Shown: in pieces, positions 1-64,000 of the stretch
Numbering within the stretch: position 1 is the stretch's first letter
Layout of the letters: each line of letters opens with the position of its first letter
Origin: an uncultured bacterium
GTDB taxonomy: Bacteria > Patescibacteriota > Minisyncoccia > UBA6257 > 2-01-FULL-56-20
Assembly (NCBI GenBank): GCA_963718575.1
Contig: OY970358.1
Location: forward strand, 322,172 to 386,171
Length of the DNA stretch: 64,000 bases
Reading direction: 5' to 3'
The notes under the pieces: model-generated
Told to the model about the DNA's origin: nothing
Seen by the model: the letters and a program-made list of their open reading frames with translations, nothing else
Database searches by the model: none
Program-made: the position numbers and the translations under genes

Positions 1-260
1 GTGCTCTTCCAGTTGATGATCGCGATCGCGACGATGATCACCGCCGGGATCGCCCACCACACGAGCTGACGCCACGCGCTGCCGACATGTTCCGGATCGT
101 ACTTTGCTTTTTTATTCCCCGCGCGGTATTTCCATGCAAACGTATAAAGCAAGATGAGCATCGGGACCGCCACAATAAGCATGATCGATACCACGAGGAT
201 GATCACGTTCCGTTCCTGCAATGCTATCGGGCCTTGGGGATCGAATACGCCGCCGGTCAT
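1..260 (-). CDS. Cytochrome o/aa3-type quinol oxidase subunit II-like, N-terminal part. The gene continues past the left edge of the window.
   Basis: Minus-strand translation from ATG at 258-260 reads MTGGVFDPQGPIALQERNVIILVVSIMLIVAVPMLILLYTFAWKYRAGNKKAKYDPEH...WWAIPAVIIVAIAIINWKS. This closely parallels the CyoA N-terminus (LDPKGQIGLEQRS...FAWKYRASNKDAKYSPNW...VVWTVPILIII) with its two TM helices. It is absent from the ORF track because it runs off the window. Confidence 0.6.
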   Translation of the reverse strand, partial: MTGGVFDPQGPIALQERNVIILVVSIMLIVAVPMLILLYTFAWKYRAGNKKAKYDPEHVGSAWRQLVWWAIPAVIIVAIAIINWKS

Positions 261-659
261 TCTTTGATTGTACCACGGGCATCATTTTGACTTATGGGAA
301 AAAGGATGATTATATGTGTTCAGATAGCGAAGCGGAAAGGAGGAAATAGATGCCGCTTCCACATTGCTCTCACAAGCGTGGTTCGACCAGTGAAAAACGC
401 GTGACGCTCTGCCCTGAATGCCGCCAACCCCAGATGACAGGACGCAACGGAAAATGTGGCGAGTGTGGAATATTGCTCGTCATACGCAACCCCGATCCCA
501 TTCAGCCACAGCAGATTCAATTGGCTTGGGATCTCGCCCTGGGATGGCCGCCAAGCGAAGGATGTTTCGCTTAGCCATTCCGCCCATAGCGCCCCGGATG
601 AACCATCCCGGCTCAGCGCTATTTTTTTATCCTGATGGTGTATACTGAATGGCAATCCT

Positions 660-1334
660 ATGAGGATCCTCGTGGTCGAAGACCAAAAAGAAACTGCGGC
701 GGTTTTAAAGCGCAAGCTCGAAGCCGAGTGTTATGCGGTGGACGTGGAGCACGACGGCGAACGCGGATTCTATAAAGCCCGCACGAACGATTACGATCTC
801 ATTTTGTTGGACAAAGGCCTGCCGGGAAAAGACGGTTATGAGATCTGTTCCGAACTTCGTGAATATAAAACGAACACGCCGATCATGATCCTGAGCGTCG
901 CGGCGGAGATCGAGGATAAGGTAAATCTTCTCAACTGCGGCGCGGACGATTATCTCACCAAGCCGTATTCGTTCAACGAGCTCTCGGCGCGCGTGAAGGC
1001 GTTGTTGCGCCGCCCGGCGCAGACCGAAGGGAAATCGCTCACGGTCGGCGATATGTCACTTGATCGCGAAACCTATTCTTTCACCTTTCATAACCATACG
1101 GGATATCTCACTCCGAAAGAATTCATGTTGCTTGAATATCTCATGAAGAACGCCGGCAAGGTCGTCTCGCGCGGAACATTGCTGGAACACGTCTGGGACG
1201 ACAGCGCCGACCAATTTTCAAAGAGCATCGAAACGCACATCATGAATCTCCGCAAAAAGATCGATCCGCGGGACAGGGACGCGTTCATCCGCGCCGTCCC
1301 CGGACGCGGCTATATCGTCGGCGGCGGCGCTTAA
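660..1334 (+). CDS. OmpR-family response regulator (receiver domain plus winged-helix DNA-binding domain)
   Basis: MRILVVEDQ...DLILLD (receiver domain with phospho-acceptor Asp). C-terminal trans_reg_C-like segment LTPKEFMLLEYLMKNAGKVVSRGTLLEHVWD...RGYIV. Confidence 0.9.
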   Translation: MRILVVEDQKETAAVLKRKLEAECYAVDVEHDGERGFYKARTNDYDLILLDKGLPGKDGYEICSELREYKTNTPIMILSVAAEIEDKVNLLNCGADDYLTKPYSFNELSARVKALLRRPAQTEGKSLTVGDMSLDRETYSFTFHNHTGYLTPKEFMLLEYLMKNAGKVVSRGTLLEHVWDDSADQFSKSIETHIMNLRKKIDPRDRDAFIRAVPGRGYIVGGGA

Positions 1335-1508
1335 CGGATATTTAATGTGAGCTGAGTATAATATGCGGGAAAGGTCGAAAAAATCCCACACAAATGATAT
1401 GAATACGTTATTGGAAAAGGTGCTTACCGAGACATCCGCGCGCGAGCCGGAAGAAGCGGAGACGCTCGCTATGGAGCAAGATGCGTTTGAGATCTGGGAT
1501 TGATCGCG

Positions 1509-2879
1509 ATGAACGAAGACCTCCTGAGAAGAAAACATATCCTCGAGATCCTTCTCATCGGATCGGTGGGAATGCTGGTAGTCCTCGACGCTTTTGTCCT
1601 TTTTCATTCCTTACAGGACGGCGCCGCGTATCCGGGCATCACGTTCGGGGTGTTCTCGATACTACCAGCATTCTTCATCATCCTGTACGTCCTCTCCCGC
1701 CGCGGATTCTCTGAATCGGTTTCCTATCTTTTGATATGGATCTATCTTGCAAGCGATAGTTATGTCGCATACCGGTGGGGTGTCAGAGTGCAGGTGGTGC
1801 TCATTGCATATGCGCTCATCATCGTCATGGCGACCATCCTTCGCGGGACGAAATTCGGATTTTTCATCACCGGTGCGATCGCCGCGTATATCACACCGCT
1901 ATGGTATCTCCAAATGCACGGCATCGTCCTCATGCCGACGGAACGCCCGAGCGGTGACGATGCCGTCGTTCTCTCGGTGCTCTATTTCCTCATCATGATC
2001 GTCGCATGGCTTTACGATCGCGAGATCCAGCAATCACTGCGCCGGGCAAAAGACTCCGAGGCTGCGCTCAAAGAAGAGCGCAATTCGCTGGAAATAAAAG
2101 TCACGGAACGCACTGACGAATTGCGACGGACCCAGCTGGAAAAAGTGCAACAATTGAACCGTCTCGCCGAACTCGGACAGCTTTCATCCGGACTCTTCCA
2201 TGACCTGCTCAACCTCCTCAACGCGCTTTCGCTCCGTTCGGAAGATGTCGGGGATCCGTCCCTTACAAGCGCATTCAACACCGCGAGGCAGATCGAAAAT
2301 TTCATGAAGGCGGTCCGGAAGCAGATCGGCGGGGTGAACACAAGCGAACTATTTTCTCTTATCGAAGGCATCGATCATGTCGTCCAGCTCGTCAATTATC
2401 AGGCCAATAAGGGACTTGTCCGCATCGATTTCCGTCACGAACCGGATGCGGACATCCGATACGCCGGCGTCCCGTTCAAATTTCAGGAAATCGTGATCAA
2501 TCTGCTCTTGAACGCCATCGAATCGTATGAAAATCTGCCGCGCAACGATACCCGCGCGCGGACCATCGGGGTGACGATCGGGGAACGGTCCGGGCTCGTG
2601 ACATTCTGCGTCCGGGATAACGGATGCGGCATGACGCCCGCGGTCCGCGCGCGGGTATTTGAACCGTTCTTCACCACAAAGGACGCATCAAAAGGGATCG
2701 GGATAGGCCTTGCAACGATAAAGAAAATAATCGAAGAGGATTTTTCCGGCACGATCGCAGCAGAAAGCGAGCCGGGACGAGGATCCGTATTCACTGTCAC
2801 ATTTCCCATACATCATGAAGGATCATCAGAGAACGATCGACCGCGCGCTCACGCGCATCAGGGGCCAACAATCCCCTGA
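1509..2879 (+). CDS. Membrane sensor histidine kinase
   Basis: About 170 aa of N-terminal TM helices and a coiled-coil linker. H-box LSSGLFHDLLNLLN. HATPase_c motifs NLLLNAIES, RDNGCGM and GIGIGL. Lies immediately downstream of the response regulator. ATG at 1509 is preferred over the TTG at 1500 used in the ORF track. Confidence 0.85.
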   Translation: MNEDLLRRKHILEILLIGSVGMLVVLDAFVLFHSLQDGAAYPGITFGVFSILPAFFIILYVLSRRGFSESVSYLLIWIYLASDSYVAYRWGVRVQVVLIAYALIIVMATILRGTKFGFFITGAIAAYITPLWYLQMHGIVLMPTERPSGDDAVVLSVLYFLIMIVAWLYDREIQQSLRRAKDSEAALKEERNSLEIKVTERTDELRRTQLEKVQQLNRLAELGQLSSGLFHDLLNLLNALSLRSEDVGDPSLTSAFNTARQIENFMKAVRKQIGGVNTSELFSLIEGIDHVVQLVNYQANKGLVRIDFRHEPDADIRYAGVPFKFQEIVINLLLNAIESYENLPRNDTRARTIGVTIGERSGLVTFCVRDNGCGMTPAVRARVFEPFFTTKDASKGIGIGLATIKKIIEEDFSGTIAAESEPGRGSVFTVTFPIHHEGSSENDRPRAHAHQGPTIP

Positions 2880-4818
2880 CGGAAGCTTCATAAGCCTCTC
2901 GGGTTTTTCTCCCGATGATTTTTCCGATGCGATTCCCCGCCGGACGACATTCTTTACCGCAACCATCCTGGCGTGTCTGCACACTATCAGAAAACAAACC
3001 CCCGAGATCCATAACCGGGCGGCGGAATTCTTGCGGAAGGAAAAGAGCGAGCGATGCTCTTTCAATTATTGGGCGCGGCATGAATACGGACAAACCAACC
3101 CTCCTCATCCACCCTATCCGGACGATCTCGATGATACATTTGCCGCACTGATAGCGCTCGCAGGACATGATCGAAAGAGCATTGATGCCCGCTCGCTCGC
3201 CGCGGTGGCGAGACTGCTGACCGCCAGTGAAATTCACGCGGGCGGCCCGTATCGAACCTGGCTTGTGCCGAACAATGCCCCGGGGGCATGGCAGGATATC
3301 GACCTCGTGGTCAATTCCACGATCGGGTATTTTCTCTCGCTTATGGAAGTACATCTCCCGCGCCTGGAATATTTTATAAACGACGCGGTGAATAAAAATG
3401 AGCTCGCCTCCCCCTACTATCCCGGGATATTCCATGTTGGTTATTTTCTCTCACGATTTTATGAGAGCGTGAGCAGCAATGCGAAAAATGGTTGTGCCGA
3501 TGCCCGGATGAAATTGGCGGATATCGTCATCGGCCGCCTATACAAAACCGACGGCAGAACCATCACAACACTCGAACAATCAATGGCCATTTCATCGCTC
3601 ATCGCCCTTGGATGCGCAGAGCGGGACGTCGCCCCGGCGGCCAATCTGCTCGTGGAGCGCATAGAGCACGAAGGGTTCCGGCCTTACGCTTTCTGCATTG
3701 ATCCCGCACGTGAGGGCAGGCGATGCTACGCCGGCGCGTCCGCGCTGACCGCCGCTTTTTCCGCCGAAGCGCTCACGCGCCGTGCCGCTTTTCGCGATGC
3801 GGCGACGCCAGCGTGTGCGCCGCCGCCCGACGATCACATTCATGGCCTCGCCCGCACGGCATGCAGGGAGCTGAGCCACGACCTGCAGGGCATGGCCCTC
3901 GCAGAAATAGAAAAGGTTTCCGACGAGAAGATCACGACCCTCGCCTATGACTTCCGAGAGGTACTCTCTAAAAGCGGGATTATTATTCCGCTCGAGATCA
4001 CCGAACAACTTTCGCTCGCAAATCTTTATGGCTGGATGGCATACACGATCTACGATGACACCCTCGACGGCGAGTGCGATCGCGCGCTGATCCCCTGCGC
4101 GAACTTCTTCCTTAGGATGCTCACGGAACTATATCTTTCGCTCGAGCCGCAGATCCCCGGCGCGAAATGCCTTTTTTTAAAAACTACAAATCAAATTGAC
4201 GCCGCCGCCGTGTGGGAGCAAGCTCATTGCCGCATCGATCCGGAGCCGGGCGGCCTTCTCCCGTCGCCATTGCCATCGTTCGGCGATCATCAAACTCTTG
4301 CCGACCGGAGCATCGGACACGCGATGGGACCGCTCGCGGAAATGCTCTTTGCCGGATTTACCACGGACTCCGAAGAGTATCGAAATGTCGAATGCTTTTT
4401 CCGACACTATCTTATTGTCCGTCAGCTCCACGACGATGCACATGACTGGGCGGAAGACCTTCTCCATGGCCGCATAAATAGCGCGGGAACCATCGTTATG
4501 TATAAATTTCAAAAGAAATATCCTGACAGGGCGGAGGCTAAACCGATCCCCGTGATACTTCCCGAGCTGAAGGGAGTATTCTGGCAGGAAGTCATCGATG
4601 AGGTCGTAGGCCTTATACTCTCGCACGCTGCCGCCGCGAGGAACTTCAGAAAAGCGTCCGCTATGTTAAGCGATAGCGACTTCATGGAACATACGCTCCG
4701 AAAGCTCGAATCAGGCGCCATACGGGCGCTCAAAGAGCGAAACGATGCGCTTGTTTTTCTTAAGGATTATGGCAGTTCCCGGCCACCTGGCGTGACACCA
4801 GGAAAACCATTAAGCTAA
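2815..4818 (+). CDS. Two-domain terpene-synthase-like protein: an N-terminal class II cyclase-like alpha/alpha toroid and a C-terminal class I prenyl-synthase-like domain with two DDxxD motifs
   Basis: QW-like QQSPDGSF and a DxDDTA-type motif (PDDLDDTFAALIA) in the N-terminal half. IYDDTLDGE and about 130 aa later LHDDAHDWAED in the C-terminal half, spaced like FARM/SARM. The start overlaps the kinase gene by about 65 nt. Confidence 0.55.
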   Translation: MKDHQRTIDRALTRIRGQQSPDGSFISLSGFSPDDFSDAIPRRTTFFTATILACLHTIRKQTPEIHNRAAEFLRKEKSERCSFNYWARHEYGQTNPPHPPYPDDLDDTFAALIALAGHDRKSIDARSLAAVARLLTASEIHAGGPYRTWLVPNNAPGAWQDIDLVVNSTIGYFLSLMEVHLPRLEYFINDAVNKNELASPYYPGIFHVGYFLSRFYESVSSNAKNGCADARMKLADIVIGRLYKTDGRTITTLEQSMAISSLIALGCAERDVAPAANLLVERIEHEGFRPYAFCIDPAREGRRCYAGASALTAAFSAEALTRRAAFRDAATPACAPPPDDHIHGLARTACRELSHDLQGMALAEIEKVSDEKITTLAYDFREVLSKSGIIIPLEITEQLSLANLYGWMAYTIYDDTLDGECDRALIPCANFFLRMLTELYLSLEPQIPGAKCLFLKTTNQIDAAAVWEQAHCRIDPEPGGLLPSPLPSFGDHQTLADRSIGHAMGPLAEMLFAGFTTDSEEYRNVECFFRHYLIVRQLHDDAHDWAEDLLHGRINSAGTIVMYKFQKKYPDRAEAKPIPVILPELKGVFWQEVIDEVVGLILSHAAAARNFRKASAMLSDSDFMEHTLRKLESGAIRALKERNDALVFLKDYGSSRPPGVTPGKPLS

Positions 4819-4834
4819 AGGGAGGTCATTTCAA

Positions 4835-5185
4835 ATGACGGAAGGGGGGTGGAATATGGTCATCGAAGGCTGCGAAGAAAAAGCGTCGACCTTCACGTCG
4901 GAAGAAGATCTGCACGGAAAGATCGAGATCATCCAGGCAGAGCTCGAGCGTATGACGAAAGAAAAGAAGCCCGGCAAAGCAGGGGCTCAGGCATGGGTGA
5001 ACGAGGCTGATCATAAGATCAATAAAGCTTTCAATCTCCTTAAGCTCAAAGGGCAATATCCTGAGGAAGAATATCCCCGGTTGAAAGAGGTCTTCGCACA
5101 ACTCGAGGCGGTCGCCAAGAAGGCCGACGAAGACCGATTCCGCTATGGGACAAATATGAGACTTCCCGAATTCACCGTCGGCTGA
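4835..5185 (+). CDS. Hypothetical protein (116 aa, charged, predicted helical)
   Basis: ORF with a good RBS (AGGGAGG) about 8 nt upstream. No recognisable motifs. Confidence 0.5.
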   Translation: MTEGGWNMVIEGCEEKASTFTSEEDLHGKIEIIQAELERMTKEKKPGKAGAQAWVNEADHKINKAFNLLKLKGQYPEEEYPRLKEVFAQLEAVAKKADEDRFRYGTNMRLPEFTVG

Positions 5186-5247
5186 GTGCGCTTCACACTC
5201 ACAGCGCCTGAACACTCAGACAGGCGCTGTTATTTTTTGAAAAATAT

Positions 5248-6117
5248 CTATCCCTTAACACAAACAAGGCACAAGAACAGCGGAATCTCCTTTCGTGCCA
5301 GGTCCTCCGCAATAGCCCGCGGGCCGTCCTGGCTCTTTTTATGCGAGTTCCATTCTTCTATAAGGGATACCGCGAACCCCGCTTTATTGAGCGCTTTAAA
5401 ATAATACTGGAGCGGCCGATGGAACGACGTCGTGTACTGGCCCGGCTTGTCGCCCGGATGCATTTGGATCGGCACTTTCAGCTCGGAAAGATAGCGATCA
5501 ACGCGACGATACTGCACCTTCTCTCTTTCGTCCCACCCCCAGGCACTCGCCTTCGGCACGCGAAACGCGGGATGGTTGAGCACGATATATACCTTGCCGT
5601 CTTTTTTAAGGACACGCGCGCATTCGCGCACGACCGCCCCGACGTTCTCCATATTTTGCAACGCGAGCACGATCGCGGCCTTATCCACGCTTGCATTTTT
5701 TATGAACGGCAGCGCATCACCGGCTGCAACGTGAAATAGCGCTGATGGCACATTTTTTTGCGCGATCCCGATGAGCGCCTTGGAGGCATCAACGCCCGTC
5801 ACGATGGCACCGCGTGCGGCGAACTCGCGCGTGAAGAATCCCGGCCCGCAGGCGAGGTCAAGCACGGCATCGCCGCGACGAACATCCATTAACCGCAAAA
5901 GGTTCGGCAGGATCAGCTCCTTCTGATACGTCCCCTCTCCATTAAGCAACTTGTCGTACCATTCCGCGACGTTCTCCCAGGAAGTGCTCCTGGGCGCGGG
6001 CTTCGCCTTCGATCTCGGCTTTGGTCTTTGCGTCGGCATCCATCCATTATGCCATGATTCCGCAAAAGTGAAATAAACCGGCCCGTCGACCGGTATATAT
6101 ACGTAACAATGGCTCAA
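5248..6117 (-). CDS. Class I SAM-dependent methyltransferase
   Basis: Motif I VLDLACGPGFFTREFA followed by D-ASK. Rossmann-like methyltransferase fold pattern. Confidence 0.8.
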   Translation of the reverse strand: MSHCYVYIPVDGPVYFTFAESWHNGWMPTQRPKPRSKAKPAPRSTSWENVAEWYDKLLNGEGTYQKELILPNLLRLMDVRRGDAVLDLACGPGFFTREFAARGAIVTGVDASKALIGIAQKNVPSALFHVAAGDALPFIKNASVDKAAIVLALQNMENVGAVVRECARVLKKDGKVYIVLNHPAFRVPKASAWGWDEREKVQYRRVDRYLSELKVPIQMHPGDKPGQYTTSFHRPLQYYFKALNKAGFAVSLIEEWNSHKKSQDGPRAIAEDLARKEIPLFLCLVCVKG

Positions 6118-6160
6118 GGTCGATCAATATAAACCAATAATCATTGACCACCCATTATCT

Positions 6161-6250
6161 ATGGCCGATATGGATGACGATCGATGCCCGGAGTGCAAAC
6201 ACGAGCACACCGCAGAGGACGGTAGCTGCCGGTGCGGATGCCAGGCATAG
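6161..6250 (+). CDS. Tiny Cys-rich ORF (29 aa): MADMDDDRCPECKHEHTAEDGSCRCGCQA
   Basis: CxxC...CxCxC pattern, followed directly by a strong terminator. Below the size cut-off of the ORF track. May not be expressed. Confidence 0.25.
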   Translation: MADMDDDRCPECKHEHTAEDGSCRCGCQA

Positions 6251-6256
6251 GAATAT

Positions 6257-6292
6257 ATAAAACCCCCTTTGGTATTTTTACCAAAGGGGGTT
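6257..6292. terminator. Bidirectional rho-independent terminator (16-bp perfect stem, T/A runs on both sides)
   Basis: aaaaccccctttggta-tttt-taccaaagggggtttt. Confidence 0.8.
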
Positions 6293-6707
6293 TTATATGA
6301 CTGATACTGACGGGGGCGTTACTGTCGTTTTTTATTTTTCAAAAATTCCACCAGCTTCTCCTCTATTATTTTTTTGTTAATGCCAACGTCATCCTCGCGC
6401 TCTATAAGCTTGTTTAATTGTTCAAAATCCATCGATCCCTCCCCTCCTTCCTGGATCAGCTTGCTCTCTTCATCCAGAAGTTGGTGCATCTCCGCGCTTA
6501 AATCAAAGTGTTCCCTTTTTAATCGGGCAATTTCCTGCTCGACAGACGCCTCCGACTCTCGCTCGGCGAATTCCGGAGGCGCTCCCCGCTCCTGAATTTA
6601 CGAAGCCCTTTCATCCAGCTCCTCTTTCCATGGTTCATCTTTCTTAAAGCTTTCTTTCATACGATAAATATACCATGGATACCCAGCCAAGCAATCCCCT
6701 AGGGTTG

Positions 6708-7895
6708 TCAGTTCAGCGAATTCCAGATCGCCGGATCGATATCCCCGTCCGCCTTGAAGAACATCACGCCGCGCAGGCCGTACTGCTTTGCGAGGGCAAC
6801 TTTCTGCAACTCCGACGTGGCGTCGGGGAAAGAAACGAAGAACGTTGTGGATGCGTTCGGATCGACGGTGTCGAGCACCGCAGGCTCCGTGGAGGAGACG
6901 TAATTGGTGAGGTCGATCGGCGCCTGAATGTACGTACTCGACGTGAAGGTATAGCTCAACTCTCCCGCGTTGTCGCGCACCGGATTGATGCCGAGCGAGT
7001 CCGCGCGATCCATCGCGCCAAAGTAGTCCCACGCGCGCACTTCCTGATAGGTCGTCACATTGTTGCTCCACGAGACCTCGTACTCATAGCCATACGTCGG
7101 GATGCCCAACATGATCTTGCGCGGATTGATGTACTGGATCGCGTACTGGATGATCTTCGTCACCCACGCCGGATCCGCCGTCGGCGAGTAAAGCGTGCCA
7201 TCGCCGCCCTTGCTCGCATCGAGCTTAAGGTCCGTCGTCCCCTGATCGTACGCCATCAACCGCACTTCATCGCAATACTGATTGAGCACGGTATAATTTT
7301 CGGGATAGGTGATGTTCGCCGGAACGACGACATATACATTGCTTGGCGGTTCGCGTGGAACAACAGTGCACGTAAGCACCTTGTTCTCCGCATGGAGACG
7401 TTGCGAAAGCCCCTCTATAAATAGAGAATAGTACGGGCGCGTAGATGTGGACATCGCTTCAAAATCAATATCGATGCCGTCAAAACTATTTGCCTTTGCG
7501 AGCTGGGCAATGCTCGTCTCCTCCGCCTGCCGCGCCTTCGCGACGGAAAGCAGATTATAGATGCCATTCGTGTCGAACCATGCGATCGTCGGGATCACCT
7601 TGACGCCGCCCGACTGCACCGCCGACATCCATCCGGTCCAAAGACCCTGGCTGATCCCAAGATCGTCTTTTATGGTCCCGGGAGCTACGATCTCATACGA
7701 AAACGGGCTCACTTCTTGCAATGAGTTAAGGTTGACCGCAATCTGCTGCTCCCCCGCAGAGCCGGTCCAGTACGGCACCCATGCGCCGTAATAGAAGGGC
7801 AACCTGGAGGCGGTCGTCGCCGCGGACGCAAAAAACGGCACCATGCCCAACGCAAGCGCAACCAACCCGGCCTTGATGATAATAGTTCCCCGCAT
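6708..7895 (-). CDS. Secreted glycoside hydrolase family 18 (chitinase-like) protein
   Basis: Signal peptide MRGTIIIKAGLVALALGMVPFFASAA. GH18 catalytic motif DGIDIDFE. The start is chosen at the signal-peptide Met; the upstream in-frame extension overlaps the neighbouring gene. Confidence 0.8.
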   Translation of the reverse strand: MRGTIIIKAGLVALALGMVPFFASAATTASRLPFYYGAWVPYWTGSAGEQQIAVNLNSLQEVSPFSYEIVAPGTIKDDLGISQGLWTGWMSAVQSGGVKVIPTIAWFDTNGIYNLLSVAKARQAEETSIAQLAKANSFDGIDIDFEAMSTSTRPYYSLFIEGLSQRLHAENKVLTCTVVPREPPSNVYVVVPANITYPENYTVLNQYCDEVRLMAYDQGTTDLKLDASKGGDGTLYSPTADPAWVTKIIQYAIQYINPRKIMLGIPTYGYEYEVSWSNNVTTYQEVRAWDYFGAMDRADSLGINPVRDNAGELSYTFTSSTYIQAPIDLTNYVSSTEPAVLDTVDPNASTTFFVSFPDATSELQKVALAKQYGLRGVMFFKADGDIDPAIWNSLN

Positions 7896-7899
7896 TGTC

Positions 7900-8781
7900 T
7901 TATTTAATACAAATATAATTTCCTTTCCTAACGATAAAACCTTCTTTTTCCAGACCGGCGATGATCTTTTTAAATCTTGTCGCGGGAATTGCAAGTTTCT
8001 TTTGAAGCCGCGCCGCGCTTATTTTACTCCCCTCGATAGAAAGCGTCGAACGCAGGATTTTTCCGCGAAGCTCACGATCGGATCCGGCAAATGCTGATTG
8101 CTTTTTATAATGCGCACTGCGACGGTTGGGATTAGAAGCCTTTGCCACCGCTCGCCGTCCGGGCATCGCCGCGCCCGCAGTATTCATTGCTGCTCCGTAA
8201 TCCATCAACGCCCAATACCATTCACGCGGATTCTTTTTGTCGACACTACTTTCGATATAACGTTCCAGCTCCACATCGGTTACCCTGCGCCGGCGCGGAA
8301 AGAAAAAATGGATGAACACGCGCCGGATGTTCGTCTCAATGAACACTTCCGGCTTGTTGAACGCAAACGCCATGAGCGATCCCGACGTCCCCTTCCCGAT
8401 GCCGGGCAGCAGCTCCAACGCCTCTCTATCATCAGGAAGCCGACCGTCAAAGTCTCTTGTTACTATCTCCGCCGTGCGTTTTAGGAACACCGCGCGGCGA
8501 TTGTAGCCGAGCCCCTGCCATGCGGCGAGCACATCGCTCGTTCTCGCGCCCGCGAGGGCACGAACATTCGGAAACTGCTCGAGAAATTTTTTGTAATACT
8601 CCGCGACCCGCGTTACCTGCGTCTGTTGAAGCATGACCTCCGAGATCAGGATCGCGTAGGGATCACGCGTGCGCCGCCATGGCAGGCTCGTACGGCCTTC
8701 GCGACGGTAATATGCCCAGATGATCTTTTTAAAATCGGCAATCGTCGGCTTTTGAGACATTAAATCTATATTAACCGCCAT
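7900..8781 (-). CDS. HhH-GPD DNA glycosylase (MutY/Nth-like) with no Fe-S cysteine cluster and a C-terminal winged-helix-like tail
   Basis: PWRRTRDPYAILISEVMLQQTQV...LPGIGKGTSGSLMAFAFNKPEVFIETNIRRV. No Cys-x6-Cys-x2-Cys-x5-Cys motif. Confidence 0.75.
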   Translation of the reverse strand: MAVNIDLMSQKPTIADFKKIIWAYYRREGRTSLPWRRTRDPYAILISEVMLQQTQVTRVAEYYKKFLEQFPNVRALAGARTSDVLAAWQGLGYNRRAVFLKRTAEIVTRDFDGRLPDDREALELLPGIGKGTSGSLMAFAFNKPEVFIETNIRRVFIHFFFPRRRRVTDVELERYIESSVDKKNPREWYWALMDYGAAMNTAGAAMPGRRAVAKASNPNRRSAHYKKQSAFAGSDRELRGKILRSTLSIEGSKISAARLQKKLAIPATRFKKIIAGLEKEGFIVRKGNYICIK

Positions 8782-8912
8782 TTGCGCTTTTGGGAAAGGT
8801 TATGGCATAATAAGAGCGATGTAAGTGTTCTTAGTAAGTTTCCACTGGCCGCACTAATGTGGCGCAGAAGCAGAGGAGAAGGAGGTCGCCTTACACATCA
8901 TATAGCAATTGA

Positions 8913-9236
8913 ATGGCTACAAAATTATATATAGGAGGTTTACCGTACTCGACGACGCAGGATGAACTCCAGGAGGCATTCGCGAAGGCTGGCGCAGTCG
9001 TGTCCACGAGCATTATCATGGACAAGATGACCGGTCGCTCACGCGGCTTCGGCTTCGTCGAAATGGGTTCCGATGAAGACGCTCAGAAGGCGATCGAAAT
9101 GTGGAACGGCCAAGATTTCGACGGGCGCAAGCTCACCGTCAACGAGGCAAAACCTTTGGAGGCTCGCCCTCCGCGCCGTGAAGGCGGCGGAAGCCGCTTC
9201 GGCGGTGGCAATGGCGGCGGACGCGACTGGCAGTAA
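8913..9236 (+). CDS. RRM-type RNA-binding protein with a Gly/Arg-rich tail
   Basis: RNP2 KLYIGGL and RNP1 RGFGFVEM. Tail GGGSRFGGGNGGGRDWQ. Confidence 0.9.
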   Translation: MATKLYIGGLPYSTTQDELQEAFAKAGAVVSTSIIMDKMTGRSRGFGFVEMGSDEDAQKAIEMWNGQDFDGRKLTVNEAKPLEARPPRREGGGSRFGGGNGGGRDWQ

Positions 9237-9309
9237 ATCGCCAGTTCGTCAGCTCCTCAAAAATACCCCGAAAGGGGTATTTTTGTTTCTGTGATAAAGT
9301 CGTAAATAG

Positions 9310-10392
9310 GTGATAAAATACGTCTATATGGAAATCGCGCTTCTCATCATCATAGCCATCCTCTTTGCCGCGATTGCGTGGCGGCTTTGGCGGCCGCAAG
9401 CGCCAGTGGAAAAGAAAGAAGACCCACAGTCGTTGCTGCTCCTCCAAAACCAGATCGCGGAGCTGAACCGAACAATCGAGGCCAAGCTCGGCGAGTCGGC
9501 AAAGGCCATCAATGATTCCACGAGCAAGGCGTTCACACAGGCCACGGAGAGCACGCGCCTCATTCGCGAGATCACGCAGGAGCTCGCAAAGGTGGGCGAG
9601 GGCCAGCGCCAGGTGGTGAGCATCGCGGACAATCTTAAGAATCTGCAGGATATTTTAAAGAATCCGAAACAGCGCGGCGTGCTCGGCGAATATTATTTGG
9701 AAACGGTTTTGAAAAATGTGCTTCCGCCGAACGCGTACCAGATGCAGTACCCTTTTAAGGATGGCACGATCGTGGACGCGGCCGTGATCACGAAAGACGG
9801 CATCATCCCGGTGGACTCAAAGTTCTCGCTTGAAAACTATAACCGCATTCTCGAATCGTCCGACAAGACCGAGCGCGAGCGCTTTGAAAACGCATTTGCA
9901 AACGACCTCAAGATCCGCATCGACGAGACATCGAAATATATAAAGCCGGAGGAAGGCACGCTCGGCTTTGCGTTCATGTTCATCCCGTCCGAGGCAGTCT
10001 ACTACGATCTGCTCGTCAACAAAGTCGGTGCCCTCAAGTCGAACAATGTCAACCTCATCGAATACGCGAGCGGCAAGAAGAAAGTGATCATCGTCTCCCC
10101 CACCACCTTCCACGCCTACCTGCTCACCGTTTTGCAGGGGCTCAAAGCCCTGCGCATCGAAGAGAGCGCCAAGAAGATCGGCGAGCGCGTGGGCGAACTC
10201 GGCAAACACTTGTTGAGCTACGAAGAATATTTTGGCAAAGTCGGCAAGAACCTGACGACCACCGTCTCCGCCTATAACTCCGCCGGCCGCGAATTTGGGA
10301 AGATCAATAAAGATATTTTGCGCATCACGGGCGAACAGCTTGAGCTCGAATCGCCGATTGTGGAGAAACCGGAGGAGATAGGAGGAGAATAG
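9310..10392 (+). CDS. rmuC: DNA recombination protein RmuC
   Basis: N-terminal TM helix plus coiled coil. RmuC-family core ...GFAFMFIPSEAVYYDLL...VIIVSPTTFHAYLLTV. Confidence 0.8.
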   Translation: MIKYVYMEIALLIIIAILFAAIAWRLWRPQAPVEKKEDPQSLLLLQNQIAELNRTIEAKLGESAKAINDSTSKAFTQATESTRLIREITQELAKVGEGQRQVVSIADNLKNLQDILKNPKQRGVLGEYYLETVLKNVLPPNAYQMQYPFKDGTIVDAAVITKDGIIPVDSKFSLENYNRILESSDKTERERFENAFANDLKIRIDETSKYIKPEEGTLGFAFMFIPSEAVYYDLLVNKVGALKSNNVNLIEYASGKKKVIIVSPTTFHAYLLTVLQGLKALRIEESAKKIGERVGELGKHLLSYEEYFGKVGKNLTTTVSAYNSAGREFGKINKDILRITGEQLELESPIVEKPEEIGGE

Positions 10393-10395
10393 ATT

Positions 10396-10782
10396 ATGAA
10401 TAGTCATTCGGTAAATATCATTCCCGAACAATATCGCAACGATTGGTCTCCCTATAAAACCGATAAATTTCTCATCCATTGCACAAAAAAAGAAAACTGG
10501 GATGAAATTCAAAAGACCGGCTTCATCGAGCCGCGGGATCCATCGCCACACCACTGGGCCGGCATGAAGGCGATATATTTTTTTAATGAAGATAATGCGC
10601 TATCTCCCGAAAATCTACAGAAGATGCAGGCGCATGAAGAAAAAAACCACGAAGGTCTCGTTCGTCTATATATAAAAACCCAAAACAAACTTTATAAATC
10701 AAACGAAGCGGGCAGAAGTTTTCACATTATGACGCTTGATCCGATTCCGCTCTCGGAAATTGTAAAATCAGAAAAAATCTAG
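10396..10782 (+). CDS. Hypothetical protein (128 aa), AT-richer than its surroundings
   Basis: ORF starts 4 nt after rmuC. No motifs recognised. Confidence 0.4.
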   Translation: MNSHSVNIIPEQYRNDWSPYKTDKFLIHCTKKENWDEIQKTGFIEPRDPSPHHWAGMKAIYFFNEDNALSPENLQKMQAHEEKNHEGLVRLYIKTQNKLYKSNEAGRSFHIMTLDPIPLSEIVKSEKI

Positions 10783-12122
10783 CGCTTCCTCCGTCGCAAA
10801 AACGCCGGAATGTCCCATGCGTCGCTTTCCTTTTCCTTGCCTGCCGGCTTATTGATAGGGGCGTTCGGCGGGGTTGGCATCTTTTCGAAAGCATTCGGCG
10901 CGAGGGATTTCTGGGCCATCATCTCGTCCGCCGATTCCTCGCCGCGGGCGTGGACGACGGGGTTCTTGGAGCTCGTGCCAGGCTCGCCGATGCGCATGGG
11001 TGTTGACTGCTTGTTCACGAGCGCTGTGCCGTTGCCACCCACCGAACCATCATTCCCTGGACGGCCGGTGCTGAACATCGAGGTGCCGCCCTGTCGGCCT
11101 TCGAAGTGCGTACCAAAGAGCGATCCCGGCTGGCTGCCGTTGAAGCCCGCGGCCACGATCGTCACTTTCAATTCGCCCGGTTTCATCGTCCTGTCGTAGT
11201 ACGCGCCGAAGATGATGCGCGCGCCCGGGTCGGCGGTCTGCGCGACGATCTTCGCCGCGTCGTTCACTTCCGTCATCTTAAGATCGCGGCTGCCGGTGAT
11301 GCCAAGCAACACCGCCTTCGCGCCTTCGGGGCTTGTCTCGAGTAATGGCGAATGGAGCGCGGCGTTGACCGCCTTCACTGCGCGGTCGGCGCCCGTTGCG
11401 CGACCGACGCCCACGATCGCGATCCCGGCGTCCTGCATGATATTTTTTACATCCGCGAAATCAACATTGATGATGCCCGGCATCGCAATGATCTCCACGA
11501 GCCCCTTCAACGCGTTGCGCAAGATCTCGTCGATCGCTTCGAACGCTTTGATGATCGGTGTGTCCTTGCTGATCACGGTAAAGATCCGATCGTTCGGCAC
11601 GATGATGATCGCGTCCACTTTGTCACGCAATTTTATGAGCGCTTCGTTTGCGATGCGCTCCCGCTGGCTGCCTTCGAAGGTGAACGGCCGGGTGACGACC
11701 GCGATCGTGAGTGCGCCGGACTGCTTTGCCGCCTCGGCGACGATCGGCGTCGCGCCGGAGCCGGTGCCGCCGCCAAGTCCTGCCGCGAGAAACACAAGAT
11801 CCGCGCCCTGCACCGCCTCGGAAATCTCAGAGCGATTCTCTTCCGCCGCCTGGCGGCCGAGATCCGGATTCATGCCGGTGCCGAGTCCCCGCGTCAAACT
11901 TTTTCCAATATATAACTTCGTCTTTACCTCGCATTCATCAAGATCCTGATGATCGGTGTTGATCGCGATGAAGTCCACGCCCCGCGTGAAATCCTTCGCC
12001 ATACGCGCAACCGCATTGCCGCCTCCGCCACCGATGCCGATCACTTTTACGTTCGCCGACAACGGTTGAAACTTTTCGCCCTGCTTCTTTGCGTGGTGCG
12101 CTTTGCGCTTAGTTTTTTTCAT
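10779..12122 (-). CDS. ftsZ: Cell division GTPase FtsZ
   Basis: Tubulin signature GGGTGSGATP. 447 aa with a long disordered C-terminal tail. Confidence 0.95.
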   Translation of the reverse strand: MKKTKRKAHHAKKQGEKFQPLSANVKVIGIGGGGGNAVARMAKDFTRGVDFIAINTDHQDLDECEVKTKLYIGKSLTRGLGTGMNPDLGRQAAEENRSEISEAVQGADLVFLAAGLGGGTGSGATPIVAEAAKQSGALTIAVVTRPFTFEGSQRERIANEALIKLRDKVDAIIIVPNDRIFTVISKDTPIIKAFEAIDEILRNALKGLVEIIAMPGIINVDFADVKNIMQDAGIAIVGVGRATGADRAVKAVNAALHSPLLETSPEGAKAVLLGITGSRDLKMTEVNDAAKIVAQTADPGARIIFGAYYDRTMKPGELKVTIVAAGFNGSQPGSLFGTHFEGRQGGTSMFSTGRPGNDGSVGGNGTALVNKQSTPMRIGEPGTSSKNPVVHARGEESADEMMAQKSLAPNAFEKMPTPPNAPINKPAGKEKESDAWDIPAFLRRRKR

Positions 12123-12193
12123 GGAGATTTAATGAATGTTTCTACTATATTAGCAGAAAACGAACGGGAATAATACTGCGTTAAAAGGGCTTT

Positions 12194-13441
12194 CTACGGG
12201 GCGAAATAGCGGAAGAACTTCTTGAGCCCGGCGCCGCTCGGGGCCTTATCCCCGCCCTTGCCTTCGCTGTCCATACCCCACAAAACAAGGCCAAACGCGC
12301 CCACGAACTCAGGGTCTTCAAGATACTCCTTGAATCCGCCGCCGCGGCCTTCCCACTCATCGGCCAATGTGAACCCGATCTGCGCGGCGAGCTTCATCTC
12401 CTGTTTGACGAGATCGGTCAGCCCGGGCAATTTCGCACCGCCGCCGACGAGCACCACCCCTCCCGGCAACTGTCCATATTTTTCCATCAGCTTCAGCTCG
12501 TTATTCACGAGATCGAAAATTTCCTCCAGCCGCGACTCCACGATTTCCGCGATGAACTTGCGCGAGACGGAACCCTTCGCGTCCTCCGCGAATTTTTTCA
12601 TATCCACCGATTCCTTCTGCGGCACTTCTTTTGAATATGCATATCCGTAATGGATCTTCACTTCCTCGGCCGCATCCACCGGCACCTTCAATCCGACGGC
12701 AAGGTCGTTCGAAATATTTCCCGCGCCGACCGGGAATTTGCAGACGCCGGTCAAACGATTTTCTTCGTATACGCAGAGTCCCGTCGTGCCGAAGCCGAGG
12801 TCGACGATCGCGGTGCCGAGGTCGCGCTGCCGCTTGGAAAGCGCCGCGCGCGCCGCAACGAGCGGACCGTACACAAGGCCGCTCACGTCGCCGCCGGAAA
12901 GTTCCACCGCGCGGATGAGCGTCTTGATGTGCGGCGAGAACGCGTCGATGATCAAACTTTGCACTTCAAGGCGGCTGCCGGAAAGTCCGAGCGGATCGAT
13001 GATGTCGCCGACGCCGTCCACCATGAATTCCTTCGTGAGCGTATGGATGATCGTCCGGTTCTGCGGAAGGTTCACCGCCTGGCTCGCGCGCACGGCGCGA
13101 TCCATATCGTCCTGCGCGATCTCCGCGTCGGCGCGCGAGACGGCGACGATGCCGCGCGACGCCTGGATCTTCGCCTGCGGCGTGCCGATGCTCACATAGA
13201 TATTGCGCAACGCCGCCTTGGAGATTTTCTTAACTTCCGACAACGCGCGATTGATCGCCTGCGATGCCTCGCCGAGATCGATGACAGCGCCTTTCCGGAT
13301 GCCGAACGACGGCTCCTCGCGCGCATACAGGATCGTCGGCTTCGAATTCCGACATTCCGCAACCACGATTTTGAGCGACGAGGTTCCCACGTCCAATCCC
13401 GTGATGAAATCCCCGCCTCCGCCAAGTCCCTTGAGCTTCAT
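12194..13441 (-). CDS. ftsA: Cell division protein FtsA (actin-like ATPase)
   Basis: ITGLDVGTSSLKIVVAE...VDLGFGTTGLCVYE. Sits upstream of ftsZ. Confidence 0.9.
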   Translation of the reverse strand: MKLKGLGGGGDFITGLDVGTSSLKIVVAECRNSKPTILYAREEPSFGIRKGAVIDLGEASQAINRALSEVKKISKAALRNIYVSIGTPQAKIQASRGIVAVSRADAEIAQDDMDRAVRASQAVNLPQNRTIIHTLTKEFMVDGVGDIIDPLGLSGSRLEVQSLIIDAFSPHIKTLIRAVELSGGDVSGLVYGPLVAARAALSKRQRDLGTAIVDLGFGTTGLCVYEENRLTGVCKFPVGAGNISNDLAVGLKVPVDAAEEVKIHYGYAYSKEVPQKESVDMKKFAEDAKGSVSRKFIAEIVESRLEEIFDLVNNELKLMEKYGQLPGGVVLVGGGAKLPGLTDLVKQEMKLAAQIGFTLADEWEGRGGGFKEYLEDPEFVGAFGLVLWGMDSEGKGGDKAPSGAGLKKFFRYFAP

Positions 13442-13711
13442 ATGCTCTCATTCTATCAAGAAAACTGGGCGAAAGGAACTGTGCGTTTCTCTTTAAGATA
13501 GTTTTAATTGGTCGTATGTTATGGTGGCAAGGCCAACGGCCGAAAGGGCCGGTGGTGAAACGGTATCATGGCGAGGTCGCCACTTGGCAGTTTGGGGTTC
13601 GACTCCACACCAGTCGACGTTGGCGCGAACCCGAACTTGACGCTCATAGAAATCCGAGTACTGTGGACATCAAGGTGGCGACCTGGCGTGGTGCCGTAAG
13701 CACCATCAAAC

Positions 13712-13745
13712 AAAAAACCGCTCTCTCGAGCGGTTTTTTGTTTTT
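13712..13745. terminator. Rho-independent terminator downstream of ybeY, bidirectional by sequence
   Basis: aaaaaaccgctc-tctc-gagcggttttttgttttt. Confidence 0.8.
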
Positions 13746-13747
13746 AC

Positions 13748-14122
13748 TTATTTCAACTTCTTCAAAATCTTCGCCTCCAACCCTTCCATGTTCGCGATGT
13801 CCGCCTTCTTTATATGATCATATCCAAGCAGATGCAACACGCCGTGCAAGAGCAGCGCTTTCGCCCGCTCCGGTGACTTCTTTAAAATATCGCGGTTCAA
13901 ATAGATCTCGCCGAGGTAACGCTTCTTTGTTTCCGGATGGGGAAAATGCGCGGGTTCGGGAAACGAGAGCACATTCGGCTCCGTCTTCTTCTTTATAAAT
14001 CGTGCCTTAAGCTTGGTGATGCTCTTATTGTCGAGCAAAATGATATCCATCGCTGCATCGCGGACACCAAGCGCCTTCAACATCTTCTGCGCCAACCGCG
14101 CAAGCTTAGCTTCGTTCCACAT
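13748..14122 (-). CDS. ybeY: rRNA maturation endoribonuclease YbeY
   Basis: HGVLHLLGYDH metal-binding motif. The internal Met start (MWNEAKL...) is chosen to avoid a 50-nt overlap with the upstream gene. Confidence 0.85.
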   Translation of the reverse strand: MWNEAKLARLAQKMLKALGVRDAAMDIILLDNKSITKLKARFIKKKTEPNVLSFPEPAHFPHPETKKRYLGEIYLNRDILKKSPERAKALLLHGVLHLLGYDHIKKADIANMEGLEAKILKKLK

Positions 14123-14570
14123 CGCGGATGACATCTCCCACCGTCTTCCCGTCAGCACGTCCCTTTGCCAGCTTCATCACTTCTTTCATAATAGAACTAA
14201 AATCGGTTGCGCCGTTTGATTTGGCTGCCGCGACCATCGCCACAATCTCCTCGCGCGAAAGTTCGGCGGGAAGATATTCATAGAGCACCTTGAGGTCGCC
14301 TTCCTCTTTTGCAACGAGGTCGTCGCGCTTGCCCTGCTTGAAAAGTTCGATCGAATCCTTGCGCTTCTTCGCCTCCTTTTGGAGGATCGTTATCACTTCT
14401 TCATCGCTCAACATCGCCTGCGGATCCTTGAGCGCTTTTTCCTTCTGCGCCGGATTCAACGACGCGAGCGTAAAGCGAAGCACCTCAAGGCGTGCTTTAT
14501 CACCGCTTTTCATCGCGGTCTTCATGTCGTCACTGATTTTTTTAAAAAGGGGCATTGTGGGAAATCCCAA
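14106..14570 (-). CDS. GatB/YqeY-domain protein
   Basis: MPLFKKISDDMKTAMKSGDKARLEVLRFTLASL... Typical YqeY N-terminus. Confidence 0.75.
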   Translation of the reverse strand: MGFPTMPLFKKISDDMKTAMKSGDKARLEVLRFTLASLNPAQKEKALKDPQAMLSDEEVITILQKEAKKRKDSIELFKQGKRDDLVAKEEGDLKVLYEYLPAELSREEIVAMVAAAKSNGATDFSSIMKEVMKLAKGRADGKTVGDVIRDVERS

Positions 14571-14581
14571 GCGATAGCTAT

Positions 14582-14797
14582 CTAGATAAGGCCGAGCTTC
14601 TTCTGACGCTCAACGTCGGCTTTCTTCTCCTCGCGATGGATCGCAGACGAGCGGCGCTTAATACGGCTGATCACGCGGGTGTGAAACTTGCGATGACGAA
14701 CCTCCTTGACGATGCCGCTCCGCTTCACTTTGCGCGTGAAGGTATACAAAAGCGACTGCGCCGATTCCCCCTCCTTTTTCCTTGCTTCTATTGCCAT
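14582..14797 (-). CDS. rpsU: 30S ribosomal protein S21
   Basis: MAIEARKKEGESAQSLLYTFTRKVKRSGIVKEVRHRKFHTRVISRIKRRSSAIHREEKKADVERQKKLGLI. Start is at the internal Met of the longer track ORF. Confidence 0.85.
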   Translation of the reverse strand: MAIEARKKEGESAQSLLYTFTRKVKRSGIVKEVRHRKFHTRVISRIKRRSSAIHREEKKADVERQKKLGLI

Positions 14798-15169
14798 AGG
14801 AGACAGTATATATGAGGAATGGCGGTTTTGCAAGATACTGGCAGCGAGGATGGCGCGCAGTGTCTTGCGAGTGCGACGTTCCGGTCTGCTGACCGGCCGC
14901 CTCGACTCTCGGCACCTTCGTGCCTCCGAGACGCCCCGCAAGACACTGTACGCCATCCTCGCTGCCCTGATTTCTACAAAACCAATGTTCCTTCTAATAG
15001 ACTTTACTAATGATTTTTCCTTTAGGCCAAAGGCAATCTTTGAGACGGTCGCGCTGTATTGGAGAGACCTCCTGTCTTCATATTACAAATTCACCATCAC
15101 TCGTTTAAAAATGTTAAATAAAGATTAAAAAGTTTTTGACTTCCTTTTTGCGCGACGTATGATTGTTGC

Positions 15170-15523
15170 ATGATAAAAACAAAAAACGACGATGCCGAAG
15201 TGATGACGAAAGGATGGTTCCGCGAAGCCATGCGTGAATCAATAGATGAATTTGCGAGGATCGTGAATAAAAGCTTTGTCGAGATGGAGTCGCGTATGGA
15301 TGCGCGTTTTGGAAAAATAGAATCCACTATGGCAACAAAAGAAGATATTCTTACGCTCACGCAGCGCATAGATAAACTGGAAAAATATGTCAATAATCGT
15401 TTTGACAGTATCTCGCGTGAATTAAAAGAAATCCGTAAAGAGATAAAAGCAATCGACGTCCGCGCCGATATATTCGAACTCCGATCTCGCGTAACCAAAC
15501 TAGAACAAAAAGCCGGTATGTAA
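15170..15523 (+). CDS. Hypothetical coiled-coil protein (117 aa)
   Basis: ORF with charged heptad-like repeats. No known motifs. Confidence 0.45.
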   Translation: MIKTKNDDAEVMTKGWFREAMRESIDEFARIVNKSFVEMESRMDARFGKIESTMATKEDILTLTQRIDKLEKYVNNRFDSISRELKEIRKEIKAIDVRADIFELRSRVTKLEQKAGM

Positions 15524-15549
15524 GTTACTCCTCCTCATCAATATCAGTT

Positions 15550-15632
15550 CGGCAGAAATAGAAATAAGGCATGCGTTTGAAGACCGCTGGATTAATGGTC
15601 TTCAAACGCATGCCTTATTTCTATTTCTGCCG
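15550..15632. repeat. 36-bp perfect inverted repeat with an 11-nt loop between convergent genes. Probable bidirectional terminator, but unusually long.
   Basis: cggcagaaatagaaataaggcatgcgtttgaagacc / gctggattaat / ggtcttcaaacgcatgccttatttctatttctgccg. The right arm overlaps the last 12 nt of hisS. Confidence 0.8.
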
Positions 15633-16936
15633 CTTCTTTATCTCCTCCACTAATTTCTCCAGCGGCACCGCTTCCTGCAATCCGTTTGTAAGGTCACGGA
15701 CAATAATGCTGTTCTCGTAGATTTCCTTTTGGCCAAGGATCAACGCAAGCGCGATCCCCTCGCGATCGGCAACTTTCAGCTGCGCCGCGAGCGATTCCTT
15801 GGAAAGCGATTCGGCGACCAAAAATCCGCGGCCGCGAAGGTCTTTCAATATGGCAAATGCTTTCTTCTTTGCCAGGTCGCCGGCGTGCGCGAGGAATACG
15901 CGTTTGCCGGATTTTCCGCTGATCGCGATCTCTTTTGCGCGCATGACGGCGATCAGCCGCTCCACGCCGCATGCGCCGCCGACGGCGGGCGTCAGGTGCC
16001 CCCCGATCGTTTCCATCAGATAGTCGTAGCGGCCGCCGGCGGGCAGCGCGCCGATCTGCGCCTCATTTCCCTCGGCATACATCTCGAACACCGTGCGGCT
16101 GTAGTAATCCAACCCGCGCACGAGGTGATGGTCAAGCTCATACGGGATATTCACCTCGTCCAGATATTCCAATACGGATTTAAAGTGCGCGCTGCACATC
16201 ACGCAAAGCTTATCGAGGAAGTTCGGCGCCTTATCTTTGAGCGCGACGCATTCGGGCTCTTTGCAATCAAGCAGCTTGAGCGGATTTGCCTTTAGCCGGC
16301 GCACACAATCCTCGCACAATTCGCTCTCATGATTCTTATAATAGCTGGTGAGTTGTTTCTTATAGATCGGGCGACAGATGCGGCACCCGATGGAATTGAT
16401 CTTTACGAGGGAGCCCTTGATCTTGAGCTCGTTCAACAGATCCCAAAAGAGCGCAATGATCTCCGCATCATAGATGGGATCGTTCACGCCGCCGAGCGTC
16501 TCAAAGTCGATCTGCGTGAACTGCCGCGCGCGGCCGAGCTGAGGACGCTCGTGCCGGAAGATCGGCCCCATCGCAAACAAGCTTTTGCGGCTGACCCGAG
16601 GCGCGAAAGCCCGTGCTGCATGTACGCGCGGGAAATCCCCGGCGTATATTCCGGCCGGAGCGCCAGAAAATCGCCGCCCTTCGTTTTTAGCGTATACATT
16701 TCCTTCTGCACCACATCGCTCTCCTCGCCGGACGTCTTATTATAGAGGTCGGCAAATTCCAGGACCGGCGGCTCGATCCGCGAAAATCCGTACGCGGAAG
16801 CAAGCGAATGCACAACATCTTCTATTTTTTCCCAATACGGCTCATCGGAAGGCAATACGTCATGCATCCCCTTTGCGGATTGAAAAGTGCGCACAACTTC
16901 CTTTGGCTTTTCTTTTTCCTGTTTAGGCGAAGGCAT
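15621..16936 (-). pseudogene. hisS: Histidyl-tRNA synthetase split by a single-nt frameshift into N-terminal (16484-16936) and C-terminal (15621-16580) ORFs
   Basis: N-terminal ORF carries GMHDVLP...KEMY. C-terminal ORF carries FAMGPIFRHERPQLGRARQF (motif 2). The frames switch near an A4 run around 16565-16590 (...MQHGLSRLGS | RKSLFAMGPIF...). Confidence 0.85.
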
Positions 16937-16944
16937 AGTGCTGA

Positions 16945-17542
16945 TTACGAAGAGGTTGATGAAGAGACCGCATTGTACTGCGGAGCGCTAAAGATCTGTA
17001 TCGCATTAAGGGGCCAGAGGCGGAATCGTACGAGGCCCACGATATTGCTTGCGGGCAACGGGCCCCAACTGCGCGAATCATAACTCACCGCGCGATTGTC
17101 CCCCATCATAAAATATGAACTTGACGATAAGTGTAATGTCTTCATTCCCCGCAGTGATCGTGCCCGCGGGCAAGTACGATTCGTTCAGCACAAACCCGTT
17201 GGGATTCTGCTTGTTGTAAATCGTGACGGTATTGTTATTGATGACCACACGCTCGCCCGGCAGACCGATGACACGCTTGATGAGATAGGTCGACACATCG
17301 CTCACATCATGGAAAACGACGACTTCGCCGCGCTCCGGAGGCCGGATGCGATAGGTCAGTTCATCGGTCAGCACATAATCGCCGTTCGAGAACGTCGGGA
17401 ACATGCTCGTGCCACTCACGAGGAACGGCTGAACAAGGAACGTCCGCACGATGAACACCGCCGCAACGGCAATGACCGCGATCTCGATGACCTCAAGCAG
17501 TGATGCAAGGAACTTTCTCATAATTTCGTAATGTGTACTCAT
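16945..17542 (-). pseudogene. lepB: Signal peptidase I split by a frameshift (N-terminal 17078-17542, C-terminal 16945-17145)
   Basis: N-terminal ORF has a TM helix and GTSMFPTF...IKRVIGLPGE. C-terminal ORF has YFMMGDNRAVSYDSRSWGPLP. The frame change lies near 17110-17125. Confidence 0.8.
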
Positions 17543-17572
17543 TATATAGAAGATGCAATATAATAATCAAGC

Positions 17573-18112
17573 ATGGACAAGACGCTCATTATTGGATTAG
17601 GGAACCCTGACCCGGCGCTCGAAGCGACTTACCACAACGTGGGGGCGCTTGCGGTGCAGTGGATCGCAGAACATGCGGCAGAAGACGCTGCCGATACGAC
17701 GGGCAAACCAACCTTTCGCGCTCATAAGGACAGCTTTGCATATATAAAGACCGGGTCATATATATTCGTCCGTCCGCTCACCTATATGAATGAGTCGGGC
17801 CGCGCGGTGCATGACGCAATGCGCGTCTTTGACGCAAAGCCGGAGGATATCATTGTCATCCATGACGACAGCGATATCCCCGTTGGCGAATTTAAACGCA
17901 CGACCGGCGGCGGCTCCGCAGGACACAACGGCATCAGGTCCGTCATCGATCATCTCCACACCCAAGACTTTGCGCGCATCCGCATCGGCATTCGCGCGCC
18001 GGACGAGGCGCATCGCAAAAAAGCCGGCGACTTCGTGCTATCCCCCATCACTCCCGCCGACAAAAAAGTCTTCGAGAACGTATTTGAAAAAATCTTCGCT
18101 TCCTTCTTCTAG
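17573..18112 (+). CDS. pth: Peptidyl-tRNA hydrolase
   Basis: LIIGLGNPDPALEATYHNVGALAV...HNGIRS. Confidence 0.9.
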   Translation: MDKTLIIGLGNPDPALEATYHNVGALAVQWIAEHAAEDAADTTGKPTFRAHKDSFAYIKTGSYIFVRPLTYMNESGRAVHDAMRVFDAKPEDIIVIHDDSDIPVGEFKRTTGGGSAGHNGIRSVIDHLHTQDFARIRIGIRAPDEAHRKKAGDFVLSPITPADKKVFENVFEKIFASFF

Positions 18113-19626
18113 AAGCCCGACGGTGACAGCGGAAAGGTCATGGAGAACGTGTATGCCCCGGTCGTACCCTGGATGTTGAGCAACGGCAACGTTACCGTGC
18201 CGAAATGCGGATCGCTCTGGATCGCGTTTCTGAACGCTGCGATTTGATCCTCCGATTGCGCGGTGCCGGCGACAAGAATGGGAGTATTCGCCGCCTGGAA
18301 GGAAATGTTGTCCACGGTGACGCCGTTCGCCGCGGCAGTCGCGTTGATATCGGTGATCATCAGATAATCATTATTGATCTGCGATTCTGCGTTGGCGATG
18401 AGCGAGACCGACTGGTTGAATGCGGTGGAAGACGCCTCGAGCGCACCGATCTCTGCGGACTCATTCCGCTGCCCTGCAAACGCCACGGACGATTCGAGGC
18501 TGCTCGCCGTAATGCTCAGGAAATTATTTGCAAAGGCATACATGACGATAAGGCATCCAAGTACCACGGGGATCAATACGCGCCAGAGCGCAAAAAAATC
18601 AAGCAGGCGTTCGTCGTGGTACGTATCCACCGCACCGGAGCCCGAGAGATTGATCTCTTTATCCTTCGGGTCCGCATGAATTCCCCGCAGGCCGCAACCG
18701 AACGCCACGAACCATTCCGGAGGAACCTCCTCGCCCATAGTGAGCGTAAGCGGGATGACCGGCAACGCCATGGCCGATCCGGCGATGGCCGGCTCGGCCT
18801 CCTCCTCGAATGCCACGGCGGAAAGCAATATGCCGGCAAGCGGTTCCGGCCAATGCTGGGAATAGAAATTAAGCACCTGCCGCGTGTTTGCCGCGAGCAT
18901 CTCTTTGAATTTCGCCACTAAGACCTGCCCTTTATCGTCGCTGATATCGGCCCACGCATTCGGATATTCAAAATATAATTTCCCGGCCCGGACAACCAGA
19001 AAATCTATGCCGGAATTATCAATGTCGACCACCAGATATGATCTTCCCGGATCGATGCCGCCCCCCTTCTCGCGTAATGCCCGGACGAGTGCGAGCGCCC
19101 GCGACTCGAGCCCTACCGTGATGAATCCTGCCGCGTAGAGCGCCTGGATCATTCCATCCACGATCACCTTGTCCGCAAACGCCGCGGCGATCTCCGAACG
19201 TAAGCTTTTTTCATCACGGCCAATGAGCTGCCAGCCATAATACGCCTGTGAAATGTCCATAGGAGAAAGCATCTGGACGTTGAGATCGATCGCCCTATCC
19301 AGATCGCTTCCTTCCATGGAAGGAAGAGCGAATACCTGGCTATACATGTTGACCGAACTCAGCGCAACAACGACATTCAGTTTCTCTTTTCCTCTTGTAG
19401 GCACCTTTGCCCTCAATTCACGGAGCGCGGCGTAGAACGCCGCCGCGTCCTTTATCTTTCCTTTTTCCAAGACCCCCGGCAAAAGACGGACAGCTTCTCT
19501 CTTCCAGACGCCTCCTTCAATATAGACGAAGCGCAGCACCTGATCGCTTATCTCAAGACCCTCCGCGTGGGCGCGAAGGCGCAGGAGGGAAAGTATCTTT
19601 TGATAATATGCTTTTAATAATTCCAT
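18109..19626 (-). CDS. pilM: Type IV pilus assembly protein PilM (actin-like) fused to a TM plus PilN-like C-terminal region
   Basis: About 350 aa of actin-like fold, then TM helix VLIPVVLGCLIVMYAFA, then about 130 aa periplasmic. Sits in the pilus locus. Confidence 0.6.
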   Translation of the reverse strand: MELLKAYYQKILSLLRLRAHAEGLEISDQVLRFVYIEGGVWKREAVRLLPGVLEKGKIKDAAAFYAALRELRAKVPTRGKEKLNVVVALSSVNMYSQVFALPSMEGSDLDRAIDLNVQMLSPMDISQAYYGWQLIGRDEKSLRSEIAAAFADKVIVDGMIQALYAAGFITVGLESRALALVRALREKGGGIDPGRSYLVVDIDNSGIDFLVVRAGKLYFEYPNAWADISDDKGQVLVAKFKEMLAANTRQVLNFYSQHWPEPLAGILLSAVAFEEEAEPAIAGSAMALPVIPLTLTMGEEVPPEWFVAFGCGLRGIHADPKDKEINLSGSGAVDTYHDERLLDFFALWRVLIPVVLGCLIVMYAFANNFLSITASSLESSVAFAGQRNESAEIGALEASSTAFNQSVSLIANAESQINNDYLMITDINATAAANGVTVDNISFQAANTPILVAGTAQSEDQIAAFRNAIQSDPHFGTVTLPLLNIQGTTGAYTFSMTFPLSPSGF

Positions 19627-19639
19627 ATATGGAGATCGA

Positions 19640-20056
19640 TCATTGCACGTCCGCCCATGAAACGACGCTTATCTGGCCGGTGATGGCGTTCTCCGAAACG
19701 ACGACGCTGATCTTTTTCGTATGGCCCGAGACCGTTGCCACGGAAAGGATGGTCGCCTGGCCGGAAGCGGGACTTCCCTGGGTGACGGTGACGGTCGCCG
19801 TCGTGGAGCTGGCCGCCGAGACGGTATATCCCCCGCTTGAGAATTGCGTGCCGGCGCGATCGAGTTGAAGAACCCCGTCTTCTGCCCCCGCCGTCGCTGC
19901 CGCCTCGGCCTTGAACTCCTCCGCGACGCCATATCCAGTATTTACATATGATAGCGTAAGAAACGCGATTAAAATGCCGGCAACCGCCAGAATTCCTCCG
20001 ATAAAGAATGTGAGCGCCAGGAATGCTTGTCCATTGCGCGACTGATAGTAATGCAC
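19640..20056 (-). CDS. Membrane-anchored hypothetical protein (possible PilO/PilP-like pilus component)
   Basis: N-terminal TM helix. Downstream of pilM/N in the same orientation. Confidence 0.4.
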   Translation of the reverse strand: MHYYQSRNGQAFLALTFFIGGILAVAGILIAFLTLSYVNTGYGVAEEFKAEAAATAGAEDGVLQLDRAGTQFSSGGYTVSAASSTTATVTVTQGSPASGQATILSVATVSGHTKKISVVVSENAITGQISVVSWADVQ

Positions 20057-20190
20057 TCTATTATTGTACTACACTCCCGATATTGGAACCTGATATGGTG
20101 GTTCATAAAGGTGTCAAATAACCCGCAATACTGCAATAACTTGGAATAATCGCGGTTTTTTATCCAAGTTCTTACCCCATTGCGCACTAC

Positions 20191-20218
20191 TTGACAAATT
20201 TTGTCTTAATAGTATACT
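20191..20218 (+). promoter_or_regulatory. Near-consensus sigma70-type promoter (TTGACA, 16-nt spacer, TATACT) with a leader of about 100 nt and an AGGAGG RBS
   Basis: cTTGACAaattttgtcttaatagTATACTaa upstream of the 20321 lipoprotein gene. Confidence 0.5.
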
Positions 20219-20320
20219 AATTGCAGAACCAAAACTGGTGGGCAATCTTGCCTGCCGGACCAAAAACTCAACATTTAACGCAGGTGACGGCCATGGAAGG
20301 CCGGCCTAGGAGGAATCACC

Positions 20321-21499
20321 ATGAAGAATCAGTCTCGTTTTTCACTGGCCGGCTTCGCTATTCTGTTCGGCCTCACCATGGCCTCAACCGGATGCGGCAG
20401 CGGTGGAAGCACCGGCGGCAATCCGCCACCACCGCCTCCGCCGACACTCGCGTGGAGCAATAACACCAACCCGAGCAATCTTCAAAACTGCGGTGGGGCG
20501 ACATACTCGTACCCCGCAACTGGAAGCAGCGGAAGTGTTACCTACACGTTGGATAACTCTGCATTGGGAACAATCAACGCCGACACTGGGCTCGTAACAG
20601 CAAACTGCTCCAAGAACTTCGTGGCGGCCAGCGGCCATGTCGTCGCAACCGACGGATCCACATCCATCAATTGGCCGGTGGCGTTGGTCAACCAGATCGC
20701 TTACACCAAAAGCGGCTCTGCGGGCGATAGCTTCACTGACACGTTCGTCGTAAACAGCGACGGAACATCACCAACGAAGATCATCGCGAGTGGTTGCATC
20801 AACCCAAGTTATTCCGAAGGCCATGTGAGTCTCGCCTGCATTGCGAGCGTCAATCCGCAGGATCAGGTGCAGATTTATAAGACCGACGGCATGACAACGC
20901 CGACCTTGACCACAACACTCACCTTCGCGTCACTCAAGCAAATTCTCTTCGTCTCGCTATCCCCCGATGGCAAGACGCTGTTGCTCACCGCTGAAGCCCC
21001 CGGCACTTTCGGGGTCTACAGCGCAAGCGCAATCGACGGAAGCGCACTAAAATCCCTTTACCAGGAAACGTGCTCAGGGAGTTTCTGCGTAGGTACTGGC
21101 GCGGCAAGCTGGAGTCACGATGGCAAAACCATCGCGTTCACCAACGTCGTGAATGGCCAGGGTACTATCTGGACGATGAACGCCGACGGCACCGACCAAG
21201 CCGCTTGGTTGCCTGCAGGAGTCCCAGGGGACGAAGCTCTATTCGCTGTTGGCGATCAGGAGATCTTCTTCACCTCGTCGTCAGGAGCGCCTGGTATTTA
21301 TACCGACGGCCTTGACGAAGCTCCATCCGCGAACCCCGTTATCCCTAACGGCAATAACTTCGCATTGTCACCTGACGGTGGATCCATCGTCTACAATCTT
21401 CCGGGCGCTAACGGATCCACGAGCATCTACGTCGCCAACGCGGCAGACGGAAGCGACGCAAAACTGATCAGCGCCGCTCCAGGCTCCATCGCGTGGTAA
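20321..21499 (+). CDS. Lipoprotein with a Big_2-like Ig domain and TolB-like (PD40) beta-propeller repeats
   Basis: Lipobox ...LTMASTGC. Repeated SPDGKTL/SHDGKTIAF/SPDGGSIVY blades. Confidence 0.6.
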   Translation: MKNQSRFSLAGFAILFGLTMASTGCGSGGSTGGNPPPPPPPTLAWSNNTNPSNLQNCGGATYSYPATGSSGSVTYTLDNSALGTINADTGLVTANCSKNFVAASGHVVATDGSTSINWPVALVNQIAYTKSGSAGDSFTDTFVVNSDGTSPTKIIASGCINPSYSEGHVSLACIASVNPQDQVQIYKTDGMTTPTLTTTLTFASLKQILFVSLSPDGKTLLLTAEAPGTFGVYSASAIDGSALKSLYQETCSGSFCVGTGAASWSHDGKTIAFTNVVNGQGTIWTMNADGTDQAAWLPAGVPGDEALFAVGDQEIFFTSSSGAPGIYTDGLDEAPSANPVIPNGNNFALSPDGGSIVYNLPGANGSTSIYVANAADGSDAKLISAAPGSIAW

Positions 21500-21573
21500 T
21501 TCTAATTCGGGGCGGCAACCACCGCCCCACAGCACAGCCTGTCCTCTCACGGATGGGCTGTTTTTTTATTTTT

Positions 21574-22962
21574 TTAGTTGCACGCCTGTATTGTTGTAGA
21601 GGTGGTATTTGCCCAAACATCGCAATGCTGGCCGGTTGGAACACCATTATTTAGACATGCGGCTATGTCTCCCTCATCCACAACTTCCGGCAATGCTGAG
21701 CCGCACGAAGGAATTCCTTCAATGCCAAGCGTACCTACCGGGCTGTTACACGTGCTGGGACCGCTACAATTCCCCGGACTGGTTAACTGTCCGCTCCCGC
21801 TGTATTCACTATTGATGCTCGCGGAACAATTGTAATTGAAATTCACCGAGCCAGCGCCACCGACATTTGTGGTGGTAGCAGTCGTAAACCATGCGGTCTG
21901 GCCCGGAAAAACATTTGCATTACTATCATTGCAATCGTTAAAGCCGATCGTGGGGGTAGTATCTGACGAACGAGCCGGTCCGGCCGACGAACTAGTAGAC
22001 CAACTAGAACCGGCAAGATATCCGTCATGATCGGCATCGGTTCCGTACATCTGGCCCGTTGCTATTTCGCCACCGGCAGCAATGGTTACTTGGCCGCTCC
22101 CAGAAAACGTCATCGTACTCCCGGGTGTTAGCACAAAGGTATAGCCGTTCCCTATGGTCACCCCTTCATCAACCACAATCAATGCATTCTCGGGACCGTC
22201 AATCGGATCGGAAGATCCAAACGAACACCCTCCTGAACCATATGCACTACCGGTAAAGTTAGAGCCTGAGCTGACGTTCCACTGCGCTCCATTGTAATTA
22301 TTGACGCTCCACCCACACTGGGCATCCGTCCAAGCAATCTTCGCCGAGTTCACATTTCCCTGATTGTCGGTCGCAGTGAAGGTGGTAAAATACCGCGCAA
22401 CGTGCGTGTCCTTAACCGTCCACGTGACTGAATACTTCTCATCCCCTTCCGCCGCCTGTGCGACATTGTTTGAGCCGGTGCTATTGTTCGGACCGGCGAG
22501 CATCAGCTGATTCTGCGTGTTCACGGAATATCTTTGGGGCAGAATATCGTCCGATGCGGCAGGGCCGACGAGCATGAGCGGCACCGTCGTCGTGCCGTTG
22601 TCCGTCTGGATATTCGCGACGACCGAAGTGACCGGGTTGGGATCGGAAACAATGACGGTCAACGTCTGCGTGTCACCCACGTGGACATCGACGGGATTCA
22701 CGGTCGCCTGAACGATCTTCGGGGTCACGCCCGCAGCTTGCATGATCTGATAGGTCTGCGACCCGTGCGGGATCGGCGCCATCTTTATGGGTGTGGTGCT
22801 CGTGGCAACCGCCGCGATCTGATTGCCGGGCTGAGGATTCACCGCCTGCTGGGTCGGTGCCAATGATCGTTTTGGCAAAAGGATGACCACGACAGCGATC
22901 ACTGCGGCAACGATGATGATGCCGACACCGAGCATGATTGTTTTTTTACTTGAGGACTTCAT
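21574..22962 (-). CDS. Secreted/membrane-anchored hypothetical protein (462 aa) with a Cys-rich C-terminal region
   Basis: N-terminal TM/signal IMLGVGIIIVAAVIAVVVILL. Thr/Ser/Gly-rich composition. Confidence 0.5.
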   Translation of the reverse strand: MKSSSKKTIMLGVGIIIVAAVIAVVVILLPKRSLAPTQQAVNPQPGNQIAAVATSTTPIKMAPIPHGSQTYQIMQAAGVTPKIVQATVNPVDVHVGDTQTLTVIVSDPNPVTSVVANIQTDNGTTTVPLMLVGPAASDDILPQRYSVNTQNQLMLAGPNNSTGSNNVAQAAEGDEKYSVTWTVKDTHVARYFTTFTATDNQGNVNSAKIAWTDAQCGWSVNNYNGAQWNVSSGSNFTGSAYGSGGCSFGSSDPIDGPENALIVVDEGVTIGNGYTFVLTPGSTMTFSGSGQVTIAAGGEIATGQMYGTDADHDGYLAGSSWSTSSSAGPARSSDTTPTIGFNDCNDSNANVFPGQTAWFTTATTTNVGGAGSVNFNYNCSASINSEYSGSGQLTSPGNCSGPSTCNSPVGTLGIEGIPSCGSALPEVVDEGDIAACLNNGVPTGQHCDVWANTTSTTIQACN

Positions 22963-22986
22963 GGTGTGAAGGATTAAAAATAGTTA

Positions 22987-25900
22987 TTAATTTATGGTGA
23001 AGTTCGGCGCTTCACTTGTCGGTGCGGTGTTGGACCATTGGCTCGCATCAAAGCGCGGCGCGCTCAAGCGATATGAGACCTCGCCAGCCTGATCGCCGAA
23101 GATAGTGAGCGTGCCGGCCGCCGCATCTTTGGTATACCACGTATTCCCGTCGAACGACGGCGTGAGGATCACGATCATGCTATCGAGCTGAGCCGGAAGG
23201 TTCGTTGCCTTGCCAAAAAGCCAGAGGTCCGAACCCTGCGCGAGCGTATTGAAGTCGATCGTCGTTGAGCACGTCGCGCCGGGACCCTTCGCGCACGTAA
23301 GGTCGAGCAATCCCGTCGTCTCTTCTTTCTCGCCCGTCATCGCCGGATTGTATGTTGCGTAATTTTTTCCGTCGATCGAATAGACAGGGTCGATCGTCCC
23401 GACGGTAAGCTTCCCGGCAATATTCACGTTACCGGAAGAATTCAATGTAAGACCCCAGCCGCTGTTATATAACCCTATGAGACCGCCGTCATTTCCCATA
23501 AATTCCGTGTCGCCGTTATTGACCCATACGCCGCCGTTACTACTACCGTCTCCGGTCTGTATGCGTCCATTGACCGCAAGATCGACGTTGCTACCCCCAA
23601 GGCCACCGATGGTAAGCTTGCTCGTCGGCCCTGATGTCCCGATGCCGACGTTGCCGCTCCCCGTGATCAAAGCATACCCGCCGCCGCTATTGGTAAAGTA
23701 CCCGCCGAAGCCGCTCGCATTAGTTGCTAATCCATAAGCCCCGACGCCATTCGACGCAGTCGACTGTCCCGCAGTACCGGCCCAATATTGGCCGCTCTCC
23801 TGCCCCGCCAGGAAGCCGGTCGTTCCACCGCCACCCGTGGCAGTTACCGAACCGATCCATGAAGAATTAGGTCCCGAAGTGAACGTTTGAGTGCCCGTCC
23901 ACGTATTCGCACTGCCAAGATTCAGGGAAATGGCATTGAATGTGCCGCCAGTGCCAACAGCAATCGATCCACCACCGCCCGAAAGACCCGTCCCGGCGGA
24001 GGGGCCGGTAATGGTAACGTTGCCCATGGCCGCTTGATTGCTCCCCGAGCCATAGTTTACGGAAATAGTACCCGAACCCGTGATGGTTCCGCCGGAAAGT
24101 CCCGTACCCGCCGTGACGCTCGTCACCGTACCCGCGTTGCCCGTCGGCCATGACGAGATGCAGTTTGCGCCGCTAAAGCAATAACTTGCGGCACTCGCCT
24201 GTCCGTTCACGGTCAAATTATCCCAAATGCCGACATTTCGCGTGCTGCCGCCGGCAGAATTATTCCCGACGATCATCAACGTTTTAAATGTGTTGTTGTC
24301 GTTATAGATTCCGGCGCCTCCGTCGCCCGTGCCATACGCAGCCCAAGATGCATAATTCGGAGTAAGGCCATAATTCCCCCCGATCGATCCTCCGGTCACT
24401 GTCAATTTATATCCCGGGCTCGTCGTCCCGATGCCGACGTCGCCGCCATTGAAATATGAGTTTCCGCTCACCGCCAGATCGTCCACGTTTGTACCGGCAT
24501 AGTTTTGAAGAAGGAGACCACCATTACCCGACCCTATCTTTACGACCGTGTTATTGAGATCGCCGTAAATGAGGGGACCGCCCGTTCCATTGACGCTCCC
24601 CGAGCCGCCGCCGAGGTAAAGATAATTTCCATCAACCTCTATGTTTCCGTTCACTTCCAATGCCTGGCCAGGCGACCCCGTCCCGATGCCGACATCGCCG
24701 CCATTCTCATTGATCAACGTATTACCGGTAGAACTATAATTTATATATAACGGGGAGGATCCTCCGTTGTTCAACGACCAAATTTGGTTACCATTAATAC
24801 CGATATTAGTTCCTGTCGTAGGGCCGACGTTAATTTGTACTGGGAATACATAATTTCCCCCGCCAGTATTGGAGCCGAACTGGCCGGAAGAGACATTGCC
24901 GGCAGAAATGGCGGAGACAACACACGTCCCCGCGATCAACTGACCTCCCGAATTGGTCCCGACGCAATTCTGACTCGTAAGGCCGGAATCAATGAGGGTC
25001 GTTGCCCGTGCAGTGCCGGCGACGTCAAGTAGATACGCCGGACTCGTCGTCCCGATGCCGACGTCGCCGTGAACGTTCAATCCGCCAGCGAGTCCCAAAT
25101 CTCCAGAAGTATCGAGTGCGTAAACCCACGCAACTCCCTGTTGGGCAATACCAAGAAGACTGGTATTGATACCGGAAACAGAAGTACCGGGATTATTTTG
25201 TAGCTGCGCACCATTGCTACTAGTTCCCAAAAGGAGAGCTACACTTGTATGGATATTCCCATTCACATCGAGTGGATAGGCAGGGGTCGTCGTCCCGATG
25301 CCGACGCTGCCGGGGAAGCTGTAATTTCCCCCGCCGGTGCCGGAGCCGAACTGGCCGGAAGAGACATTGCCGGCAGAAATGGCGGAGACAACACACGTCC
25401 CCGCGATCAACTGACCTCCCGAATTGGTCCCGACGCAATTCTGACTCGTAAGGCCGGAATCAATGAGGGTCGTTGCCCGTGCAGTGCCGGCGACGTCAAG
25501 TAGATACGCCGGACTCGTCGTCCCGATGCCGACGTCGCCGCCGGAATCTTGAAGGACCAATGAATTTGTGCCATTGGTGACCCCAACGGCCATATACGCA
25601 TTCGCGGGAGTAGCATTATAGTCCCACATAATTCGCCCACGGTTAGTACTGGCCTGCCCAACTTCAACATATGAGTTAGCTCCCGGATTTGCTGCCATAA
25701 TAGTACTCGCGGGTACGCCGGATGCCGCCCCGACATCAGTTCCAACAACCAAAGCATCCGACGGCGACGCTGTCCCGATGCCGACGTCGCCATTATCTAA
25801 TACCTCCATCCTATTCGCCCCGGCGGTTACGTCGTATATTCCAAATCCATTGGAGGCTGACGCACCCCCATAAAGATAGAACTCATCAGCGCCATCAGCA

Positions 25901-26493
25901 GCATCAAACACCATTCCATTTTGTGAACTGCCTCCGGTCAGTAATAGTTTCTCATTACCCGTGGCTGAAACAACAAGGGGTTGACTTGGTGTCGACGTCC
26001 CGATGCCGATGTTGCCAGGGAAGCTGTAATTTCCCCCGCCGGTGCCGGAGCCGAACTGGCCGGAAGAGACATTGCCGGCAGAAATGGTGGAGGCACCGAG
26101 ACCGCTTGCGTTGAGCGTTCCACCGACGATGAGATTATCGCCAATGATGGTGTCCCCCGCGGTGACGGTGCTGGTCGCGATGGAGACCGCCCCGTCGTCA
26201 CGAAGTAAAAGAATGGGGGTCGTGTTGTTCTCTAGAAACTTTCCGGCATAGGTGGTGTTGTCGCTCGTTCCGCCAAGGCTCAGAAATTTATCCCCGGATA
26301 TCGTCGTTGGGGTGCCGACAGCGACGTTGTTCGAGCTGTCACTGCCGATCGCGCCGGATCCGCTTGGCGGCGCCTGGGTCGGTCCAACGAATGCAAATGC
26401 CTCGAGCGCGAACGCAAAGACCATTCCCGCAACCAAAGCCCCCGCCGCGATGGCGAGGACACTCGGCGTCTTGAGCAATGGATTTTTCTTCAT
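22987..26493 (-). CDS. Giant (1168 aa) secreted repetitive fibre/adhesin-like protein with about 160-aa tandem repeats carrying GDVGIGT(T/A)SP motifs
   Basis: Signal peptide, then Gly/Ser/Thr-rich sequence. Repeated DVGIGTTSPAYLLDVAGTARATTLIDSGLTSQNCVGTNSGGQLIAGTCVVSAISAGNVSSGQFGS. The DNA repeats are near-identical. Confidence 0.7.
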   Translation of the reverse strand: MKKNPLLKTPSVLAIAAGALVAGMVFAFALEAFAFVGPTQAPPSGSGAIGSDSSNNVAVGTPTTISGDKFLSLGGTSDNTTYAGKFLENNTTPILLLRDDGAVSIATSTVTAGDTIIGDNLIVGGTLNASGLGASTISAGNVSSGQFGSGTGGGNYSFPGNIGIGTSTPSQPLVVSATGNEKLLLTGGSSQNGMVFDAADGADEFYLYGGASASNGFGIYDVTAGANRMEVLDNGDVGIGTASPSDALVVGTDVGAASGVPASTIMAANPGANSYVEVGQASTNRGRIMWDYNATPANAYMAVGVTNGTNSLVLQDSGGDVGIGTTSPAYLLDVAGTARATTLIDSGLTSQNCVGTNSGGQLIAGTCVVSAISAGNVSSGQFGSGTGGGNYSFPGSVGIGTTTPAYPLDVNGNIHTSVALLLGTSSNGAQLQNNPGTSVSGINTSLLGIAQQGVAWVYALDTSGDLGLAGGLNVHGDVGIGTTSPAYLLDVAGTARATTLIDSGLTSQNCVGTNSGGQLIAGTCVVSAISAGNVSSGQFGSNTGGGNYVFPVQINVGPTTGTNIGINGNQIWSLNNGGSSPLYINYSSTGNTLINENGGDVGIGTGSPGQALEVNGNIEVDGNYLYLGGGSGSVNGTGGPLIYGDLNNTVVKIGSGNGGLLLQNYAGTNVDDLAVSGNSYFNGGDVGIGTTSPGYKLTVTGGSIGGNYGLTPNYASWAAYGTGDGGAGIYNDNNTFKTLMIVGNNSAGGSTRNVGIWDNLTVNGQASAASYCFSGANCISSWPTGNAGTVTSVTAGTGLSGGTITGSGTISVNYGSGSNQAAMGNVTITGPSAGTGLSGGGGSIAVGTGGTFNAISLNLGSANTWTGTQTFTSGPNSSWIGSVTATGGGGTTGFLAGQESGQYWAGTAGQSTASNGVGAYGLATNASGFGGYFTNSGGGYALITGSGNVGIGTSGPTSKLTIGGLGGSNVDLAVNGRIQTGDGSSNGGVWVNNGDTEFMGNDGGLIGLYNSGWGLTLNSSGNVNIAGKLTVGTIDPVYSIDGKNYATYNPAMTGEKEETTGLLDLTCAKGPGATCSTTIDFNTLAQGSDLWLFGKATNLPAQLDSMIVILTPSFDGNTWYTKDAAAGTLTIFGDQAGEVSYRLSAPRFDASQWSNTAPTSEAPNFTIN
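24863..25546. repeat. Two near-identical direct repeats of about 200 bp (about 24863-25076 and 25337-25546) inside the giant gene. A third partial copy lies near 26035-26095. The 23-mer gtcgtcccgatgccgacgtcgcc recurs seven or more times.
   Basis: Visible identical stretches ...gccgaactggccggaagagacattgccggcagaaatggcggagacaacacacgtccccgcgatcaactgacc... Confidence 0.85.
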
Positions 26494-26505
26494 CGTGCGA
26501 CTTGA

Positions 26506-26955
26506 TTACTGCGCGGTGCTTGACGTCGTGGGGGTTGGGATCTGCGTGCCGGCAGTTTCCTGTTGCGCCGCCGCTTCGGCCGCACCCGGATTCTCTATGG
26601 CCTGTGCCACACTGCTTGTGGCCGCGAGCCGCGTCCATAAAATAATTTGTTTTGCGTTAAGATAAACATCGCCGGCGGGTCCCCACGCTATCTGACTGAA
26701 AGGATACACACCAACAGTCGGATTCCCTTTTGCGTCGGTGCTGCGCTCAAGGAACCACGCATCCTGGATGTGCGGCGTCGGGAACCAGTCAAGCGTACCA
26801 AAATAGACATCGCCGGTTGAAAGATACACCGCGGAGTACGGTGAAAGCGCCACGCCCGGCTTTCCCCCGCTCAAATTTAATCCGACCCAGACGCCAACAG
26901 CGACAAAAATCACGGCAACGACGATGATAAGGATGATAGTAAAATTTTTTTTCAT
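26506..26955 (-). CDS. Membrane-anchored hypothetical protein (149 aa)
   Basis: N-terminal TM helix. Sits in the pilus operon. Confidence 0.45.
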   Translation of the reverse strand: MKKNFTIILIIVVAVIFVAVGVWVGLNLSGGKPGVALSPYSAVYLSTGDVYFGTLDWFPTPHIQDAWFLERSTDAKGNPTVGVYPFSQIAWGPAGDVYLNAKQIILWTRLAATSSVAQAIENPGAAEAAAQQETAGTQIPTPTTSSTAQ

Positions 26956-26967
26956 AGTATGAGTGTG

Positions 26968-27531
26968 TTAATTCTTTGCAACGACGATAAGGTGTCCCAT
27001 GGGACCGCTCGACGGCCCTCCGCAGGAACTACAATAGAAGAGGAAGTTTCCGCTTTGAAGCGCCTGGAACTGGATGCGCTGGGTTTTACCTTTTGCGATC
27101 GGCGCATTGAAGCCATAATCAGGCTGAGTAAAGGAATAGTTCGCATCCACGGCAGTGATCTCAAGGTCGACGGTATCGCCCTGGTTCACGATCACCGTAT
27201 CGGGCACAAACGCGTTACTCTGGATGTTGATGCTGAAACTGCGGTATTGCACATTTCCCGCCGGATCGCCCACGCTTTGAACCGCAGGAACCGCAACGCC
27301 CGACGAAGTGCTTGTAGCACCTTTATTGGGAACCGTGACATTCGCCGGAACCGCAGTACGAGTGGTGGATGACGGCGTGATCGGAGCCACAGGATTCGTT
27401 GATGCGGTACCCGACGATCCCGGCGCGCCGGGTGCCGGAACACTTATAGGATGCTCGTACCAAACCACAGCAACTATGGCGATCACGACCACTATTATGA
27501 CAACGCCCACGATCTTCTTAGTGTTGCTCAT
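26968..27531 (-). CDS. Membrane-anchored protein with a C-terminal cupredoxin-like domain
   Basis: TM helix, Pro/Thr linker, then FVPDTVIVNQGDTVDLEI...GNFLFYCSSCGGPSSGPMGHLIVV (Cys/Met/His cluster). Confidence 0.5.
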   Translation of the reverse strand: MSNTKKIVGVVIIVVVIAIVAVVWYEHPISVPAPGAPGSSGTASTNPVAPITPSSTTRTAVPANVTVPNKGATSTSSGVAVPAVQSVGDPAGNVQYRSFSINIQSNAFVPDTVIVNQGDTVDLEITAVDANYSFTQPDYGFNAPIAKGKTQRIQFQALQSGNFLFYCSSCGGPSSGPMGHLIVVAKN

Positions 27532-27562
27532 AAAAATATTATAGCATAATGATATGTTTCTA

Positions 27563-28363
27563 CTAATAGATATTCACCCACGCGAGCGTCCCCGTTGCGC
27601 TCGCGGCGCAGAGATAGAGCGAATCCTTGGTTGAACCGCCGGGGGAATAGAAATCGAGGGTTCCCCGGTTGGTGGCGTTGCACGTCCCCTGCGGAGTGTT
27701 TAATAATTGCACCGCACCCTGCACCGAAAGAGGCTGGGCGGGGTTCAGCACTCCTATACCGACATTACTCCCGCTGAAATACATATCGCCGTTGATCGGG
27801 CTCCACATGTTGGTCGAGTTTCCGAGCGGCTCCGGATTTGACGATGCGTAAAGTCCCGTATCAAATGTCGCCGCCGAGACCTGCTCTATTGAAGTTTGGA
27901 AAAGCTGGCTGAATGATTGCGCAATATTCTTGGTGTTATAGGCGATCGTATACGAAATACTTACCGCATCATGTCCGGGAGGATTCGCGTTGCGCGTAAA
28001 GGAAAGATTGGAAACAGTGACCATGCCGGAAGTGAGCGGTTGCAGCGTCCCGGTGGCCGTTTGTTGGATATACACCGTACCGCTTGCAAGCGTTATATAG
28101 GTCGGGTCAAGCGAGGAGCTTGCCATTTCCAGCTTGAGCGTCGATGTCGGCGTGGAAGTAGGGATGTCGACCAGGCTCGCCGTTTGAACATAATACTGAA
28201 GTTTTTGTAAAAGAAACTGGCTTTCCTGGTTCACCGCAGCGCCCGACGATGATTGTACCTGCACCTGCGTGACCGTGGAAAGAATACCGATGAATGCAAT
28301 GACAATGACCGTGAAGATGCTTATTGCAATAAGCATCTCAATGAGCGTAAATCCTTTTCTCAT
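27563..28363 (-). CDS. Type IV pilin/pseudopilin (prepilin-type N-terminal cleavage/methylation domain)
   Basis: MRKGFTLIEMLIAISIFTVIVIAFIGIL. Confidence 0.8.
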   Translation of the reverse strand: MRKGFTLIEMLIAISIFTVIVIAFIGILSTVTQVQVQSSSGAAVNQESQFLLQKLQYYVQTASLVDIPTSTPTSTLKLEMASSSLDPTYITLASGTVYIQQTATGTLQPLTSGMVTVSNLSFTRNANPPGHDAVSISYTIAYNTKNIAQSFSQLFQTSIEQVSAATFDTGLYASSNPEPLGNSTNMWSPINGDMYFSGSNVGIGVLNPAQPLSVQGAVQLLNTPQGTCNATNRGTLDFYSPGGSTKDSLYLCAASATGTLAWVNIY

Positions 28364-28385
28364 GCTTTTTATTATAGCATGTGCC

Positions 28386-29288
28386 CTACGGACTCCAGTT
28401 GACGATGATACTGTTCACGCTGGGGCTGAGCGATCTCGCCGTGTTCGACAAAAGGATGACGCGATAGCGGAAATAGCGGCCGGCGAGCGATGTGTAGTTG
28501 CCCAGCCGGATCGGGGCGCCGGAGACGCTGGCCAGGTAACTGCTCCCCGATGTGCCGTCGGGACCGATAAAGTTCCATGGGCCGCTCGAACTATTGCTCA
28601 CGGCGATCTGGAAACCGACCGATGTCCCCGCCGGCAGATTTCCTTTCCACGTGATCGAATTGAGCTCTGCGCCGCTCGTCACGCCGGTATCGAAAGTTTG
28701 GGAGTCGAGCGTTCCCGAGGCTGACGTTGCAACCCACGACGTCGCCACCTCAAAATTGGAACCAGAGCATGAAATATTGCCGCAATTAAAAGATATCCAT
28801 CCTACAGTATCATTCCACGCCCAGCCGGAGAACACGCCCGTCGCCGCATTTATTTGCACGCCGCAATAACCGGAATAGGAAGAGCATGCCGAGGTCGTCG
28901 AACCCGTGACCGGATATGTGGAAGATGCGTCGCCCCAGTAAAACGATATCCAACCAATTTCATCGTTCCACGCCCACCCCGAAAGGTCTCCGTTGCCGTC
29001 ATTCGCAACCATATAATTACTGGTGCCGCAAATATTGCCACTCGGGCTCGTGGCACAATCCAGCGAGACGGAACCCGCCGATGAACTTGCATATCCCTGA
29101 AGCTGCGACGCCGTCACATTCACATTGCCGGTGCTGTAGAAATCGATCCAGCCGATCTCGTCGTTCCATGCAAAATGCTGTGATGTTGTCGCGTTGATAT
29201 TCGTCGCCGCGAACGCGTGCGGCGAAAGGAACATAAATGCCGCGAAAGTTCCTGCGACGATCCAGCTATATAAGAAAATTTTCTTCAT
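28386..29288 (-). CDS. Secreted repeat protein with three copies of W(A/N)WNDEIGWI(D/S)FY
   Basis: Signal peptide. FAWNDEIGWIDFY, WAWNDEIGWISFY and WAWNDTVGWISFN repeats. Confidence 0.55.
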   Translation of the reverse strand: MKKIFLYSWIVAGTFAAFMFLSPHAFAATNINATTSQHFAWNDEIGWIDFYSTGNVNVTASQLQGYASSSAGSVSLDCATSPSGNICGTSNYMVANDGNGDLSGWAWNDEIGWISFYWGDASSTYPVTGSTTSACSSYSGYCGVQINAATGVFSGWAWNDTVGWISFNCGNISCSGSNFEVATSWVATSASGTLDSQTFDTGVTSGAELNSITWKGNLPAGTSVGFQIAVSNSSSGPWNFIGPDGTSGSSYLASVSGAPIRLGNYTSLAGRYFRYRVILLSNTARSLSPSVNSIIVNWSP

Positions 29289-29303
29289 AATGACAAATTC
29301 ACA

Positions 29304-29933
29304 TCAATATCCCGGAATGGAGACGTAGAGTGCGCCGGTCGTCGTTGAATAATCAATATTGGATGATGTGGCGAATTGGCTGCTGGCGGAGGTTGCCACA
29401 CCACTCGCGCCGGGACCGCCGGACCAGTCAGTTTGATCGATCACGGCATCGTCATTACGGGTGAGGTATGTGCTTATCGTGCTCGTCTGCCCATGTGTCC
29501 AATTATACACCACAAAGATCTGCTTGGTGGACGGATCATAGGCGTTGCCGGACGCTGTCGAGGTGGCATTCCCCCCGCTCGTGCGGTATACATCGGAAAG
29601 ATAAAAATAACGGGTGAAGGTTGTCGTGCCGAGAACGAGCGATTGGATGCCCGACGTGGCGGTATAGGGAGATGACGATGTGATTAAATAGTATTGATGG
29701 CTCGTGCCGGTCGCGAGGGCCATGACGTTGTTCCATCCCGCCTCAGAGAATACGCGCACGTTATTAAGGAGATCCTGTCCGACCGTCGCTCCCTGCTGTA
29801 CGTTCACCGCCTGGGTATTTTCCTGAAGCGCCGGCGCAATGATCGTCGCGGCGGCCACCATGAATATGGTGCCTACTGCGATCGCAAGAAGAAGCTCGGT
29901 GATCGACTGTCCGGATCGGAGCGCTTTCATCAC
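29304..29933 (-). CDS. Pseudopilin-like protein (prepilin N-terminal motif)
   Basis: MMKALRSGQSITELLLAIAVGTIFMVAAATII. Confidence 0.65.
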   Translation of the reverse strand: MMKALRSGQSITELLLAIAVGTIFMVAAATIIAPALQENTQAVNVQQGATVGQDLLNNVRVFSEAGWNNVMALATGTSHQYYLITSSSPYTATSGIQSLVLGTTTFTRYFYLSDVYRTSGGNATSTASGNAYDPSTKQIFVVYNWTHGQTSTISTYLTRNDDAVIDQTDWSGGPGASGVATSASSQFATSSNIDYSTTTGALYVSIPGY

Positions 29934-29947
29934 TTCATTTTATCACA

Positions 29948-30436
29948 CTAATAGCTTATCTCTCCGGATGAAGCCACCGATATCGTGGACGAGAATATCG
30001 TGCTCTGCTTTGGCATATATAATTTGATACTCGTCGAAGCGGAGGCAGTGCCGGCGATCGGAGCAAAAACGATGTCGAGCGTGGCGCCCGTGGCAAGCGT
30101 GGAGGTCTGATATGCCACGGTCAGCGGCAACGGATAATAACCGACGGTGCCGGTCGCGCTATAGGCAGCTCCCGTGAACAACGCGTAGAACGGCACCACG
30201 GACGTGGAATTTGAAAAATGGACCCCCCACGAAACGCTCACCCCCTGCACCGCGCCGTTCTGCTGTGCGATCGCATCGCTCTGCGCCTGGCGCAAGAGCG
30301 TCGCGATCTGCTCAGTGGTGGCCGTCAGATCCGCGTTGGTCCGCCGCGATGCGAGCGTGGCGAAAACGACCGCGCCGAGCGCGATCATGACCCCGAAGAC
30401 CACGAGAAGCTCGACAAGGGTGAATCCTTTGCGCAT
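29948..30436 (-). CDS. Type IV pilin
   Basis: MRKGFTLVELLVVFGVMIALGAVVFATL. Confidence 0.8.
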   Translation of the reverse strand: MRKGFTLVELLVVFGVMIALGAVVFATLASRRTNADLTATTEQIATLLRQAQSDAIAQQNGAVQGVSVSWGVHFSNSTSVVPFYALFTGAAYSATGTVGYYPLPLTVAYQTSTLATGATLDIVFAPIAGTASASTSIKLYMPKQSTIFSSTISVASSGEISY

Positions 30437-30439
30437 GGA

Positions 30440-31651
30440 TCAGAATGATGTAGTCAGCTGATAGATCGGGACAATGATGGAAAGGGCGATGACGCCGACC
30501 ATGACACCCATCACGAGGAGCATTCCCGGCTCAAGGAGCGAGACGAGCGCTTTGATATTCGCGTCGATATTCGATTCATAAAATTCCGAGAGGGTGTCCA
30601 GCACTTCCTCAAGGTGTCCCGCTTTTTCGGAAATGGCAACGAGGTTGATCACCATTTTGGGGAACACCGTCTCGCGACGGAACGCTTCGCCGATCGTCAG
30701 CCCTTTTGACAATCCCTCGTTCGCGACGCGAAGGAGCGCGGTGCGGTATGAATCGAGCCCTACCGTTTCCGCTGCGATCGTGATCGTATCCACGATGGGC
30801 AATCCTGCGCGCATGAGCGAGCTCATCGTGGAGGCCATGCGCTGAACGGCGATCTCGCGATACACCGTACTCACGAGCGGAAGGCTTGTCAGCACCCGGC
30901 TAAAGACACGCGCACCCACTTCCGTCTTGGTCACCACCCACACGGTGATCCCGACGAGTATCACGAGACCGGGAAGAATGATGAGGATATTCGCCCCGAG
31001 AAAAAGGCCGACGGTGAACACGATCTGGGAGAACCACGGTGGATTGATACCGCTCTGCGCGAACACATTTGCCACCTTGGGCAATGCAAACGTCACGAGA
31101 AAGGTCAGGATTCCGACGGCCATGCAAAGCAATACGATCGGGTATATCATCGCCGACTTCACCTTGCTTCGTATCTCCGCTTCTTTTTCCAGAGAGACGC
31201 TCAGGTCCTCGAATGTCTTCTGGAGTGTCCCCGAAGCTTCCGCCGCCTTTACGAGGTTGATGATCGTTGAAGAAAACTCTTTCGGGTGCCGTGCGAACGA
31301 ACTATAGAACGGGCGGCCTTTGCTCAGGTCATCCCGCACCTCAAGGAGAAAATTGCGCATCGCCGGCTTGTCAAAATCGAGGATGAGAATGTTGATCGCG
31401 GAAAGCAAATCGGTGCCCACGCGCAACATCAATGCCAGATATTTCGTGAGGAATACCTTGTCCGATGTGTTGATGCCGCCGCCGAAAAATCCCTGGACCA
31501 CCCCTACTTTTACTTTCTCCATCGGTTTCACCGAAATCGGGCGAAGTTGTTTGCTTCCAAGAAAGCGCAGTGCGTCGTTCAGGCTATCAGCCTCGTAATC
31601 CCCTTCCGTCATCTTTCCCGCCTCGTCCGCAGCGACGTAATGAAACAGCAT
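30440..31651 (-). CDS. pilC: Type IV pilus inner-membrane platform protein PilC (GspF family)
   Basis: Two T2SS_F repeats, three TM segments, 403 aa. Confidence 0.85.
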   Translation of the reverse strand: MLFHYVAADEAGKMTEGDYEADSLNDALRFLGSKQLRPISVKPMEKVKVGVVQGFFGGGINTSDKVFLTKYLALMLRVGTDLLSAINILILDFDKPAMRNFLLEVRDDLSKGRPFYSSFARHPKEFSSTIINLVKAAEASGTLQKTFEDLSVSLEKEAEIRSKVKSAMIYPIVLLCMAVGILTFLVTFALPKVANVFAQSGINPPWFSQIVFTVGLFLGANILIILPGLVILVGITVWVVTKTEVGARVFSRVLTSLPLVSTVYREIAVQRMASTMSSLMRAGLPIVDTITIAAETVGLDSYRTALLRVANEGLSKGLTIGEAFRRETVFPKMVINLVAISEKAGHLEEVLDTLSEFYESNIDANIKALVSLLEPGMLLVMGVMVGVIALSIIVPIYQLTTSF

Positions 31652-31739
31652 ATGTAAATAATACCACAGGCATTCTTTTGTATGAGCTGTCCCGCGAGTG
31701 GACGTCCCTACGTTGGAGCGAGACAGAGGGGAATTCTTT

Positions 31740-33455
31740 TTATTCCCGGATCACGCGCAAGACTTCCTCGAGCGTCGTCTGTGCAAGCTCCGCTTTCCGA
31801 AGCCCATCCTCAAACATCGTTTTCATTCCCGATTTGGTCGCCTCTGCGCGAACGGATTCCAGGCTGAACTGCGGAGCGACGATCAGCTCTTTTATCGGTT
31901 CGGTCACCTCCAATGCCTCGAAAATAGCGAGGCGTCCGCGATAGCCTGTCATGCCGCATGCCGAGCATCCCTTGCCGGAGTACAATGTTTTTGGAATACG
32001 TACTTTTTCCGGATCGAGACCGTTTCCCTCTATTTGTTTTTTTAATATTGCTACGACTGCGGGATCGGTATCGTAAGAATAGATGCACGACTGGCAGACC
32101 TTACGCACAAGACGCTGGGCAAGTACCAGATTGAGCACTGAACTTACGAGGAACGGCGGGATCTTCATATCGAAAAAACGCGGGATGGCCGTCGGCGCGT
32201 CGTTCGTGTGGAGCGAAGAAAGCAGTAAGTGGCCGGTAAGCGCCGCCTGTACGGCGATGTCAGCGGTCTCGTCGTCGCGGATCTCACCGACCATGATCAC
32301 GTTCGGGTCCTGGCGAAGCAGTGCGCGAAGCCCTGAGGCAAAGGTCATCCCCGCCTGGGGATTGATCTGCGTCTGATTGACGTAGCGCATGTTGTACTCG
32401 ATCGGATCTTCAACGGTCGTCATATTGACCTCGGGGCGGTTCAATATATTCATAAGCGCGTAGAGCGTCGTCGTCTTTCCTGAACCGGTCGGTCCGCACG
32501 AGATGAGCATTCCATAGGATTTTTTAAGATTGTCGGCGACGATCTTCGCCACGTCCGGCGCCATGCCAAGTTCTTCGAGCGAGAGCGGCTTCTGCGATGA
32601 TTCGAGCAGACGCATCTCAACTTTTTCGCCAAAAAACGTCGGCATCGTAGAGACGCGGACATCGACCTCCTGATTCCCCAGCTGATACCGGAAACGCCCG
32701 TCCTGCGGAGCGTAATGCTCGTCGATCTTAAGCCCCGCGAGCAGTTTGATGCGCGCGACGATCCCCGGATGCACCGCCTTTGTGATATCCATCACTTGAT
32801 AAAGAATGCCGTCGATACGGTAACGCACGAACGTCGATTCCTCCAATATCTCTATGTGAATGTCGGAAGCACGCGACGCGAGCGCATAGGAAAGGATATT
32901 GTCCACGATGCCGACGATCGGAAGGTCTCCCGCCGCCTCCTTTGCGTCCTTTGATTGGCTGACAAGCGACGCGCGGACGTTATCGTCAATGATTTTTTTG
33001 AAATCCTGTCCGAGTTCGTAGCCATAGACGGAAAATCCGCGATTCAGATCGCCCGGCGATGCAAGGAACGGGTGAATCTTTGCCCCCAGCCGCTGTTCCA
33101 AAAATTCCCGCGTCTCGAGATCGGACGGGTCCACCATCGCGACATCAAACGTGCCGTCATCCTCTTTATTAAAAACAACGGACTGCCGCGAACGCGCAAC
33201 GTCCTCGGCAAGCAGCTTTACTATATCTTTATTGAGCGCCTGGACGCTGAAATCCGCGCGTGGCACGCCGAGGAGCGACGCGATAAGGTTGCTCAGATAA
33301 TTTTCCTCAACGATCTTTTCGGAAACAAGAACGTCGATCACGCTTTGATTCTTACGTTCGGCCTCCTGATAGAGTTCATCAAACCGCTCCGATGTTACGA
33401 GCCCTTGTTCGATCAGCATCTGCTTCAGCTGATCCGGAGAAATAGGAAGTTTCAT
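31740..33455 (-). CDS. pilB: Type IV pilus assembly ATPase PilB (GspE family)
   Basis: Walker A ISCGPTGSGKTTTLYA. His/Asp boxes. 571 aa. Confidence 0.9.
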   Translation of the reverse strand: MKLPISPDQLKQMLIEQGLVTSERFDELYQEAERKNQSVIDVLVSEKIVEENYLSNLIASLLGVPRADFSVQALNKDIVKLLAEDVARSRQSVVFNKEDDGTFDVAMVDPSDLETREFLEQRLGAKIHPFLASPGDLNRGFSVYGYELGQDFKKIIDDNVRASLVSQSKDAKEAAGDLPIVGIVDNILSYALASRASDIHIEILEESTFVRYRIDGILYQVMDITKAVHPGIVARIKLLAGLKIDEHYAPQDGRFRYQLGNQEVDVRVSTMPTFFGEKVEMRLLESSQKPLSLEELGMAPDVAKIVADNLKKSYGMLISCGPTGSGKTTTLYALMNILNRPEVNMTTVEDPIEYNMRYVNQTQINPQAGMTFASGLRALLRQDPNVIMVGEIRDDETADIAVQAALTGHLLLSSLHTNDAPTAIPRFFDMKIPPFLVSSVLNLVLAQRLVRKVCQSCIYSYDTDPAVVAILKKQIEGNGLDPEKVRIPKTLYSGKGCSACGMTGYRGRLAIFEALEVTEPIKELIVAPQFSLESVRAEATKSGMKTMFEDGLRKAELAQTTLEEVLRVIRE

Positions 33456-33547
33456 GGGTGTTGGTCAGTTAATCATAGCAGAGCGCCGGACAAAATAAAA
33501 AGCGCCGGAAATGTCCGGTGCTTTTTATACTTACAAAAACAAATCGA

Positions 33548-34201
33548 CTAGAAAGTCAGATTAGTTCCTGACTCCAAAGTGCAGAGAGAAGTCCCGCCGT
33601 CAGTCGACTCAACGTCACCAGAGCCACCATCGCTATACTTCAAGCTCTCCGTCTTTGTAGCGAGCTTATAGGTGGTCTGTCCGCCCACAAACATATAGAG
33701 ATTCGTTCCGGTGTTAACAGGATCGACCGGCAAAGCACTGATCGGAGCACCCGAGCTTATCGCGGTGAAGTTGACAGGGATCCATCCTGTCCCGTTTACC
33801 GCCCGCGACGCCGCAGTACCCGCTCCACTGCTCGCAACGTTCTCCCCTCCCGTAAATCCCCAACCACCGATCACACTGGGAGTTGAAGTAACACAGCCAG
33901 TTGTAGCTGTCTCGCTAGCGTTGCTAATAGAACTGCCACTTGGACCAGAGATAAATATCGTGCTGGTAGTGCTTGTGCTCGAGCCGCTCATCCACGTTGT
34001 CGTCGAAACGTCCGTCGCATACAAGGATAATGAGCTCTTGAGTGTGGCGAAATCAGAGACACGATTTGAGTCCCTCGCTTGGCGCAAAAGTTCCGCGGGG
34101 TTCAAGGTCAAAATGACCACAACCGCCAAGATTGCGATGATCGCGATAACGACGAGAAGTTCGATGAGGGTAAATCCCTTCTGCTTTTTATTATTTTTCA
34201 T
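33548..34201 (-). CDS. Type IV pilin (probable major pilin)
   Basis: MKNNKKQKGFTLIELLVVIAIIAILAVVVILTLNPAELLRQARDSNRVSD. Confidence 0.85.
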   Translation of the reverse strand: MKNNKKQKGFTLIELLVVIAIIAILAVVVILTLNPAELLRQARDSNRVSDFATLKSSLSLYATDVSTTTWMSGSSTSTTSTIFISGPSGSSISNASETATTGCVTSTPSVIGGWGFTGGENVASSGAGTAASRAVNGTGWIPVNFTAISSGAPISALPVDPVNTGTNLYMFVGGQTTYKLATKTESLKYSDGGSGDVESTDGGTSLCTLESGTNLTF

Positions 34202-34278
34202 AACAATGTATTTGCGTTTTTAGAGAAACTCGACCTTTCTGCTCTTCTCTTGTATTCAGTATACGATACTGGGGGGAA

Positions 34279-34992
34279 TTAGCCCTGTGGATAAGTAAAA
34301 TCGGGCGGTAATGGAGCCTCAAATTCGAAACTATTCCCATTATCGTCCGAAAACGCGATAGCGGCGGCGTGCAGCATAAGGCGCGGCGCGGAAGCGATTT
34401 TTCTTCCGTAAAGCGTGTCGCCCACGATCGGATTGCCGATGCTCGCAAGATGCACCCGGATCTGGTGCGTGCGACCGGTCTTTGGATGTATCTTTAATAG
34501 TGCGCACGCTTCATTGCCCTCCCCGGCGACCTTCTTCACAACGGCGTATTCCGTCACCGCAGATTTCGCCATTTTAGAGGAGTGGATACTTCGTTTGAGC
34601 GATCCGTTCTTAATTCCGATCGGGGCGTCGATGGTTCCCTGTTTATTTTTCGGCACACCGTGCACGATGGCAAAATAGGTTTTTTTCATGCGGTGCTCCT
34701 GGAATAGTTTTTTTAGGCGCTCGAATGCTATTTGCGTCTTCGCAACGATCATTACGCCGGATGTTGCTTTATCAAGTCGATGCACGATCCCCGGTCGCAG
34801 AAACGGATCATCTCCCACGTTCTTTATTTTTGGATAACGCGCGGACAGCCAGTCCACAAGCGTCGATTCCGCCGCGCGCGACGTGTCCTCACGACGCCGT
34901 TCGCTTACCCGCGCGGCGTGTACCATCAGCCCCGCCGGCTTGTTCAAAACAATAAAGTCGTCGTTTTCAAAAATGACCTCCGGCTCTTTCAT
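34279..34992 (-). CDS. RluA-family pseudouridine synthase
   Basis: HRLDKATSGVMIVAKT catalytic-Asp motif. Confidence 0.85.
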   Translation of the reverse strand: MKEPEVIFENDDFIVLNKPAGLMVHAARVSERRREDTSRAAESTLVDWLSARYPKIKNVGDDPFLRPGIVHRLDKATSGVMIVAKTQIAFERLKKLFQEHRMKKTYFAIVHGVPKNKQGTIDAPIGIKNGSLKRSIHSSKMAKSAVTEYAVVKKVAGEGNEACALLKIHPKTGRTHQIRVHLASIGNPIVGDTLYGRKIASAPRLMLHAAAIAFSDDNGNSFEFEAPLPPDFTYPQG

Positions 34993-35101
34993 TCATTCAT
35001 CTTACCCTCTTTTATTATTCGCACAAAACAAAAGACCCGTACCCGTTAAGCGAGTGGACGTTCTTACGCCGGAGCGAACCGGGTGCGGGTCTTTTGTTTT
35101 G

Positions 35102-35173
35102 TGCGCGCAGAAGGAATCGAACCTTCGACCTTTTCATTATCAGTGAAATGCTCTACCACTGAGCTACGCGCGC
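35102..35173 (-). tRNA. tRNA-Ile (anticodon GAT)
   Basis: rc: GCGCGCGTAGCTCAGTGGTAGAGCATTTCACTGATAATGAAAAGGTCGAAGGTTCGATTCCTTCTGCGCGCA. Clean cloverleaf. CCA not encoded. Confidence 0.9.
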
Positions 35174-35181
35174 GCTGGCCG

Positions 35182-35253
35182 CCGAAGCGGTGTGCGCGAT
35201 GGAGGGATCGGACCTCCGGCCTTCACAATGTCAATGTGACGCTCTACCACTGA
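35182..35253 (-). tRNA. tRNA-Val (anticodon GAC)
   Basis: rc: GCGCGATTAGCTCAGTGGTAGAGCGTCACATTGACATTGTGAAGGCCGGAGGTCCGATCCCTCCATCGCGCA. Confidence 0.9.
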
Positions 35254-35314
35254 GCTAATCGCGCTTACGGGATCGCGCAGGCATGGTTCATCATACGGCC
35301 TCGCCATATTTTTT

Positions 35315-35611
35315 TCAAGGCTTGGTGGTCGTCGTTGTCGTGCCGACGGCGGGAGTCGGAGCGACCGGCGCGATGGGGATCACCGACGCCGCAGAGGATG
35401 TCTCATTCACCAGACCATGGAGGTCGAGCTTTGCCGCATCCGCAAGGTCAAATCCTTCAATAGGCTGGGCAGGAGGAGTGACAAGCGCAAGGTGAAGCTG
35501 GATAAAGATATCGTTGACAGCCCAAAGATAAAACCCCAAAAGGATGCCGAGGAACAGTACGGCAAACGTGCCGATAATAAGATTGGGATATGAATGTAAG
35601 AATTTTTTCAT
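35315..35611 (-). CDS. Small membrane protein (98 aa)
   Basis: Single TM helix and Ala/Pro/Thr-rich tail. Confidence 0.4.
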   Translation of the reverse strand: MKKFLHSYPNLIIGTFAVLFLGILLGFYLWAVNDIFIQLHLALVTPPAQPIEGFDLADAAKLDLHGLVNETSSAASVIPIAPVAPTPAVGTTTTTTKP

Positions 35612-35624
35612 AAAAATGGTTTTG

Positions 35625-36161
35625 TCATTGTTGGAAGAACAAGACCCCCTGCCCCGTCACCTTTTCGTTTGTTCCGTCGGCTGATACATCGAACGACGAA
35701 AGCGAGAGGAGAAATTCCGCCGACTTGGCATCCATATCATCCAGAAACGAAGCAATGTCGCCGGGCGTGCCTTCGGCGCTGAAAGAAAACTGCGCGCTTC
35801 CCGGCGTGACCCCCGTTGGCGGCGTGATAGAACCCTGGAACGCCGCATCGGCCGTGACGTTATACTTTTCCCCCAACTGGGTCAGCCATTGCGTAAAAGT
35901 TACAAGCCCATACTGGCTGGGAAGAAGCTGATCGATCGCCGCTTGATATTGCATCGCCTGCGATGCATCTGCCCCAAGCTGGGCAAGGTTGGCCACGGTA
36001 TTGGTATCCTGCTGTATTGTCATACGATCATTCGCGATCACCAAAGCCTGGGCGGAGATGCTGCTGGAAAAGAAAAACAAGGCGCCTCCCGCGATGATGA
36101 TGCTTGCAACGATGATTCCCCCGCTTATCAATAATTGCCTCGTGAATCGATCCTTGACCAT
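35625..36161 (-). CDS. Membrane-anchored protein, possibly PilO-like
   Basis: N-terminal TM helix and Gln-rich coiled segment. Pilus-locus context. Confidence 0.4.
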   Translation of the reverse strand: MVKDRFTRQLLISGGIIVASIIIAGGALFFFSSSISAQALVIANDRMTIQQDTNTVANLAQLGADASQAMQYQAAIDQLLPSQYGLVTFTQWLTQLGEKYNVTADAAFQGSITPPTGVTPGSAQFSFSAEGTPGDIASFLDDMDAKSAEFLLSLSSFDVSADGTNEKVTGQGVLFFQQ

Positions 36162-36258
36162 TGTCCTTCTATTATAGCTAAAATGGGGAATTAAATCACG
36201 ATGAAATCATATTTCTTGATATTCAAAAAAACTGTTAGGCTCAAAAAAAACAATTCCA

Positions 36259-37380
36259 ATGAACGAATCCCATTACTATCACGCGGTCGCAGTCGCAACC
36301 CATGGCGGTTATGCCACAATGAAAAAATATCGCGCGGCGGGAGGCGACGGCTGGGAAGCGGCATATTACGCACTTCAAAAAGACATTGAAATGGCGAACA
36401 ACGCATTACTGATCGGAGAAACCATCATCGCCCCGCCGCCCGATCCCCAAAGGGCATATGAGGAGATGGAGCGCCTCGGCGTGCGCCTGGTGCTCAGCTC
36501 GCAAAAAAAATTCCCTGAGGCGCTCCGCAATATTCCCCATCCTCCGTTCGGCATCTATCTCCGCGGCGAAGAACTTATAGACACATCTATATCCGGCACG
36601 CCTATACGAACCGCACACCCGCCGACGATTGCCGTCGTCGGAACCCGGCGCGCGAGCGCGGATGGCAAGAAGACTGCGCGCTCTTTCGCACGCGAGCTTG
36701 CCGCCGCAGGATGCACGATCGCGAGCGGCCTCGCTTTTGGCATAGACGCGGCGGCGCATGAGGGCGCGCTTGACGCTGCTGCCGATGGCGGACGCGGCAC
36801 GACCATCGCGGTCCTCGCCGGAGGCCTCGACGCCGTCTACCCGCACTCGCATCGCGCGCTCGCAGAAAAGATCCTCGCGAGCGGAGGCACGCTCATCTCC
36901 GAATATCCGCCGGGCGAGACACCGTTCGCCTACCGCTTCATCGAGCGCAACCGGATTATGAGCGGCCTCTCGCGCGGCGTGCTCATCGTGGAAGCGCCCG
37001 AGTCTTCCGGCGCGCTCGCCACCGCGCGTTATGCCGTGGAACAGAACCGCGAGGTATTCGTCGTGCCCGGCGCGGTGAGCGCGAACAACTTCAAAGGCTC
37101 GCACACGCTCATTCGTCAAGGGGCGGAGCTCGTCACATCGCCTGGCGATATTCTTGAAGCGTATGAGCTAGACAAAAAGGCAGCCGTGGCAGCCGCGAAC
37201 GCCGCGGCGACACCCGAACAAATCCTTATCCTAAAAGCGCTCAGAGAGATATCGTCACCTGCCGATGTTGACAAATTAGCAGGAATCACTAGACTTGAAC
37301 CCCGCGTAGTCAATCAGATGCTAAGCCTCCTTTTAATAAGAGGAATCATCAAGGAATCGGAAACTGGGTATACAATATAA
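36259..37380 (+). CDS. dprA: DNA processing protein DprA (Smf)
   Basis: TIAVVGTRRASADGKKTARSFARELAAAGCTIASGLAFGIDAAAHEGAL. Confidence 0.9.
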   Translation: MNESHYYHAVAVATHGGYATMKKYRAAGGDGWEAAYYALQKDIEMANNALLIGETIIAPPPDPQRAYEEMERLGVRLVLSSQKKFPEALRNIPHPPFGIYLRGEELIDTSISGTPIRTAHPPTIAVVGTRRASADGKKTARSFARELAAAGCTIASGLAFGIDAAAHEGALDAAADGGRGTTIAVLAGGLDAVYPHSHRALAEKILASGGTLISEYPPGETPFAYRFIERNRIMSGLSRGVLIVEAPESSGALATARYAVEQNREVFVVPGAVSANNFKGSHTLIRQGAELVTSPGDILEAYELDKKAAVAAANAAATPEQILILKALREISSPADVDKLAGITRLEPRVVNQMLSLLLIRGIIKESETGYTI

Positions 37381-37398
37381 ATAATTCACTCTCTATAT

Positions 37399-39660
37399 AT
37401 GGATCTCATCATCGTCGAATCCCCCACCAAGGCAAAGACCATCGGCAAATTTGTCGGCAAAGGGTTTGCCGTCGAGTCGTCATACGGCCACATCCGCGAT
37501 CTTCCCAAGAGCAAGATCGGTATTGACGTCGCCCACGATTTTGCGCCGAGCTACATGATTCCCAAGAAGGCGGAGCCTGTCGTCGCCAATTTAAAGGCGC
37601 TCGCAAAGAAGGCGGACCGCGTCATTCTCGCGACTGACGAGGACCGCGAAGGAGAAGCGATCGCGTGGCACCTCGTGAACGCGCTCGGGCTTGATGAAAA
37701 AAAGACCGCACGACCGTACGAGCGCATCGCATTCCATGAGATCACAAAGAACGCGATCATGGAGGCGCTCGAACATCCGCGCGCGCTCGACGTCAATCTC
37801 GTGGATGCCCAGCAGGCCCGCCGGGTGCTCGACCGCCTCGTCGGCTACGAGCTCTCGCCATTCTTATGGCGCAAGATCCGGTATGGACTTTCAGCGGGGC
37901 GCGTACAAAGCGTGGCGGTGCGGCTCGTCGTAGAACGCGAGCGGCTGATCCAGGCATTTAATAAGGAGGAATACTGGACGATCGAGGCGTCATTTTTGCC
38001 GCCTAAAGGAAAGACCGCATTCCCTGCAGTGCTCAATTCTATCAATGGCAAAGCGGTCGGAAAGATGGGCATCAAAAATGCCGCCGGAGCGGTCTCTATT
38101 ATAGAGGGGCTAAAAAGCGCCGACTATCACGTTTCGGCTATCGCAGTGAAGGAAGTCCGCCGGAATCCGTCGGCGCCATTCACGACCTCCACGCTCCAGC
38201 AGGAAGCGGCGCGCAAGCTCGGCTTCAGTGCAAAACAGACGATGATGATTGCCCAGCATCTCTATGAGAACGGGCACATCACCTATATGAGGACCGACAG
38301 CACAAACCTTGCGGCATCCGCGCTCGCAACGGCACATGCCGTGATCGGGAAAGAATTCGGAAAAGAATATCAACTCCCCGCTCCGCGCATCTATTCCACC
38401 AAGAGCAAGGGCGCGCAGGAGGCGCACGAGGCGATCCGCCCCGCGAACATCGAGATGATCCCCGGCGTCGGCTCCGGCTTGAAAGATCGCGGCGAGATCC
38501 GTTTGTATGATCTTATCTGGAAACGCACGATCGCATCACAGATGAAGGAGGCCGTACTCGAACAAACGTCCGTGGACGTCGAAGCGAACACGCCGCGTCG
38601 GGAGATATTCCGCGCGAACGGCCAGACCGTCGTCTTCGACGGATTCATCCGTGTCTACACCGAAGGAAAAGATGACGATGTAAGCGATGAAATCGAGGGC
38701 GGCTTGCCAAAACTCGAGAAAGAAATGGCACTCACGCTCGCCGACCTGAAGAGCGAGGCCGACGACGACGGCAAAGAAAACCCCGCGGGCGTTCAGCACT
38801 TCACCGAACCTCCGGCGCGCTATACCGACGCGACGCTCGTAAAAGCGCTCGAGGCGGAAGGGGTGGGCCGTCCGTCGACGTATGCACCAACCCTCTCGAC
38901 CATCCAGGAGCGCGGGTACGTGGAAAAAGTTGATAAAAAATACGCACCAACGGAGATCGGGACGCTCGTGAACGACCTCCTCGTGGAAAATTTTCCGGAG
39001 ATCGTGGACATTAAATTCACTTCGCACATCGAAGAAGAGTTCGATGACATCGCCGACGGCAAAATAAAATGGACGGAGGTGTGCCGTGAATTCTACGGCC
39101 CGTTCAAAAAAAATCTTGCAGAGAAGGAGGCAAGCGTGGAAAAACAGGTGGAAGTGTCCACTACGCCGTGCCCGCACTGCGGAAAGCCGATGCTCATCAA
39201 ATTCGGCCGCATGGGAAAATTCCTTGCCTGCCCGGAACCGGGCGTGAAGGTCACGCTCCCGATGCCGGAAGAAGCGGCGCAGATCAAAGCGCTCGAGGAG
39301 AAAACGAAGGACGAACGCTGCCCGATCTGCGGAAAACCGATGAAGGTGACGCGCGGCCGCTTCGGCTTCTTCCTCGGTTGCACCGATTATCCGAAGTGCA
39401 AGGGCATCATGAAGATCTGGAACAAGACCGGATTCAAATGCCCGAACTGCCTTGCATCGCCTGATCGCCGCGACAAGCCCGGTGACATCGTGGAGAAGAA
39501 ATCGCGCGGGCGCGGAAAACCGTTCTTCGCCTGCACGCGCTATCCCGACTGCACGTTCGTGATGAATAAAAAACCGGAGTCGGAAGAAGAACTCCGGGCG
39601 GCGCTCAATTATTGGATCGAAAATCCGCCAAAACCAAAAGCGGCAAAGAAGAAAGAATAG
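37399..39660 (+). CDS. topA: DNA topoisomerase I with C-terminal Zn-ribbon repeats
   Basis: TOPRIM MDLIIVESPTKAKTI. Active-site Tyr region. Three or more CxxC...CxxC zinc ribbons. Confidence 0.95.
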   Translation: MDLIIVESPTKAKTIGKFVGKGFAVESSYGHIRDLPKSKIGIDVAHDFAPSYMIPKKAEPVVANLKALAKKADRVILATDEDREGEAIAWHLVNALGLDEKKTARPYERIAFHEITKNAIMEALEHPRALDVNLVDAQQARRVLDRLVGYELSPFLWRKIRYGLSAGRVQSVAVRLVVERERLIQAFNKEEYWTIEASFLPPKGKTAFPAVLNSINGKAVGKMGIKNAAGAVSIIEGLKSADYHVSAIAVKEVRRNPSAPFTTSTLQQEAARKLGFSAKQTMMIAQHLYENGHITYMRTDSTNLAASALATAHAVIGKEFGKEYQLPAPRIYSTKSKGAQEAHEAIRPANIEMIPGVGSGLKDRGEIRLYDLIWKRTIASQMKEAVLEQTSVDVEANTPRREIFRANGQTVVFDGFIRVYTEGKDDDVSDEIEGGLPKLEKEMALTLADLKSEADDDGKENPAGVQHFTEPPARYTDATLVKALEAEGVGRPSTYAPTLSTIQERGYVEKVDKKYAPTEIGTLVNDLLVENFPEIVDIKFTSHIEEEFDDIADGKIKWTEVCREFYGPFKKNLAEKEASVEKQVEVSTTPCPHCGKPMLIKFGRMGKFLACPEPGVKVTLPMPEEAAQIKALEEKTKDERCPICGKPMKVTRGRFGFFLGCTDYPKCKGIMKIWNKTGFKCPNCLASPDRRDKPGDIVEKKSRGRGKPFFACTRYPDCTFVMNKKPESEEELRAALNYWIENPPKPKAAKKKE

Positions 39661-39706
39661 CCCGGAGCTGGCGATGCTATACTAAAGGGACATCCATAGC
39701 AACGTC

Positions 39707-40930
39707 ATGAAAAAAGGATTTACGCTCGTTGAGATTCTTATCGCCGTTGCGATCATCTCGATCCTCGGGGTGGTCGTCATCCTCACCATCAATCCCGCCG
39801 AATTGCTCCGGCAGGGACGTGATGTCACGCGCATATCCGACATGAGCACACTCAACAAGGCGATATCGCTCTATTACCAGGATGCCATGAGTAATCCGAA
39901 CACTCTTTTCATGGGGACGTCGTCCGTGATCTACGTCTCGGTTCCCGATCCCTCTGCGACCTCCACCGCCGGAGATCAATGCCAGGGGCTCGGACTCCCC
40001 TCCCTTGCCTCCTCCACTCTTTCCTACCATTGCGCTGAAACTTCCACCTATACGAGGACCGATGGCACCGGATGGATCCCTATCAATTTCAACTCTTATC
40101 TATCAGGACAGGGCGGATCGGTGATCTCAAAAATTCCCGTCGATCCAACGAACGCCACCTCCACGAATTTCTACTATACCTATGAAACCGACGGACTAGC
40201 AGGATACAAAGTCACCTCGTTCCTTGAATCCCAAAAATATGCATCGCAGATGGCAAACGACAGCGGGGACGATCCGGAGCTTTATGAAAAAGGCACCAAC
40301 CTCCTACTCGCATCAGGGCGAGGCCTCGTCGCTTATTGGCCCGTGGACGAGGGAACGGGAAGCTCGACCATCGATTATTCCGGCAACAATGCCACGGGGA
40401 CATGGCACGGCACCGCGGCAGGGACCAGCGGCTACTACTCTGCCGGCAAGGTGTGGTCATGGGCAGGGTTTTTCAATGGGAGCAACGATTATGCCCTCAC
40501 TGCCAGCAATATAAATGTCGGGAGTTCGTTTTCCATTGTGGCGTGGGTCAACCCGAGCGCCAGCACGACCGTCGATGCCCGTATCGTTGAGAGCAATTAC
40601 TCAACGGGGTTCTATCTTGGGAGCGGCGCGCTTGCCACTGAATATCAAATCATTGTGGATGGAACTGGTTGTAATGGCGGGATACTGACCACGGGGACAT
40701 GGCAGCAAGTGGTGGGAGTCTATAATGGTTCGGTTGAATCCCTCTATGTGAACGGCGTCTTGGCTAATAGCTGCAGCGCTCCTACGCCGACGAGCACGCT
40801 CCCCGTCTATATCGGGATCGAACACGGCGGCGTGGGTGGCCCCTGGAAGGGTTCCATTAGCGATGTTCGAATCTACAACACCGCCCTCCCGGCGACGGAG
40901 ATCCAGGAAATGTATAACGCCACAAAATGA
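39707..40930 (+). CDS. Type IV pilin fused to a C-terminal LamG/concanavalin-like lectin domain
   Basis: MKKGFTLVEILIAVAIISILGVVVILTINPAELLRQGRDVTRISD, then ...YWPVDEGTGSSTIDYSGNNATGT...FFNGSNDYAL...LYVNGVLANS...GSISDVRIYNTALPATEIQEMY. Confidence 0.75.
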   Translation: MKKGFTLVEILIAVAIISILGVVVILTINPAELLRQGRDVTRISDMSTLNKAISLYYQDAMSNPNTLFMGTSSVIYVSVPDPSATSTAGDQCQGLGLPSLASSTLSYHCAETSTYTRTDGTGWIPINFNSYLSGQGGSVISKIPVDPTNATSTNFYYTYETDGLAGYKVTSFLESQKYASQMANDSGDDPELYEKGTNLLLASGRGLVAYWPVDEGTGSSTIDYSGNNATGTWHGTAAGTSGYYSAGKVWSWAGFFNGSNDYALTASNINVGSSFSIVAWVNPSASTTVDARIVESNYSTGFYLGSGALATEYQIIVDGTGCNGGILTTGTWQQVVGVYNGSVESLYVNGVLANSCSAPTPTSTLPVYIGIEHGGVGGPWKGSISDVRIYNTALPATEIQEMYNATK

Positions 40931-40940
40931 TCCTCTCTTG

Positions 40941-42698
40941 ATGACCATTAAAGAGATCATTAAAAAAAGACCGGACGGTTTGATCGCGCGCGCATACGCA
41001 TTCGCGGAAAAGGCGCATGCCGGCCAAAAACGGAAAAGCGGCGAACCATATTTTAACCATCCGCTCGCCACGGGGGAAGTCCTCCAATCCTGGCACTTGG
41101 ACGACGCGACCATCGCCGCAGGCATCCTGCACGATACCGTGGAAGACACGGGCGTGCCGCTCGATACCATAGAAAAAGAATTTGGTCCGGAGGTGGCGTT
41201 CCTTGTGGACGGAGTCACCAAACTCGGACACATCAAGTATCGCGAAGCGCCCGGCGCGACCGACGGCAAGACCTTCTCTAAAAAAGGCACAGTAAAACAA
41301 ACCGCCGAAGAGAATAAAGCGGAAAACCTCCGCAAGATGGTGCTCGCGCTCAGCCAGGACCTGCGCGTGGTATTCATCAAGCTCGCCGACCGTCTGCACA
41401 ATATGCAGACGCTCTCTTCTTTGCCGCCCGCAAAACAAAAACGGATCGCGCTCGAGACGGACGAGATCTATGCCTCGCTCGCCTATCGTCTTGGCATGCA
41501 CAACGTGAGCGGCGAACTCCAGGACCTCGCATTCCCCTATCTCCATCCGCGCGAGTACGAATGGCTGCTCTCCATCGCAAAGGAACGATTTGCCGAACGC
41601 GAAAAATATCTGGAAAAGATAAAACCGCAGGTAAAAAAAGTGCTCGAAGACCATGACATCAAGCCGCTCGACATCGAGATCCGCGCAAAGCGCTACAGCA
41701 GCCTGTATAAAAAATTATTGAAGCGCGATATGGACATCGAGCGCGTGCACGATCTCGTGGCGATGCGCATCATCGTCGCCACGATGCCCGAGTGCTACGC
41801 CGCGCTCGGCGTGATCCACGAGGCGTGGCCGCCGCTTCCGCGCCGCATCAAGGATTACATCGCCATGCCGAAGCCGAACGCGTACCGCAGTCTGCACACG
41901 ACCGTCATCGGCCCGGACGGCAAGCGCGTGGAAATCCAGATCCGCACGCAGGAGATGCACGATGAGAACGAATACGGAGTTGCGGCCCACTGGCTCTATA
42001 AACAGAAACAGGGCGGCGTGAATGTTTCCGGAAAGAAATTGGCGCAGGAGATCGCATGGGTGCAACAGCTCAAGAACTGGCAGGAACATTTTGGGGGCAA
42101 CGCCGAAGACCCGGAGGAATTCGTCCGTGCAATGAAAATTGATTTCTTCACCGACCGGATCTTTGCCGTCACGCCGCGCGGCGACGTGATCGACCTCCCC
42201 GTCGGTTCCACCCCGATCGATTTCGCCTATCATGTGCATTCCGAGGTGGGCAACTCGGCGACGGGGGCGAAAGTGAACGGGGTCATGAGCACGCTCGATC
42301 ACGTTTTAAAATCCGGCGACGTCGTCGAAATCATCACGCAAAAAGGAAAGAAGCCGTCCGAGGACTGGCTTCGCTTTGCAAAGACGACGATCGCCCGCGA
42401 TCATATCCGCATGGCCCTCCGGAAGAAAGGAGTGTTCGCCCGCGCGCTCAGTCTGCCCACGCACGCAGAACTCCGGCTGACCGTCGAGGACCGCGTCGGC
42501 CTTATCAAGGACATCTCCGGTTCGATCGCGGAATCACATATCGGCATCATGAGCTTCCACACCGAACCGTCTCCGGGGAAACGATTTCACCTCAATAAAG
42601 TGGACATCAACTCGACCGACAAAAAGAAGATCGATAAATTGATCGAAAAGTTGCGGAAAGTGAAAGGAGTGAAAGACCTTGGCTATCGGTTGATCTAG
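40941..42698 (+). CDS. rel: (p)ppGpp synthetase/hydrolase, RelA/SpoT (RSH) family
   Basis: HD domain HDTVEDT. Synthetase domain. TGS and ACT domains. ATG at 40941 is chosen so as not to overlap the pilin gene. Confidence 0.9.
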   Translation: MTIKEIIKKRPDGLIARAYAFAEKAHAGQKRKSGEPYFNHPLATGEVLQSWHLDDATIAAGILHDTVEDTGVPLDTIEKEFGPEVAFLVDGVTKLGHIKYREAPGATDGKTFSKKGTVKQTAEENKAENLRKMVLALSQDLRVVFIKLADRLHNMQTLSSLPPAKQKRIALETDEIYASLAYRLGMHNVSGELQDLAFPYLHPREYEWLLSIAKERFAEREKYLEKIKPQVKKVLEDHDIKPLDIEIRAKRYSSLYKKLLKRDMDIERVHDLVAMRIIVATMPECYAALGVIHEAWPPLPRRIKDYIAMPKPNAYRSLHTTVIGPDGKRVEIQIRTQEMHDENEYGVAAHWLYKQKQGGVNVSGKKLAQEIAWVQQLKNWQEHFGGNAEDPEEFVRAMKIDFFTDRIFAVTPRGDVIDLPVGSTPIDFAYHVHSEVGNSATGAKVNGVMSTLDHVLKSGDVVEIITQKGKKPSEDWLRFAKTTIARDHIRMALRKKGVFARALSLPTHAELRLTVEDRVGLIKDISGSIAESHIGIMSFHTEPSPGKRFHLNKVDINSTDKKKIDKLIEKLRKVKGVKDLGYRLI

Positions 42699-43864
42699 AA
42701 GCGCCCCATCCCTCCTTCGTTCTTTAATTTTTCAAGAATATTCTTAAGCTCCTCTTCGGAGAAGAAGGTGATGGTGATCTTTCCGTTGTTCGCATTCTTG
42801 CTAATCTCCACGGGCGCGCCAAGCGATGAGCTCAGTTCATCCTGCATGGCCTTCACTTCCGGAGCGAGGTGGACCTGTTGCAGCGGCGGACGGCCGCGGC
42901 GCCGTGCGGCGTCCACTCCCCCGCCCGCAACGCCCGCGGCGCGCTGGATGCGCTCTTTCACATCGCGCGTGGTGAGCTTGTTCTGAATGATATCTTCGAG
43001 CATCGCCTTCTGCGCGACCGGATCTTCGATCGCGATCAAAAGCCGCGCGTTGCTTTCCGAAAGCTGGCCGTCTTCCACCGCGCGCTGTACGTATTCCGGA
43101 AGGTCGAGAAGGCGCACCGCGTTCGCCACCACTTCGCGGCTTTTGCCGAGCTTGGCCGCGATCTCGCGCTGGGTCATGCGGAATTCTTCCTGCAGGCGCT
43201 GGAACGCGCGCGCCATTTCGATGGGGTTCAGATTTTCTCTCTGAATGTTCTCGATGACGCCCAGCTCCAATTTTTCGCGTTCCAAATTGATGTTGCGGAC
43301 GATCGCAGGAACACGCGGCAATCCGAGCAACTTCGCCGCCATGAAACGCCGCTCACCGGCGATGATCTGATATTCCACCGCGATGCCGGTCGCCGTTTCT
43401 TTCTCCACTTTCGAAACCACAAGCGGCTGAAGGAAGCCGAACTCTCGTATCGAACTCGCAAGCTCATGCAATGCGTCCTGGTCGAAATGCCTGCGCGGCT
43501 GGTCCGGATTCGGCGTGATCTTTTCGATCTCGATGTGATAGATGGATTCCTGCGCGAGGTCGTCGCGCTTTTGCGGCTGCACTGCCGGCTGAACCGGCTG
43601 CGCGACCGGCTGAGGCCGTTGCTCCATTCTTATCGGCTCCGATTGTCGATCCGGCAATTGCGTCACGGGTTGCACCGGCGGAACAAAGCTCGGACGAGGC
43701 TGCGGCTGGGAATGAACAGGCTGTATTGGCGAAGAAGCTGGCTGATACTGCGCTGGCGGCTGTGACAGCGGCCGCTCCCCCGGCGGGCGCGTGTTGTTAT
43801 CATCGGCGCCGCGGCCCTGAGTATTATTCTTTGGTATCAACGATTCGAGTCCTTTGCCTAACAT
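42695..43864 (-). CDS. parB: Chromosome partitioning protein ParB with an N-terminal Pro/Gln-rich low-complexity extension of about 130 aa
   Basis: GERRFMAAKLLGLPRVPAIVRNI ParB box. Confidence 0.9.
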   Translation of the reverse strand: MLGKGLESLIPKNNTQGRGADDNNTRPPGERPLSQPPAQYQPASSPIQPVHSQPQPRPSFVPPVQPVTQLPDRQSEPIRMEQRPQPVAQPVQPAVQPQKRDDLAQESIYHIEIEKITPNPDQPRRHFDQDALHELASSIREFGFLQPLVVSKVEKETATGIAVEYQIIAGERRFMAAKLLGLPRVPAIVRNINLEREKLELGVIENIQRENLNPIEMARAFQRLQEEFRMTQREIAAKLGKSREVVANAVRLLDLPEYVQRAVEDGQLSESNARLLIAIEDPVAQKAMLEDIIQNKLTTRDVKERIQRAAGVAGGGVDAARRRGRPPLQQVHLAPEVKAMQDELSSSLGAPVEISKNANNGKITITFFSEEELKNILEKLKNEGGMGRF

Positions 43865-43879
43865 GATGGTGCGTAAAAT

Positions 43880-44702
43880 TTAAATATTAAAATTTCCAAA
43901 ATTCTCTGCGGCGACCGGCGTGGCGGCCTCGGCCTGTGCCACCTCTTGTGCGATCACCTCGCGCGCGAGCCGTTCATACGCCTGCGCCCCCGGCGAATCG
44001 GGGCGGTACAAGATGATCGGCTTCGAGAAGCTCGGCGCCTCGGCGAGCGCGACCGCGCGCGGTACCTCCACCTCGAACACATGATGCGGGAAATGCCTCC
44101 GGATATTTTTGGAAACCTCGCGGCTTAAGATGCTCGCGCTTGTCGTACATCGTGATGACCGCACCCGCAATCGAAATCGGATGCGCCAAATTGTCCCTGA
44201 TCAAATTTATCGTCTCGAGCAGCTGACCAATGCCTTCGAGCGAATAATATTCCGTCTGCACCGGAATCAATACCTCATCCGCGGCAACCATGCCGTTCAC
44301 GGTGAGCAGGCTGAGCGACGGCGGAAGATCGATCAAAATATAATCGTAGCCGTGCCGCACGCGGTTCACGAACTTTCGCAAAAAATATTCGCGTTCCGGA
44401 ACATTCACGAGCTCCACGAGCGCGCCCGCCAAGTGCGGCGCCGACGGCACGTAGTGATAATTATAGATGACGCTCGGCTTGATGATCTGCTCCGGCGTCA
44501 GTTGCTCGAGGATGCCGTGATAGACGCTCCCCTCGCCCGCCATCTGGTTGTGACCGAGCGCCGAGCTCGCGTTTGCCTGCGGATCAAAATCAACGAGCAG
44601 CACGCGCTTCCCTGCGGCGGCAAGATACGCGCCGAGATTTACCGCGGTCGTCGTCTTTCCAACGCCTCCCTTTTGATTGCAGATCGCGATGACACGTGCC
44701 AT
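43880..44702 (-). pseudogene. parA: ParA/Soj ATPase split by a single-nt frameshift (43974-44702 plus 43880-44170)
   Basis: KGGVGKTTTAVNLGAYLA in the N-terminal ORF. ...SILSREVSKNIRRHFPHHVFEVEVPRAVALAEAPSFSKPIILY in the C-terminal ORF. The frames meet at ...MYDKR|SILSREV near 44125-44135. Confidence 0.85.
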
Positions 44703-44736
44703 GTTACCTTGATTTTACCTTTATAAATGGCTAATA

Positions 44737-46317
44737 TCAATTGTGCTGAAGGCTCGGGTGGCGAAATGGCAACCGCAGCGGACTCAAAATCCGCCGATCG
44801 CAAGGTCTTGAGGGTTCGACTCCCTCCCCGAGCACCATACAAGAGACAAGGTTAGTTTCAGAAAAATTCAGCCGCGCTTCGCGGAGCGAAGCGTAAGGTG
44901 GAGTGGGGGTAAATTCAATACGACGATTTTTAAGAACTGCGTTCGAGCCGGAAATTTTTTGGGCAAGGGATTTTTTGAGGGTAAGATCGGTCGAAACGGC
45001 AGTTTCGCCAATGTTTGCCGCATCATCTATCCAACCGCGTAGCTGTTCGAGCCACGCTAGATACCCTCGGTTCAGTCCGGCCATTTTCTCCTCCAGCGAC
45101 CTTTTGTGCAGGAGAAGCTTCGCTTTCTCCAAGCGGTAGGCATTCCGCTCAATATCTTGCTCAAGATAGGCATCGAAAAGTCGCTGGAGTTTTTCGGTAA
45201 CGGATGCTATCTCGCTACGGAGGGCTTGGTTCTCGCGTATGGGAGATCGGGCGGCGTCCTGCTCGTCCTTGTCTGCAAGTTTATAGAGTTCGGCCGCCCA
45301 ATCGGATGGCAAGGCAAATTCTTTGAAGATGCTGGAAAGTTGATCAGATAAAACTTCTTCTCTGATATAGGGCTGGGAACACACAACGCCTTTTTTACTG
45401 CAACGATAGTAGGTGCGGCCTTTCTGAAATTCTGCAGTGATCATCCGTCCGCACTCGCCGCACCGAAACAGCCCGCAAAGCGGCTTTGGTTGTTTGGTTT
45501 TTATCTGCGGTTTGCTCCGCTCTTTAAGGACAGCTTGGACTTTATCGAACAGTTGTTTGGAAATTATCGGTTTATGTTTGCCCTCGTATAGTTCTCCGGC
45601 GTAGCGGAACAGGCCGCAGTAAAAAGGGTTGGAGAGAAACCACGTTATCTGATCGCGCTTCCACGCTCTCCCGCCCTCGCTCATCCATCGGTTGCTCGCC
45701 TTGGTTTTAACGCCCTTATCGAAAAGAAATTTAGAAATGTCCTCGAGGCGGGACTGGTTCTTGGAATACAACTCAAACGCCTCGCGGACGATGGCCGCTT
45801 CCTTCTCATCAACAACTATCTGTTTCCTTCGCACATCATTGATATAGCCCAATGGCGCAACGCTCGGATACTCGCCGCGCTTCGCTTTCTCGTGGAGGCC
45901 TCGTTTCGTGTTCGCGGAAAGATCGCGGATATACTGGTTCGCCATCCCAAACTCGACGCCGATCATAAGGACGTTATCGGAAGGATAGTAACTCCGGTCG
46001 CTCGTGAGGATGCGCTTTATGACATCCTGCTGAAGCAACCACTGGACACGGGCGGCATCCATCGGATTACGGGCGAGACGATCCAGTTTCCAGCACAAGA
46101 CACCCTGTGCCTCTCCTTGCTCAATCCGTTGCATCATCCCGTTAAAGACAGAACGGCCGGGCATCTTAGCCGATTGCTTTTCAATGAACTCTCCGATGAT
46201 ATGGAGCTTCTCTTGCCTAGCCAAAGCACGCAAAACGGAAAGCTGGTCTTCGATAGAGCGTACTTGTTTGTCTTCGACATCGGTTGATTTGCGGGCGTAG
46301 AGGAAATAGTTAGGCAT
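44737..46317 (-). CDS. Large serine recombinase (resolvase catalytic domain, recombinase domain and zinc ribbon). Its 3' end reads antisense through tRNA-Leu.
   Basis: YARKSTDVEDKQVRSIEDQ...WKLDRLARN. C-terminal CxxC...C ribbon. About 526 aa. Confidence 0.85.
   Translation of the reverse strand: MPNYFLYARKSTDVEDKQVRSIEDQLSVLRALARQEKLHIIGEFIEKQSAKMPGRSVFNGMMQRIEQGEAQGVLCWKLDRLARNPMDAARVQWLLQQDVIKRILTSDRSYYPSDNVLMIGVEFGMANQYIRDLSANTKRGLHEKAKRGEYPSVAPLGYINDVRRKQIVVDEKEAAIVREAFELYSKNQSRLEDISKFLFDKGVKTKASNRWMSEGGRAWKRDQITWFLSNPFYCGLFRYAGELYEGKHKPIISKQLFDKVQAVLKERSKPQIKTKQPKPLCGLFRCGECGRMITAEFQKGRTYYRCSKKGVVCSQPYIREEVLSDQLSSIFKEFALPSDWAAELYKLADKDEQDAARSPIRENQALRSEIASVTEKLQRLFDAYLEQDIERNAYRLEKAKLLLHKRSLEEKMAGLNRGYLAWLEQLRGWIDDAANIGETAVSTDLTLKKSLAQKISGSNAVLKNRRIEFTPTPPYASLREARLNFSETNLVSCMVLGEGVEPSRPCDRRILSPLRLPFRHPSLQHN
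44752..44837 (+). tRNA. tRNA-Leu (anticodon CAA), CCA encoded
   Basis: GCTCGGGTGGCGAAATGGCAACCGCAGCGGACTCAAAATCCGCCGATCGCAAGGTCTTGAGGGTTCGACTCCCTCCCCGAGCACCA, type II with a long variable arm. Confidence 0.9.
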
Positions 46318-46367
46318 AGTATTACATTATATTGTAATACTACCATATAATATAACAAGCGATATAC

Positions 46368-46583
46368 TTGTGGGTAATGAGAAGTGAAGCCTCAAAACTC
46401 GGCGAGAATTTAAAACGTATTAGAACAGCCAAGGGCATAACGCAAGGAGATATAGTCCGCAGGCTAAAAGTGGGGCGAGGATTTATCAGTAATATTGAGA
46501 ACGGAAAAGCCAACCCTACACTGTCGACGATTGCAAAAATAGCAAAAGCAATTGGAGTATCGGTCGGAGAATTGATGAAATAA
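46368..46583 (+). CDS. XRE-family HTH transcriptional regulator
   Basis: LKRIRTAKGITQGDIVRRLKVGRGFISNIENGKANPTLSTIAKIAKAIGVSVGEL. Confidence 0.85.
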   Translation: MWVMRSEASKLGENLKRIRTAKGITQGDIVRRLKVGRGFISNIENGKANPTLSTIAKIAKAIGVSVGELMK

Positions 46584-46591
46584 GTTCTAAA

Positions 46592-46999
46592 ATGACTAAG
46601 AATGGATTTATAAGAATCTGCAATGATAAAGAATTTTGGCGACAGATAAAACAGTCCTCCTATCCAGAGTTCGAGGATTATATTGCCAAACTATTTTTTA
46701 AATTAGGCTACAGATCAGAAGTGGTTGGCGGAGAAAATGACGGCGGCATCGATGTAGTTTTGTCGAAGGATGGCGTCCGATACTATGTTCAATGCAAAAG
46801 GTATAGGGGTGCCAGCGTATCTGCCGCCGAGGTGCGCGAATTTTATGGTGCATTGACGCACTATGGCACTAAGAGTGCGGGCTTCTTTGTTACAACCACC
46901 AAATTTAGCCAACAGGCAGAATCATTTGCCGAGGGGAAGCCAATTATATTGATCGACGGGCAGAAGTTGGTGGAATACGTTAGACGTGTCGAAAAGTGA
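46592..46999 (+). CDS. Stand-alone Mrr-cat-type restriction-endonuclease-fold protein (PD-(D/E)xK)
   Basis: FEDYIAKLFFKLGYRSEVVGGENDGGIDVVLSKDGVRYYVQCKRY... Confidence 0.7.
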   Translation: MTKNGFIRICNDKEFWRQIKQSSYPEFEDYIAKLFFKLGYRSEVVGGENDGGIDVVLSKDGVRYYVQCKRYRGASVSAAEVREFYGALTHYGTKSAGFFVTTTKFSQQAESFAEGKPIILIDGQKLVEYVRRVEK

Positions 47000-47331
47000 G
47001 CCACTACCACCTCTTAGCGCGCCCCAAAGGAGGGGTTGGGGGAGGAATTTGGGCGCGCCATACGCGAAGCCCCGAAGCCAGCAGGCTGAGGGGCTGAGCA
47101 CACCATCTCGGAGGGGGTCTAGCGGAGTGAAGTAGGACTTGTGATTTTCGGAGACGACCCTCAAAAAGATCAACAATATCAGGTCAATCCGGACTTGCCA
47201 CCCCTTCATTCCGAGCATACCCGAGTGAAGGGGTGAATGAAGGGGTAAACAGGTAGCCAATGTAGGGGTAAAATGGTTAGGTCTGACCCTCGAAGAACCC
47301 TCGAGCGGAGGTATATAACGCCACCACACTT

Positions 47332-48279
47332 TTATATCTCTATCCTCCACGCGCCATACGTTCCGCCGTCGGCGCCCCGTTGTGCTGCGCTAAATTTCTC
47401 CAAAAGCGTTTTCGTGATCGGCCCGGACGTGCCGCCGGCGATCGGTCGCTTGTCCACCGATAATATTGGAATGACGCGCGCGGAACTGCCGGAGAGAAAT
47501 GCCTCCTCGGCGATGTAGAGCTCCGTGCGATCCACCGCGCGCTCCTCTACCGGAATCCCCGCATCGCGTGCGATCGCGATCACGCTCGCACGCGTGATGC
47601 CTTCCAAAAGATCGGCGCTCACACTGGGCGTGATCAAAACGCCGTTCCGCACGATAAAGATATTCGACACTGTCCCCTCCGCGACGTGGCCGCTCGCGTC
47701 GAGCACGATCGCATCATCGTAGCCGTTCAAGATCGCTTCGTTCTTGATGAGCGAATTGTTGGCATAGCCGCCATTCACCTTCGCGCGCGGCGGGATCACG
47801 TTGTCACTGCCGTGCGTCCAGCTCGAGACGCACACGTTCACGCCCGCGCGCGGCAGGATCGCTCCCATCGGATAGATGTATGCGGAAAGCGCTTGCGGCA
47901 GGTCGTGGATCTTCGTTCCCGCGATGAGCGCGTCGACGAACACCGTGGCCCGCACGAGCACATCCTCGTTCCCGATGGCGTCGGCGTTCCGCGCGATCAA
48001 TTCGCGCATCGTCGCCTCGAACTTTTCATACGGCCACGCCGGTGCGAATTTATTGAAGTCCATGATCGCCGCGGAGTTCACTAGCCGCTTATAATGATCT
48101 TTCAATCGAAAGGCGTAGTGCTTTTTATCCGCCTCATTCCAGTTGACACTGAACACCGTGTAAATGCTTAGACCATAGAGCACCGGCGAACTCGCGATGC
48201 TCACATTCGCGGACGCGAACGGCACGAACGCATCGCGCATAAACGCCTGACCCTGCGTGTAATCAAACGGAGATGCCAT
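47332..48279 (-). CDS. Class IV aminotransferase (branched-chain/D-amino-acid aminotransferase family)
   Basis: Fold-type IV PLP pattern ...EGTVSNIFIVRNGVLITP... Confidence 0.75.
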   Translation of the reverse strand: MASPFDYTQGQAFMRDAFVPFASANVSIASSPVLYGLSIYTVFSVNWNEADKKHYAFRLKDHYKRLVNSAAIMDFNKFAPAWPYEKFEATMRELIARNADAIGNEDVLVRATVFVDALIAGTKIHDLPQALSAYIYPMGAILPRAGVNVCVSSWTHGSDNVIPPRAKVNGGYANNSLIKNEAILNGYDDAIVLDASGHVAEGTVSNIFIVRNGVLITPSVSADLLEGITRASVIAIARDAGIPVEERAVDRTELYIAEEAFLSGSSARVIPILSVDKRPIAGGTSGPITKTLLEKFSAAQRGADGGTYGAWRIEI

Positions 48280-48339
48280 AATGGTTTTATTATATACCTG
48301 TTGGTGATAGGATTACATCCGGAACAAGAAAGAGGGGGT

Positions 48340-48447
48340 ATGTTCAAATCGCCCGCGCGCAGCCTCACATATGTGTTCATAGCGATGATCCTGTTCCTTA
48401 TTATGGCAGGATCGGTCGCCCATCATCTTCATCTCAACCTCCAGTGA
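48340..48447 (+). CDS. Candidate small hydrophobic peptide (35 aa): MFKSPARSLTYVFIAMILFLIMAGSVAHHLHLNLQ
   Basis: AGAGG-like RBS about 4 nt upstream. Single TM helix. A terminator follows immediately. Not in the ORF track because it is below the size cut-off. Confidence 0.3.
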   Translation: MFKSPARSLTYVFIAMILFLIMAGSVAHHLHLNLQ

Positions 48448-48468
48448 AGCAATCGCTCCTGACATACC

Positions 48469-48506
48469 AAAGGCGCATATCCCGAGGGATATGCGCCTTT
48501 TTTCTT
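48469..48506 (+). terminator. Rho-independent terminator
   Basis: aaaggcgcatatccc-gag-ggatatgcgccttttttc. Confidence 0.75.
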
Positions 48507-48634
48507 TCGTGCGGAAGGCGGAATAACGTTCGAAGGATTTTGTGGTCTGATAAGGAGAAATAAATCTTATTTCTTCATATTTGACAACTATTCATATTCT
48601 ATGTTAGAATACTCACAGCGTTTAGGAGGGCGCA

Positions 48635-49009
48635 ATGAAGAAGATTTGTTCTTTCTGCTGGATTCTCTTGTTTGCAACTCAAACAGCAGTAGGGCTCGTA
48701 AGCACGTACGTGGCGTCTTGTGTTGTTTTATTCCTCGTTCGTTTCTTATGTCAACTCTTCGATCTCCATCCGCAAGTTCCACAAATTCTTCTGCGGATTC
48801 CGCAAGTTCTGGATTTCTTCTACAATATGGAATGGGATATTAATCCCGGCAGGACACTTCTTGGAGTAGTAGCGATTTACTTCATAGTGTTCCAACTCTT
48901 GGGACTTACGGCCACGATTTTCCTCCGCTATTACCTCGGGAAGGAAGCTTACTGGAAGAAACGGAGAAACTTCGTACATAGCAGATGGGATGATGACTGC
49001 GGGTATTAA
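48635..49009 (+). CDS. Hypothetical membrane protein (124 aa), AT-rich
   Basis: Three predicted TM helices. Followed by the terminator at 49046-49077. Confidence 0.45.
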   Translation: MKKICSFCWILLFATQTAVGLVSTYVASCVVLFLVRFLCQLFDLHPQVPQILLRIPQVLDFFYNMEWDINPGRTLLGVVAIYFIVFQLLGLTATIFLRYYLGKEAYWKKRRNFVHSRWDDDCGY

Positions 49010-49045
49010 GACGAGTGCCCGGAATACACCCTCCCATAACGAGAG

Positions 49046-49077
49046 AAGGGCTGTTATGAAAACGGCCCTTTTTATTT
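49046..49077 (+). terminator. Rho-independent terminator
   Basis: aagggctg-ttatgaaaa-cggccctttttattt. Confidence 0.6.
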
Positions 49078-49240
49078 AGACATTTTTCTTTGTGGCTCTG
49101 TACCGCTCAGCGACGATGCTCTCTAGATAGGAAAATACATCTTCCAACACTGACATCTGACCCTGACTCTACGTGACATTGATAAACCGTGTAGCCAATC
49201 AGAAAAACCGACAGAATAAATTCGCCAATAATTAAAATCG

Positions 49241-49326
49241 TGGTACCCGGGGCCGGACTCGAACCGGCAAGACCTTACGGTCACGACATTTTAAGTGTCG
49301 CGCGTATACCATTCCGCCACCCGGGC
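49241..49326 (-). tRNA. tRNA-Leu (anticodon TAA), CCA encoded. Carries a G1·U72 wobble at the top of the acceptor stem.
   Basis: rc: GCCCGGGTGGCGGAATGGTATACGCGCGACACTTAAAATGTCGTGACCGTAAGGTCTTGCCGGTTCGAGTCCGGCCCCGGGTACCA. Confidence 0.8.
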
Positions 49327-49500
49327 TTTTCTCCGATTTCTGCCTCTATGAGTCGGCTTCAGACTGTGACAATTCGGGCAAAGAGCCCGCAAATTCTCAA
49401 TCCGATTATCATGCCTATCGCCATTAATGTGGTCGAGTTCTAAAGAAATCGGAAAGAATCCGACCATCGTCGGACTTTTTAGCCCATCCACACTCTTCAC
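49291..49500 (-). CDS. Small HNH endonuclease. The track ORF tail overlaps the tRNA-Leu(TAA) 5' end.
   Basis: ELDHINGDRHDNRIENLRALCPNCHS. Confidence 0.65.
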   Translation of the reverse strand: MKSVDGLKSPTMVGFFPISLELDHINGDRHDNRIENLRALCPNCHSLKPTHRGRNRRKARVAEWYTRDT

Positions 49501-49784
49501 AATATGGCAATTTTAATCCAACTGCAAATCATAATTTCCCCCGGCTTCACGGAGATGGAGCTTGCTTAATACCTGTCGATAGCTAAGAGAATTAGCTACT
49601 GCCTCTTTGAGTTGTTCGTCGGTCCAGGTTCTTTTCTTCATTAAGAAAAGGATATAACACCGACATTAAAACTATATTAAATTTTTAGAACTTGATTGAG
49701 GCCACGGCGGGAATTGCACCCGCGCATCGCCCTTTTGCAGAGGGCTGTGTTACTGCTTCACCACGTGGCCATGGTTCGCGAGCG

Positions 49785-50147
49785 CTATTCCTCCGGCTCG
49801 CCTTCCTCCTCCCGAGCCTTAATAGTATCCTGCCCTAATAATTTTTCAACCAGCGCCGCGTTCTCGAAGCCGTGGTCGATCTCGAAGAAGATGCGCGGCA
49901 TCGGCTTGATGTTTATTTTTTTGAGCAGAAGGTGCTGGAGATATCCCGCATTCTTTGCGAGCTCTTCGATCACTTGCTTCTCCGCCGACGCCGGGATCAC
50001 ACTCACCTCCACGCGCGCGCCTTCCAGTTTTTTATCCACCTTCACTTCCGTGATCGTCGCGAGCGCGGGAAGCTCCACTTCGCGAAGGATCATCTTCGAA
50101 AGCTCCTCGCGTATCAGCTTTCCCACCCGCTCGGAACGAAAGTTCAT
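49785..50147 (-). CDS. rbfA: Ribosome-binding factor A
   Basis: MNFRSERVGKLIREELSKMILREVELPALATITEVKV... Confidence 0.85.
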   Translation of the reverse strand: MNFRSERVGKLIREELSKMILREVELPALATITEVKVDKKLEGARVEVSVIPASAEKQVIEELAKNAGYLQHLLLKKINIKPMPRIFFEIDHGFENAALVEKLLGQDTIKAREEEGEPEE

Positions 50148-50183
50148 GTGATTTTAATGTTTGATGCGCGGCGCGCACGGGAG

Positions 50184-51683
50184 TTATTTTCTGATCAATA
50201 ATTTATCCCCCACTTGGACGAGCATTGTCGAATCGATCAGCACGCCGATCTCCTTGCCTTTGTCCGCCTGGAAGATCTCGCTCTTTTTTTCGCGCAAGCC
50301 CAACACTTTTCCATTGCCCACCGGCGTCGAGCCGACGTGGCCGCGCACGATGTCGAACGATGCCTTTCCATGGAACGTGCCGCCGATCACGCGTCCGCCC
50401 ACCAGTTGCTTCTGCGGCTTCTCCTGATTGAAGAGCGCGAGCACCTCGAGCTCGCCCGCTCCCGCCGGGCCGCGCGCGCCGCTAAAGTATTCCTCCACTG
50501 CGGTCGAAAGATCGTACACGATCTCCGACGTGATCACCGTCACCGACTGCGCATCGGCGAGCACCTTCGCGCCTTTCTCCACGCGATTTTTGAAACCGAT
50601 GATCGTCGCCTTCGTCGCGATCGCGTGGCGAATGTCTCCGTCCGTGATATCGCCTACGCCTTCCTCTACTATGTTGATCTCCTTGCCGCCCTTCTGGTCG
50701 ATGCCGCGCAGAACAACAGAGAGCGCTTCGAGTGATCCCGCGTCGCCGGCCTTAAGAATTAAGTTCAACGTATTCGGCTTGGACTTTGCGATCTGATTCG
50801 TCACAGTAGCAGAAGCGCCACTTGCACCCGACGCTTTCGCCCCCGGCGTTGCCTGCTCCGATAATTCCCCCACCGCAAATTCCTCGCCAACCTTCGGGAT
50901 TGTTTCCAAACCAATGATAAGCGCGGGCGCGGATGGTTCAAGCGACGAAACGGTTTTGCCCAAAAAGTCTTCCAAGATTTTTACTTTGCCGGATGCCGTG
51001 TGCGTTTTGATCGCATCGCCACGATGCAACGTGCCATTCTTTACGATGACCGTCGCCTCGATGCCGCGCTTCGGATCGCGCTTTGCCTCGAGCACAAAAC
51101 CGGACGCCTCGGCGGATGCATCGTACGTGAGCTCCTCCACATCTGCGGCAAGCAAGATAAGATCGAGCAGATCCGGAACGCCCTCGCCCGTCTTTGCGGA
51201 AACAGCGCAGTAACTCACCTGCCCGCCGTAGCCTTCGAGTAAAACACCCGCGGCCATGAGGTCGTTGCGTGCCTTATCCAAATTGCCGCCGGTCTTATCC
51301 ACTTTATTGATCGCGACGATGAATGGCGTCTTCGCGTCGAGGATGATCTGGATCACCTCCTTCGTCTGGGGCTTTACGCCTTCATCTGCGGCCACGACGA
51401 GGATCGCGAGATCCGCCACCTTCGCTCCGCGCGAACGCATCGCGGTGAACGCCTCGTGTCCGGGCGTATCGATGAAAGTGATCTTTCGGTCGGCATGTAC
51501 TATTTCGTACGCGGCAGTGGCCTGCGTGATCCCGCCCGCCTCGCGCGCGGCGATATTCGCCTTGCGGATGTAATCGAGCAAGGTCGTCTTGCCATGGTCA
51601 ACGTGCCCCATCACGACGACAATCGGCGGGCGGGTTTTGACGGCAGATGCTATAGCGATATTTTTGAGTGTTTCCTTTGGCAT
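50184..51683 (-). CDS. infB: Translation initiation factor IF-2 (short form without the N-terminal extension)
   Basis: [34 protein letters not shown]. Upstream of rbfA. Confidence 0.9.
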
Positions 51684-51835
51684 AAATAGAGGTAAATCGG
51701 AAATATTAAAACAATATTAACTTCCAAACTCGCATAAATTATAGCAAAAATCGGCCAATAATACAAGCATTGAAGGAGCATTGTCCGCCGTTACTTGAGA
51801 AAACCCGCGTAATCATCTACACTCTACCAGTAAGT

Positions 51836-51922
51836 GGAGACGTGGCCGAGTGGCTGAAGGCAGCATCCTGCTAAGATGTTAGGGGAGAAATCCCCTCGAA
51901 GGTTCGAATCCTTCCGTCTCCG
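51836..51922 (+). tRNA. tRNA-Ser (anticodon GCT)
   Basis: GGAGACGTGGCCGAGTGGCTGAAGGCAGCATCCTGCTAAGATGTTAGGGGAGAAATCCCCTCGAAGGTTCGAATCCTTCCGTCTCCG. Long variable arm. Confidence 0.85.
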
Positions 51923-52038
51923 CAGACAAGGCGATTGTATCGTAGCGATCGTCTTATATAGGTTTTTAGTGCGACCGACATATATGAGGGCACCAGGACG
52001 CCCGAACTTTTTGGTGTTAAAATGAAACTGCTACGCAT

Positions 52039-53073
52039 ATGAAATTAGATGATGTATACGCTGCAGCAGACAAATTGAGGCGATCTGCTGCAGCCATGCA
52101 AAAAGAAGCGAAAGCAGTAAAAACTGCTTGCTTGGATATCAACACATCGTGGAGCCAGTCGGCTCTCACTCGGCACGCAAAATTCTATTTCCGCAACTAT
52201 GAAGAGCCTCCCGCAACTAGTCGGTTCAATATTGAGTGGGGCCTAATTCATGGAATTCCCGACGGCTGGGAAGAAAGATCCAATGAAGAAGTTTGCCAAG
52301 AAATTGAAAAAAGGAGCGGAGCATCTCTCGATGATTTTAAAGAAAAAGTTACGAAGCTCGAAGACGAATTCGAGGCTTTAAAGCGAGACACTTCTCTTGT
52401 GCTGATAGAGGAAGGAATCGCGGACGTTTCGGAGATTGAGGGTTTTAAGTTTGAGAACGCAACGGATTATTTTAATACGTTAAATCCGACTACTTATATG
52501 ACGCGTGACAGTGCGGCCATCACCTCTGGAAGGTATATCGCACCCCACATTTATTTCGAGGCCGTCGCGATGTCAGCTCTAGGGATCGAAGGGCAGCTTG
52601 ATGAATTCATATATAAGATTAAAAAGCTCGGCGTAGGGACTGGCACTCCTCAAAAGAGCAACGATTTCTGGAATACGATCCACCCAGCGATAAGATCAGT
52701 TTCGGAAAAACAATTTAAGAATGGACATTATCTCGATGCCGTTCGTTCTGCGTTCATCGAATTCAATGATAAAGTAAAGCAAAAATACAAAAAAGACGCG
52801 GGTACAGAGGAAGATGGATTCAATTTAATGAAATTAGCTTTCGGCGACTTTTCAGCATCTAATTCAAGCTTCAACGGAACCGTGAAATACAGCCTGGCAG
52901 ATCTATCAACGGATTCAGGAAAGAATTTCCAAAAAGGTTTTTCGCTCATGTCGGCTGGAGCAGTTCTCGGCTTAAGAAATCCACGAGCCCATGCGAACGT
53001 TATGGACGAGAAGGACGAAGCTATTCACTTAATTTTTTTGGCAAGCTGGCTTATGAGAACTGCGTTTCCATAA
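52039..53073 (+). CDS. Two-domain protein: a novel N-terminal region plus a C-terminal HEPN-like domain (Rx4H: LRNPRAH), resembling the TIGR02391 'Abi C-terminal' family
   Basis: C-terminus ...FWNTIHP...NGHYLDAVRSAFIEFNDKV...FSLMSAGAVLGLRNPRAHANVMDEKDEAIHLIFLASWLMR. AT-rich. Confidence 0.55.
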   Translation: MKLDDVYAAADKLRRSAAAMQKEAKAVKTACLDINTSWSQSALTRHAKFYFRNYEEPPATSRFNIEWGLIHGIPDGWEERSNEEVCQEIEKRSGASLDDFKEKVTKLEDEFEALKRDTSLVLIEEGIADVSEIEGFKFENATDYFNTLNPTTYMTRDSAAITSGRYIAPHIYFEAVAMSALGIEGQLDEFIYKIKKLGVGTGTPQKSNDFWNTIHPAIRSVSEKQFKNGHYLDAVRSAFIEFNDKVKQKYKKDAGTEEDGFNLMKLAFGDFSASNSSFNGTVKYSLADLSTDSGKNFQKGFSLMSAGAVLGLRNPRAHANVMDEKDEAIHLIFLASWLMRTAFP

Positions 53074-53179
53074 TTGATATCTGATAACCCTCAGGATTGG
53101 TTTTTTGATGCTCTCTGGCGTAAGATGAAGTTATTAAAAAATCATTAAAAAACAGGGGTATTCTAGCCTCCGTTCAACC

Positions 53180-54250
53180 ATGGCTGTCTCTATTAAAAAT
53201 ATCAATAAGTACGTGCAGGCCATAGCCCAAAGCGGACTCACTATTTATGATCCCATCGAAATCGGCGATCCGAATCTTTGGATTCCATCTCAAGAACTCG
53301 AAGTCCTACTGAATCAAAAACTCAAGGGTATATCTCTCGACGGACTGCCTCTCCGGACGCGATCCAAAGTCGTTAAACAAAAAGTTTGCGAATCTCTTGG
53401 CTATCCCACGCCGGAAACTTTCGAGAAAACACAGCCGCGCTTTCCGGGCCAATGTTTCGACACCTATATTCAAAAATCAAACAATCTACAGATATGGAAT
53501 GAGGAATTATCACCCACAAGAAGGTACGTCCTTATTAAGGTAAGCGAAAAAGATTTGATTGAAAAAGTTCGAGTGGTAAGCGGAGACACGCTTGCCGTCC
53601 TTGATACCACGGGAACCCTCACCCAGAAGTATCAGGCGAGACTTATTGTCGGCCAAAAGATTTCCGAATTGATATCATCGTCAGATACGAGCCGCGTTAA
53701 AGAAATCACCAATGGCTTCGATGAGAAAAAGGTAAACTTGGCCGATCCTACTGATCATGCCGATGGCGAAAATCTTTTACCGATTAAACTTATTCATGAA
53801 CGACTCTCGAAAATTATTGGGAAGACTTTCTCGGATTCAGGCCATGACCAAGAAAGAAATCGCGGAGGTTTCTTACATAAGTTAGTCTGCGAATCCCTTG
53901 GCTATAAAACCTACCATGATAATGGACAGTTTCCTGATGTACCAAATCAGCTTTTAGAGATCAAATTGCAGACCTCGCCAACGATTGATTTAGGACTCGT
54001 GAACCCTGACAGCAAAACTGCTTTGGATACGCCAAAGATCAATGGAAAACAGATACGGCATTGCGATGTTAGGTATGCACTTTTTTATGCCAAAATCGCC
54101 AACAAGCATGTAACGATAACAAATTTTTTCCTCGTCACCGGAGAAGAATTCTTTTCCCGATTCCCGAGATTTGAGGGAAAGATTATTAACAAAAAGATTC
54201 AGATACCCTTACCCGCCGATTTCTTCGAGTTCAATCCGAAAGCCATATAG
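53180..54250 (+). CDS. Candidate restriction endonuclease of the MutH/Sau3AI-like PD-(D/E)xK type with an internal domain duplication
   Basis: D-x6-E-x-K motif (PDVPNQLLEIKLQ) in the C-terminal half. Repeated VCESLGY(P/K)T modules at about aa 70 and about aa 245. Convergent with, and overlapping, the methyltransferase gene. Confidence 0.5.
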   Translation: MAVSIKNINKYVQAIAQSGLTIYDPIEIGDPNLWIPSQELEVLLNQKLKGISLDGLPLRTRSKVVKQKVCESLGYPTPETFEKTQPRFPGQCFDTYIQKSNNLQIWNEELSPTRRYVLIKVSEKDLIEKVRVVSGDTLAVLDTTGTLTQKYQARLIVGQKISELISSSDTSRVKEITNGFDEKKVNLADPTDHADGENLLPIKLIHERLSKIIGKTFSDSGHDQERNRGGFLHKLVCESLGYKTYHDNGQFPDVPNQLLEIKLQTSPTIDLGLVNPDSKTALDTPKINGKQIRHCDVRYALFYAKIANKHVTITNFFLVTGEEFFSRFPRFEGKIINKKIQIPLPADFFEFNPKAI

Positions 54251-55917
54251 ACCCGCGAATTTAATTTCGCCTCAAGATCGTTTGTTTTTGCGCTGGGCGA
54301 GATTTTATACATTTGCCTTGCAATAACAACAATCTCTTTTGAGATTTTTAGATCGGGATTCGGCAACGGAAAATTCTCAACATATTGAGTAATGAAACGA
54401 CGCCGGCCTGAATATAGCTTGTTATTAAAGCTATGATCATAAAATTCTTCGATGAAGCTTGAGTTGGCGACTGCCAAGGCTAGCCAAAGTAAATCAGATT
54501 CTTTTTTATCGCTCAACGAAAGCCAGTAGCAATCGCCATTCACGACGCTCCCGCTTAGGTCCATCCAGAACACTGGCTTTTCCGAGATGTCCCGAAAAAC
54601 GAGCTTGGGCTGCTTCCAGGCATCAGGGTTATGAGGAACCCATATCTCAAACCAGTTGCGATTCGACTCTGCAATATAAGTCCTACTTGCGAGCTGTTTT
54701 TTATGGGACTCGAGATATTTTTTAACGATGGGAAATTTCGCAAGATCAATTGCCTTCCTTACCCCATCTTTTACCTCGTGTGGATAAATCACATACTTGA
54801 TCGGCTCATTGGCCTTAAAACGCCTAGCTACATGATGTGTAATTAATGGCTGCAGGATTTCGGGCAACCGTCCCGAAAATTTTTCCATATCTGCATCGGA
54901 GAGAATAAAAACGTTGTCGGCAGTTGTTTTTATGCCAACCCTTATCTTTCCGATATCCTTAAATGTCAGCTTCGTTTTTGATCTCACTTGCTCGAGCCAA
55001 TCGTCAGCTTGCTGAGTCGCCAATCTCCAGACATCGCCATGTTTCTTTCCATGATCCAAGGTTCCGTGGAGCACCTTAAATAAATCGCCATCGCTTTTCG
55101 CCAGAGCATTGAAGACTAAAGTAGGATTGGGATTTTTAGTTCCTTCCTGAAGATAAATTGAGGTAAATTTTGGCTGGTGAACCTCATCTGGCATGCCTTT
55201 TGCTTTCTCAAGTAATAAAACTGCCGGAAGTACGGCTGCTTCAAACAAGCGGGTGTCACCGAAATCCCAAACATGTAAAATATTAAAACTGGACAATAAA
55301 TTTTTCCTCACCGTAACCCCCGATTTCGTTGTCAAAAATCGGTTCGACACTATGATGCCTAAAATCCCATTTGATTTTAAAATCTTTTCGATGCCCTTAA
55401 GGAACGCATGATAAAGATCTACCCTCCCGGAAAGGTTGAATTGTTTTGCTAATCGCTTTGCCTTTTCAGATCCCATTACCTGGGTTCTTACGTAGGGAGG
55501 GTTTGCAATAACAATATCGAATCGCGAAGCTTCAGTCGCTGGCGAGAATAGTGATTCATTATAGAAGTCTAGAACCCACTCCAGAAAATCTCGCTTCTCG
55601 ATCCTCAGAGAAGTCGAAGGAAAATTCTCACTAATTAACTTTTGTGAGGCATTTACAGCATCCTGACTGATATCACAGCCGAATACCTCTAGATTGTTAA
55701 GGTTTCTATCATGCGCGAGCTTAATCAAACTAAGCAAAAGCTCTCCGTCGCCTACCGCAGGATCAATTATTCTAATCTTGTGCTTTTTATCCAAGATCCT
55801 TGTTTCCAACTGATCCAAAATTTGAGCTGCGACAAAGTCCGCTAAGGAAGTCGGCGTGTAATGAGCCCCCGTATCCTTTCTTAACTGCATATCAAATTGT
55901 GTATCCAAATTTGGCAT
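54199..55917 (-). CDS. N6-adenine DNA methyltransferase (gamma-class, Eco57I/TaqI-like) with a C-terminal target-recognition region
   Basis: TGAHYTP (motif X). IIDPAVGDGELL (motif I). IVIANPPY (motif IV). 572 aa. Confidence 0.85.
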   Translation of the reverse strand: MPNLDTQFDMQLRKDTGAHYTPTSLADFVAAQILDQLETRILDKKHKIRIIDPAVGDGELLLSLIKLAHDRNLNNLEVFGCDISQDAVNASQKLISENFPSTSLRIEKRDFLEWVLDFYNESLFSPATEASRFDIVIANPPYVRTQVMGSEKAKRLAKQFNLSGRVDLYHAFLKGIEKILKSNGILGIIVSNRFLTTKSGVTVRKNLLSSFNILHVWDFGDTRLFEAAVLPAVLLLEKAKGMPDEVHQPKFTSIYLQEGTKNPNPTLVFNALAKSDGDLFKVLHGTLDHGKKHGDVWRLATQQADDWLEQVRSKTKLTFKDIGKIRVGIKTTADNVFILSDADMEKFSGRLPEILQPLITHHVARRFKANEPIKYVIYPHEVKDGVRKAIDLAKFPIVKKYLESHKKQLASRTYIAESNRNWFEIWVPHNPDAWKQPKLVFRDISEKPVFWMDLSGSVVNGDCYWLSLSDKKESDLLWLALAVANSSFIEEFYDHSFNNKLYSGRRRFITQYVENFPLPNPDLKISKEIVVIARQMYKISPSAKTNDLEAKLNSRVYMAFGLNSKKSAGKGI

Positions 55918-55920
55918 TGT

Positions 55921-57285
55921 TTATTCAATCTTACTCTGATTTTTCTGGGTCTCCAAGTTGTCTTTAATGATTTTTTTATCTTTGAATAAAAGCCTGCTTT
56001 TTATGGCCCCCAGCAGCTCTCGTTTCTCAACTATACTTCCTTCACGCAATAAATATTTAGCGTAAATTCGGAGATCGACATCTTGGACTGCTGCCTTGAT
56101 TCCCTGCATTCCGAGAATCCCTTTTTGAAATTTATTGAATCGTTGGACTTCTTCCTCGAATTTGTGCCGCATTCCTATTTCGCTAATATCAAGCTTGTCC
56201 ATGATTTTCACAAGCTGCTCGATTATATCTTCTTCACGCATGTATCCCGCCTTACAGTTCTTATCCCGTGCCCGACTACAGCCATAATAAACGTACCGAG
56301 CCGTCGTGCCATCTTTATGCCTCTTATACTTTTCCTCCGCACTCACACCCGATCCACAAAGGCCACACGTCATCAGCTTTGTGAATGCGAACTCCTTAAT
56401 CTCCGAACGCACGATCTGATCACGCTTCAGCTGCGCCTGTACTTTATCGAACAGTTCCTTGGTAATTAGCGGCTGATGCTTACCGTCATACCACATGCCA
56501 CTCTTTTCTGGATATTCGAATCGTCCGTAATAAAAGTGGTTCTGGAGCGTGATATAAATATTCCCCAGCGAAAGATGGTGATTACTCTTGGTTCGGAAAT
56601 TTAGGTCGAACCGCAGCCAGTGATAAACTTTCCGGCCAGACCAATGTTCATTTGCCACCTTCTCAAAAATTTTCTTTATGATATGTCCGCGTTCGGGGTC
56701 AACGAGCACTTGGCATTTCCGATCCATCCTCTTCTCGTTAAGATATCCAGTGGGCGCAACGCCCGGCCGCAACCCCATTTCACATCGCGTCCGTAATCCG
56801 CGTCGCACGTTTACGCCGCGATTATCGTTTTCTAATTTCGCCTGCGAACCAAGAATCATAAGCAGGAACTTTTCGTTCGGCGAATTACTGAATCGCTGGC
56901 CGTACGTCCGGATATCGACGAGGAGTTGCTCATCCATAAGATCGACGAGCTTCCCCAAATCTCCGGCGTTCCTGCTCAACCTGTCTGCCGCCCACGTCAT
57001 AATGCCGTTGAACTTTCCGGCGCGGATATCGTTAATAATCTCATTGAACACCGGACGCTGGCCTGTCGCTTTAGCCGAATGGCTCTCGCGACGAATCTCG
57101 ACGACTTCCAACTCTTCGCGTTCGGCGAGCTGAAGCATCTCTTTCACCTGCGAATCGATCGATAGAATCTGGCGCTCCTCCGATTCGGTGCTCTTCCTTG
57201 CATACAAGAGGTATTTGACCTTTACTTGGGTCGGGATTTTTGTGGGGGCTCCCGTCCCGCTTGCCCCCATTGTTTGGGTAGTCAT
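55921..57285 (-). CDS. Large serine recombinase (second copy). Its stop lies 3 nt upstream of the methyltransferase start, in the same orientation.
   Basis: YARKSTESEERQILSIDSQ...WAADRLSRN. Recombinase domain. C-terminal Cys ribbon (CGLCGSG...C). Confidence 0.85.
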   Translation of the reverse strand: MTTQTMGASGTGAPTKIPTQVKVKYLLYARKSTESEERQILSIDSQVKEMLQLAEREELEVVEIRRESHSAKATGQRPVFNEIINDIRAGKFNGIMTWAADRLSRNAGDLGKLVDLMDEQLLVDIRTYGQRFSNSPNEKFLLMILGSQAKLENDNRGVNVRRGLRTRCEMGLRPGVAPTGYLNEKRMDRKCQVLVDPERGHIIKKIFEKVANEHWSGRKVYHWLRFDLNFRTKSNHHLSLGNIYITLQNHFYYGRFEYPEKSGMWYDGKHQPLITKELFDKVQAQLKRDQIVRSEIKEFAFTKLMTCGLCGSGVSAEEKYKRHKDGTTARYVYYGCSRARDKNCKAGYMREEDIIEQLVKIMDKLDISEIGMRHKFEEEVQRFNKFQKGILGMQGIKAAVQDVDLRIYAKYLLREGSIVEKRELLGAIKSRLLFKDKKIIKDNLETQKNQSKIE

Positions 57286-57356
57286 ACCTCAATGGATGAC
57301 GCAATGGCGGCAGGAGTCCAGAGCGACCGAAAAGCCCTTAAGGGCTCCTTATCTCC

Positions 57357-57857
57357 TTACGGCAACGAAGCAATGGGTGACGATGTAATCCTTTCGAAAG
57401 CCTTGGAAAATATTTCTCGCTGCCTGTCTATTTCCGGCTGATTTATCTCTGCGATTTTTTCTCCTTCCTTATATTTTCCAAACTCTCTTTCATAATCTCT
57501 CGTTGCGCGACCATCAAGGTGAACAATCGAATTACGAATTAAAAAAATTTCTCGAATCGCGGGGTCATAACACTTTCTTAGCACCTTTTCGGAGCGGTCT
57601 TGAAAGCAAATTTTATGGCGCGCCGGATCAGCTGTTTTAAGATCGCGTACGAATTTCTCCCAAGCCATGCAAAACATTATCGGTATGGACTGGCGAAGGT
57701 ATGCCGCGTACAGCGGAGTGGATCTTGGCCGCGAAGCAGACATGGAATCGCCTTGAGCCAGGTCAGCACTATTAACAATGTCAGCCGATAACGTCGAATC
57801 GACTTTCTCATAATACTCGCGGATACTATCGAGCTCTTCCGAAAACGAGTACGCCAT
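57357..57857 (-). CDS. Hypothetical protein (166 aa) with a HEPN-like Rx4H motif (RNSIVH)
   Basis: ...IREIFLIRNSIVHLDGRATRDYE... Start overlaps the stop of the upstream gene (operon). Confidence 0.4.
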   Translation of the reverse strand: MAYSFSEELDSIREYYEKVDSTLSADIVNSADLAQGDSMSASRPRSTPLYAAYLRQSIPIMFCMAWEKFVRDLKTADPARHKICFQDRSEKVLRKCYDPAIREIFLIRNSIVHLDGRATRDYEREFGKYKEGEKIAEINQPEIDRQREIFSKAFERITSSPIASLP

Positions 57858-59173
57858 TAGAGATTCGGGGGCAAATTGGAGTTCGGGTACCCCCTCTTAA
57901 TCCTCTCGTAGATAGCGGCCGCAGGTGCTTCGAGTTCTTTCCTCCGATCTTCCGGAGCGAGCTTATACGAAGCAAAGATTCTTGGCCAGTCTCCCACATA
58001 AGCTCCGAGGTAAGTTATTTTTTCGACATGAGTTAGTATGTCGATGAGGCTATCTGGGGCAACCTCAGCAATTTTCTCGACGATCTCCTGAATTCCGTTG
58101 AGCCATACGCGCCTCTCTTTTTCAAGATGCGACATCCCACCTTCTAAATATTCCAGCATCTGCCTTGTGAACTGCACGCCGTCTCCCGGCGCTATCCGTA
58201 GAACGGCTTCGACTAAAAATTCAAATTGGCCGACAGGCTCGTATTGGAATTTTCCTTCAAAAAATAAGGGGATATATTTTTTGAACAGTTCATAATTTTC
58301 TCCATTTTCTTCGAGCTGCTTCCATGTTATCCAAATGAGGGTAGTCTTGAGTCGAGGTGCCTGCGGAACATCCGAACTTGAATCTTTGATAAGCTTTTTC
58401 AAAAAATCTCTGAACCATTCTCCGTGAAAAGCAGCATCGAATTTCGGCCTATATTCCGCAAAGAAAAGAGCGTACGGCGTGGCGTGCTCCGTGAGATAGT
58501 CAGGACGAAGGACCCCGCTTGCGTCATAAAAAATCGTGCTCAATAGTTCCTGAGCCTGCGCTTCGGTGAGAGTGATTCTCGGCTTATCGAATACGCCCAC
58601 CACGCTTTCTAAAACGCGGGGATATTTAGTATTATCCCGGAGCATCTTCCACGCGAGAGCCACGGCCCGGGATTTATCGGCATCGGTAAATCCAAATGGC
58701 GTGCCATCTTTGTTCTGCTTGGCATACATATTGATGGTCAAGCCAGAAAGAGCTGCGGGCACTTGCTGGCGAACGTATAGCGATTCATCGCTAGCAAGCT
58801 CTTCGAGGACACTTAATACCCGTTGGTAATATTCTGTTTTAAACGTAGCTACGATTTTTTGAAGCAACCAGGGCACGCTTCCCCGTATGGTGTAGATATT
58901 ATTGATGTCTTCTCCTTTTTCAATTTTTTCGTTGAGATTGTCAAAACCCGGCACAGGATCTGGATCGCGTGCGTAAAGTTCGGCAACCCTTAACGCCTTT
59001 TCCACGAACTGTCCCTCTTGAACCAAATCGGCAAGAATCCAAATTATGTCGAACTTGCTATATTCCTTTTCCAAAAGATTCTCCCAATCGGGATCCTCTA
59101 GCTCCCTTAGAATTCTCTTTTTTAAAATATCTCGGTAGGTCATTACCCTGATGTTACTCCAGAGAGCATGCAA
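57857..59173 (-). CDS. Hypothetical all-helical protein (438 aa), first gene of a two-gene operon
   Basis: No recognisable catalytic motif. Helical repeat-like composition. Confidence 0.45.
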   Translation of the reverse strand: MHALWSNIRVMTYRDILKKRILRELEDPDWENLLEKEYSKFDIIWILADLVQEGQFVEKALRVAELYARDPDPVPGFDNLNEKIEKGEDINNIYTIRGSVPWLLQKIVATFKTEYYQRVLSVLEELASDESLYVRQQVPAALSGLTINMYAKQNKDGTPFGFTDADKSRAVALAWKMLRDNTKYPRVLESVVGVFDKPRITLTEAQAQELLSTIFYDASGVLRPDYLTEHATPYALFFAEYRPKFDAAFHGEWFRDFLKKLIKDSSSDVPQAPRLKTTLIWITWKQLEENGENYELFKKYIPLFFEGKFQYEPVGQFEFLVEAVLRIAPGDGVQFTRQMLEYLEGGMSHLEKERRVWLNGIQEIVEKIAEVAPDSLIDILTHVEKITYLGAYVGDWPRIFASYKLAPEDRRKELEAPAAAIYERIKRGYPNSNLPPNL

Positions 59174-59183
59174 TAGCCAAATA

Positions 59184-59245
59184 TTGCGTTATATGAAAAC
59201 AAGCCCCGAAATTCGGCGGCTTGTTTTCATATAACGCAATGACTC
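59184..59245. terminator. 22-bp perfect inverted repeat (bidirectional terminator-like hairpin)
   Basis: ttgcgttatatgaaaacaagcc-ccgaaattcggc-ggcttgttttcatataacgcaa. Confidence 0.7.
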
Positions 59246-59252
59246 CACCCTA

Positions 59253-59921
59253 CTATTCGAATGCCGGATTCACATAGTCGAGATCCCACACGCCCGGCAG
59301 GATCTGCAGTTCGAGCGTCGCTTTATCGAGGCTCCAGTTGATCTGCGATGCGTCGTCTGTCGTAAGCGTCGCCCGGTACACCATGCCGTCGCTCGTGTTC
59401 CCGTACTTGTCGGTGAGGGGAAGATATCCCGTTACCGTCGCGGTTTCTATCTTCTGGCCGCTCGTATAGACGGCGATGAAAACATCGGCGGTTTCCGATT
59501 CAAGGCCGTCCTTCGTCAGACCGTTCGACAGATTATTGTCGCCGTTGAATTCTACAGTAACGTCCCATCCGCCTTTTACTGCGGGATCCGGTTCGACATC
59601 AACGCTCCTCAGCTTCGGCTCGTTGCTTTGGTTCGTCTGCCCCTGTAGGACGTTCCCCACGATCGCCTTGATCTGCGAAGCGGGATCCTGCGGAACGTTA
59701 TTCGCAACAGTCGTCGGCGCGGTGGTCTGAGGCGCCGTTGTTTGATTGGGCGTTATCCCTATTCCGATTGCAAAGAGGATGAATCCACCGAGTCCGAACG
59801 TCAGCGCGATTTTCGTCCGCGTATTCTCCTTAAAGAGCTTCTTGAGCGGCTCCGGTCTGATCAACGCACCGATCGTGAAGAGCATCGAGATAATTCCCAC
59901 TGTTCCTAATAATGCTCCCAT
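59253..59921 (-). CDS. Membrane-anchored hypothetical protein (222 aa)
   Basis: Two N-terminal TM helices. Extracytoplasmic Thr/Asn-rich region. Confidence 0.45.
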   Translation of the reverse strand: MGALLGTVGIISMLFTIGALIRPEPLKKLFKENTRTKIALTFGLGGFILFAIGIGITPNQTTAPQTTAPTTVANNVPQDPASQIKAIVGNVLQGQTNQSNEPKLRSVDVEPDPAVKGGWDVTVEFNGDNNLSNGLTKDGLESETADVFIAVYTSGQKIETATVTGYLPLTDKYGNTSDGMVYRATLTTDDASQINWSLDKATLELQILPGVWDLDYVNPAFE

Positions 59922-60005
59922 GTTATTTCTCTTTATGGTTGTATTCGACCTTTCAACACAATGAATGACGCGAATACTCGATCAAGTCCAGAGCTTCCAA
60001 ATTTC

Positions 60006-60887
60006 TCACAAACCTTGGCGATACAGCTCGTCCAAGGTCTTGCCATCAGCCGTTTTCCACGTCATCCATCCGTTCGTGGAATAACCGAGAATAAGGTCGC
60101 CCGCCGCACTCGGCGTCGTAAAACTGTAATCACGGGCGAAGGCATATCCATCGCCGCTTTTTTCGACGATACCTTCTGCTAAAAGTTTCGCGATAAGCTT
60201 TTCATTCCGTTCGGCAACCGCAGGTGATTGCTTTCCGCTGATCGTCGATCCTTGGTAGACGATAAATCCCTCATTCGTCATCCGGGCGGTACCTTTCGCG
60301 GTGACGTCTTTGTTCTGAACCATAAACAGCGGATTCTCGTGATCGGCAACCGCTTTCGCTTCGAGCTTCTGGAGTATCGGGTAGCCGACCGTGCCGAGAA
60401 GTAATCCGATATTTTTTACGAATTCCTCCATCACGGGAATATCGGCCTGCGGGAGGTGCGGAATGAGCGATCCCGTGCTGTTCTTAAGCACATAACCGAA
60501 ATGCTTCGCCTCGTTTGCAATCTCGACGCAGCGCGATTCGAGATATTTCACATGCGCCTTCGTCAGGCTCTCGTCGCTTGAGACGAACGCGATGGTGGTA
60601 TACCAAAAATCCTTGCCTTTGTCGTTGTTGTGCGTCGTCAATCTGTCAAAAAGATTTTCCGCTTCGCCGATATAGGCGGATGCGACGAGGTTTTCTTCGA
60701 ATTCGCGGCCAAACAAAAAATACACCGCTGGCTGTCGCGCGACGTCATCGCTACCCATCTCCTTCAATTTGTTGCGGGGGAAAATGAGGCCTTGCCCGGT
60801 CCAGCCCGCGAGCGAGATTATTTTCCTTCCGTCCGGTTCGCCGTCGACCAGAAATAGTGTAATTTTCTTTCCTGAATTTTGAGCCAT
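60006..60887 (-). CDS. GIY-YIG nuclease-domain protein with a C-terminal DUF4357-like region
   Basis: PAVYFLFG...AYIGEAENLFDRLTTH (GIY-YIG). C-terminal GYSTNGWMTWKTADGKTLDELYR. Confidence 0.65.
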   Translation of the reverse strand: MAQNSGKKITLFLVDGEPDGRKIISLAGWTGQGLIFPRNKLKEMGSDDVARQPAVYFLFGREFEENLVASAYIGEAENLFDRLTTHNNDKGKDFWYTTIAFVSSDESLTKAHVKYLESRCVEIANEAKHFGYVLKNSTGSLIPHLPQADIPVMEEFVKNIGLLLGTVGYPILQKLEAKAVADHENPLFMVQNKDVTAKGTARMTNEGFIVYQGSTISGKQSPAVAERNEKLIAKLLAEGIVEKSGDGYAFARDYSFTTPSAAGDLILGYSTNGWMTWKTADGKTLDELYRQGL

Positions 60888-61145
60888 GGCGATTGAGCAA
60901 TTTCATCGCCGACCCGAAGTTCTTAGAAACTCTGAACCCCGTGCCAGCTAGGTCTTGCGACCCCATACCAGTTTCCCGATATGGCCCGATAAAGAGTTGC
61001 TGAACGCGGGGTTCAGAATTCTTTATCGGGGCTTTGGTCCATATCTCCGCTGGAAGCGGAGGGTTAGGCTGGGATTAACCCTATGAAATTGTTGAATTTA
61101 TCATAATCCGTCGGGCAGAATTACACAAACACACACTGAATATCT

Positions 61146-63323
61146 TCATGACCACTTTACGCCATAATAACGATCCTCAATTAATCCCTCATCAATGAAG
61201 CTACGAACTAGGAGTGTAAAACTGTCCGCTTCATCGTCATGAGATTCCACTCCCAGCCCGATCATCTGCGCAATAAGCGTTTCCGCTCCATGCTTGGGGA
61301 ATAGGATGACCCCTGCGTTCATGAGATCGGCGCACGACGCAAGGCGGGAGCGTTTGTCGGTCGTGACCGTCACGCCCTCGACTTTGTAAATGCGGTCGAA
61401 TTTCAGCTGGTCGACGGCCGCTTGCTGGAATTGGACTGTCTCGACGCGGATCTTCGCATCTCGCCATGCGTTACGGAGCGAATAATAACGTTCCTTTATC
61501 TTCGCTATGATTTCGGGGAACGTGAGCCGCTCATTTACGATACTCGGCAATACGTAGGCTTTAAAGTTTTTGCCCGTTCCCTGCGTCACGATGCTCACCA
61601 TGGCGGTGTAGTCGTTCGTCTCCTTCTGTCCGATCGCGAGATCGACGCCGAGGTATGCGGTGATATGCCCTTGATCCGGAGAAGGCAATTTGTCGTAATA
61701 CCGGATCATGTCCCGCGTGACCACCTGATCTTCTTCGGGAACGATCTTCAGCATGAATTCCCGCAGGAATGCGTTCTTGTTTCCTATCTCCCGCTTTTGC
61801 GCTTCAATTGCCGCTTCGGTCGGATATTTATTCGGCCACGCGACCGTGCCGTTCTTGTCTATAAACGGATAGGCCTTGAATACGCCATCAATCGCGCCGC
61901 TGCTTACCTCGCGCTTCAAGCGCATCAAAAGCGAGTCTTCATGGAGCAGGTTGCCCACGATGACGAGGCGCGTTTTCCCGAATTCTCCCGCGCCGATCAC
62001 ATCGAGCTTCAGCCAGCGGTACACTTTGTCGCGGCCTTCCTTCGTTTTCACGGAAGCGGTTGATTCGACATCGTCGCAGATGATGAGATCCGGACGATAT
62101 TTGCCGTGATGGATGCCCCTAATCTTCGATTCAACCGACATCACGAGAATCCGCGCGTTGAAATTCTTGAACACAATGGTATACGCGCCCCATTCCGGGC
62201 TATCATCTTCAAACGGACCCAAGTCATTTTTAAGGAGTTCATCGTCCTCAAGCTTCTGCTTGATGGCATCCATCTGCAGCTTCGCCTGCGGAAGGGTATC
62301 GCAAATGATAACGACGAATTTCTTTTGCGGTTTTCCCATAATCGACCATAACGGAAGCGCCGTCGTGAAGATGGTCGACTTGCCCGATCCGCGGAATGAG
62401 ACGATAAAAAGCTTATGCAGCTCTTCCTGCCCGATCAGGCGAAACATCTCGCGGTGAAATGCCGCCGTGTCGTATTCCACGGCATCCGCAAAATAGAGAT
62501 GGAAGAAAGCGTAGGGACTCTCGCTGCACACGGCCGCGCGGACGCTCCGATCGGTCATAATCTGTTCGAAAAGCTCCGGCGGCATCGCCTCCGTTGCGTA
62601 GGCATCGGGATCGGGAAGCTCCATCTCTTCGTTCTCCGGCAACGCGGCATCATCGCCAACCTCCGCAGCCGCATCTCCTTCGGGAACAACGGGCGACCAG
62701 CCATATGGCTCAATGGAGCCGTTCGAGACATAGGGTTCGGCTATCGCGGGGTCGAGGTCGAAGATATCTTCCTCCGTAAACGATCCGACGATTACCGTAA
62801 GTTCTCCCGTGTTTACCACGCATCTCTTGAACCCTTCGAGATGGACGCGCGGTTCGCCCGGCGGCGGCACGTATGCCTTGATCTTGCCATCGAAAAAAAG
62901 CCTTCCGATATCGCTGCTAGGACCAATATCGACGATATCTCCCCACGTAACGGTTTTCTCGATATCCACATCGCGCGTTGCCTTATATCGCCTGGTTCCT
63001 TCCAGAGGGTCATACGCGGGCGGATACGGCTCTAAGAATTTTCTGTCGACGTATGTCTTGGCGACAGTCGGATCGAGTGTGACGATCTGCCCTTTCTCAA
63101 AATATGGTGATGGCCGAGGAATTCTGTTAAGGATGATCCACCTTCTTTCGCCGCGCGGTTCGCCCGGAGGAGGCACGTACTCCTTTATAACGCCGCGGGC
63201 GAGATACGGCTGGGCTTCCATTACGCCGAGCGAGATAATCTCTCCCTCCTGGTAGTACTCCTGGATGCACATCGGGATCAGTACTTTATATGTTTGCGAT
63301 TCTGCCATGGGCGTGGTTATCAT
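61146..63323 (-). CDS. Phage terminase large subunit-like protein (ATPase plus RNase-H-like nuclease) with an N-terminal duplicated module of about 250 aa
   Basis: Walker A FRGSGKST. Walker B DLIICDDVE. Nuclease segment YLGVDLAIGQKETNDYTAMV. Repeats ...YVPPPGEPR... appear twice. The start is set at the ATGA overlap with the small-subunit gene. Confidence 0.7.
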   Translation of the reverse strand: MITTPMAESQTYKVLIPMCIQEYYQEGEIISLGVMEAQPYLARGVIKEYVPPPGEPRGERRWIILNRIPRPSPYFEKGQIVTLDPTVAKTYVDRKFLEPYPPAYDPLEGTRRYKATRDVDIEKTVTWGDIVDIGPSSDIGRLFFDGKIKAYVPPPGEPRVHLEGFKRCVVNTGELTVIVGSFTEEDIFDLDPAIAEPYVSNGSIEPYGWSPVVPEGDAAAEVGDDAALPENEEMELPDPDAYATEAMPPELFEQIMTDRSVRAAVCSESPYAFFHLYFADAVEYDTAAFHREMFRLIGQEELHKLFIVSFRGSGKSTIFTTALPLWSIMGKPQKKFVVIICDTLPQAKLQMDAIKQKLEDDELLKNDLGPFEDDSPEWGAYTIVFKNFNARILVMSVESKIRGIHHGKYRPDLIICDDVESTASVKTKEGRDKVYRWLKLDVIGAGEFGKTRLVIVGNLLHEDSLLMRLKREVSSGAIDGVFKAYPFIDKNGTVAWPNKYPTEAAIEAQKREIGNKNAFLREFMLKIVPEEDQVVTRDMIRYYDKLPSPDQGHITAYLGVDLAIGQKETNDYTAMVSIVTQGTGKNFKAYVLPSIVNERLTFPEIIAKIKERYYSLRNAWRDAKIRVETVQFQQAAVDQLKFDRIYKVEGVTVTTDKRSRLASCADLMNAGVILFPKHGAETLIAQMIGLGVESHDDEADSFTLLVRSFIDEGLIEDRYYGVKWS

Positions 63324-63724
63324 TCGGTCGGCGTGGGCGTTCCGTCCTTTGGAAGCAATGCTGCATGCTGGAGCGCCTTGCGGACGATCTCTTGCTGCTC
63401 GGGCGTGAGAGACTCTTTTTTCTCGATGCGTGCGGTGATGTCGAGCGTGTTTTTGAATTTCGGATGCCGGCGCGACAGCCAAAACGCTATGGATTGCCAG
63501 TGTTTGTCTTTTATGAGCGAGATGAGTTGCGCTTCTCCTAAATCATTTAGGATTGCTTCGCCCTCGCCGAGCGCCTCATCCACCGCTTTATCGAATGCCG
63601 GATCGGCCTTCCGCCAGTTATGAATGCTCACACGCGAGATATCCAATTTTTCGCAAGCGACTTGGATGATAGGGGCTTTGCGAAGCTGCTCAATAAACAA
63701 TTTTTGGATGCGCTGTTTTTTCAT
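63320..63724 (-). CDS. Terminase small subunit-like HTH protein
   Basis: IQVACEKLDISRVSIHNWRKADPAFDKAVDEA. Directly upstream of, and overlapping, the large-subunit start. Confidence 0.5.
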   Translation of the reverse strand: MKKQRIQKLFIEQLRKAPIIQVACEKLDISRVSIHNWRKADPAFDKAVDEALGEGEAILNDLGEAQLISLIKDKHWQSIAFWLSRRHPKFKNTLDITARIEKKESLTPEQQEIVRKALQHAALLPKDGTPTPTE

Positions 63725-64000
63725 AATGTTACGCGTTCCGCTTTAAGGTTAAAGAGAGCCTCCATCCTTTGTATGATGGTGGCACAATATTCGGCATCGC
63801 GTTCGACCATGATCGCGATGCGCTTTGTCTGCTCGCAGCTTACGCCAAGCGTTCCCGACCCCGTGAACCCGTCATAGACGAGATCGCCGATATCCGTGCT
63901 GTTCAATATCAAGCGGCGGATGAGCGGTATCGGCTTTTGGGTTGGGTGAAGTGGGCTGCTGCTGGGGCGCGGACAGTAAAGCAATGTTTTATCTTTCGCC
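63721..64000 (-). CDS. DNA methyltransferase (N4/N6, PF01555-like), C-terminal part. The gene continues beyond the window.
   Basis: HPTQKPIPLIRRLILNSTDIGDLVYDGFTGSGTLG. Confidence 0.7.
   Translation of the reverse strand, partial: AKDKTLLYCPRPSSSPLHPTQKPIPLIRRLILNSTDIGDLVYDGFTGSGTLGVSCEQTKRIAIMVERDAEYCATIIQRMEALFNLKAERVTL

Follow-up and report, generated by a model that had tools for sequence, protein, structure and literature searches.

A class II terpene cyclase and prenyl-synthase-fold fusion encoded with a Trp-ending peptide and a two-component system in Patescibacteria: a candidate peptide maturase

Organization of the locus

The window, by which we mean the whole 64,000-nt stretch of DNA that was analysed, carries four forward-strand genes that recur together across the Patescibacteria, here accompanied by a promoter-like hexamer:

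660..1334, forward strand: OmpR/PhoB-type response regulator (receiver and winged-helix Trans_reg_C domains), which opens the module, assigned with Pfam
1357..1362, forward strand: perfect TATAAT hexamer in the spacer between regulator and peptide genes, by direct reading
1399..1503, forward strand: precursor peptide gene, 34 aa, recognized as the homologue of a small ORF found by the kinase gene and by its leader/core/Trp pattern
1509..2879, forward strand: membrane histidine kinase with HATPase_c and no extracytoplasmic domain, from Pfam and hydropathy
2815..4818, forward strand: fusion gene, 667 aa, ATG start, by ORF reading

The regulator matches Response_reg (E=2e-25) and Trans_reg_C (E=1.3e-23) in Pfam, and its best NCBIfam matches are RppA/CopR/PhoB-type, every one below the cut-off. 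The kinase, with Pfam matches to HATPase_c (E=8e-22) and HATPase_c_5 (E=2.8e-5), has an ORF that opens at a TTG at position 1500 and likely starts at the ATG at 1509, 5 nt past the peptide stop; its candidate phospho-acceptor is H234 (FHDLLN), and hydropathy predicts 4 TM helices in it and 4–6 in most homologues. Judged by NCBIfam, both proteins are generic, with a VirA/AtoS-like kinase core and an OmpR-type regulator, and neither is a relative of ComP/ComA or AgrC/AgrA. The TATAAT hexamer is a possible, weak candidate for the -10 element of a peptide-kinase-fusion transcript; lacking a -35 match, it was not picked up by a consensus promoter scan.

The peptide, MNTLLEKVLTETSAREPEEAETLAMEQDAFEIWD, consists of a conserved leader (aa 1–15), a variable acidic core and a Trp (Trp33) one residue from the C-terminus, and yielded no family match in Pfam or NCBIfam searches. 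The kinase gene ends at 2879, 65 nt inside the fusion gene. A preliminary description of this DNA had already reported this overlap, together with a two-part ORF whose quoted motifs are present as described, and had suggested a link to the kinase; the adjacency holds family-wide and is much stronger than one locus shows.

The fusion protein joins a class II cyclase to a prenyl-synthase fold

Single-sequence searches of Pfam, NCBIfam and PDB with the fusion protein returned no match, and the fold assignment therefore leans on AlphaFold models (pLDDT 91 and 94), Foldseek and a family profile searched against PDB sequences. Conservation was assessed on an alignment of 49 family sequences with identity down to 36%. 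Structure prediction, proposed in the preliminary description as a check, returned a cyclase and a trans-isoprenyl-diphosphate-synthase (trans-IDS)-like fold. The following domains and motifs can be delineated:

2815..3804, forward strand: monodomain class II terpene cyclase (TC-beta, alpha/alpha barrel), aa 1–330, from Foldseek and the family profile
3124..3138, forward strand: D104-L-D106-D107-T108, class II DxDD(T) general-acid motif with D106 as predicted proton donor, from invariance and alignment with AsDMS
3409..3423, forward strand: S199-P-Y201-Y202-P203, with Y202 as predicted hydrogen-bond partner of the general acid, from conservation and alignment with AsDMS
3826..4815, forward strand: trans-IDS-like all-alpha domain, aa 338–667, predicted prenyltransferase (P), from the model and Foldseek
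4051..4068, forward strand: Y413-D414-D415-T-L-D418, first Asp-rich (FARM-like) motif, predicted Mg2+/prenyl-diphosphate site, from conservation
4423..4458, forward strand: Q537-L-H-D540-D541-A-H-D544-W-A-E-D548, second Asp-rich (SARM-like) motif with upstream Gln, from conservation

The models and family alignment support the first description of the N-terminal half as a class II terpene cyclase, its DxDD(T) motif looking functional, and set aside the LanC-like or unrelated toroid fold considered as an alternative. Foldseek aligned it with the drimenol synthase AsDMS (9m7e_B, E=2.4e-9, rmsd 3.1 Å, 328 columns), with further matches to MstE, SHC, SsDMS and OSC, and the family profile identified the AsDMS beta domain as the closest solved relative (E=1.5e-14). 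The half contains 19 conserved aromatic positions and a QW-like QxxxGxF formed by Q19, G23 and F25 within QQSPDGSF (aa 18–25). Around the general-acid motif (PDDLDDTFAAL, aa 102–112), Y101, P102, D104, D106, D107 and T108 are invariant and D103 is at least 90% conserved. DLDDT aligns with AsDMS D331/D333, the D333N mutant chain having N in that column, and both Asp are essential in AsDMS (PMC12365925). Likewise, the S199–P203 segment, with invariant S199 and Y202 and at least 90% conservation at Y201 and P203, aligns with AsDMS R425-Y426-Y427, where either Y426A or Y427F abolishes activity (PMC12365925), so that catalytic D331, D333, Y426 and Y427 are kept as D104, D106, Y201 and Y202. The diphosphate-binding Arg of AsDMS (R378, R380, R425 and R513) are not conserved in the family alignment, consistent with a substrate that carries no diphosphate head group and is cyclised only once prenyl transfer has taken place.

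The C-terminal domain was modelled with a pLDDT of 94.2 and a pTM of 0.90, and its best 50 Foldseek matches are all trans-IDS (HexPPS, OPPS, SPS, GGPPS and FPPS; TM 0.6–0.7), with no class I cyclase among them, in agreement with its earlier description as prenyl-synthase-like. Pfam, the other proposed check, gave a mixed outcome: beyond the missing match for the window protein, polyprenyl_synt matched the C-terminal half in none of the 49 members, while homologues produced sporadic N-terminal matches to SQHop_cyclase_C, Prenyltrans and TED_complement, weak Terpene_syn_C_2 matches in 6 of 49, and one Terpene_syn_C_2 match above the gathering score (25.4 versus 23.7 bits) spanning both Asp-rich motifs. 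These motifs (IYDDTLDGE, aa 412–420; LHDDAHDWAED, aa 538–548) had been put about 130 aa apart and read as two DDxxD. The spacing is 126 residues from D414 to D540, and both motifs are conserved in homologues; with D414 and D418 invariant but D415 variable, the first is strictly D414-x-x-x-D418. In the second, Q537, D540, A542, D544 and W545 are invariant and D541, H543 and D548 at least 90% conserved. Conservation of the fusion-protein motifs exceeds chance in this alignment.

Lys residues of the trans-IDS motifs GGKRxR, KT and GK bind isopentenyl diphosphate (IPP). The family alignment contains no conserved Lys in the C-terminal half and no recognisable IPP-binding motifs, which makes chain elongation unlikely. 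A Gln upstream of the SARM is also present in canonical trans-IDS, so that Q537 is consistent with Trp recognition and does not discriminate for it. In trans-IDS-like peptide prenyltransferases, this Gln has been described as a Trp-recognition element (PMC13290415).

A four-gene module conserved across Patescibacteria

The fusion family comprises about 1,638 clusters at 50% identity and is carried by 230 species-representative genomes, which contradicts the rarity initially attributed to the architecture; it appears restricted to Patescibacteria. In all 76 loci that could be tested, the regulator, small-ORF, kinase and fusion genes stay together, usually in the order OmpR-type regulator, ~36-aa ORF, multi-TM histidine kinase and fusion gene. 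These loci come from Paceibacterota, Saccharimonadales, Microgenomates, Doudna-, Moranii- and Colwellbacteria and CPR2, and all other neighbours vary between them. Of the 74 loci with a detectable regulator, 64 have its gene immediately upstream in the same orientation; where upstream sequence is available, the kinase gene almost always immediately precedes the fusion on the shared strand. We found no protease or exporter conserved in the module, and no report of such a cassette in Patescibacteria in the literature.

The small ORF, usually ~36 aa long, has a homologue just upstream of the kinase gene in all 76 testable loci. Every one of the 73 distinct peptides has a Trp 1–6 residues from its C-terminus, against 11.4% of 2,994 background small ORFs, and in 70 it is the only Trp. 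Pairwise identity is 0.39 in the leader and 0.12 in the hypervariable core, and RiPP precursors typically combine a conserved leader and a hypervariable core in this way. The presence of a gene for a Trp-containing peptide beside the kinase recasts the fusion as a likely peptide (RiPP) maturase instead of a producer of free terpene.

Proposed function of the module

Since the fusion always adjoins genes for a Trp-ending peptide, a sensor kinase and a regulator, its most likely role is to attach and cyclise a terpene on the peptide as a signal. Motif conservation, structural models and analogy with known enzymes together make it reasonably probable that the fusion is a bifunctional maturase of the same-operon peptide encoded 1.3 kb upstream, prenylating its Trp and then cyclising the prenyl chain. 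If so, these ultra-small (CPR/Patescibacteria) bacteria would produce a terpene-tagged peptide signal rather than a free terpene.

We infer substrate, reaction order, prenyl chain length and a role in signalling as follows. The enzyme would bind the 34-aa precursor, with its conserved leader, variable core and Trp33, and the C-terminal domain would take up an all-trans prenyl diphosphate, probably C15–C20, with Mg2+ coordinated via D414/D418 and D540/D541/D544/D548. Like ComQ, PalQ and the ChrPC P domain, it would ionise this donor and alkylate the indole of the near-C-terminal Trp. D106, helped by D104 and Y202, would then protonate the terminal double bond of the peptide-bound chain, and the N-terminal domain would cyclise it to a polycyclic terpene group, like the C domains of NctPC and ChrPC and like MstE acting on a prenylated aromatic. 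The lipidated peptide would be processed, exported and sensed by the adjacent multi-TM kinase, which would signal via the OmpR-type regulator, the four genes thus constituting a ComQXPA-like autoinducer module.

The predicted kinase topology (4–6 TM helices, HATPase_c_5 and no extracytoplasmic domain) is that of a peptide-sensing kinase and supports this scheme. Several features count against it: the second Asp-rich motif is fully intact, as it is in class I cyclases and in synthases that elongate chains; the module has no conserved protease or exporter, and its kinase and regulator are of generic types; and the sensor domain (identity 0.34, versus 0.40 for the kinase core) is not hyper-divergent, so that it shows no sign of pherotype-like co-diversification with the variable peptide core.

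That small proteins can modulate kinases is well established, and the small ORF could encode such a modulator, membrane-bound or cytoplasmic, with the fusion as regulated output that makes, for example, a membrane-adjusting cyclic terpenoid in a DesK/DesR-like homeostatic loop, in organisms unable to make their own lipids. The intramembrane-sensing type of the kinase agrees with this, as do the good conservation of its sensor across the phylum, which a readout of some general membrane property would predict, and the hydrophobic, signal-peptide-like or TM-like core of 17 of the 73 peptides, which could be membrane-resident kinase regulators instead of substrates. We nevertheless regard it as unlikely: the acidic, non-hydrophobic peptides (19/73, including that of the window) cannot be membrane modulators, and the only features common to all peptide classes, leader and near-terminal Trp, are the substrate design of ComX, PalX and StheX. 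The RiPP-like leader/core pattern and a C-terminal domain without the features of a free-isoprenoid synthase also speak against it.

Quite improbable is a bifunctional class II/class I synthase of a free (di)terpene, merely expressed under two-component control, in which a bicyclic diphosphate made from GGPP (or FPP) by the N-terminal domain would be ionised by the C-terminal domain, which would complete cyclisation in the CPS/KS manner. A class II DxDD and a class I isoprenoid fold do share one chain, the latter has a DxxxD and a D540/D544/D548 triad whose spacing is similar to NSE/DTE, and the Terpene_syn_C_2 matches point the same way. Plant and fungal class II/class I diterpene synthases (alpha-beta-gamma) and the fungal PvCPS likewise hold both active sites in one chain, beta before alpha, an order in which the fusion agrees with plant terpene synthases. 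Their class II part, however, is a beta-gamma didomain and their alpha domain a true class I cyclase or chain-elongating, and their free-terpene products come without associated peptide, kinase or regulator. The cyclase part here is a lone beta domain with no gamma domain and without the AsDMS diphosphate-binding Arg, the C-terminal domain's best 50 matches include no class I cyclase, and the Trp-ending leader/core peptide at 76 of 76 loci would be left unexplained; the plant/fungal analogy drawn in the preliminary description is not supported.

Very improbable is a PvCPS-like assembly line, in which the C-terminal domain would elongate to FPP/GGPP and the N-terminal domain form a drimenyl- or copalyl-type diphosphate for a membrane or cell-envelope terpenoid: chain-elongating trans-IDS are the best structural matches to the C-terminal domain, both Asp-rich motifs are intact and AsDMS acts on FPP itself, but the missing conserved Lys, IPP-binding motifs, polyprenyl_synt matches and AsDMS-type Arg argue against it and the peptide linkage is again unaccounted for.

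Comparison with known systems

The proposed maturase most resembles ChrPC and NctPC, the prenyltransferase-cyclase ('PC') RiPP maturases reportedly described by Hubrich et al. (Chem 2024, 10:3224). As far as the review describes them, these fuse a peptide-Trp prenyltransferase and an MstE-like monodomain class II cyclase in one polypeptide, and prenylate a peptide Trp before cyclising the chain (PMC13290415). By that description, the ChrPC P domain is trans-IDS-like, as is the C-terminal domain here, and the ribosomal substrate is encoded beside the enzyme. The present fusion has its cyclase N-terminal and its transferase C-terminal; compared on the same descriptions, it differs in having a ~36-aa precursor with a new leader (LxKxLTDKxxR) that is not proteusin, Nif11 or lasso, a histidine kinase and response regulator always in the module, and Patescibacteria as hosts.

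In the Bacillus ComQXPA system, ComQ prenylates the ComX Trp, ComP is the kinase and ComA the regulator. Both modules thus pair a trans-IDS-like enzyme with a conserved first Asp-rich motif, a precursor with Trp a few residues from its C-terminus, a multi-TM kinase and a regulator. Unlike the fusion, whose second motif is fully intact, ComQ carries just a pseudo-SARM, and it lacks a cyclase domain; the regulator ComA belongs to the NarL/LuxR rather than the OmpR type, the gene order is Q-X-P-A rather than RR-X-HK-Q, and pherotype-like sensor hypervariability was not seen in the Patescibacteria module. The family profile aligned with an unverified ComQ sequence in the FARM region only and without significance (E=0.3). 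The pseudo-SARM of ComQ and StheQ (NDxxx) is degenerate and binds no metal (preprint 10.64898/2026.08.29.745113). ComQ/ComX, PalQ/PalX and StheQ/StheX all combine a trans-IDS-like enzyme with a peptide bearing Trp at or near its C-terminus (PMC10853753; preprint 10.64898/2026.08.29.745113), and the PalQ/PalX cluster also holds the kinase PalP (PMC10853753). In PalP-PalX-PalQ (Paenibacillus alvei) and StheQ/StheX (Sphaerobacter), a trans-IDS/terpene-synthase-like enzyme lies beside its precursor, with the conserved Trp C-terminal in PalX and second from the end in StheX; these precursors differ from the ~36-aa peptide, with an NHLP leader of >70 aa in PalX and a length of 69 aa in StheX. A cyclase domain is missing from both systems, and for the Pal cluster no response regulator is reported.

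MstE (merosterolic acid synthase, PDB 6sbb) ranks third among the Foldseek matches of the N-terminal half (E=2.4e-6); it differs from the fusion in standing alone and acting on a small molecule, and identity is only 13–16%. AsDMS (PDB 9m7e / 9mlo), the closest solved homologue of that half, shares the lone beta-domain architecture, the DLD(T/D)T motif, the RYYP/SPYYP Tyr pair and aromatic pocket residues, but is joined to a HAD phosphatase instead of a prenyl-synthase fold and binds the FPP diphosphate via four Arg that the fusion family lacks. A GGPYRTW loop, absent from AsDMS, is invariant in the fusion family and specific to it.

Results

The 667-aa protein encoded at 2815..4818 (+) had been described from its sequence as a fusion of a class II cyclase-like N-terminal half and a prenyl-synthase-like C-terminal half, and all the motifs then quoted were found in place in the open reading frame, with a spacing of 126 residues between the two Asp-rich motifs of the C-terminal half. 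As a single sequence the fusion gave no significant match in Pfam, NCBIfam or PDB sequences, and the informative searches were those made with family profiles and with structures. From 5.8 billion proteins, at least 497 homologs were retrieved, nearly all full length and labeled "hypothetical", with sources that were all Patescibacteria-type. In an exhaustive HMMER scan over 1.84 billion cluster representatives, 1,638 clusters reached E<=1e-3, and the stricter limit of E<=1e-30 left 907; a tblastn search against plasmids gave no match.

Residue conservation, scored on a 49-sequence alignment reaching down to 36% identity, identified several blocks that are invariant or nearly so: YPDDLDDT (Y101, P102, D104, D106, D107, T108), GGPYRTW (aa 143-149) and SPYYP (aa 199-203) in the N-terminal half, and GWxAYxIYDxxLD (D414, D418) and RQLHDDAHDWxxD (Q537, D540, D541, D544, W545, D548) in the C-terminal half. 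The motif observation is real and far above chance. The first C-terminal motif is conserved and Asp-rich as described, but since D415 varies across the 49 sequences it reads DxxxD and not strict DDxxD. In an AlphaFold2 model built on the alignment (mean pLDDT 91), both halves fold as all-helical domains, with a low-confidence linker (aa 331-337) between them, and a pTM of 0.57 leaves their relative orientation uncertain.

Foldseek comparison of the first ~330 aa with the PDB matched class II terpene cyclases, including the drimenol synthase AsDMS (9m7e_B, E=2.4e-9, rmsd 3.1 Å, ~330 columns; also 9mlo_A), the monodomain cyclase MstE (6sbb, E=2.4e-6 over ~330 columns), a small "SHC" (8paj), squalene-hopene cyclase, SsDMS and oxidosqualene cyclase. 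The AsDMS beta domain was also found at the sequence level when the family profile was run against PDB sequences (E=1.5e-14). Only ~330 aa precede the linker, forming an alpha/alpha-barrel beta-domain fold without a gamma domain; both structure papers on AsDMS (one being PMC12365925) likewise give its cyclase a beta domain alone and lacking a gamma domain. The family DLDDT aligns exactly on the AsDMS DLDTT, D104-L-D106-D107-T108 being invariant in the 49 sequences, and D106 is identified as the general-acid counterpart because the deposited AsDMS D333N chain has Asn in the same column. Further catalytic and pocket residues could be mapped in the same way:

AsDMS residues, their roles (PMC12365925) and the aligned residues of the fusion protein (profile alignment)
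AsDMS residue; role in AsDMS; fusion residue
D331; essential; D104
D333; general acid; D106
Y426; essential; Y201
Y427; essential, hydrogen-bonded to D333; Y202 (invariant)
F281; pi-cation; F46
F318; pi-cation; Y85
Y319; essential; W86

AsDMS holds the diphosphate of FPP with four Arg residues (R378, R380, R425 and R513; PMC12365925); these are not conserved in the fusion family, aligning instead with the non-basic W, D, P200 and A298. The GGPYRTW loop, invariant in the fusion family, is absent from AsDMS, and 19 aromatic positions are conserved across the N-terminal half in the alignment, as would be expected for a carbocation-stabilizing pocket. The diphosphate-binding Arg cluster is specific to AsDMS, and MstE-type substrates do not need such a cluster. 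With its fold, DxDD(T) motif and partner Tyr matching AsDMS by Foldseek, profile and mutagenesis mapping, the class II cyclase assignment is upheld: judged by sequence and model, the N-terminal half qualifies as an AsDMS-related monodomain class II cyclase with predicted cyclization activity. A LanC-like or TED-like identity for this half was rejected, the TED_complement and Prenyltrans matches being weak and toroid-level only, whereas the match to AsDMS extends to catalytic residues.

Modeled alone, the C-terminal half reached pLDDT 94 and pTM 0.90. Its best 50 PDB matches in Foldseek were all trans-IDS (TM 0.6-0.7), comprising hexa-, hepta-, octa- and solanesyl-PP synthases, GGPPS and FPPS, with TM 0.65-0.70 to HexPPS, OPPS, SPS and GGPPS; no class I cyclase was among these 50. 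Sequence comparison was marginal for this half: the Pfam Terpene_syn_C_2 cut-off was passed by one of the 49 homologs, across both motifs, and weak matches were seen in 6/49. No member matched polyprenyl_synt (PF00348) in its C-terminal half, the sole weak PF00348 match (E=0.051) sitting in the N-terminal half of one of them (P0053). Chain-elongating trans-IDS bind IPP through conserved Lys/Arg motifs (GGKRxR, RRG, KT, GK). None of these (GGKRxR, RRG after the first Asp-rich motif or FARM, KT, GK) was recognized in the C-terminal half across the 49-sequence alignment, and their absence disfavors chain elongation; aa 336-667 contain no conserved Lys, and the conserved basic residues are limited to R434, R498, R530, R536, R609 and R642.

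The trans-IDS fold of this half carries invariant motifs resembling both the FARM and the second Asp-rich motif (SARM), D414xxxD418 and D540-D-A-H-D544-W-A-E-D548. The latter has the NSE-like 1-5-9 spacing, with Asp at positions 5 and 9 where the class I (N,D)Dxx(S,T)xxxE motif has Ser/Thr and Glu. Of the prenyl-synthase or class I character first ascribed to this half, the trans-IDS fold and the two Asp-rich motifs were retained, but not a canonical class I cyclase; by its modeled fold, the domain belongs to the trans-IDS structural branch, with the full set of hallmarks of neither a chain-elongating synthase nor a canonical class I cyclase. Canonical trans-IDS also carry a Gln upstream of the SARM, so that Q537, the conserved Gln upstream of the second motif, is non-discriminating. 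In the alignment it fits the Trp-recognition role proposed for such a Gln in trans-IDS-like peptide prenyltransferases (PMC13290415).

The fusion gene closes a tightly packed set of four genes in the window:

660..1334 (+), response regulator (RR)
1399..1503 (+), small peptide
1509..2879 (+), histidine kinase (HK)
2815..4818 (+), fusion protein

The kinase ATG (1509) follows closely on the peptide stop codon (1503), and the HK reading frame overlaps the fusion start by 65 nt. In six loci encoding homologs at 38-57% identity, the constant neighbors were an OmpR-type RR, a tiny gene called at 34-53 aa and an HK, always upstream of the fusion and on the same strand, and the other neighbors varied. 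A module survey was then based on one genome per GTDB species; 230 genomes were found to encode the fusion and 80 loci were fetched, with module genes sought by six-frame searches using the window HK and RR and a peptide HMM. The surveyed lineages comprised Paceibacterota, Saccharimonadales, Levyi-, Davies- and Shapirobacteria, Doudna-, Moranii- and Colwellbacteria, and CPR2. The HK lay directly upstream of the fusion in nearly every locus having upstream sequence, and a peptide ORF was present in 76/76 testable loci (74 by HMM; loci L052 and L058 by inspection). The RR was directly upstream in 64 of the 74 loci with a detectable RR and nearby elsewhere in the other ten. The beta-alpha fusion architecture, which the preliminary description had held to be rare in bacteria, is common (1,638 clusters, 230 species genomes); the overlap of the HK with the fusion start, 65 nt at 2815..2879, was borne out, with HK adjacency kept in nearly all of the surveyed loci that have upstream sequence.

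The overlapping segment encodes the C-terminal tail of the kinase, HHEGSSENDRPRAHAHQGPTIP (window 2815..2879). An overlap of ~65 nt recurs in the closest relatives (equivalents in loci L007-L013; HK end at 6065 in three, fusion start at 6001), and in more distant loci the two genes abut or overlap by a few bases. In L076, a Saccharimonadales locus, peptide-like and kinase-like ORFs adjoin the fusion on the opposite strand (3697..4837 (-)); the module is rearranged yet still linked. A promoter and terminator scan of 300..5400 yielded sites no more numerous than in shuffled controls and therefore does not define the operon. A 116-aa ORF immediately downstream of the fusion (4835..5185) was rejected as a fifth module gene, having only one weak homolog among 86 loci. 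Synteny of the methyltransferase, GH18 and HhH-GPD neighbors is limited to close relatives. No protease or exporter is conserved in the module, and no prenyl-donor genes (trans-IDS, UppS and others) turned up when the 64-kb window was searched by motif, a result that says nothing about the rest of the genome.

Aerobic respiratory genes are unusual in CPR bacteria. L001 (586..5300) and L002 (1..2169), Paceibacterota-type contigs of 0.7-0.8 Mb from relatives of the window organism, carry a cytochrome oxidase set (COX1, COX3, COX_ARM/COX2) upstream of the cassette at a distance of a few kb, and L001 also encodes a UbiA-family prenyltransferase resembling heme O synthase, which would imply FPP supply. 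Some cassette contigs, including ones of 1.3-1.4 Mb, bear the non-CPR titles 'uncultured Gammaproteobacteria', 'Methylomirabilota', 'Dormiibacterota' or 'Vitreimonas sp.' (loci L022, L027, L030, L032, L042, L043, L045, L046, L051, L062, L064, L069, L081, L082 and L083). These titles probably reflect mis-binning or default MAG mislabeling; if correct, they would extend the fusion family beyond CPR.

The small ORFs of the fetched loci are mutually homologous, the window copy at 1399..1503 being MNTLLEKVLTETSAREPEEAETLAMEQDAFEIWD, and match no family in Pfam or NCBIfam. The 73 distinct peptides have a median length of 36 aa and an N-terminal consensus MKeLlkKiLTDKsAR, followed by a hypervariable middle (mean pairwise identity 0.12 vs 0.39 for the leader). 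All 73 carry a Trp 1-6 residues from the C-terminus, which is the sole Trp in 70 and follows Pro in 46; against a background of 2,994 small ORFs drawn from these loci, a Trp in this position occurs in only 11.4%. A hydrophobic, signal-peptide-like core is present in 17 of the 73. At least two peptide classes can be distinguished (exemplified by loci L003, L005, L020, L028, L050 and L084), one Paceibacterota-type with an acidic core, including the window peptide, and another with a basic N-terminus and a 14-18-residue hydrophobic stretch ending in PW that resembles a stand-alone signal peptide or TM helix. Their sequences hint that the classes may have different fates, secreted versus membrane-retained.

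The HK has 4-6 predicted TM helices, no extracytoplasmic domain and a candidate H-box, FH(234)DLLN, and matches HATPase_c and, more weakly, HATPase_c_5. Its core is closest to VirA, AtoS and ZraS, and the RR is of the OmpR/PhoB type (Trans_reg_C); both being generic types, the pair is analogous, not homologous, to ComP/ComA. Identity is 0.34 in the HK sensor versus 0.40 in the core, and no co-diversification of the sensor with the peptide core and no pherotype signature were seen. The HK is split into two adjacent ORF segments in loci L008, L026 and L058, which suggests frameshifts, either sequencing errors or sensor pseudogenization in some genomes.

Discussion

The fusion joins two recognizable folds with invariant catalytic residues, and it sits in a fixed module beside a peptide of leader/core/Trp design. 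Reading sequence, models and analogy together, we consider it fairly probable that the 667-aa protein is a maturase of this near-C-terminal-Trp peptide, its putative substrate. The C-terminal half would ionize FPP or GGPP at a metal site formed by D414/D418 and D540/D541/D544/D548 and then alkylate Trp33 of the precursor; the N-terminal half would protonate the distal double bond via D106, cyclizing the prenyl chain; and the product would be released and sensed by the HK/RR pair. Transfer before cyclization is favored because the diphosphate-binding Arg residues of AsDMS are lost here, and because bicyclized FPP is, by chemical reasoning, a non-allylic diphosphate, which a class I-type site could not ionize. 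If the maturase model holds, what the sensor recognizes is probably the lipidated Trp, which is conserved, and not the variable core.

The pairing of a trans-IDS-like enzyme with a neighboring small precursor whose Trp is C-terminal or nearly so is shared with ComQ/ComX of Bacillus, encoded in comQXPA together with the kinase ComP and the regulator ComA (PMC10853753; 10.64898/2026.08.29.745113), with PalQ/PalX of Paenibacillus, in a cluster that also has the kinase PalP (PMC10853753), and with StheQ/StheX of Sphaerobacter, whose prenylated Trp is the second residue from the C-terminus (10.64898/2026.08.29.745113). The adjacent small near-terminal-Trp precursor is thus common to ComQXPA and the present module (here 76/76 loci, 73/73 peptides), whereas ComQ and StheQ have a pseudo-SARM (NDxxx) with no metal bound (10.64898/2026.08.29.745113), in contrast to the full invariant DDxxD(xxxD) found here. 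An hhalign comparison of the family profile with an approximate B. subtilis ComQ sequence, itself recognized only weakly as a trans-IDS, gave a non-significant E=0.3 over the FARM region only, which speaks neither for nor against membership in the ComQ family (IPR033965). ComA is a NarL/LuxR-type regulator, and ComQXPA pairs it with a ComP-type kinase, whereas the module has an OmpR/PhoB-type RR and a VirA/AtoS/ZraS-like kinase core.

Fused prenyltransferase-cyclases acting on peptide Trp (PC maturases) are said to have their primary report in Hubrich et al. 2024. In NctPC and ChrPC, a prenyltransferase domain (trans-IDS-like in ChrPC) adds a C10-C20 prenyl to the peptide Trp, which a fused MstE-like monodomain cyclase then cyclizes (PMC13290415). 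This pairing is matched here at the fold level, as compared by the description of ChrPC/NctPC only, and by analogy the closest kind in mechanism would be a PC-type RiPP maturase inside a ComQXPA-like cassette. The module differs from the known systems in its host range, Patescibacteria, in its short precursors, which form a new family, in its obligatory kinase/regulator linkage, in its intact second Asp-rich motif and possibly in domain order. In the literature covered, mostly outside subscription journals, nothing linked such a system to Patescibacteria.

The 17 peptides with a hydrophobic core count against a maturase substrate, as they could be membrane modulators of the kinase, and they would suit a regulated membrane-terpenoid output of the fusion with the peptide as a kinase accessory, which we regard as unlikely. 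The intact second Asp-rich motif fits equally well a class I reaction releasing a free terpene, but with a trans-IDS-like C-terminal half and a Trp peptide in 76/76 loci, the exotic class II/class I synthase of the preliminary description is probably not what the fusion represents, and we rate it as quite improbable; a modifying enzyme of a conserved, Patescibacteria-wide Trp-peptide signaling or RiPP module is more likely. That motif fits chain elongation equally well too, and a PvCPS-like synthase plus cyclase is the least credible reading, at very low probability. None of these three alternatives accounts both for the invariant Trp peptide and for the lack of IPP- and diphosphate-binding residues.

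Extending the maturase model, we tentatively suggest, with somewhat more doubt than confidence, a terpenoid-peptide pheromone system, widespread and vertically maintained in Patescibacteria (CPR) and sensed by the HK and OmpR-type RR. A ~36-aa precursor would be prenylated on its near-C-terminal Trp, cyclized by the same cyclase-prenyltransferase and sensed by a dedicated intramembrane HK.

A large part of bacterial diversity belongs to CPR/Patescibacteria, which have tiny genomes and are mostly episymbionts; to our knowledge, they have almost no characterized signaling or specialized metabolism. The four-gene module likely matters for the CPR lifestyle, since it has been kept in many major lineages despite extreme genome reduction. 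If a terpene-cyclized Trp peptide is indeed sensed by its own kinase, the module would offer a testable handle on CPR communication or host interaction, would be the first dedicated cell-cell (or symbiont-host) signaling system proposed for ultra-small episymbionts, and would provide the first cyclic-terpene-modified peptide acting as a two-component-system ligand. It would also supply ~1,600 diverse compact cyclase-prenyltransferases with natural peptide substrates for biocatalytic peptide lipidation. A beta-alpha terpene-synthase-like architecture that is common in bacteria, with both sites apparently active, bears on the origins of terpene synthase domain combinations.

Elsewhere in the window, the 160-aa ORF at 13516..13998 (+) shares sequence with a tRNA-Ala gene (13546..13618) and is probably spurious. 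The AT skew is strongly positive (0.12-0.22) over ~6 kb (36001..42000), coinciding with a run of long + strand ORFs (36259..42698). In 52001..56000, just after a tRNA-Ser gene (51836..51923), the GC content is as low as 0.41-0.43, the rest of the window having 0.52-0.57, and this stretch may be a horizontally acquired island.

Follow-up and report, generated by a model that had tools for sequence, protein, structure and literature searches.

Four genes beside tRNA-Ser(gct) in a Patescibacteria genome: probably separate defence modules and the integrase of a phage-like element

Introduction

In a genome of the Patescibacteria (CPR), four consecutive genes, here called A to D, lie next to a tRNA-Ser gene and encode a HEPN protein, a nuclease, an adenine methyltransferase and a large serine recombinase. 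The locus raises the question of whether the four form one defence system of a new kind or are separate modules that share a means of transport. An earlier note on this DNA had offered three readings: a Type II restriction-modification (R-M) system with an accessory HEPN gene, a recombinase-mobilised defence cassette, or a single multi-gene system. Our analysis of the window, by which we mean the whole stretch of 64,000 nucleotides, supports the second, accepts the first for its gene content and speaks against the third. We consider it likely, as one joint reading, that the genes belong to three separate known kinds of module (an R-M pair, a stand-alone HEPN protein and an integrase from a family of phage-like elements in Patescibacteria), and that these modules are swappable cargo brought together beside a tRNA-Ser gene.

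Results

The four open reading frames are intact and lie where the earlier note had put them (Table 1). Gene A starts 115 bp past the end of tRNA-Ser(gct), close to the 120 bp first estimated, and is followed on the same strand, 106 bp downstream, by gene B, which is similar in composition. B and C are convergent, with an overlap of 52 bp (about 50 bp had been noticed), while the stop codon of D is separated from the start codon of C by only 3 nt, the operon-like spacing already remarked on. The block is indeed AT-richer than its surroundings, with 42.6% GC in A to C and 47.7% in D. The surrounding value of roughly 58% had been set too high, since the window overall has 52.9%, bases 1-44700 have 54.5%, and a value of 57.7% is seen in the IF-2 gene alone. 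GC3 is 0.43 in A, 0.45 in B and 0.45 in C, versus 0.56 in D, 0.63 in TerL and 0.71 in IF-2; the lower values suggest that the cargo genes A to C are more recent acquisitions than the integrase gene.

Table 1. Features of the locus, in window coordinates
Feature	Coordinates	Strand	Basis or content
tRNA-Ser(gct), attachment landmark	51836..51923	+	ARAGORN, Rfam tRNA
Travelling block, 5,441 bp	51901..57341	.	tRNA 3' end, HEPN gene, R, M, integrase, 56 nt upstream of integrase
Element-borne sequence, ~60 nt, with TATCG ... GCGACCGA motifs	51924..51982	+	Conserved in loci of the integrase family, downstream of the tRNA
A, predicted stand-alone HEPN protein, 344 aa	52039..53073	+	Pfam PF09509 E 6e-21, TIGR02391
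B, predicted Type II restriction endonuclease, 356 aa	53180..54250	+	Two PD-(D/E)XK-like lobes
C, predicted gamma-class N6-adenine DNA methyltransferase, 572 aa	54199..55917	-	Pfam Eco57I, N6_Mtase, TaqI_C
D, large serine recombinase, 454 aa	55921..57285	-	Pfam Resolvase, Recombinase, Zn_ribbon_recom
Region upstream of integrase, 56 nt, ..CTCTGGACTCC..TTGCGTCATCC..ATG	57286..57341	-	Conserved; homology to relatives ends at outer edge
Second variable slot: 166-aa protein with a weak match to RiboL-PSP HEPN, and 438-aa protein of unknown family	57357..59173	-	
222-aa membrane protein and 293-aa DUF4357 / PDC-S14 candidate defence protein	59253..60887	-	PADLOC PDC-S14 E 1e-91, phrog_12629, phrog_8263
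LOOT RNA (Rfam RF03000), downstream of terminase gene	60950..61070	-	71.6 bits vs gathering score 46.4, full length
Phage-like backbone: terminase large subunit, small-subunit-like protein, start of DNA methyltransferase gene	61146..64000	-	phrog_38 E 2.5e-71, phrog_4044, phrog_4102

The MutH-type D-x6-E-x-K motif that had been picked out in B is D253-x6-E260-x-K262; it is invariant in 50 homologues and gives the protein the active site expected of a PD-(D/E)XK nuclease. The suspected domain duplication is borne out by an alignment of the N- and C-terminal halves (15/42 identities, E 7e-5) and by a predicted fold in which one helix-plus-strands pattern occurs twice. Calling B "MutH/Sau3AI-like" holds for the general PD-(D/E)XK fold, but not as a specific similarity above that to other PD-(D/E)XK enzymes. 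Like Sau3AI, B has two tandem nuclease-like lobes in one chain; its catalytic residues sit in the C-terminal lobe. The N-terminal lobe appears to have lost its own and probably serves in DNA binding or regulation. Gene C has the motifs DPAVGDG (motif I, AdoMet binding) at residue 52 and NPPY (motif IV) at residue 139, and the pair has full-length matches in PADLOC (REase_II, E 1e-147; MTase_II PDLC03226, E 5e-198).

Homologues of the R-M genes are numerous (4,041 at 60-79% identity) and spread over many phyla. We sampled 80 loci from the 385 species with a match. The restriction and methyltransferase genes were adjacent and convergent in every one, gene A was found in none, and its Ymh family was likewise missing among the recurrent neighbours. 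The sole recurrent neighbour was a small HTH controller-type protein, in 24 flanking ORFs. Any recombinase match was confined to four of the 80, and a single locus (L002) had one close to D, in a different arrangement. Judged by sequence, B and C are thus a widespread, autonomous Type II R-M pair. C would methylate adenine in the recognition site and B would cut unmethylated incoming DNA through its C-terminal lobe. Across the 3-nt gap C probably receives transcription from the integrase gene, and the modules need no functional dependence on one another.

What the pair recognises had been guessed to be GATC, and here the sole experimental lead points, indirectly, elsewhere. Shewanella oneidensis MR-1, which has a homologous R-M system, methylates only GATC (Dam) and ATCGAT (PMC12838424; bioRxiv 10.1101/2023.11.13.566931), which makes ATCGAT the candidate recognition site of B and C. 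The megaplasmid locus of MR-1 (NC_004349.1, 2651-5650) has the order HTH-R-M and shares its R-M families with the window. Its restriction enzyme is 57% identical, its R and M genes are also convergent, and its methyltransferase resembles C in the Eco57I/N6_Mtase/TaqI_C domains and NPPY. It differs in its HTH controller gene, which the window copy lacks, having the HEPN gene A in that position.

Residues 213-340 of A are a Ymh-family HEPN domain (Hypoth_Ymh), with 75 bits to PF09509 against a cut-off of 25 and 49.7 bits to TIGR02391 against 39.45. The RNPRAH (Rx4H) sequence that had suggested a HEPN-like module occupies residues 313-318, inside this match, and RNPR[AT]H is kept in all six full-length Ymh-bearing homologues. 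The plan of an N-terminal domain followed by HEPN is common to A and the AbiJ-NTD/AbiTii-Ymh fusions (Anantharaman et al. 2013), although residues 1-205 of A match no Pfam model, those for AbiJ_NTD and AbiTii included. This N-terminal domain has 350 relatives, in which the C-terminal effector is swapped. Among 102 of them we found DpnII/MboI restriction enzymes (17), CAP12/Pycsar TIR (16), Ymh (8), other TIR (3), PNP (2) and DUF4145 (1), and the C-terminal domain also swaps within the close family of A. Three homologues with readable context, at 67%, 44% and 45% identity, lie in unrelated surroundings, and neither R-M nor recombinase genes were found near them. A is thus predicted to be an independent, stand-alone Ymh-HEPN module of the abortive-infection type, a single protein whose N-terminal sensor or adaptor would control an Rx4H RNase. 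As in its family, this RNase would cut RNA and so arrest the cell upon infection.

Alternatively, A could be a second line of defence dedicated to the R-M system, comparable to PrrC and RloC, making A, B and C one three-gene system in which the R-M proteins restrain the HEPN RNase until a phage inhibits restriction and the RNase fires. We regard this as unlikely. The Ymh family has been recorded as 'in operon with R-M' (Anantharaman et al. 2013, PMC3710099). In the window, A precedes B at short distance on the same strand, so that co-transcription or functional coupling could exist. A also shares the low GC3 of B and C, stands in place of the controller gene of other family members, and has stayed with B and C in a locus of 84.5% nucleotide identity (L081). 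Yet A was absent from all sampled R-M loci and R-M genes from the surroundings of its three homologues with readable context, and an N-terminal domain that joins so many alternative effectors follows the pattern of self-contained sensor-effector proteins. PrrC and RloC, R-M-linked HEPN anticodon nucleases, resemble A in lying next to an R-M system; they differ from it in having an ATPase domain (ABC or GHKL) and a conserved R-M linkage, and A shows no R-M-interacting domain of the PrrC/RloC or paraMORC kind. A PrrC/RloC-type guard was accordingly rejected, because Pfam finds no ATPase domain in A and the loci sampled show no conserved embedding of A in an R-M operon. Of the accessory-HEPN reading, the gene content stands; for a dedicated partnership we found no evidence.

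Gene D is an intact large serine recombinase, with PF00239, PF07508 and PF13408 all above their cut-offs, the catalytic motif YARKST, which carries the nucleophilic serine, at residue 28, and a match to the phrog_95 integrase (E 4e-60). At least 393 relatives occur in metagenomes, together with five viral contigs (IMG/VR). A tRNA gene lies downstream of the integrase in 47 of 85 loci of this family (Ser 33, Gln 6, Trp 5, Asp 3); the first such tRNA is on the strand opposite the integrase in 47/47, and an upstream tRNA was found in none of the 85. A TerL homologue lies upstream in 35/85. The arrangement is thus one in which integrase and tRNA genes face each other with their 3' ends; the tRNA is usually tRNA-Ser, whichever the isoacceptor, and terminase genes often lie upstream of the integrase. 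D is located at the margin of an element that some relatives have and others lack and that occurs at more than one site, and it would catalyse the movement of that element. We also considered D as a Ccr recombinase of SCCmec; its NCBIfam CcrB score (131.5 bits) is below the cut-off of 900, so D is not a Ccr protein.

The space between integrase and tRNA in this family varies from 95 bp to 9.3 kb and is a variable cargo slot. It holds Type I, II and III methyltransferases, Mrr nucleases, Pycsar cyclases, PDC-S02, parts of MADS and a PARIS AriA-like protein. In a relative whose 93%-identical integrase occupies the same chromosomal site (L097), the slot contains a Type III R-M system and a 236-aa protein, and the start of the Mod gene overlaps the stop of the integrase gene.

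The spacing of the genes could instead be taken to mean that A to D are one new multi-gene defence system, in which D acts, for example, in switching or DNA rearrangement and not as an integrase. The 3-nt gap between D and C, the overlap of B and C, and the joint inheritance of the four genes in L081-L085 would fit such a system. We find it very improbable. None of A, B or C occurs in the 85 loci examined from D's relatives, the R-M pair is found elsewhere without a recombinase, and D differs from A to C in composition. Moreover, a 3-nt or overlapping junction also joins the 93%-identical integrase to a Type III Mod gene, and neither inverted repeats nor an invertible segment were identified. 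The single-system reading of the earlier note fails on the grounds which that note itself had named: profile and neighbourhood searches place the proteins in well-populated known families that are routinely found apart, and the cluster is kept as a unit only among near-identical copies.

Evidence that the genes move comes from a block, 51901-57341, that begins with the last 23 nt of tRNA-Ser(gct) (51901-51923), which are common to other loci. In L084 this block is 100% identical beside tRNA-Ser(tga), with neither flank homologous; in L081 it lies beside tRNA-Ser(gga) at 84.5% identity and ends at an unchanged right edge. Its recurrence at a different tRNA-Ser means that the genes do travel together, if only recently, and together with the other defence cargo in the slot of relatives it upholds the idea of a recombinase-mobilised defence cassette. 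At two empty sites (L189, L190) the tRNA is present and the island missing. Homology to the window ends there exactly at 51923/51924, and the sequence 51924-51982, which is probably one arm of the integrase attachment site plus a terminator, is missing. The window also has a second small recombinase island, adjoining tRNA-Leu(caa).

An ordinary chromosomal R-M system that lies by chance beside an unrelated, possibly dead integrase, with no link to mobility, is scarcely credible against these data. Admittedly, the R-M family has a wide distribution, and tRNA genes often have integrases nearby. Here, however, R-M, HEPN and integrase genes recur in one identical, sharp-edged block at a second locus, the island is missing from close relatives, and D retains all three domains and its catalytic motif.

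To the right of the block, a second slot is also variable: a 168-aa protein, a Dsr1-like 989-aa protein and AbiGi in L081 replace the 166-aa and 438-aa proteins of the window. Homology with L081 is regained at 59254-61106, which includes the genes for the 222-aa and 293-aa proteins. The terminase backbone extends past the window end, and its continuation is visible in L086. From 57342 to about 10 kb beyond the window end we found only TerS, TerL and DNA methyltransferases, and no capsid, portal, tail or lysis genes. A related 10-kb block with a ParB-methyltransferase, terminase, integrase and cargo is 99.2% identical beside two different tRNA-Ser genes (L156/L157) and has only methyltransferase, terminase, integrase and small ORFs. 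An intact prophage was rejected, since no structural genes were seen in either the window element or this unit; we thus call the element phage-like on account of its terminase genes and the five IMG/VR contigs.

In the window, the outer edge of the 56-nt region upstream of the integrase falls within the palindrome AGCCCTT/AAGGGCT (the slash marks the edge). No displaced tRNA 3' end was found at 57342 (p 0.15-0.23), and a search for an excised circle or attP junction found neither. Nor was the far end of the element found; the sequence past the tRNA at the empty sites was not regained within ~22 kb to the right. The position of the crossover seems to vary, since the tRNA in L084 is a hybrid with its 3' 23 nt from the element, versus native tRNA 3' ends in L156 and L157. 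The size of the mobile unit would be either 5.4 kb or at least about 15 kb.

It is possible, though the less probable case, that the 5.44-kb block is a complete autonomous mini-element, in which the integrase and two flanking half-sites carry the R-M and HEPN genes, and that the terminase island is distinct from it and has occupied that tRNA site for longer; the circle junction would then read …GCCCTTAA/GGTTCGAATCC…. The identity of the L084 block between unrelated sides fits this picture. However, the L084 contig stops 744 bp past the block, so that homology could resume beyond, as it does in L081 at 59254. The right edge at 57337-57341 is the same in L081, L097, L099, L102, L103 and L105, and the region upstream of the integrase in L097 encodes a Rep protein and another recombinase, not a terminase. 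The window junction falls in the middle of the dyad AAGCCCTT/AAGGGCTC, as a serine-integrase site should, but L084 and L081 show this dyad weakly. The second small recombinase island of the window, at tRNA-Leu(caa), also fits this picture. Against this, the unit that moved in L156/L157 takes in methyltransferase and terminase genes, 3.3 kb upstream of the integrase, the frequency of terminase homologues upstream (35/85) is above chance, and L081 retains the 222-aa, DUF4357 and TerL genes beside the block at a different tRNA-Ser.

Discussion

The mosaic reading, which we favour, describes a phage-like integrative element at the 3' end of tRNA-Ser(gct) in a CPR genome, with defence modules placed in a slot at its integrase end. 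Genes A to C, as the later acquisitions, would move along with the element. Hotspots of defence genes in prophages, satellites and integrative elements likewise have variable cargo beside the integrase or attachment site. The same fixed frame of attachment arm and integrase surrounds a changing slot, occupied here by R-M and HEPN genes and in relatives by a Type III R-M system, a helicase or Pycsar. Those hotspots have a tyrosine integrase in the frame; here we see a serine integrase and a small element with a terminase but no visible structural genes.

Serine recombinases of SCCmec (Ccr) also bring cargo to a conserved housekeeping gene, at its 3' end, and the phiC31, Bxb1 and A118-type integrases share with D the plan of Resolvase, Recombinase and zinc-ribbon domains and a position at the element edge. 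The D family differs from all of these in its target, the 3' ends of tRNA genes, and in its host, a CPR bacterium. According to Mageeney et al. 2020 (PMC7192596), the 3' end of a tRNA gene was unreported as a target of serine integrases. More unusual than the gene cluster itself is a family of serine integrases with tRNA genes as its targets.

Results

Four genes sharing a vehicle

The cluster downstream of tRNA-Ser(gct) brings together in one vehicle an integrase, a HEPN module encoded by one gene and a Type II restriction-modification (R-M) pair, and each of its parts (Type II R-M, predicted Ymh-HEPN Abi-type protein, large serine integrase) is of a known kind. We call the genes for the HEPN protein, endonuclease, methyltransferase and recombinase A, B, C and D. 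All four lie exactly where the earlier note, made from the sequence alone, had placed them. A begins 115 bp past the tRNA gene, B and C are convergent with a 52-bp overlap, and 3 nt separate the stop of D from the start of C. The block is indeed AT-rich (42.6% GC across A to C, 47.7% in D), although the backbone is nearer 53-55% GC than the 58% first supposed. Third-position GC (GC3) is 0.43-0.45 in A, B and C and 0.56 in D, compared with 0.63 in the terminase gene and 0.71 in the IF-2 gene; this split within the cluster was a first sign that D and A-C have different histories. A promoter and terminator scan of the block gave sites no more numerous than in shuffled sequence.

Features of the cluster and the adjoining second slot (window positions)
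Feature	Position	Strand	Description
tRNA-Ser(gct)	51836-51923		ARAGORN
A	52039-53073	+	HEPN protein, 344 aa (six-frame ORF list)
A N-terminal domain	52039-52653		residues 1-205; no Pfam model
B	53180-54250	+	endonuclease, 356 aa (six-frame ORF list)
C	54199-55917	-	methyltransferase, 572 aa (six-frame ORF list)
D	55921-57285	-	large serine recombinase, 454 aa (six-frame ORF list)
Second variable slot	57357-60887	-	between terminase and integrase
166-aa ORF	second variable slot	-	weak RiboL-PSP HEPN match, E 0.003
438-aa ORF	second variable slot	-	family not recognised
222-aa membrane protein	second variable slot	-	
PDC-S14/DUF4357 protein	second variable slot	-	293 aa, candidate defence protein, E 1e-91
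LOOT RNA (Rfam RF03000)	60950-61070	-	full-length, 71.6 bits against a gathering score of 46.4

The proposal that the four genes form a single new multi-gene defence system is not supported by comparison with relatives. A is found in none of 80 loci bearing relatives of B, and A, B and C in none of 85 loci bearing relatives of D. The other proposal, a recombinase-mobilised defence cassette, is borne out by copies of the block at a second and a third tRNA-Ser gene.

The cassette at further tRNA-Ser genes

Protein A occurs in exact form on eight contigs, two of which (L082, L083) represent the window's own locus. On contig L084 the entire cassette (window 51901-57341; 5,441 bp) stands at 100% identity beside tRNA-Ser(tga), with no flanking homology on either side. 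Contig L081 carries it at 84.5% identity beside tRNA-Ser(gga), ending at the same base. There it is followed by a different 4.4-kb segment encoding a 168-aa protein, a Dsr1-like 989-aa protein and AbiGi, the last two in place of the window's 166-aa and 438-aa ORFs, and homology to the window resumes at the 222-aa and DUF4357 genes.

The tRNA-Ser(tga) of L084 (9799-9885) is a hybrid: the 5' half is native, and the final 23 nt match those of tRNA-Ser(gct) in the window exactly. In the acceptor stem the 5' strand, GGAGGGG, thereby meets CGTCTCC, the 3' strand that the block brought in. The outcome is one G·G mismatch in that stem and one T·T mismatch in the T stem. These 23 nt thus moved together with the cassette, which seems to have carried a tRNA end from one isoacceptor gene to another. 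An independent pair of contigs, L156 and L157, has in common a 10.0-kb unit, 99.2% identical between the two, that comprises a ParB-methyltransferase, a 152-aa protein, a terminase, the recombinase and cargo of 5.4 kb. It adjoins tRNA-Ser(gga) in one contig and tRNA-Ser(gct) in the other, the tRNA 3' end being native in each. Two relatives without the island (L189 and L190; IF-2 91% and 87% identical) have tRNA-Ser(gct), and their homology to the window ends at 51923/51924. This empty-site comparison set the left border of the island; it did not set the right border, as the relatives do not share synteny past the tRNA.

An exchangeable cargo within a conserved frame

Homology between the window and relatives is limited to 51836-51982 (the tRNA and about 60 nt) and to D with 56 nt upstream (to 57337-57341), which marks out a conserved frame around exchangeable cargo. 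The approximately 60-nt arm is missing at the empty sites. ORFs filling the gap in relatives include Type I, II and III methyltransferases, Mrr nucleases and ResIII helicases, as well as AbiEii-like ATPases, Pycsar cyclases, PDC-S02, MADS components, AriA-like proteins and some non-defence genes. A defence-cargo slot on an integrative element is a known theme. In L097, the closest relative at the same chromosomal site (D 93% identical; tRNA-Ser(gct), Leu and Cys nearby), the gap holds a Type III Mod-Res pair and a 236-aa protein, and the Mod start overlaps the recombinase stop. The 'operon-like' junction between D and C is thus a property of the slot: its 3-nt gap is real, but it is not special to C, since a 93%-identical D adjoins a Type III Mod. 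L097 also carries, directly upstream of its integrase (2373-4750), a rolling-circle/pSAM2-type Rep and a further 518-aa large serine recombinase; this second unit points to elements having accumulated in tandem at one tRNA-Ser.

On the best reading of these comparisons, D would integrate a small terminase-bearing element at the 3' ends of tRNA-Ser genes, and A, B and C would have entered recently, as cargo of the slot that separates integrase and attachment arm. To the right of D, and on its strand, lie the 166-aa and 438-aa ORFs, the 222-aa membrane protein and the DUF4357/PDC-S14 protein, followed on the same strand by the LOOT RNA, the terminase large subunit, a small-subunit-like protein and DNA methyltransferases. 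The LOOT RNA sits between the genes for the large subunit and the DUF4357/PDC-S14 protein. We rejected an intact prophage, as capsid, portal and tail genes were not seen up to 10 kb past the window. Just past the window's right end, contig L087 has a pair of 133-bp repeats (4286-4418 and 4817-4949, 88% identity) adjoining a bAvd-family gene, a 388-aa ORF and a 302-aa ORF; the arrangement resembles a diversity-generating retroelement with its template and variable repeats.

Two sizes of the mobile unit can be argued for. A mini-element of 5.4 kb is favoured by the sharp and recurrent edge at 57341 and by a dyad formed by AAGCCCTT and AAGGGCTC on the two sides of that junction. The L156/L157 unit, L081 and the terminase that frequently neighbours the integrase speak instead for an element of at least about 15 kb, in which terminase and integrase would enclose a second variable slot. 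Searches did not locate the far end. With up to 5 mismatches allowed, no second copy of the tRNA 3' end that could mark a far att site turned up in the window or in the 10 kb past it, and among relatives such repeats occur only in L172 and L150/L151. A tRNA 3' remnant just right of the edge, at 57342, was not significant, and the circle junction expected for a 5.4-kb unit (GCCCTTAA joined to GGTTCGAATCC) had no match in viral contigs. The T-arm 13-mer GGTTCGAATCCTT has two extra exact copies on contig L086 (6405-6417 and 1688-1700), one direct and one inverted, and the integrase-upstream site GGGCGACCTCAAAGCCCTTAA has an 18/21 inverted copy there at 1098-1118, all about 3.3-8.6 kb past the window's right end. 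With chance expectations of about 6e-4 copies per 13-mer and about 3.5e-4 for the 18/21 copy, these are too unlikely for chance, yet a simple att site does not account for them, and they may represent the element's far ends or pseudo-sites. We dropped, as over-interpretation, arguments on the att arms that drew on the symmetry of half-sites and on a 5-bp spacing.

A serine integrase clade tied to tRNA genes

The unusual aspect of the locus lies outside the earlier claim and is a clade of serine integrases tied to tRNA genes. All three domains that make up a large serine recombinase are present in D, together with a YARKST catalytic motif, and the protein matches the phage integrase family phrog_95 (E 4e-60); the cluster is not a Ccr/SCCmec system. 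Across the 85 loci with D relatives (80 metagenome and 5 IMG/VR viral contigs), a tRNA gene lies downstream of the recombinase in 47 and upstream in none. The first downstream tRNA is on the opposite strand in all 47, so that the 3' ends of recombinase and tRNA face each other. Most are tRNA-Ser (33; gct, tga, gga or cga), the others being Gln (6), Trp (5) and Asp (3), and the distance from recombinase stop to tRNA ranges from 95 bp to 9.3 kb. A terminase homologue lies upstream of the recombinase in 35 of the 85. Use of tRNA genes by serine integrases was described as previously unreported and needing proof by Mageeney et al. 2020, who found only 14 among 297 predicted cases (PMC7192596). On balance we lean towards the view that the D clade, so far seen in Patescibacteria and their phage-like elements, specifically attaches at tRNA 3' ends, mainly those of tRNA-Ser of any isoacceptor, and mobilises small terminase-bearing elements whose defence slot lies between integrase and tRNA.

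The window holds a second large serine recombinase (44737-46317, - strand, 526 aa), 34% identical to D, whose 3' end overlaps the 3' part of tRNA-Leu(caa) (44752-44837), matching the geometry of the tRNA-Ser element. Beside it are an HTH protein and then an Mrr-type nuclease (Mrr_cat ORF, 46592-46999, + strand). This 2.6-kb stretch (44840-47446) is a further insertion; L189 and L190 have other short genes instead. Elsewhere, a 69-aa ORF (49291-49500, - strand) extends into tRNA-Leu(taa) (49241-49326). It bears a clear motif of HNH nucleases, DHINGDRHDNRIENLRALCPNCH, and may be what is left of a homing endonuclease or of some other inserted element.

The R-M pair

C has the Pfam domains Eco57I, N6_Mtase and TaqI_C, motif I (DPAVGDG) precedes NPPY, and the PADLOC profile MTase_II PDLC03226 matches at E 5e-198; the protein is predicted to be a gamma-class N6-adenine methyltransferase. 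B, which had been called MutH/Sau3AI-like, merits that name at the level of fold and not as a member of the family, since it has no Pfam match, is covered over its whole length by the PADLOC Type II endonuclease profile PDLC03565 (E 1e-147) and has a large homologue family of its own (4,041 at 60-79% identity, in many phyla). D253, E260 and K262 are invariant in 50 homologues. The N- and C-terminal halves of B are recognisably related to each other (E 7e-5), with the catalytic triad confined to the C-terminal half and R87, D94 and Y96 as its N-terminal equivalents. PDB sequence searches with A and B gave no matches.

The 80 loci with B relatives, fetched from 385 species with a match, were searched with all window proteins. 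In every one the methyltransferase and endonuclease genes converge and abut. A recombinase match occurs in four, and only that of L002, a Saccharibacteria contig, is close; there recombinase and methyltransferase diverge, and a helicase gene separates the recombinase from a tRNA-Ser. A Pfam scan of ORFs flanking 78 of the loci gave a small Cro/C1-type HTH protein (24 ORFs) as the sole recurrent neighbour; Ymh and other HEPN families were not among the recurrent neighbours. Such HTH proteins are the usual controller genes of Type II systems. Judged by sequence, B and C are a predicted Type II R-M pair with the features of membership, recognition specificity aside; as a module on its own, C would methylate and B would cleave. 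A homologous HTH-R-M set, with an endonuclease 57% identical to B, resides on the S. oneidensis MR-1 megaplasmid, and MR-1 reportedly methylates only GATC (by Dam) and ATCGAT (PMC12838424; bioRxiv 10.1101/2023.11.13.566931), which by inference makes ATCGAT a candidate recognition site of the pair. The observed-to-expected ratio (O/E) of ATCGAT is 0.65 in R-M-bearing loci, yet many palindromes are depleted equally; the window has 30 sites (O/E 1.06).

The HEPN protein and its N-terminal domain

A has a Ymh-family HEPN domain (PF09509, E 6e-21; TIGR02391), and its RNPRxH motif is conserved among relatives. Close relatives are few (n=13). The three with readable context (67%, 45% and 44% identity) have unrelated genes as neighbours, with no R-M or recombinase gene near them. 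On these sequence features A is a probable Ymh-HEPN Abi-type protein of known kind, which on its own would mount an Abi-type RNase response. It resembles the AbiJ-NTD and AbiTii fusions to Ymh in Anantharaman et al. 2013 (PMC3710099), a paper that also lists Ymh genes as occurring 'in operon with R-M'. The cluster is not a PrrC/RloC-type guard.

Within the close family an N-terminal domain of about 200 aa is conserved, and the C-terminus is either Ymh-HEPN or an unrelated domain. Exhaustive searching with this domain yielded 350 representative clusters, and its position is N-terminal in nearly all relatives among the matches listed. C-termini assigned in 102 relatives include a DpnII/MboI-type nuclease (17), a CAP12/Pycsar-type TIR (16), Ymh (8), another TIR (3), a phosphorylase-superfamily (PNP) domain (2) and DUF4145, a HEPN family (1). 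Swapped effectors of this sort are the signature of a self-contained sensor-plus-effector conflict protein, and the domain is a candidate for an undescribed, unnamed sensor or adaptor of single-protein defence systems.

Discussion

Our reading keeps the cluster out of lists of 'new multi-gene systems'. What it offers instead is a clean and dated case in which defence genes moved from one tRNA-Ser locus to another, with an identical second copy and a third at 84.5%. The hosts are ultra-small CPR bacteria, and little is known of their phage defence and mobile elements. An unnamed domain that recombines with TIR, DpnII/MboI-nuclease, HEPN and phosphorylase effectors is a candidate infection sensor. 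The vehicle is a serine integrase beside tRNA genes, a pairing that a large survey called previously unreported (PMC7192596). If the proposed role of its clade is true, serine integrases would for the first time be known, with good support, to target tRNA genes, and CRISPR-poor CPR bacteria would have here a main route for exchanging R-M, HEPN, Pycsar and other defences.

Follow-up and report, generated by a model that had tools for sequence, protein, structure and literature searches.

According to Anantharaman et al. (2013; PMC3710099), the Ymh family (PF09509) belongs to the HEPN superfamily, carries a conserved Rx4-6H motif and is linked to restriction-modification (R-M) operons; the sections of that survey cited here list a paraMORC ATPase, AbiJ-NTD1, AbiJ-NTD2 and AbiTii as its N-terminal fusion partners. 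The same sections present AbiJ-NTD1-5 as N-terminal modules with interchangeable toxin domains. AbiJ-NTD1, with residues 1-140 of Bcep1808_2091 as its prototype, is described there as mostly helical and about 140 aa long; it is reported fused to Ymh, DUF4145, REase and nucleoside deoxyribosyltransferase domains, and its other defining fusions are to the AbiJ HEPN (Abi_C), an HKD phosphoesterase and an S/T/Y kinase. For R-M-linked HEPN proteins, a second-line-of-defence logic has been proposed in the same source (PMC3710099). AbiJ-NTD1 has no model in Pfam, NCBIfam, PADLOC or PHROGs and was not mentioned in the other literature searched; these literature searches found neither a biochemical characterisation of any Ymh/TIGR02391 protein nor experimental data on any member of the N-domain family described below.

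The protein studied here resembles the Ymh family in exceeding both of its curated models, in keeping the R-N-x3-H residues and in its linkage to R-M genes. It differs from the listed fusions in its N-terminal partner, which was not recognised by any of the models searched. It is encoded at 52039-53073 on the forward strand of the window (the whole 64,000-nucleotide stretch of DNA that was analysed) by a complete ATG-start ORF of 344 aa, the stop codon being counted in the coordinates. The ORF and the C-terminal sequence that the initial annotation described for it were both present, with RNPRAH corresponding to R313-N314-P315-R316-A317-H318. An identical copy of the 344-aa protein is carried by eight contigs. 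Compared with the 84.5%-identical orthologue at locus L001, dN/dS was 0.044 for the whole gene, 0.06 for the N-domain and 0.02 for the HEPN domain, and both domains are therefore under strong purifying selection. Promoter and terminator scans returned matches at chance level only, and the Rfam scan of the spacers detected a tRNA and no other RNA family. We are moderately confident that the gene encodes a single-protein abortive-infection-type effector, in which a sensor or switch domain is joined to a HEPN RNase that backs the co-carried R-M system.

The C-terminal domain (residues 213-340; 52675-53058, forward strand) matched PF09509 (Hypoth_Ymh) with 75.0 bits (E 5.7e-21; profile positions 2-117 of 119), against a gathering score of 25 bits. 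The TIGR02391 profile, to which the initial annotation had likened the domain, was matched with 49.7 bits (E 3.6e-13; profile positions 1-117 of 125), above its curated cut-off of 39.45 bits. The annotation was thus correct as to the family, while the accompanying name "Abi-like C-terminal" was imprecise, as it belongs to a different HEPN family (Abi_C/AbiJ) and TIGR02391 is "hypoth_ymh". By these profile matches, the domain is placed in the TIGR02391/PF09509 (Ymh) HEPN family. Weak PADLOC matches to Aga_HEPN (1.7e-7) and PD-Lambda-3_B (1.6e-4) were also seen.

The RNPRAH codons (52975-52992, forward strand) encode the predicted HEPN catalytic Rx4H motif, just ahead of the last helix. The motif had been noted from the single sequence, and the alignment confirmed its conservation: R313, the polar N314 that follows it, and H318 were invariant in all 28 relatives that cover the site, the other five of the 33 Ymh-type sequences being gapped or truncated there. 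Relatives that are only ~25-35% identical keep the motif, reading FRNEKSHT. The bare R-x4-6-H pattern is uninformative when taken alone, because as a regular expression it matched 70 of 112 unrelated C-terminal tails. The helices of the model (216-227, 231-254, 292-309 and 321-342) were compatible with a four-helix HEPN core, with RNPRAH located between the last two, where the local confidence of the model was low (pLDDT <50 at residues 309-317). No HEPN structures were among the Foldseek matches of the full-length model. In itself the HEPN half is unremarkable: the family is known, and an R-M neighbourhood is what would be expected for it.

The retention of the predicted catalytic residues bears on the idea that the HEPN domain is catalytically silent and binds RNA or a ligand in a regulatory or housekeeping role, as MtlR-type HEPN proteins do. 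Some HEPN families are non-catalytic according to the cited sections of PMC3710099, and some relatives of the gene lie among housekeeping genes. We consider this explanation highly improbable, given that the R-N-x3-H signature is strictly retained, that the family is distributed patchily across phyla on mobile elements and plasmids, and that, in other members of the family, genuine toxin domains take the place of the HEPN domain.

The N-terminal domain (residues 1-200; 52039-52638, forward strand) was delimited by profile search, alignments and the AF2 model, and has an alpha+beta composition. The initial annotation could place no motif in these ~200 residues, and the database searches agreed with it. 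Pfam, which we take to include models of AbiJ_NTD3/4/5 and AbiTii, gave nothing meaningful over this region at E<=10, including no ATPase or P-loop family. NCBIfam, PADLOC and PHROGs (each at E<=0.01) gave no match, and neither phmmer with the protein nor profile hmmsearch with the family alignments found a significant match among PDB sequences at E<=10. The domain was nevertheless modelled with high confidence (pLDDT 92.9, pTM 0.89). No significant fold match was obtained by Foldseek against the PDB (full-length and N-only models) or BFVD; the best match of the N-domain had an E-value of 0.35 and a TM-score of about 0.15, and all matches were generic helical bundles.

The alignments revealed a conserved core made up of residues 31-90 (SWSxS..H..Y..P..F..EWG..G.P.GW) and 151-172 (TRD..A..G..P.H), flanked by long helical arms that are variable. 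Across ~25%-identical sequences, S37, W38, S39, S41, H46, E66, W67, G68, W77, R156, D157 and G164 were near-invariant. This polar and aromatic core suggests a pocket for ligand binding or catalysis more than a rapidly evolving sensor of phage proteins. The N-terminal half is the new part of the protein: it is conserved, confidently foldable, found in hundreds of protein clusters, placed ahead of most classic immune effector domains and unmodelled in the main family and defence databases, AbiJ-NTD1 having been compared by description only.

In bacterial immune proteins, domains that front many effectors have repeatedly proved to sense the trigger. A profile search with the N-domain retrieved 664 representatives at E<=1e-3 and 239 at E<=1e-10. 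The domain sits N-terminally in 156 of 162 family proteins, and it precedes at least 30 unrelated clusters of C-terminal tails. The C-terminal fusions were tallied in 113 family members taken from the best 150 of the 664 matches; 17 carried a CAP12/Pycsar TIR, 16 a DpnII-MboI REase, 14 a Ymh HEPN, four another TIR, three a PNP and one a DUF4145 domain. The tails matched PADLOC and NCBIfam models of defence effectors, namely ThsB (9e-60), PDC-S35 (5e-68), PDC-M60C (7e-68), Aga_Helical-REase (2e-35) and Cap12. The N-domain is therefore common to proteins with interchangeable known defence effector domains.

This layout, with one N-terminal module ahead of HEPN (Ymh, DUF4145), REase, TIR-like and nucleoside-processing domains, is that of the AbiJ-type proteins, whose fusions partly overlap with those found here. 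The Ymh (14), REase (16) and DUF4145 (1) fusions are shared with AbiJ-NTD1, whereas Abi_C, HKD and kinase fusions were absent among the 113 members (from the best 150 of 664 matches). The N-domain is also longer, at about 200 aa, and has a conserved core of loops and strands; as noted above, AbiJ-NTD1 could be set beside it by description only. The C-terminal TIR, PNP, REase and HEPN parts of the family match the PADLOC models PDC-S35, PDC-M60C, Aga_Helical-REase and Aga_HEPN. These candidate and Aga matches begin at about residue 200, and the N-terminal parts of the models (e.g. "Helical", profile positions 1-228) do not align to the N-domain. The Aga proteins are Argonaute-associated, while no Argonaute gene lies near the gene in the window.

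SAVED, CARF, STING, SLOG and cNMP domains act as signal receptors in CBASS, type III CRISPR, Thoeris and Pycsar. The family shares with CBASS, Pycsar and Thoeris the principle of one sensing module with many effectors, and its effectors are homologous to the Cap12/PycTIR TIR, the ThsB TIR and the CBASS PN-superfamily effector. It differs from these systems in that the N-domain had no SAVED, CARF, STING, SLOG or cNMP-binding match in Pfam, NCBIfam and PADLOC and no significant fold match in the PDB. It could be argued that the attached effector is switched on when a second messenger, or a metabolite induced upon infection, is produced elsewhere by the phage or the host and occupies the pocket of the N-domain. 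The fused set (Cap12/Pycsar TIR, ThsB-type TIR, PNP nucleosidase, REase and HEPN) is a set of signal-activated effectors, and a core that stays nearly invariant between variable helical arms would suit such a receptor. CBASS, Pycsar and Thoeris, however, need a linked gene that synthesises the signal, and none of the about 17 genomic contexts of the family contained a cyclase, a TIR signal generator or any other conserved partner. Given also that the 5.4-kb element carrying the gene is self-contained and that no known nucleotide sensor was matched by fold, we regard an externally made messenger as unlikely.

An integrative element of 5,441 bp (51901-57341; G+C content about 42-44% vs about 54%) holds four genes, the first being the one described here. 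It is followed by a gene for a type II restriction endonuclease of 356 aa (53180-54250, forward strand; PADLOC REase_II PDLC03565, E 1.2e-147; no Pfam match). On the reverse strand, and convergent with the REase gene, whose 3' end it overlaps, lies the gene for an Eco57I/TaqI-type N6-adenine DNA methyltransferase of 572 aa (54199-55917; PF07669, PF02384 and PF12950; PADLOC MTase_II PDLC03226, E 5.4e-198). The last gene, also on the reverse strand (55921-57285), encodes a large serine recombinase of 454 aa with Resolvase, Recombinase and Zn_ribbon_recom domains, which matched phrog_95 integrase (3.9e-60) and CcrB-like proteins (3.7e-38) and is presumed to be the integrase of the element.

The element is inserted at a tRNA-Ser(gct) gene (51836-51923, forward strand; ARAGORN, and Rfam with 56.9 bits), the 3' part of which, from 51901 on, was contributed by the insertion, as the junction alignment indicated. 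The segment 51901-57341 was 100% identical, over exactly these coordinates, to an independent insertion at tRNA-Ser(tga) (L030), and 51836-57341 was 84.5% identical to an insertion at tRNA-Ser(gga) (L001). With three tRNA-Ser isoacceptors (gct, tga and gga) occupied, the element is precisely bounded and mobile. A search of the window for a repeated copy of the tRNA 3' end, as a mark of attR, found no direct repeat, and the right junction showed no remnant of that end. Terminase genes adjoin the family locus L013 and are also present at 61-63.7 kb of the window. A prophage origin of the cassette was considered with these terminase genes in mind and was rejected because the unit shared between insertions is 51901-57341 only and because the family has no relatives in GenBank phages or IMG/VR.

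The position of the gene in this element also raises the prospect of an addiction or stabilisation module, in which a HEPN toxin with a cis-acting inhibitor, the N-domain, would penalise loss of the element in parallel to the post-segregational killing to be expected from the R-M system. Within a minimal element whose other genes are only those for R-M and the recombinase, the gene is the cargo nearest to att; family members are often located at the edges of inserted DNA, immediately downstream of a tRNA gene or no more than about 1.6 kb from one; and HEPN toxins are common in toxin-antitoxin systems, as the cited sections of PMC3710099 state. However, the adjacent antitoxin of type II toxin-antitoxin systems (HEPN-MNT) is absent, the neighbours being tRNA and REase genes with no conserved small partner ORF, and searches of the spacers found neither a separate antitoxin ORF nor an antitoxin RNA. 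A single polypeptide makes the differential-stability killing of classical toxin-antitoxin systems impossible. The same N-domain is moreover fused to TIR and PNP effectors, which are typical of defence and not of plasmid addiction, and several copies are in apparently non-mobile housekeeping contexts. We therefore view such a module as very unlikely.

Examination of the genomic contexts showed that the R-M linkage is recurrent. Defence-island association was judged from about 17 contexts, and R-M genes directly adjoined the family gene in the window, L001, L008/L009, L022, L023 and L007. The relative P0013 is situated inside a type I R-M operon with the order hsdR-Fic-hsdM-DUF3800-gene-hsdS (L008/L009). 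In two genomes (L022 and L023) a relative lies between an EcoRI-type MTase and a GmrSD/HNH nuclease, and the relative at L007 is beside two DNA MTases, an SNF2 helicase and a serine recombinase. The linkage tracks the N-domain, since it was found for members with both Ymh-type and group B C-termini, group B being a set of members with a different C-terminus. Other relatives reside in plasmid accessory regions, and several are among housekeeping genes without defence neighbours. No partner gene was conserved in the about 17 contexts; DUF3800 adjoins the family gene in two of them and is absent otherwise.

Recurrent R-M neighbours recall PrrC and RloC, which likewise combine an N-terminal regulatory domain with a C-terminal HEPN RNase. 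PrrC sits in a type I R-M operon, as does P0013. The two differ from the present protein in having an N-terminal ABC-ATPase, since no NTPase was recognisable in the N-domain by sequence or fold, and in their HEPN family. By analogy, the N-domain could bind the REase, the MTase or their complex with DNA and so silence the HEPN RNase until phage anti-restriction proteins free it. The immediate R-M neighbours of both C-terminal types fit such a guard, as do the lack of a terminator-like site between the HEPN and REase genes and the precedent of PrrC/EcoprrI with the Ymh-paraMORC proposal in the cited sections of PMC3710099. The linked R-M types are, however, unrelated (type II, type I, and EcoRI MTase with GmrSD), and one conserved pocket is unlikely to recognise all of them. 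Many relatives have no R-M neighbour, and R-M and Abi genes share islands without interacting. A guard of this kind consequently appears improbable to us.

We favour instead the abortive-infection-type effector. This reading, already suggested in the initial annotation, is backed by the fusions of the N-domain to TIR, REase, PNP and HEPN domains and by the mobile R-M cassette, from which we infer RNase activity, latency, sensing by the N-domain and an anti-phage function. Against it stand the low confidence of the model around RNPRAH, the lack of HEPN structures in the full-length Foldseek search, the relatives among housekeeping genes and the pocket-like core of the N-domain. The Ymh HEPN domain would be a latent metal-independent RNase; R313 and H318 would form its active site, which other HEPN enzymes build across a dimer and which is probably built that way here too. 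The N-terminal 200 aa would act as a sensor or switch that holds the RNase off until an infection-linked cue arrives. Upon activation, cellular and/or phage RNA would be cut and the growth of the infected cell halted. Because the gene rides with a type II R-M system as cargo of the 5.4-kb serine-recombinase element, the element would deliver two layers of defence, with DNA restriction as the first and an RNA-targeting backstop as the second, and the same cargo may also promote retention of the element.

It is quite possible, if short of probable, that the N-domain is an undescribed sensor or switch fold without a solved relative, and that it defines a broad single-gene anti-phage family in which one sensor serves many effectors. 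The near-invariant pocket (SWSGS / EWG..GW / TRD) would then read a conserved infection cue without a dedicated signal-generating partner. Under this tentative reading, the effectors would be TIR NADases, REase-fold DNases, PNP nucleosidases and Ymh HEPN RNases, alongside one or more additional large domains, effector-like but uncharacterised. Identifying the ligand of the N-domain would add a sensor type, and it could provide a functional annotation for several hundred proteins named "hypothetical" or "TIR domain-containing", some of them encoded on plasmids of culturable Rhizobiaceae, such as the N-domain-TIR homologues WP_115672692.1 (Ciceribacter) and WP_233138034.1 (Agrobacterium vaccinii). 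The 5.4-kb cassette, proposed here as a compact, natural and self-mobile two-layer defence unit in an apparently small-genome, CPR-like bacterium, is short enough to be synthesised and tested in one piece.

A contig scan with a narrower family alignment identified eight loci, all of which belonged to group B. The group B C-terminus was considered as a divergent Ymh HEPN domain and rejected as such at the sequence level, with hhalign probabilities of 0.3% and 0.9% and an empty Pfam search. The C-terminal domain of group B keeps an invariant R-x4-H.

The gene at 52039-53073 on the + strand of the window starts with ATG and encodes 344 residues, with coordinates exactly as in the initial annotation, and the C-terminal sequence quoted there is present with its RNPRAH motif at R313-H318. 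A profile search of the C-terminal region returned PF09509 (Hypoth_Ymh) from Pfam over residues 213-340 (75.0 bits, E 5.7e-21; gathering score 25) and TIGR02391 from NCBIfam over residues 214-339 (49.7 bits; cut-off 39.45). The likeness to TIGR02391 proposed in the initial annotation was thus borne out, although the model is named 'hypoth_ymh' and not 'Abi-like C-terminal'. Ymh/PF09509 is listed among the HEPN families, with Rx4-6H as its conserved motif and with occurrence "in operon with R-M" (Anantharaman et al. 2013, PMC3710099). The bare R-x4-6-H pattern is uninformative by itself, since it occurs in 70 of 112 unrelated C-terminal tails. The conservation of R313, N314 and H318 was counted in all collected relatives having both the N-domain (residues ~1-200) and a Ymh C-terminus (n=33). 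These residues were kept in 28, that is, in every relative covering the site (28/28), the remaining five being gapped or truncated there; the surrounding sequence changes from LRNPRAHA in the window to FRNEKSHT in distant relatives. As the scores exceed the model thresholds and the motif is retained, the C-terminal domain is assigned on sequence grounds to the Ymh/TIGR02391 HEPN family, which confirms what the initial annotation had observed. That the protein is a non-catalytic member of the HEPN group seems scarcely credible.

An orthologue at another locus carrying a variant of the cassette (L001) shares 84.5% DNA identity and 94% protein identity with the studied gene. The dN/dS between the two was 0.044 overall, 0.06 in the N-terminal half and 0.02 in the HEPN half, demonstrating that the gene is under strong purifying selection. 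No experiments on TIGR02391/Ymh proteins were found in the literature searched.

The HEPN half and the R-M neighbourhood are as expected. The N-domain is the interesting part, and its fusion behaviour is that of an immune sensor. The initial annotation had recognised no motif in these ~200 residues, and our searches agreed: Pfam at E<=10 gave noise only over the N-terminal 200 residues, and NCBIfam, PADLOC, PHROGs and PDB sequences gave no match. The domain is nevertheless a sizeable, well-conserved and confidently folded family, with no model in any database searched. An initial homology search gave 13 relatives, all with the N-terminal ~200 residues in common. Their invariant positions include W38, S39, S41, H46-A47-K48, E66-W67-G68-L69-I70, G72, P74 and G76-W77, followed by R156-D157, G164, Y166, H170 and Y172. 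The relatives form two groups with unrelated C-termini, group A ending in the Ymh HEPN domain and group B in a different domain of ~145 residues. At the sequence level the latter was rejected as a divergent Ymh HEPN, as hhalign gave no link (probabilities 0.3% and 0.9%).

A HMMER search of 1.84 billion cluster representatives with an N-domain-only profile then matched 664 proteins at E<=1e-3, of which 239 reached E<=1e-10. Of the 162 family proteins gathered at this stage, comprising the 13 first relatives and 149 more from the best 150 of the 664 matches, 156 have the domain at the N-terminus. Clustering the tails behind the domain in 112 full-length proteins from those best 150 gave at least 30 groups unrelated to one another. 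Pfam scans of 113 members from the same set identified tails of CAP12/Pycsar-type TIR (17 proteins), DpnII/MboI-type restriction-endonuclease fold (16), Hypoth_Ymh (14), other TIR domains (4), PNP_UDP_1 phosphorylase/nucleosidase (3) and DUF4145, another HEPN family (1). PADLOC and NCBIfam agreed, with matches to ThsB-type TIR (9e-60), PDC-S35 (5e-68), PDC-M60C (7e-68) and Aga_Helical-REase (2e-35), as well as to CBASS TIR and PN-superfamily effectors, PycTIR and Cap12. In scans of single proteins all of these matches start at about residue 200; therefore, none of the models spans the common N-domain. The closest subfamily is mostly from CPR/Patescibacteria, with members also in Dadabacteria, Zixibacteria, Gammaproteobacteria, Nanopelagicaceae and Streptomyces. 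GenBank phages and IMG/VR yielded no relatives.

The C-terminal domain of group B (P0006-P0013; L018-L025) has at least 624 homologues, mostly 'hypothetical' proteins of 220-260 residues from CPR bacteria, Omnitrophota and Bathyarchaeia. It carries an invariant R-x-I-L-D-H-x-P-P and a D-x-x-L-H, matched nothing in Pfam, PDB or PADLOC, and may be another uncharacterised effector domain.

An AlphaFold2 model of the whole protein (113-sequence alignment) had a mean pLDDT of 83, with 93-98 in the N-domain, a weak linker near residue 205 and low confidence in the HEPN loops 258-289 and 309-317. The N-domain modelled by itself (43 diverse sequences) reached a pLDDT of 92.9 and a pTM of 0.89. It is predicted to be alpha+beta, with a helical hairpin (3-35), a loop/strand-rich stretch (36-80) holding most invariant residues, helices at 82-93, 97-124 and 141-148, and a long final helix (169-199). 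A second conserved segment surrounds T155-R156-D157…G164…H170. Information content is highest at residues 31-90 and 151-172, with low values for the helical arms. A core of near-invariant polar and aromatic residues, together with the effector repertoire, would suit an orphan receptor for a small-molecule signal. No signal-making partner is conserved, and we judge such a role unlikely.

An N-module placed before interchangeable TIR, REase, PNP and HEPN domains points, by analogy, to a sensor/switch plus effector organisation. Single-polypeptide abortive-infection proteins and signal-activated immune effectors share this build. The fusion pattern thus favours the initial proposal of a sensor joined to HEPN in an abortive-infection-type protein. 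In overall architecture the closest proteins are those of AbiJ type, in which N-terminal modules (AbiJ-NTD1-5, AbiTii) recur ahead of various toxin domains (Anantharaman et al. 2013, PMC3710099). For AbiJ-NTD1, described as ~140 residues against ~200 here, the reported fusion partners include Ymh, DUF4145, REase and nucleoside deoxyribosyltransferase (PMC3710099), a set that by description partly overlaps that of the N-domain. The further partners that define AbiJ-NTD1 (AbiJ HEPN, HKD and kinase domains) were absent among the 113 N-domain members scanned from the best 150 of 664 matches. According to a 2026 review, AbiJ itself has no known mechanism. The studied protein carries no ATPase and was therefore rejected as a PrrC/RloC-type protein. 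It lacks both a known sensor domain and a partner, which sets it apart from strictly defined CBASS, Pycsar and Thoeris effectors; a HEPN-MNT toxin-antitoxin pair was also rejected.

The studied gene lies directly downstream of a tRNA-Ser(gct) (51836-51923) and is followed by a type II restriction endonuclease (53180-54250; PADLOC REase_II, 1.2e-147), a convergent Eco57I/TaqI-type N6-adenine methyltransferase (54199-55917; PADLOC MTase_II, 5.4e-198) and, as the third gene downstream, a large serine recombinase (55921-57285). Across this stretch the G+C content drops from ~54% outside to 42-44%. An identical protein was found on eight contigs, on one of which (L013/L030) the cassette is inserted at tRNA-Ser(tga) instead; the variant with 94% identity (P0001, at L001) is at tRNA-Ser(gga). 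Between the window and L030, identity is 100% from 51901 to 57341 (5,441 bp) and stops exactly there, both flanks being unrelated, and the 84.5% identity to L001 runs from 51836 to the common right end at 57341. The left boundary falls in the T-loop of the tRNA. From these exact boundaries, shared across tRNA-Ser insertions, we place the studied gene as the att-proximal cargo in a 5.4-kb integrative element of four genes. That it acts as an addiction module of this element is very unlikely. A host with a small genome is suggested by the length of the longest contig carrying the window's proteins, 881,652 bp.

The left end of the element holds a 24-nt copy of the tRNA-Ser 3' end. In L013/L030, the tRNA-Ser(tga) (~1799-1885, L013 coordinates) has mismatches in the T stem (GTGGG/CCTTC) and acceptor stem (GGAGGGG/CGTCTCC), as expected if the tRNA were chimeric, its native 3' end replaced by that of the element. 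A displaced native 3' remnant was found at the right junction in none of three contexts (window 57342 onward, L030 15304 onward, L001 ~5517 onward), which is unexpected under conservative site-specific recombination.

Linkage to R-M genes recurs among the relatives. The group B protein P0013 (Paceibacterota) is embedded in an operon encoding a type I R-M system, hsdR-Fic-hsdM-DUF3800-gene-hsdS. Two distinct Patescibacteria genomes (L022, L023) have the gene flanked by an EcoRI-type methyltransferase (E ~1e-130) on one side and by a GmrSD_N+HNH nuclease on the other. P0009, also of group B, is just downstream of tRNA-Glu, and its neighbours include a serine recombinase, an SNF2 helicase and two DNA methyltransferases. 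Two N-domain-TIR proteins occupy accessory regions of Rhizobiaceae plasmids with recombinases, VapC/Phd genes, IS elements, a large N6-methylase and a GIY-YIG nuclease. Other relatives are directly downstream of tRNA-Glu or tRNA-Ser or within ~1.6 kb, and some sit among housekeeping genes. No conserved neighbour gene was found across about 17 contexts. A PrrC-like guard of the R-M system would account for a linkage that tracks the N-domain whatever the C-terminus, but the linked systems are of unrelated types and often absent, so we regard such a guard as improbable. We consider it fairly probable, and likelier than any of the alternatives, that the protein is a latent Ymh-HEPN RNase controlled by its N-domain: infection would release the RNase, which would cleave RNA and arrest the cell, providing a backstop to the R-M system on the same element.

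DUF3800 adjoins the N-domain gene twice, in the Paceibacterota type I R-M operon (L008/L009; L008 7201-7998) and on a Ciceribacter plasmid (L026, 5567-6697); the pairing is not kept elsewhere and could be coincidence or an occasional partnership.

Just past the right end of the element, a 166-residue ORF (57357-57857, -) contains IFLIRNSIVHLDG with an RNx3H motif and gives a weak, sub-threshold match to HEPN_RiboL-PSP (E 0.0028, 18 bits; cut-off 28.4). It abuts a 438-residue ORF (57857-59173, -) with no family match, and the two may form a second HEPN-based two-gene system beside the cassette. The phage-like block at 59253-63724 (-) adjoins the element but belongs outside it; it holds a 778-residue terminase large subunit (61146-63482, -; phrog_38, 2.5e-71), a terminase small subunit-like ORF (63320-63724, -), phrog_8263 and phrog_12629/DUF4357. 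Upstream, at ~44750-47000, gene calls on near-identical contigs (L028/L029, 99.7-99.95%) placed, after a tRNA-Leu(caa) (44752-44837), another large serine recombinase (503-526 residues), a 68-residue HTH_3 protein and a 135-residue Mrr_cat nuclease. The G+C content falls to 0.447 at 46-47 kb, and the region has the look of a second small integrative island in the same style. A further serine-recombinase island, with PG_binding_1, Terminase_2 and zf-UBP genes, lies directly upstream of the L013/L030 tRNA-Ser(tga). To the right of the 84.5% identical cassette, L001 5563-9253 holds a 168-residue ORF, a 989-residue ORF and an AbiGi-domain gene, so that further candidate defence genes border the tRNA-Ser site in L001 as well.
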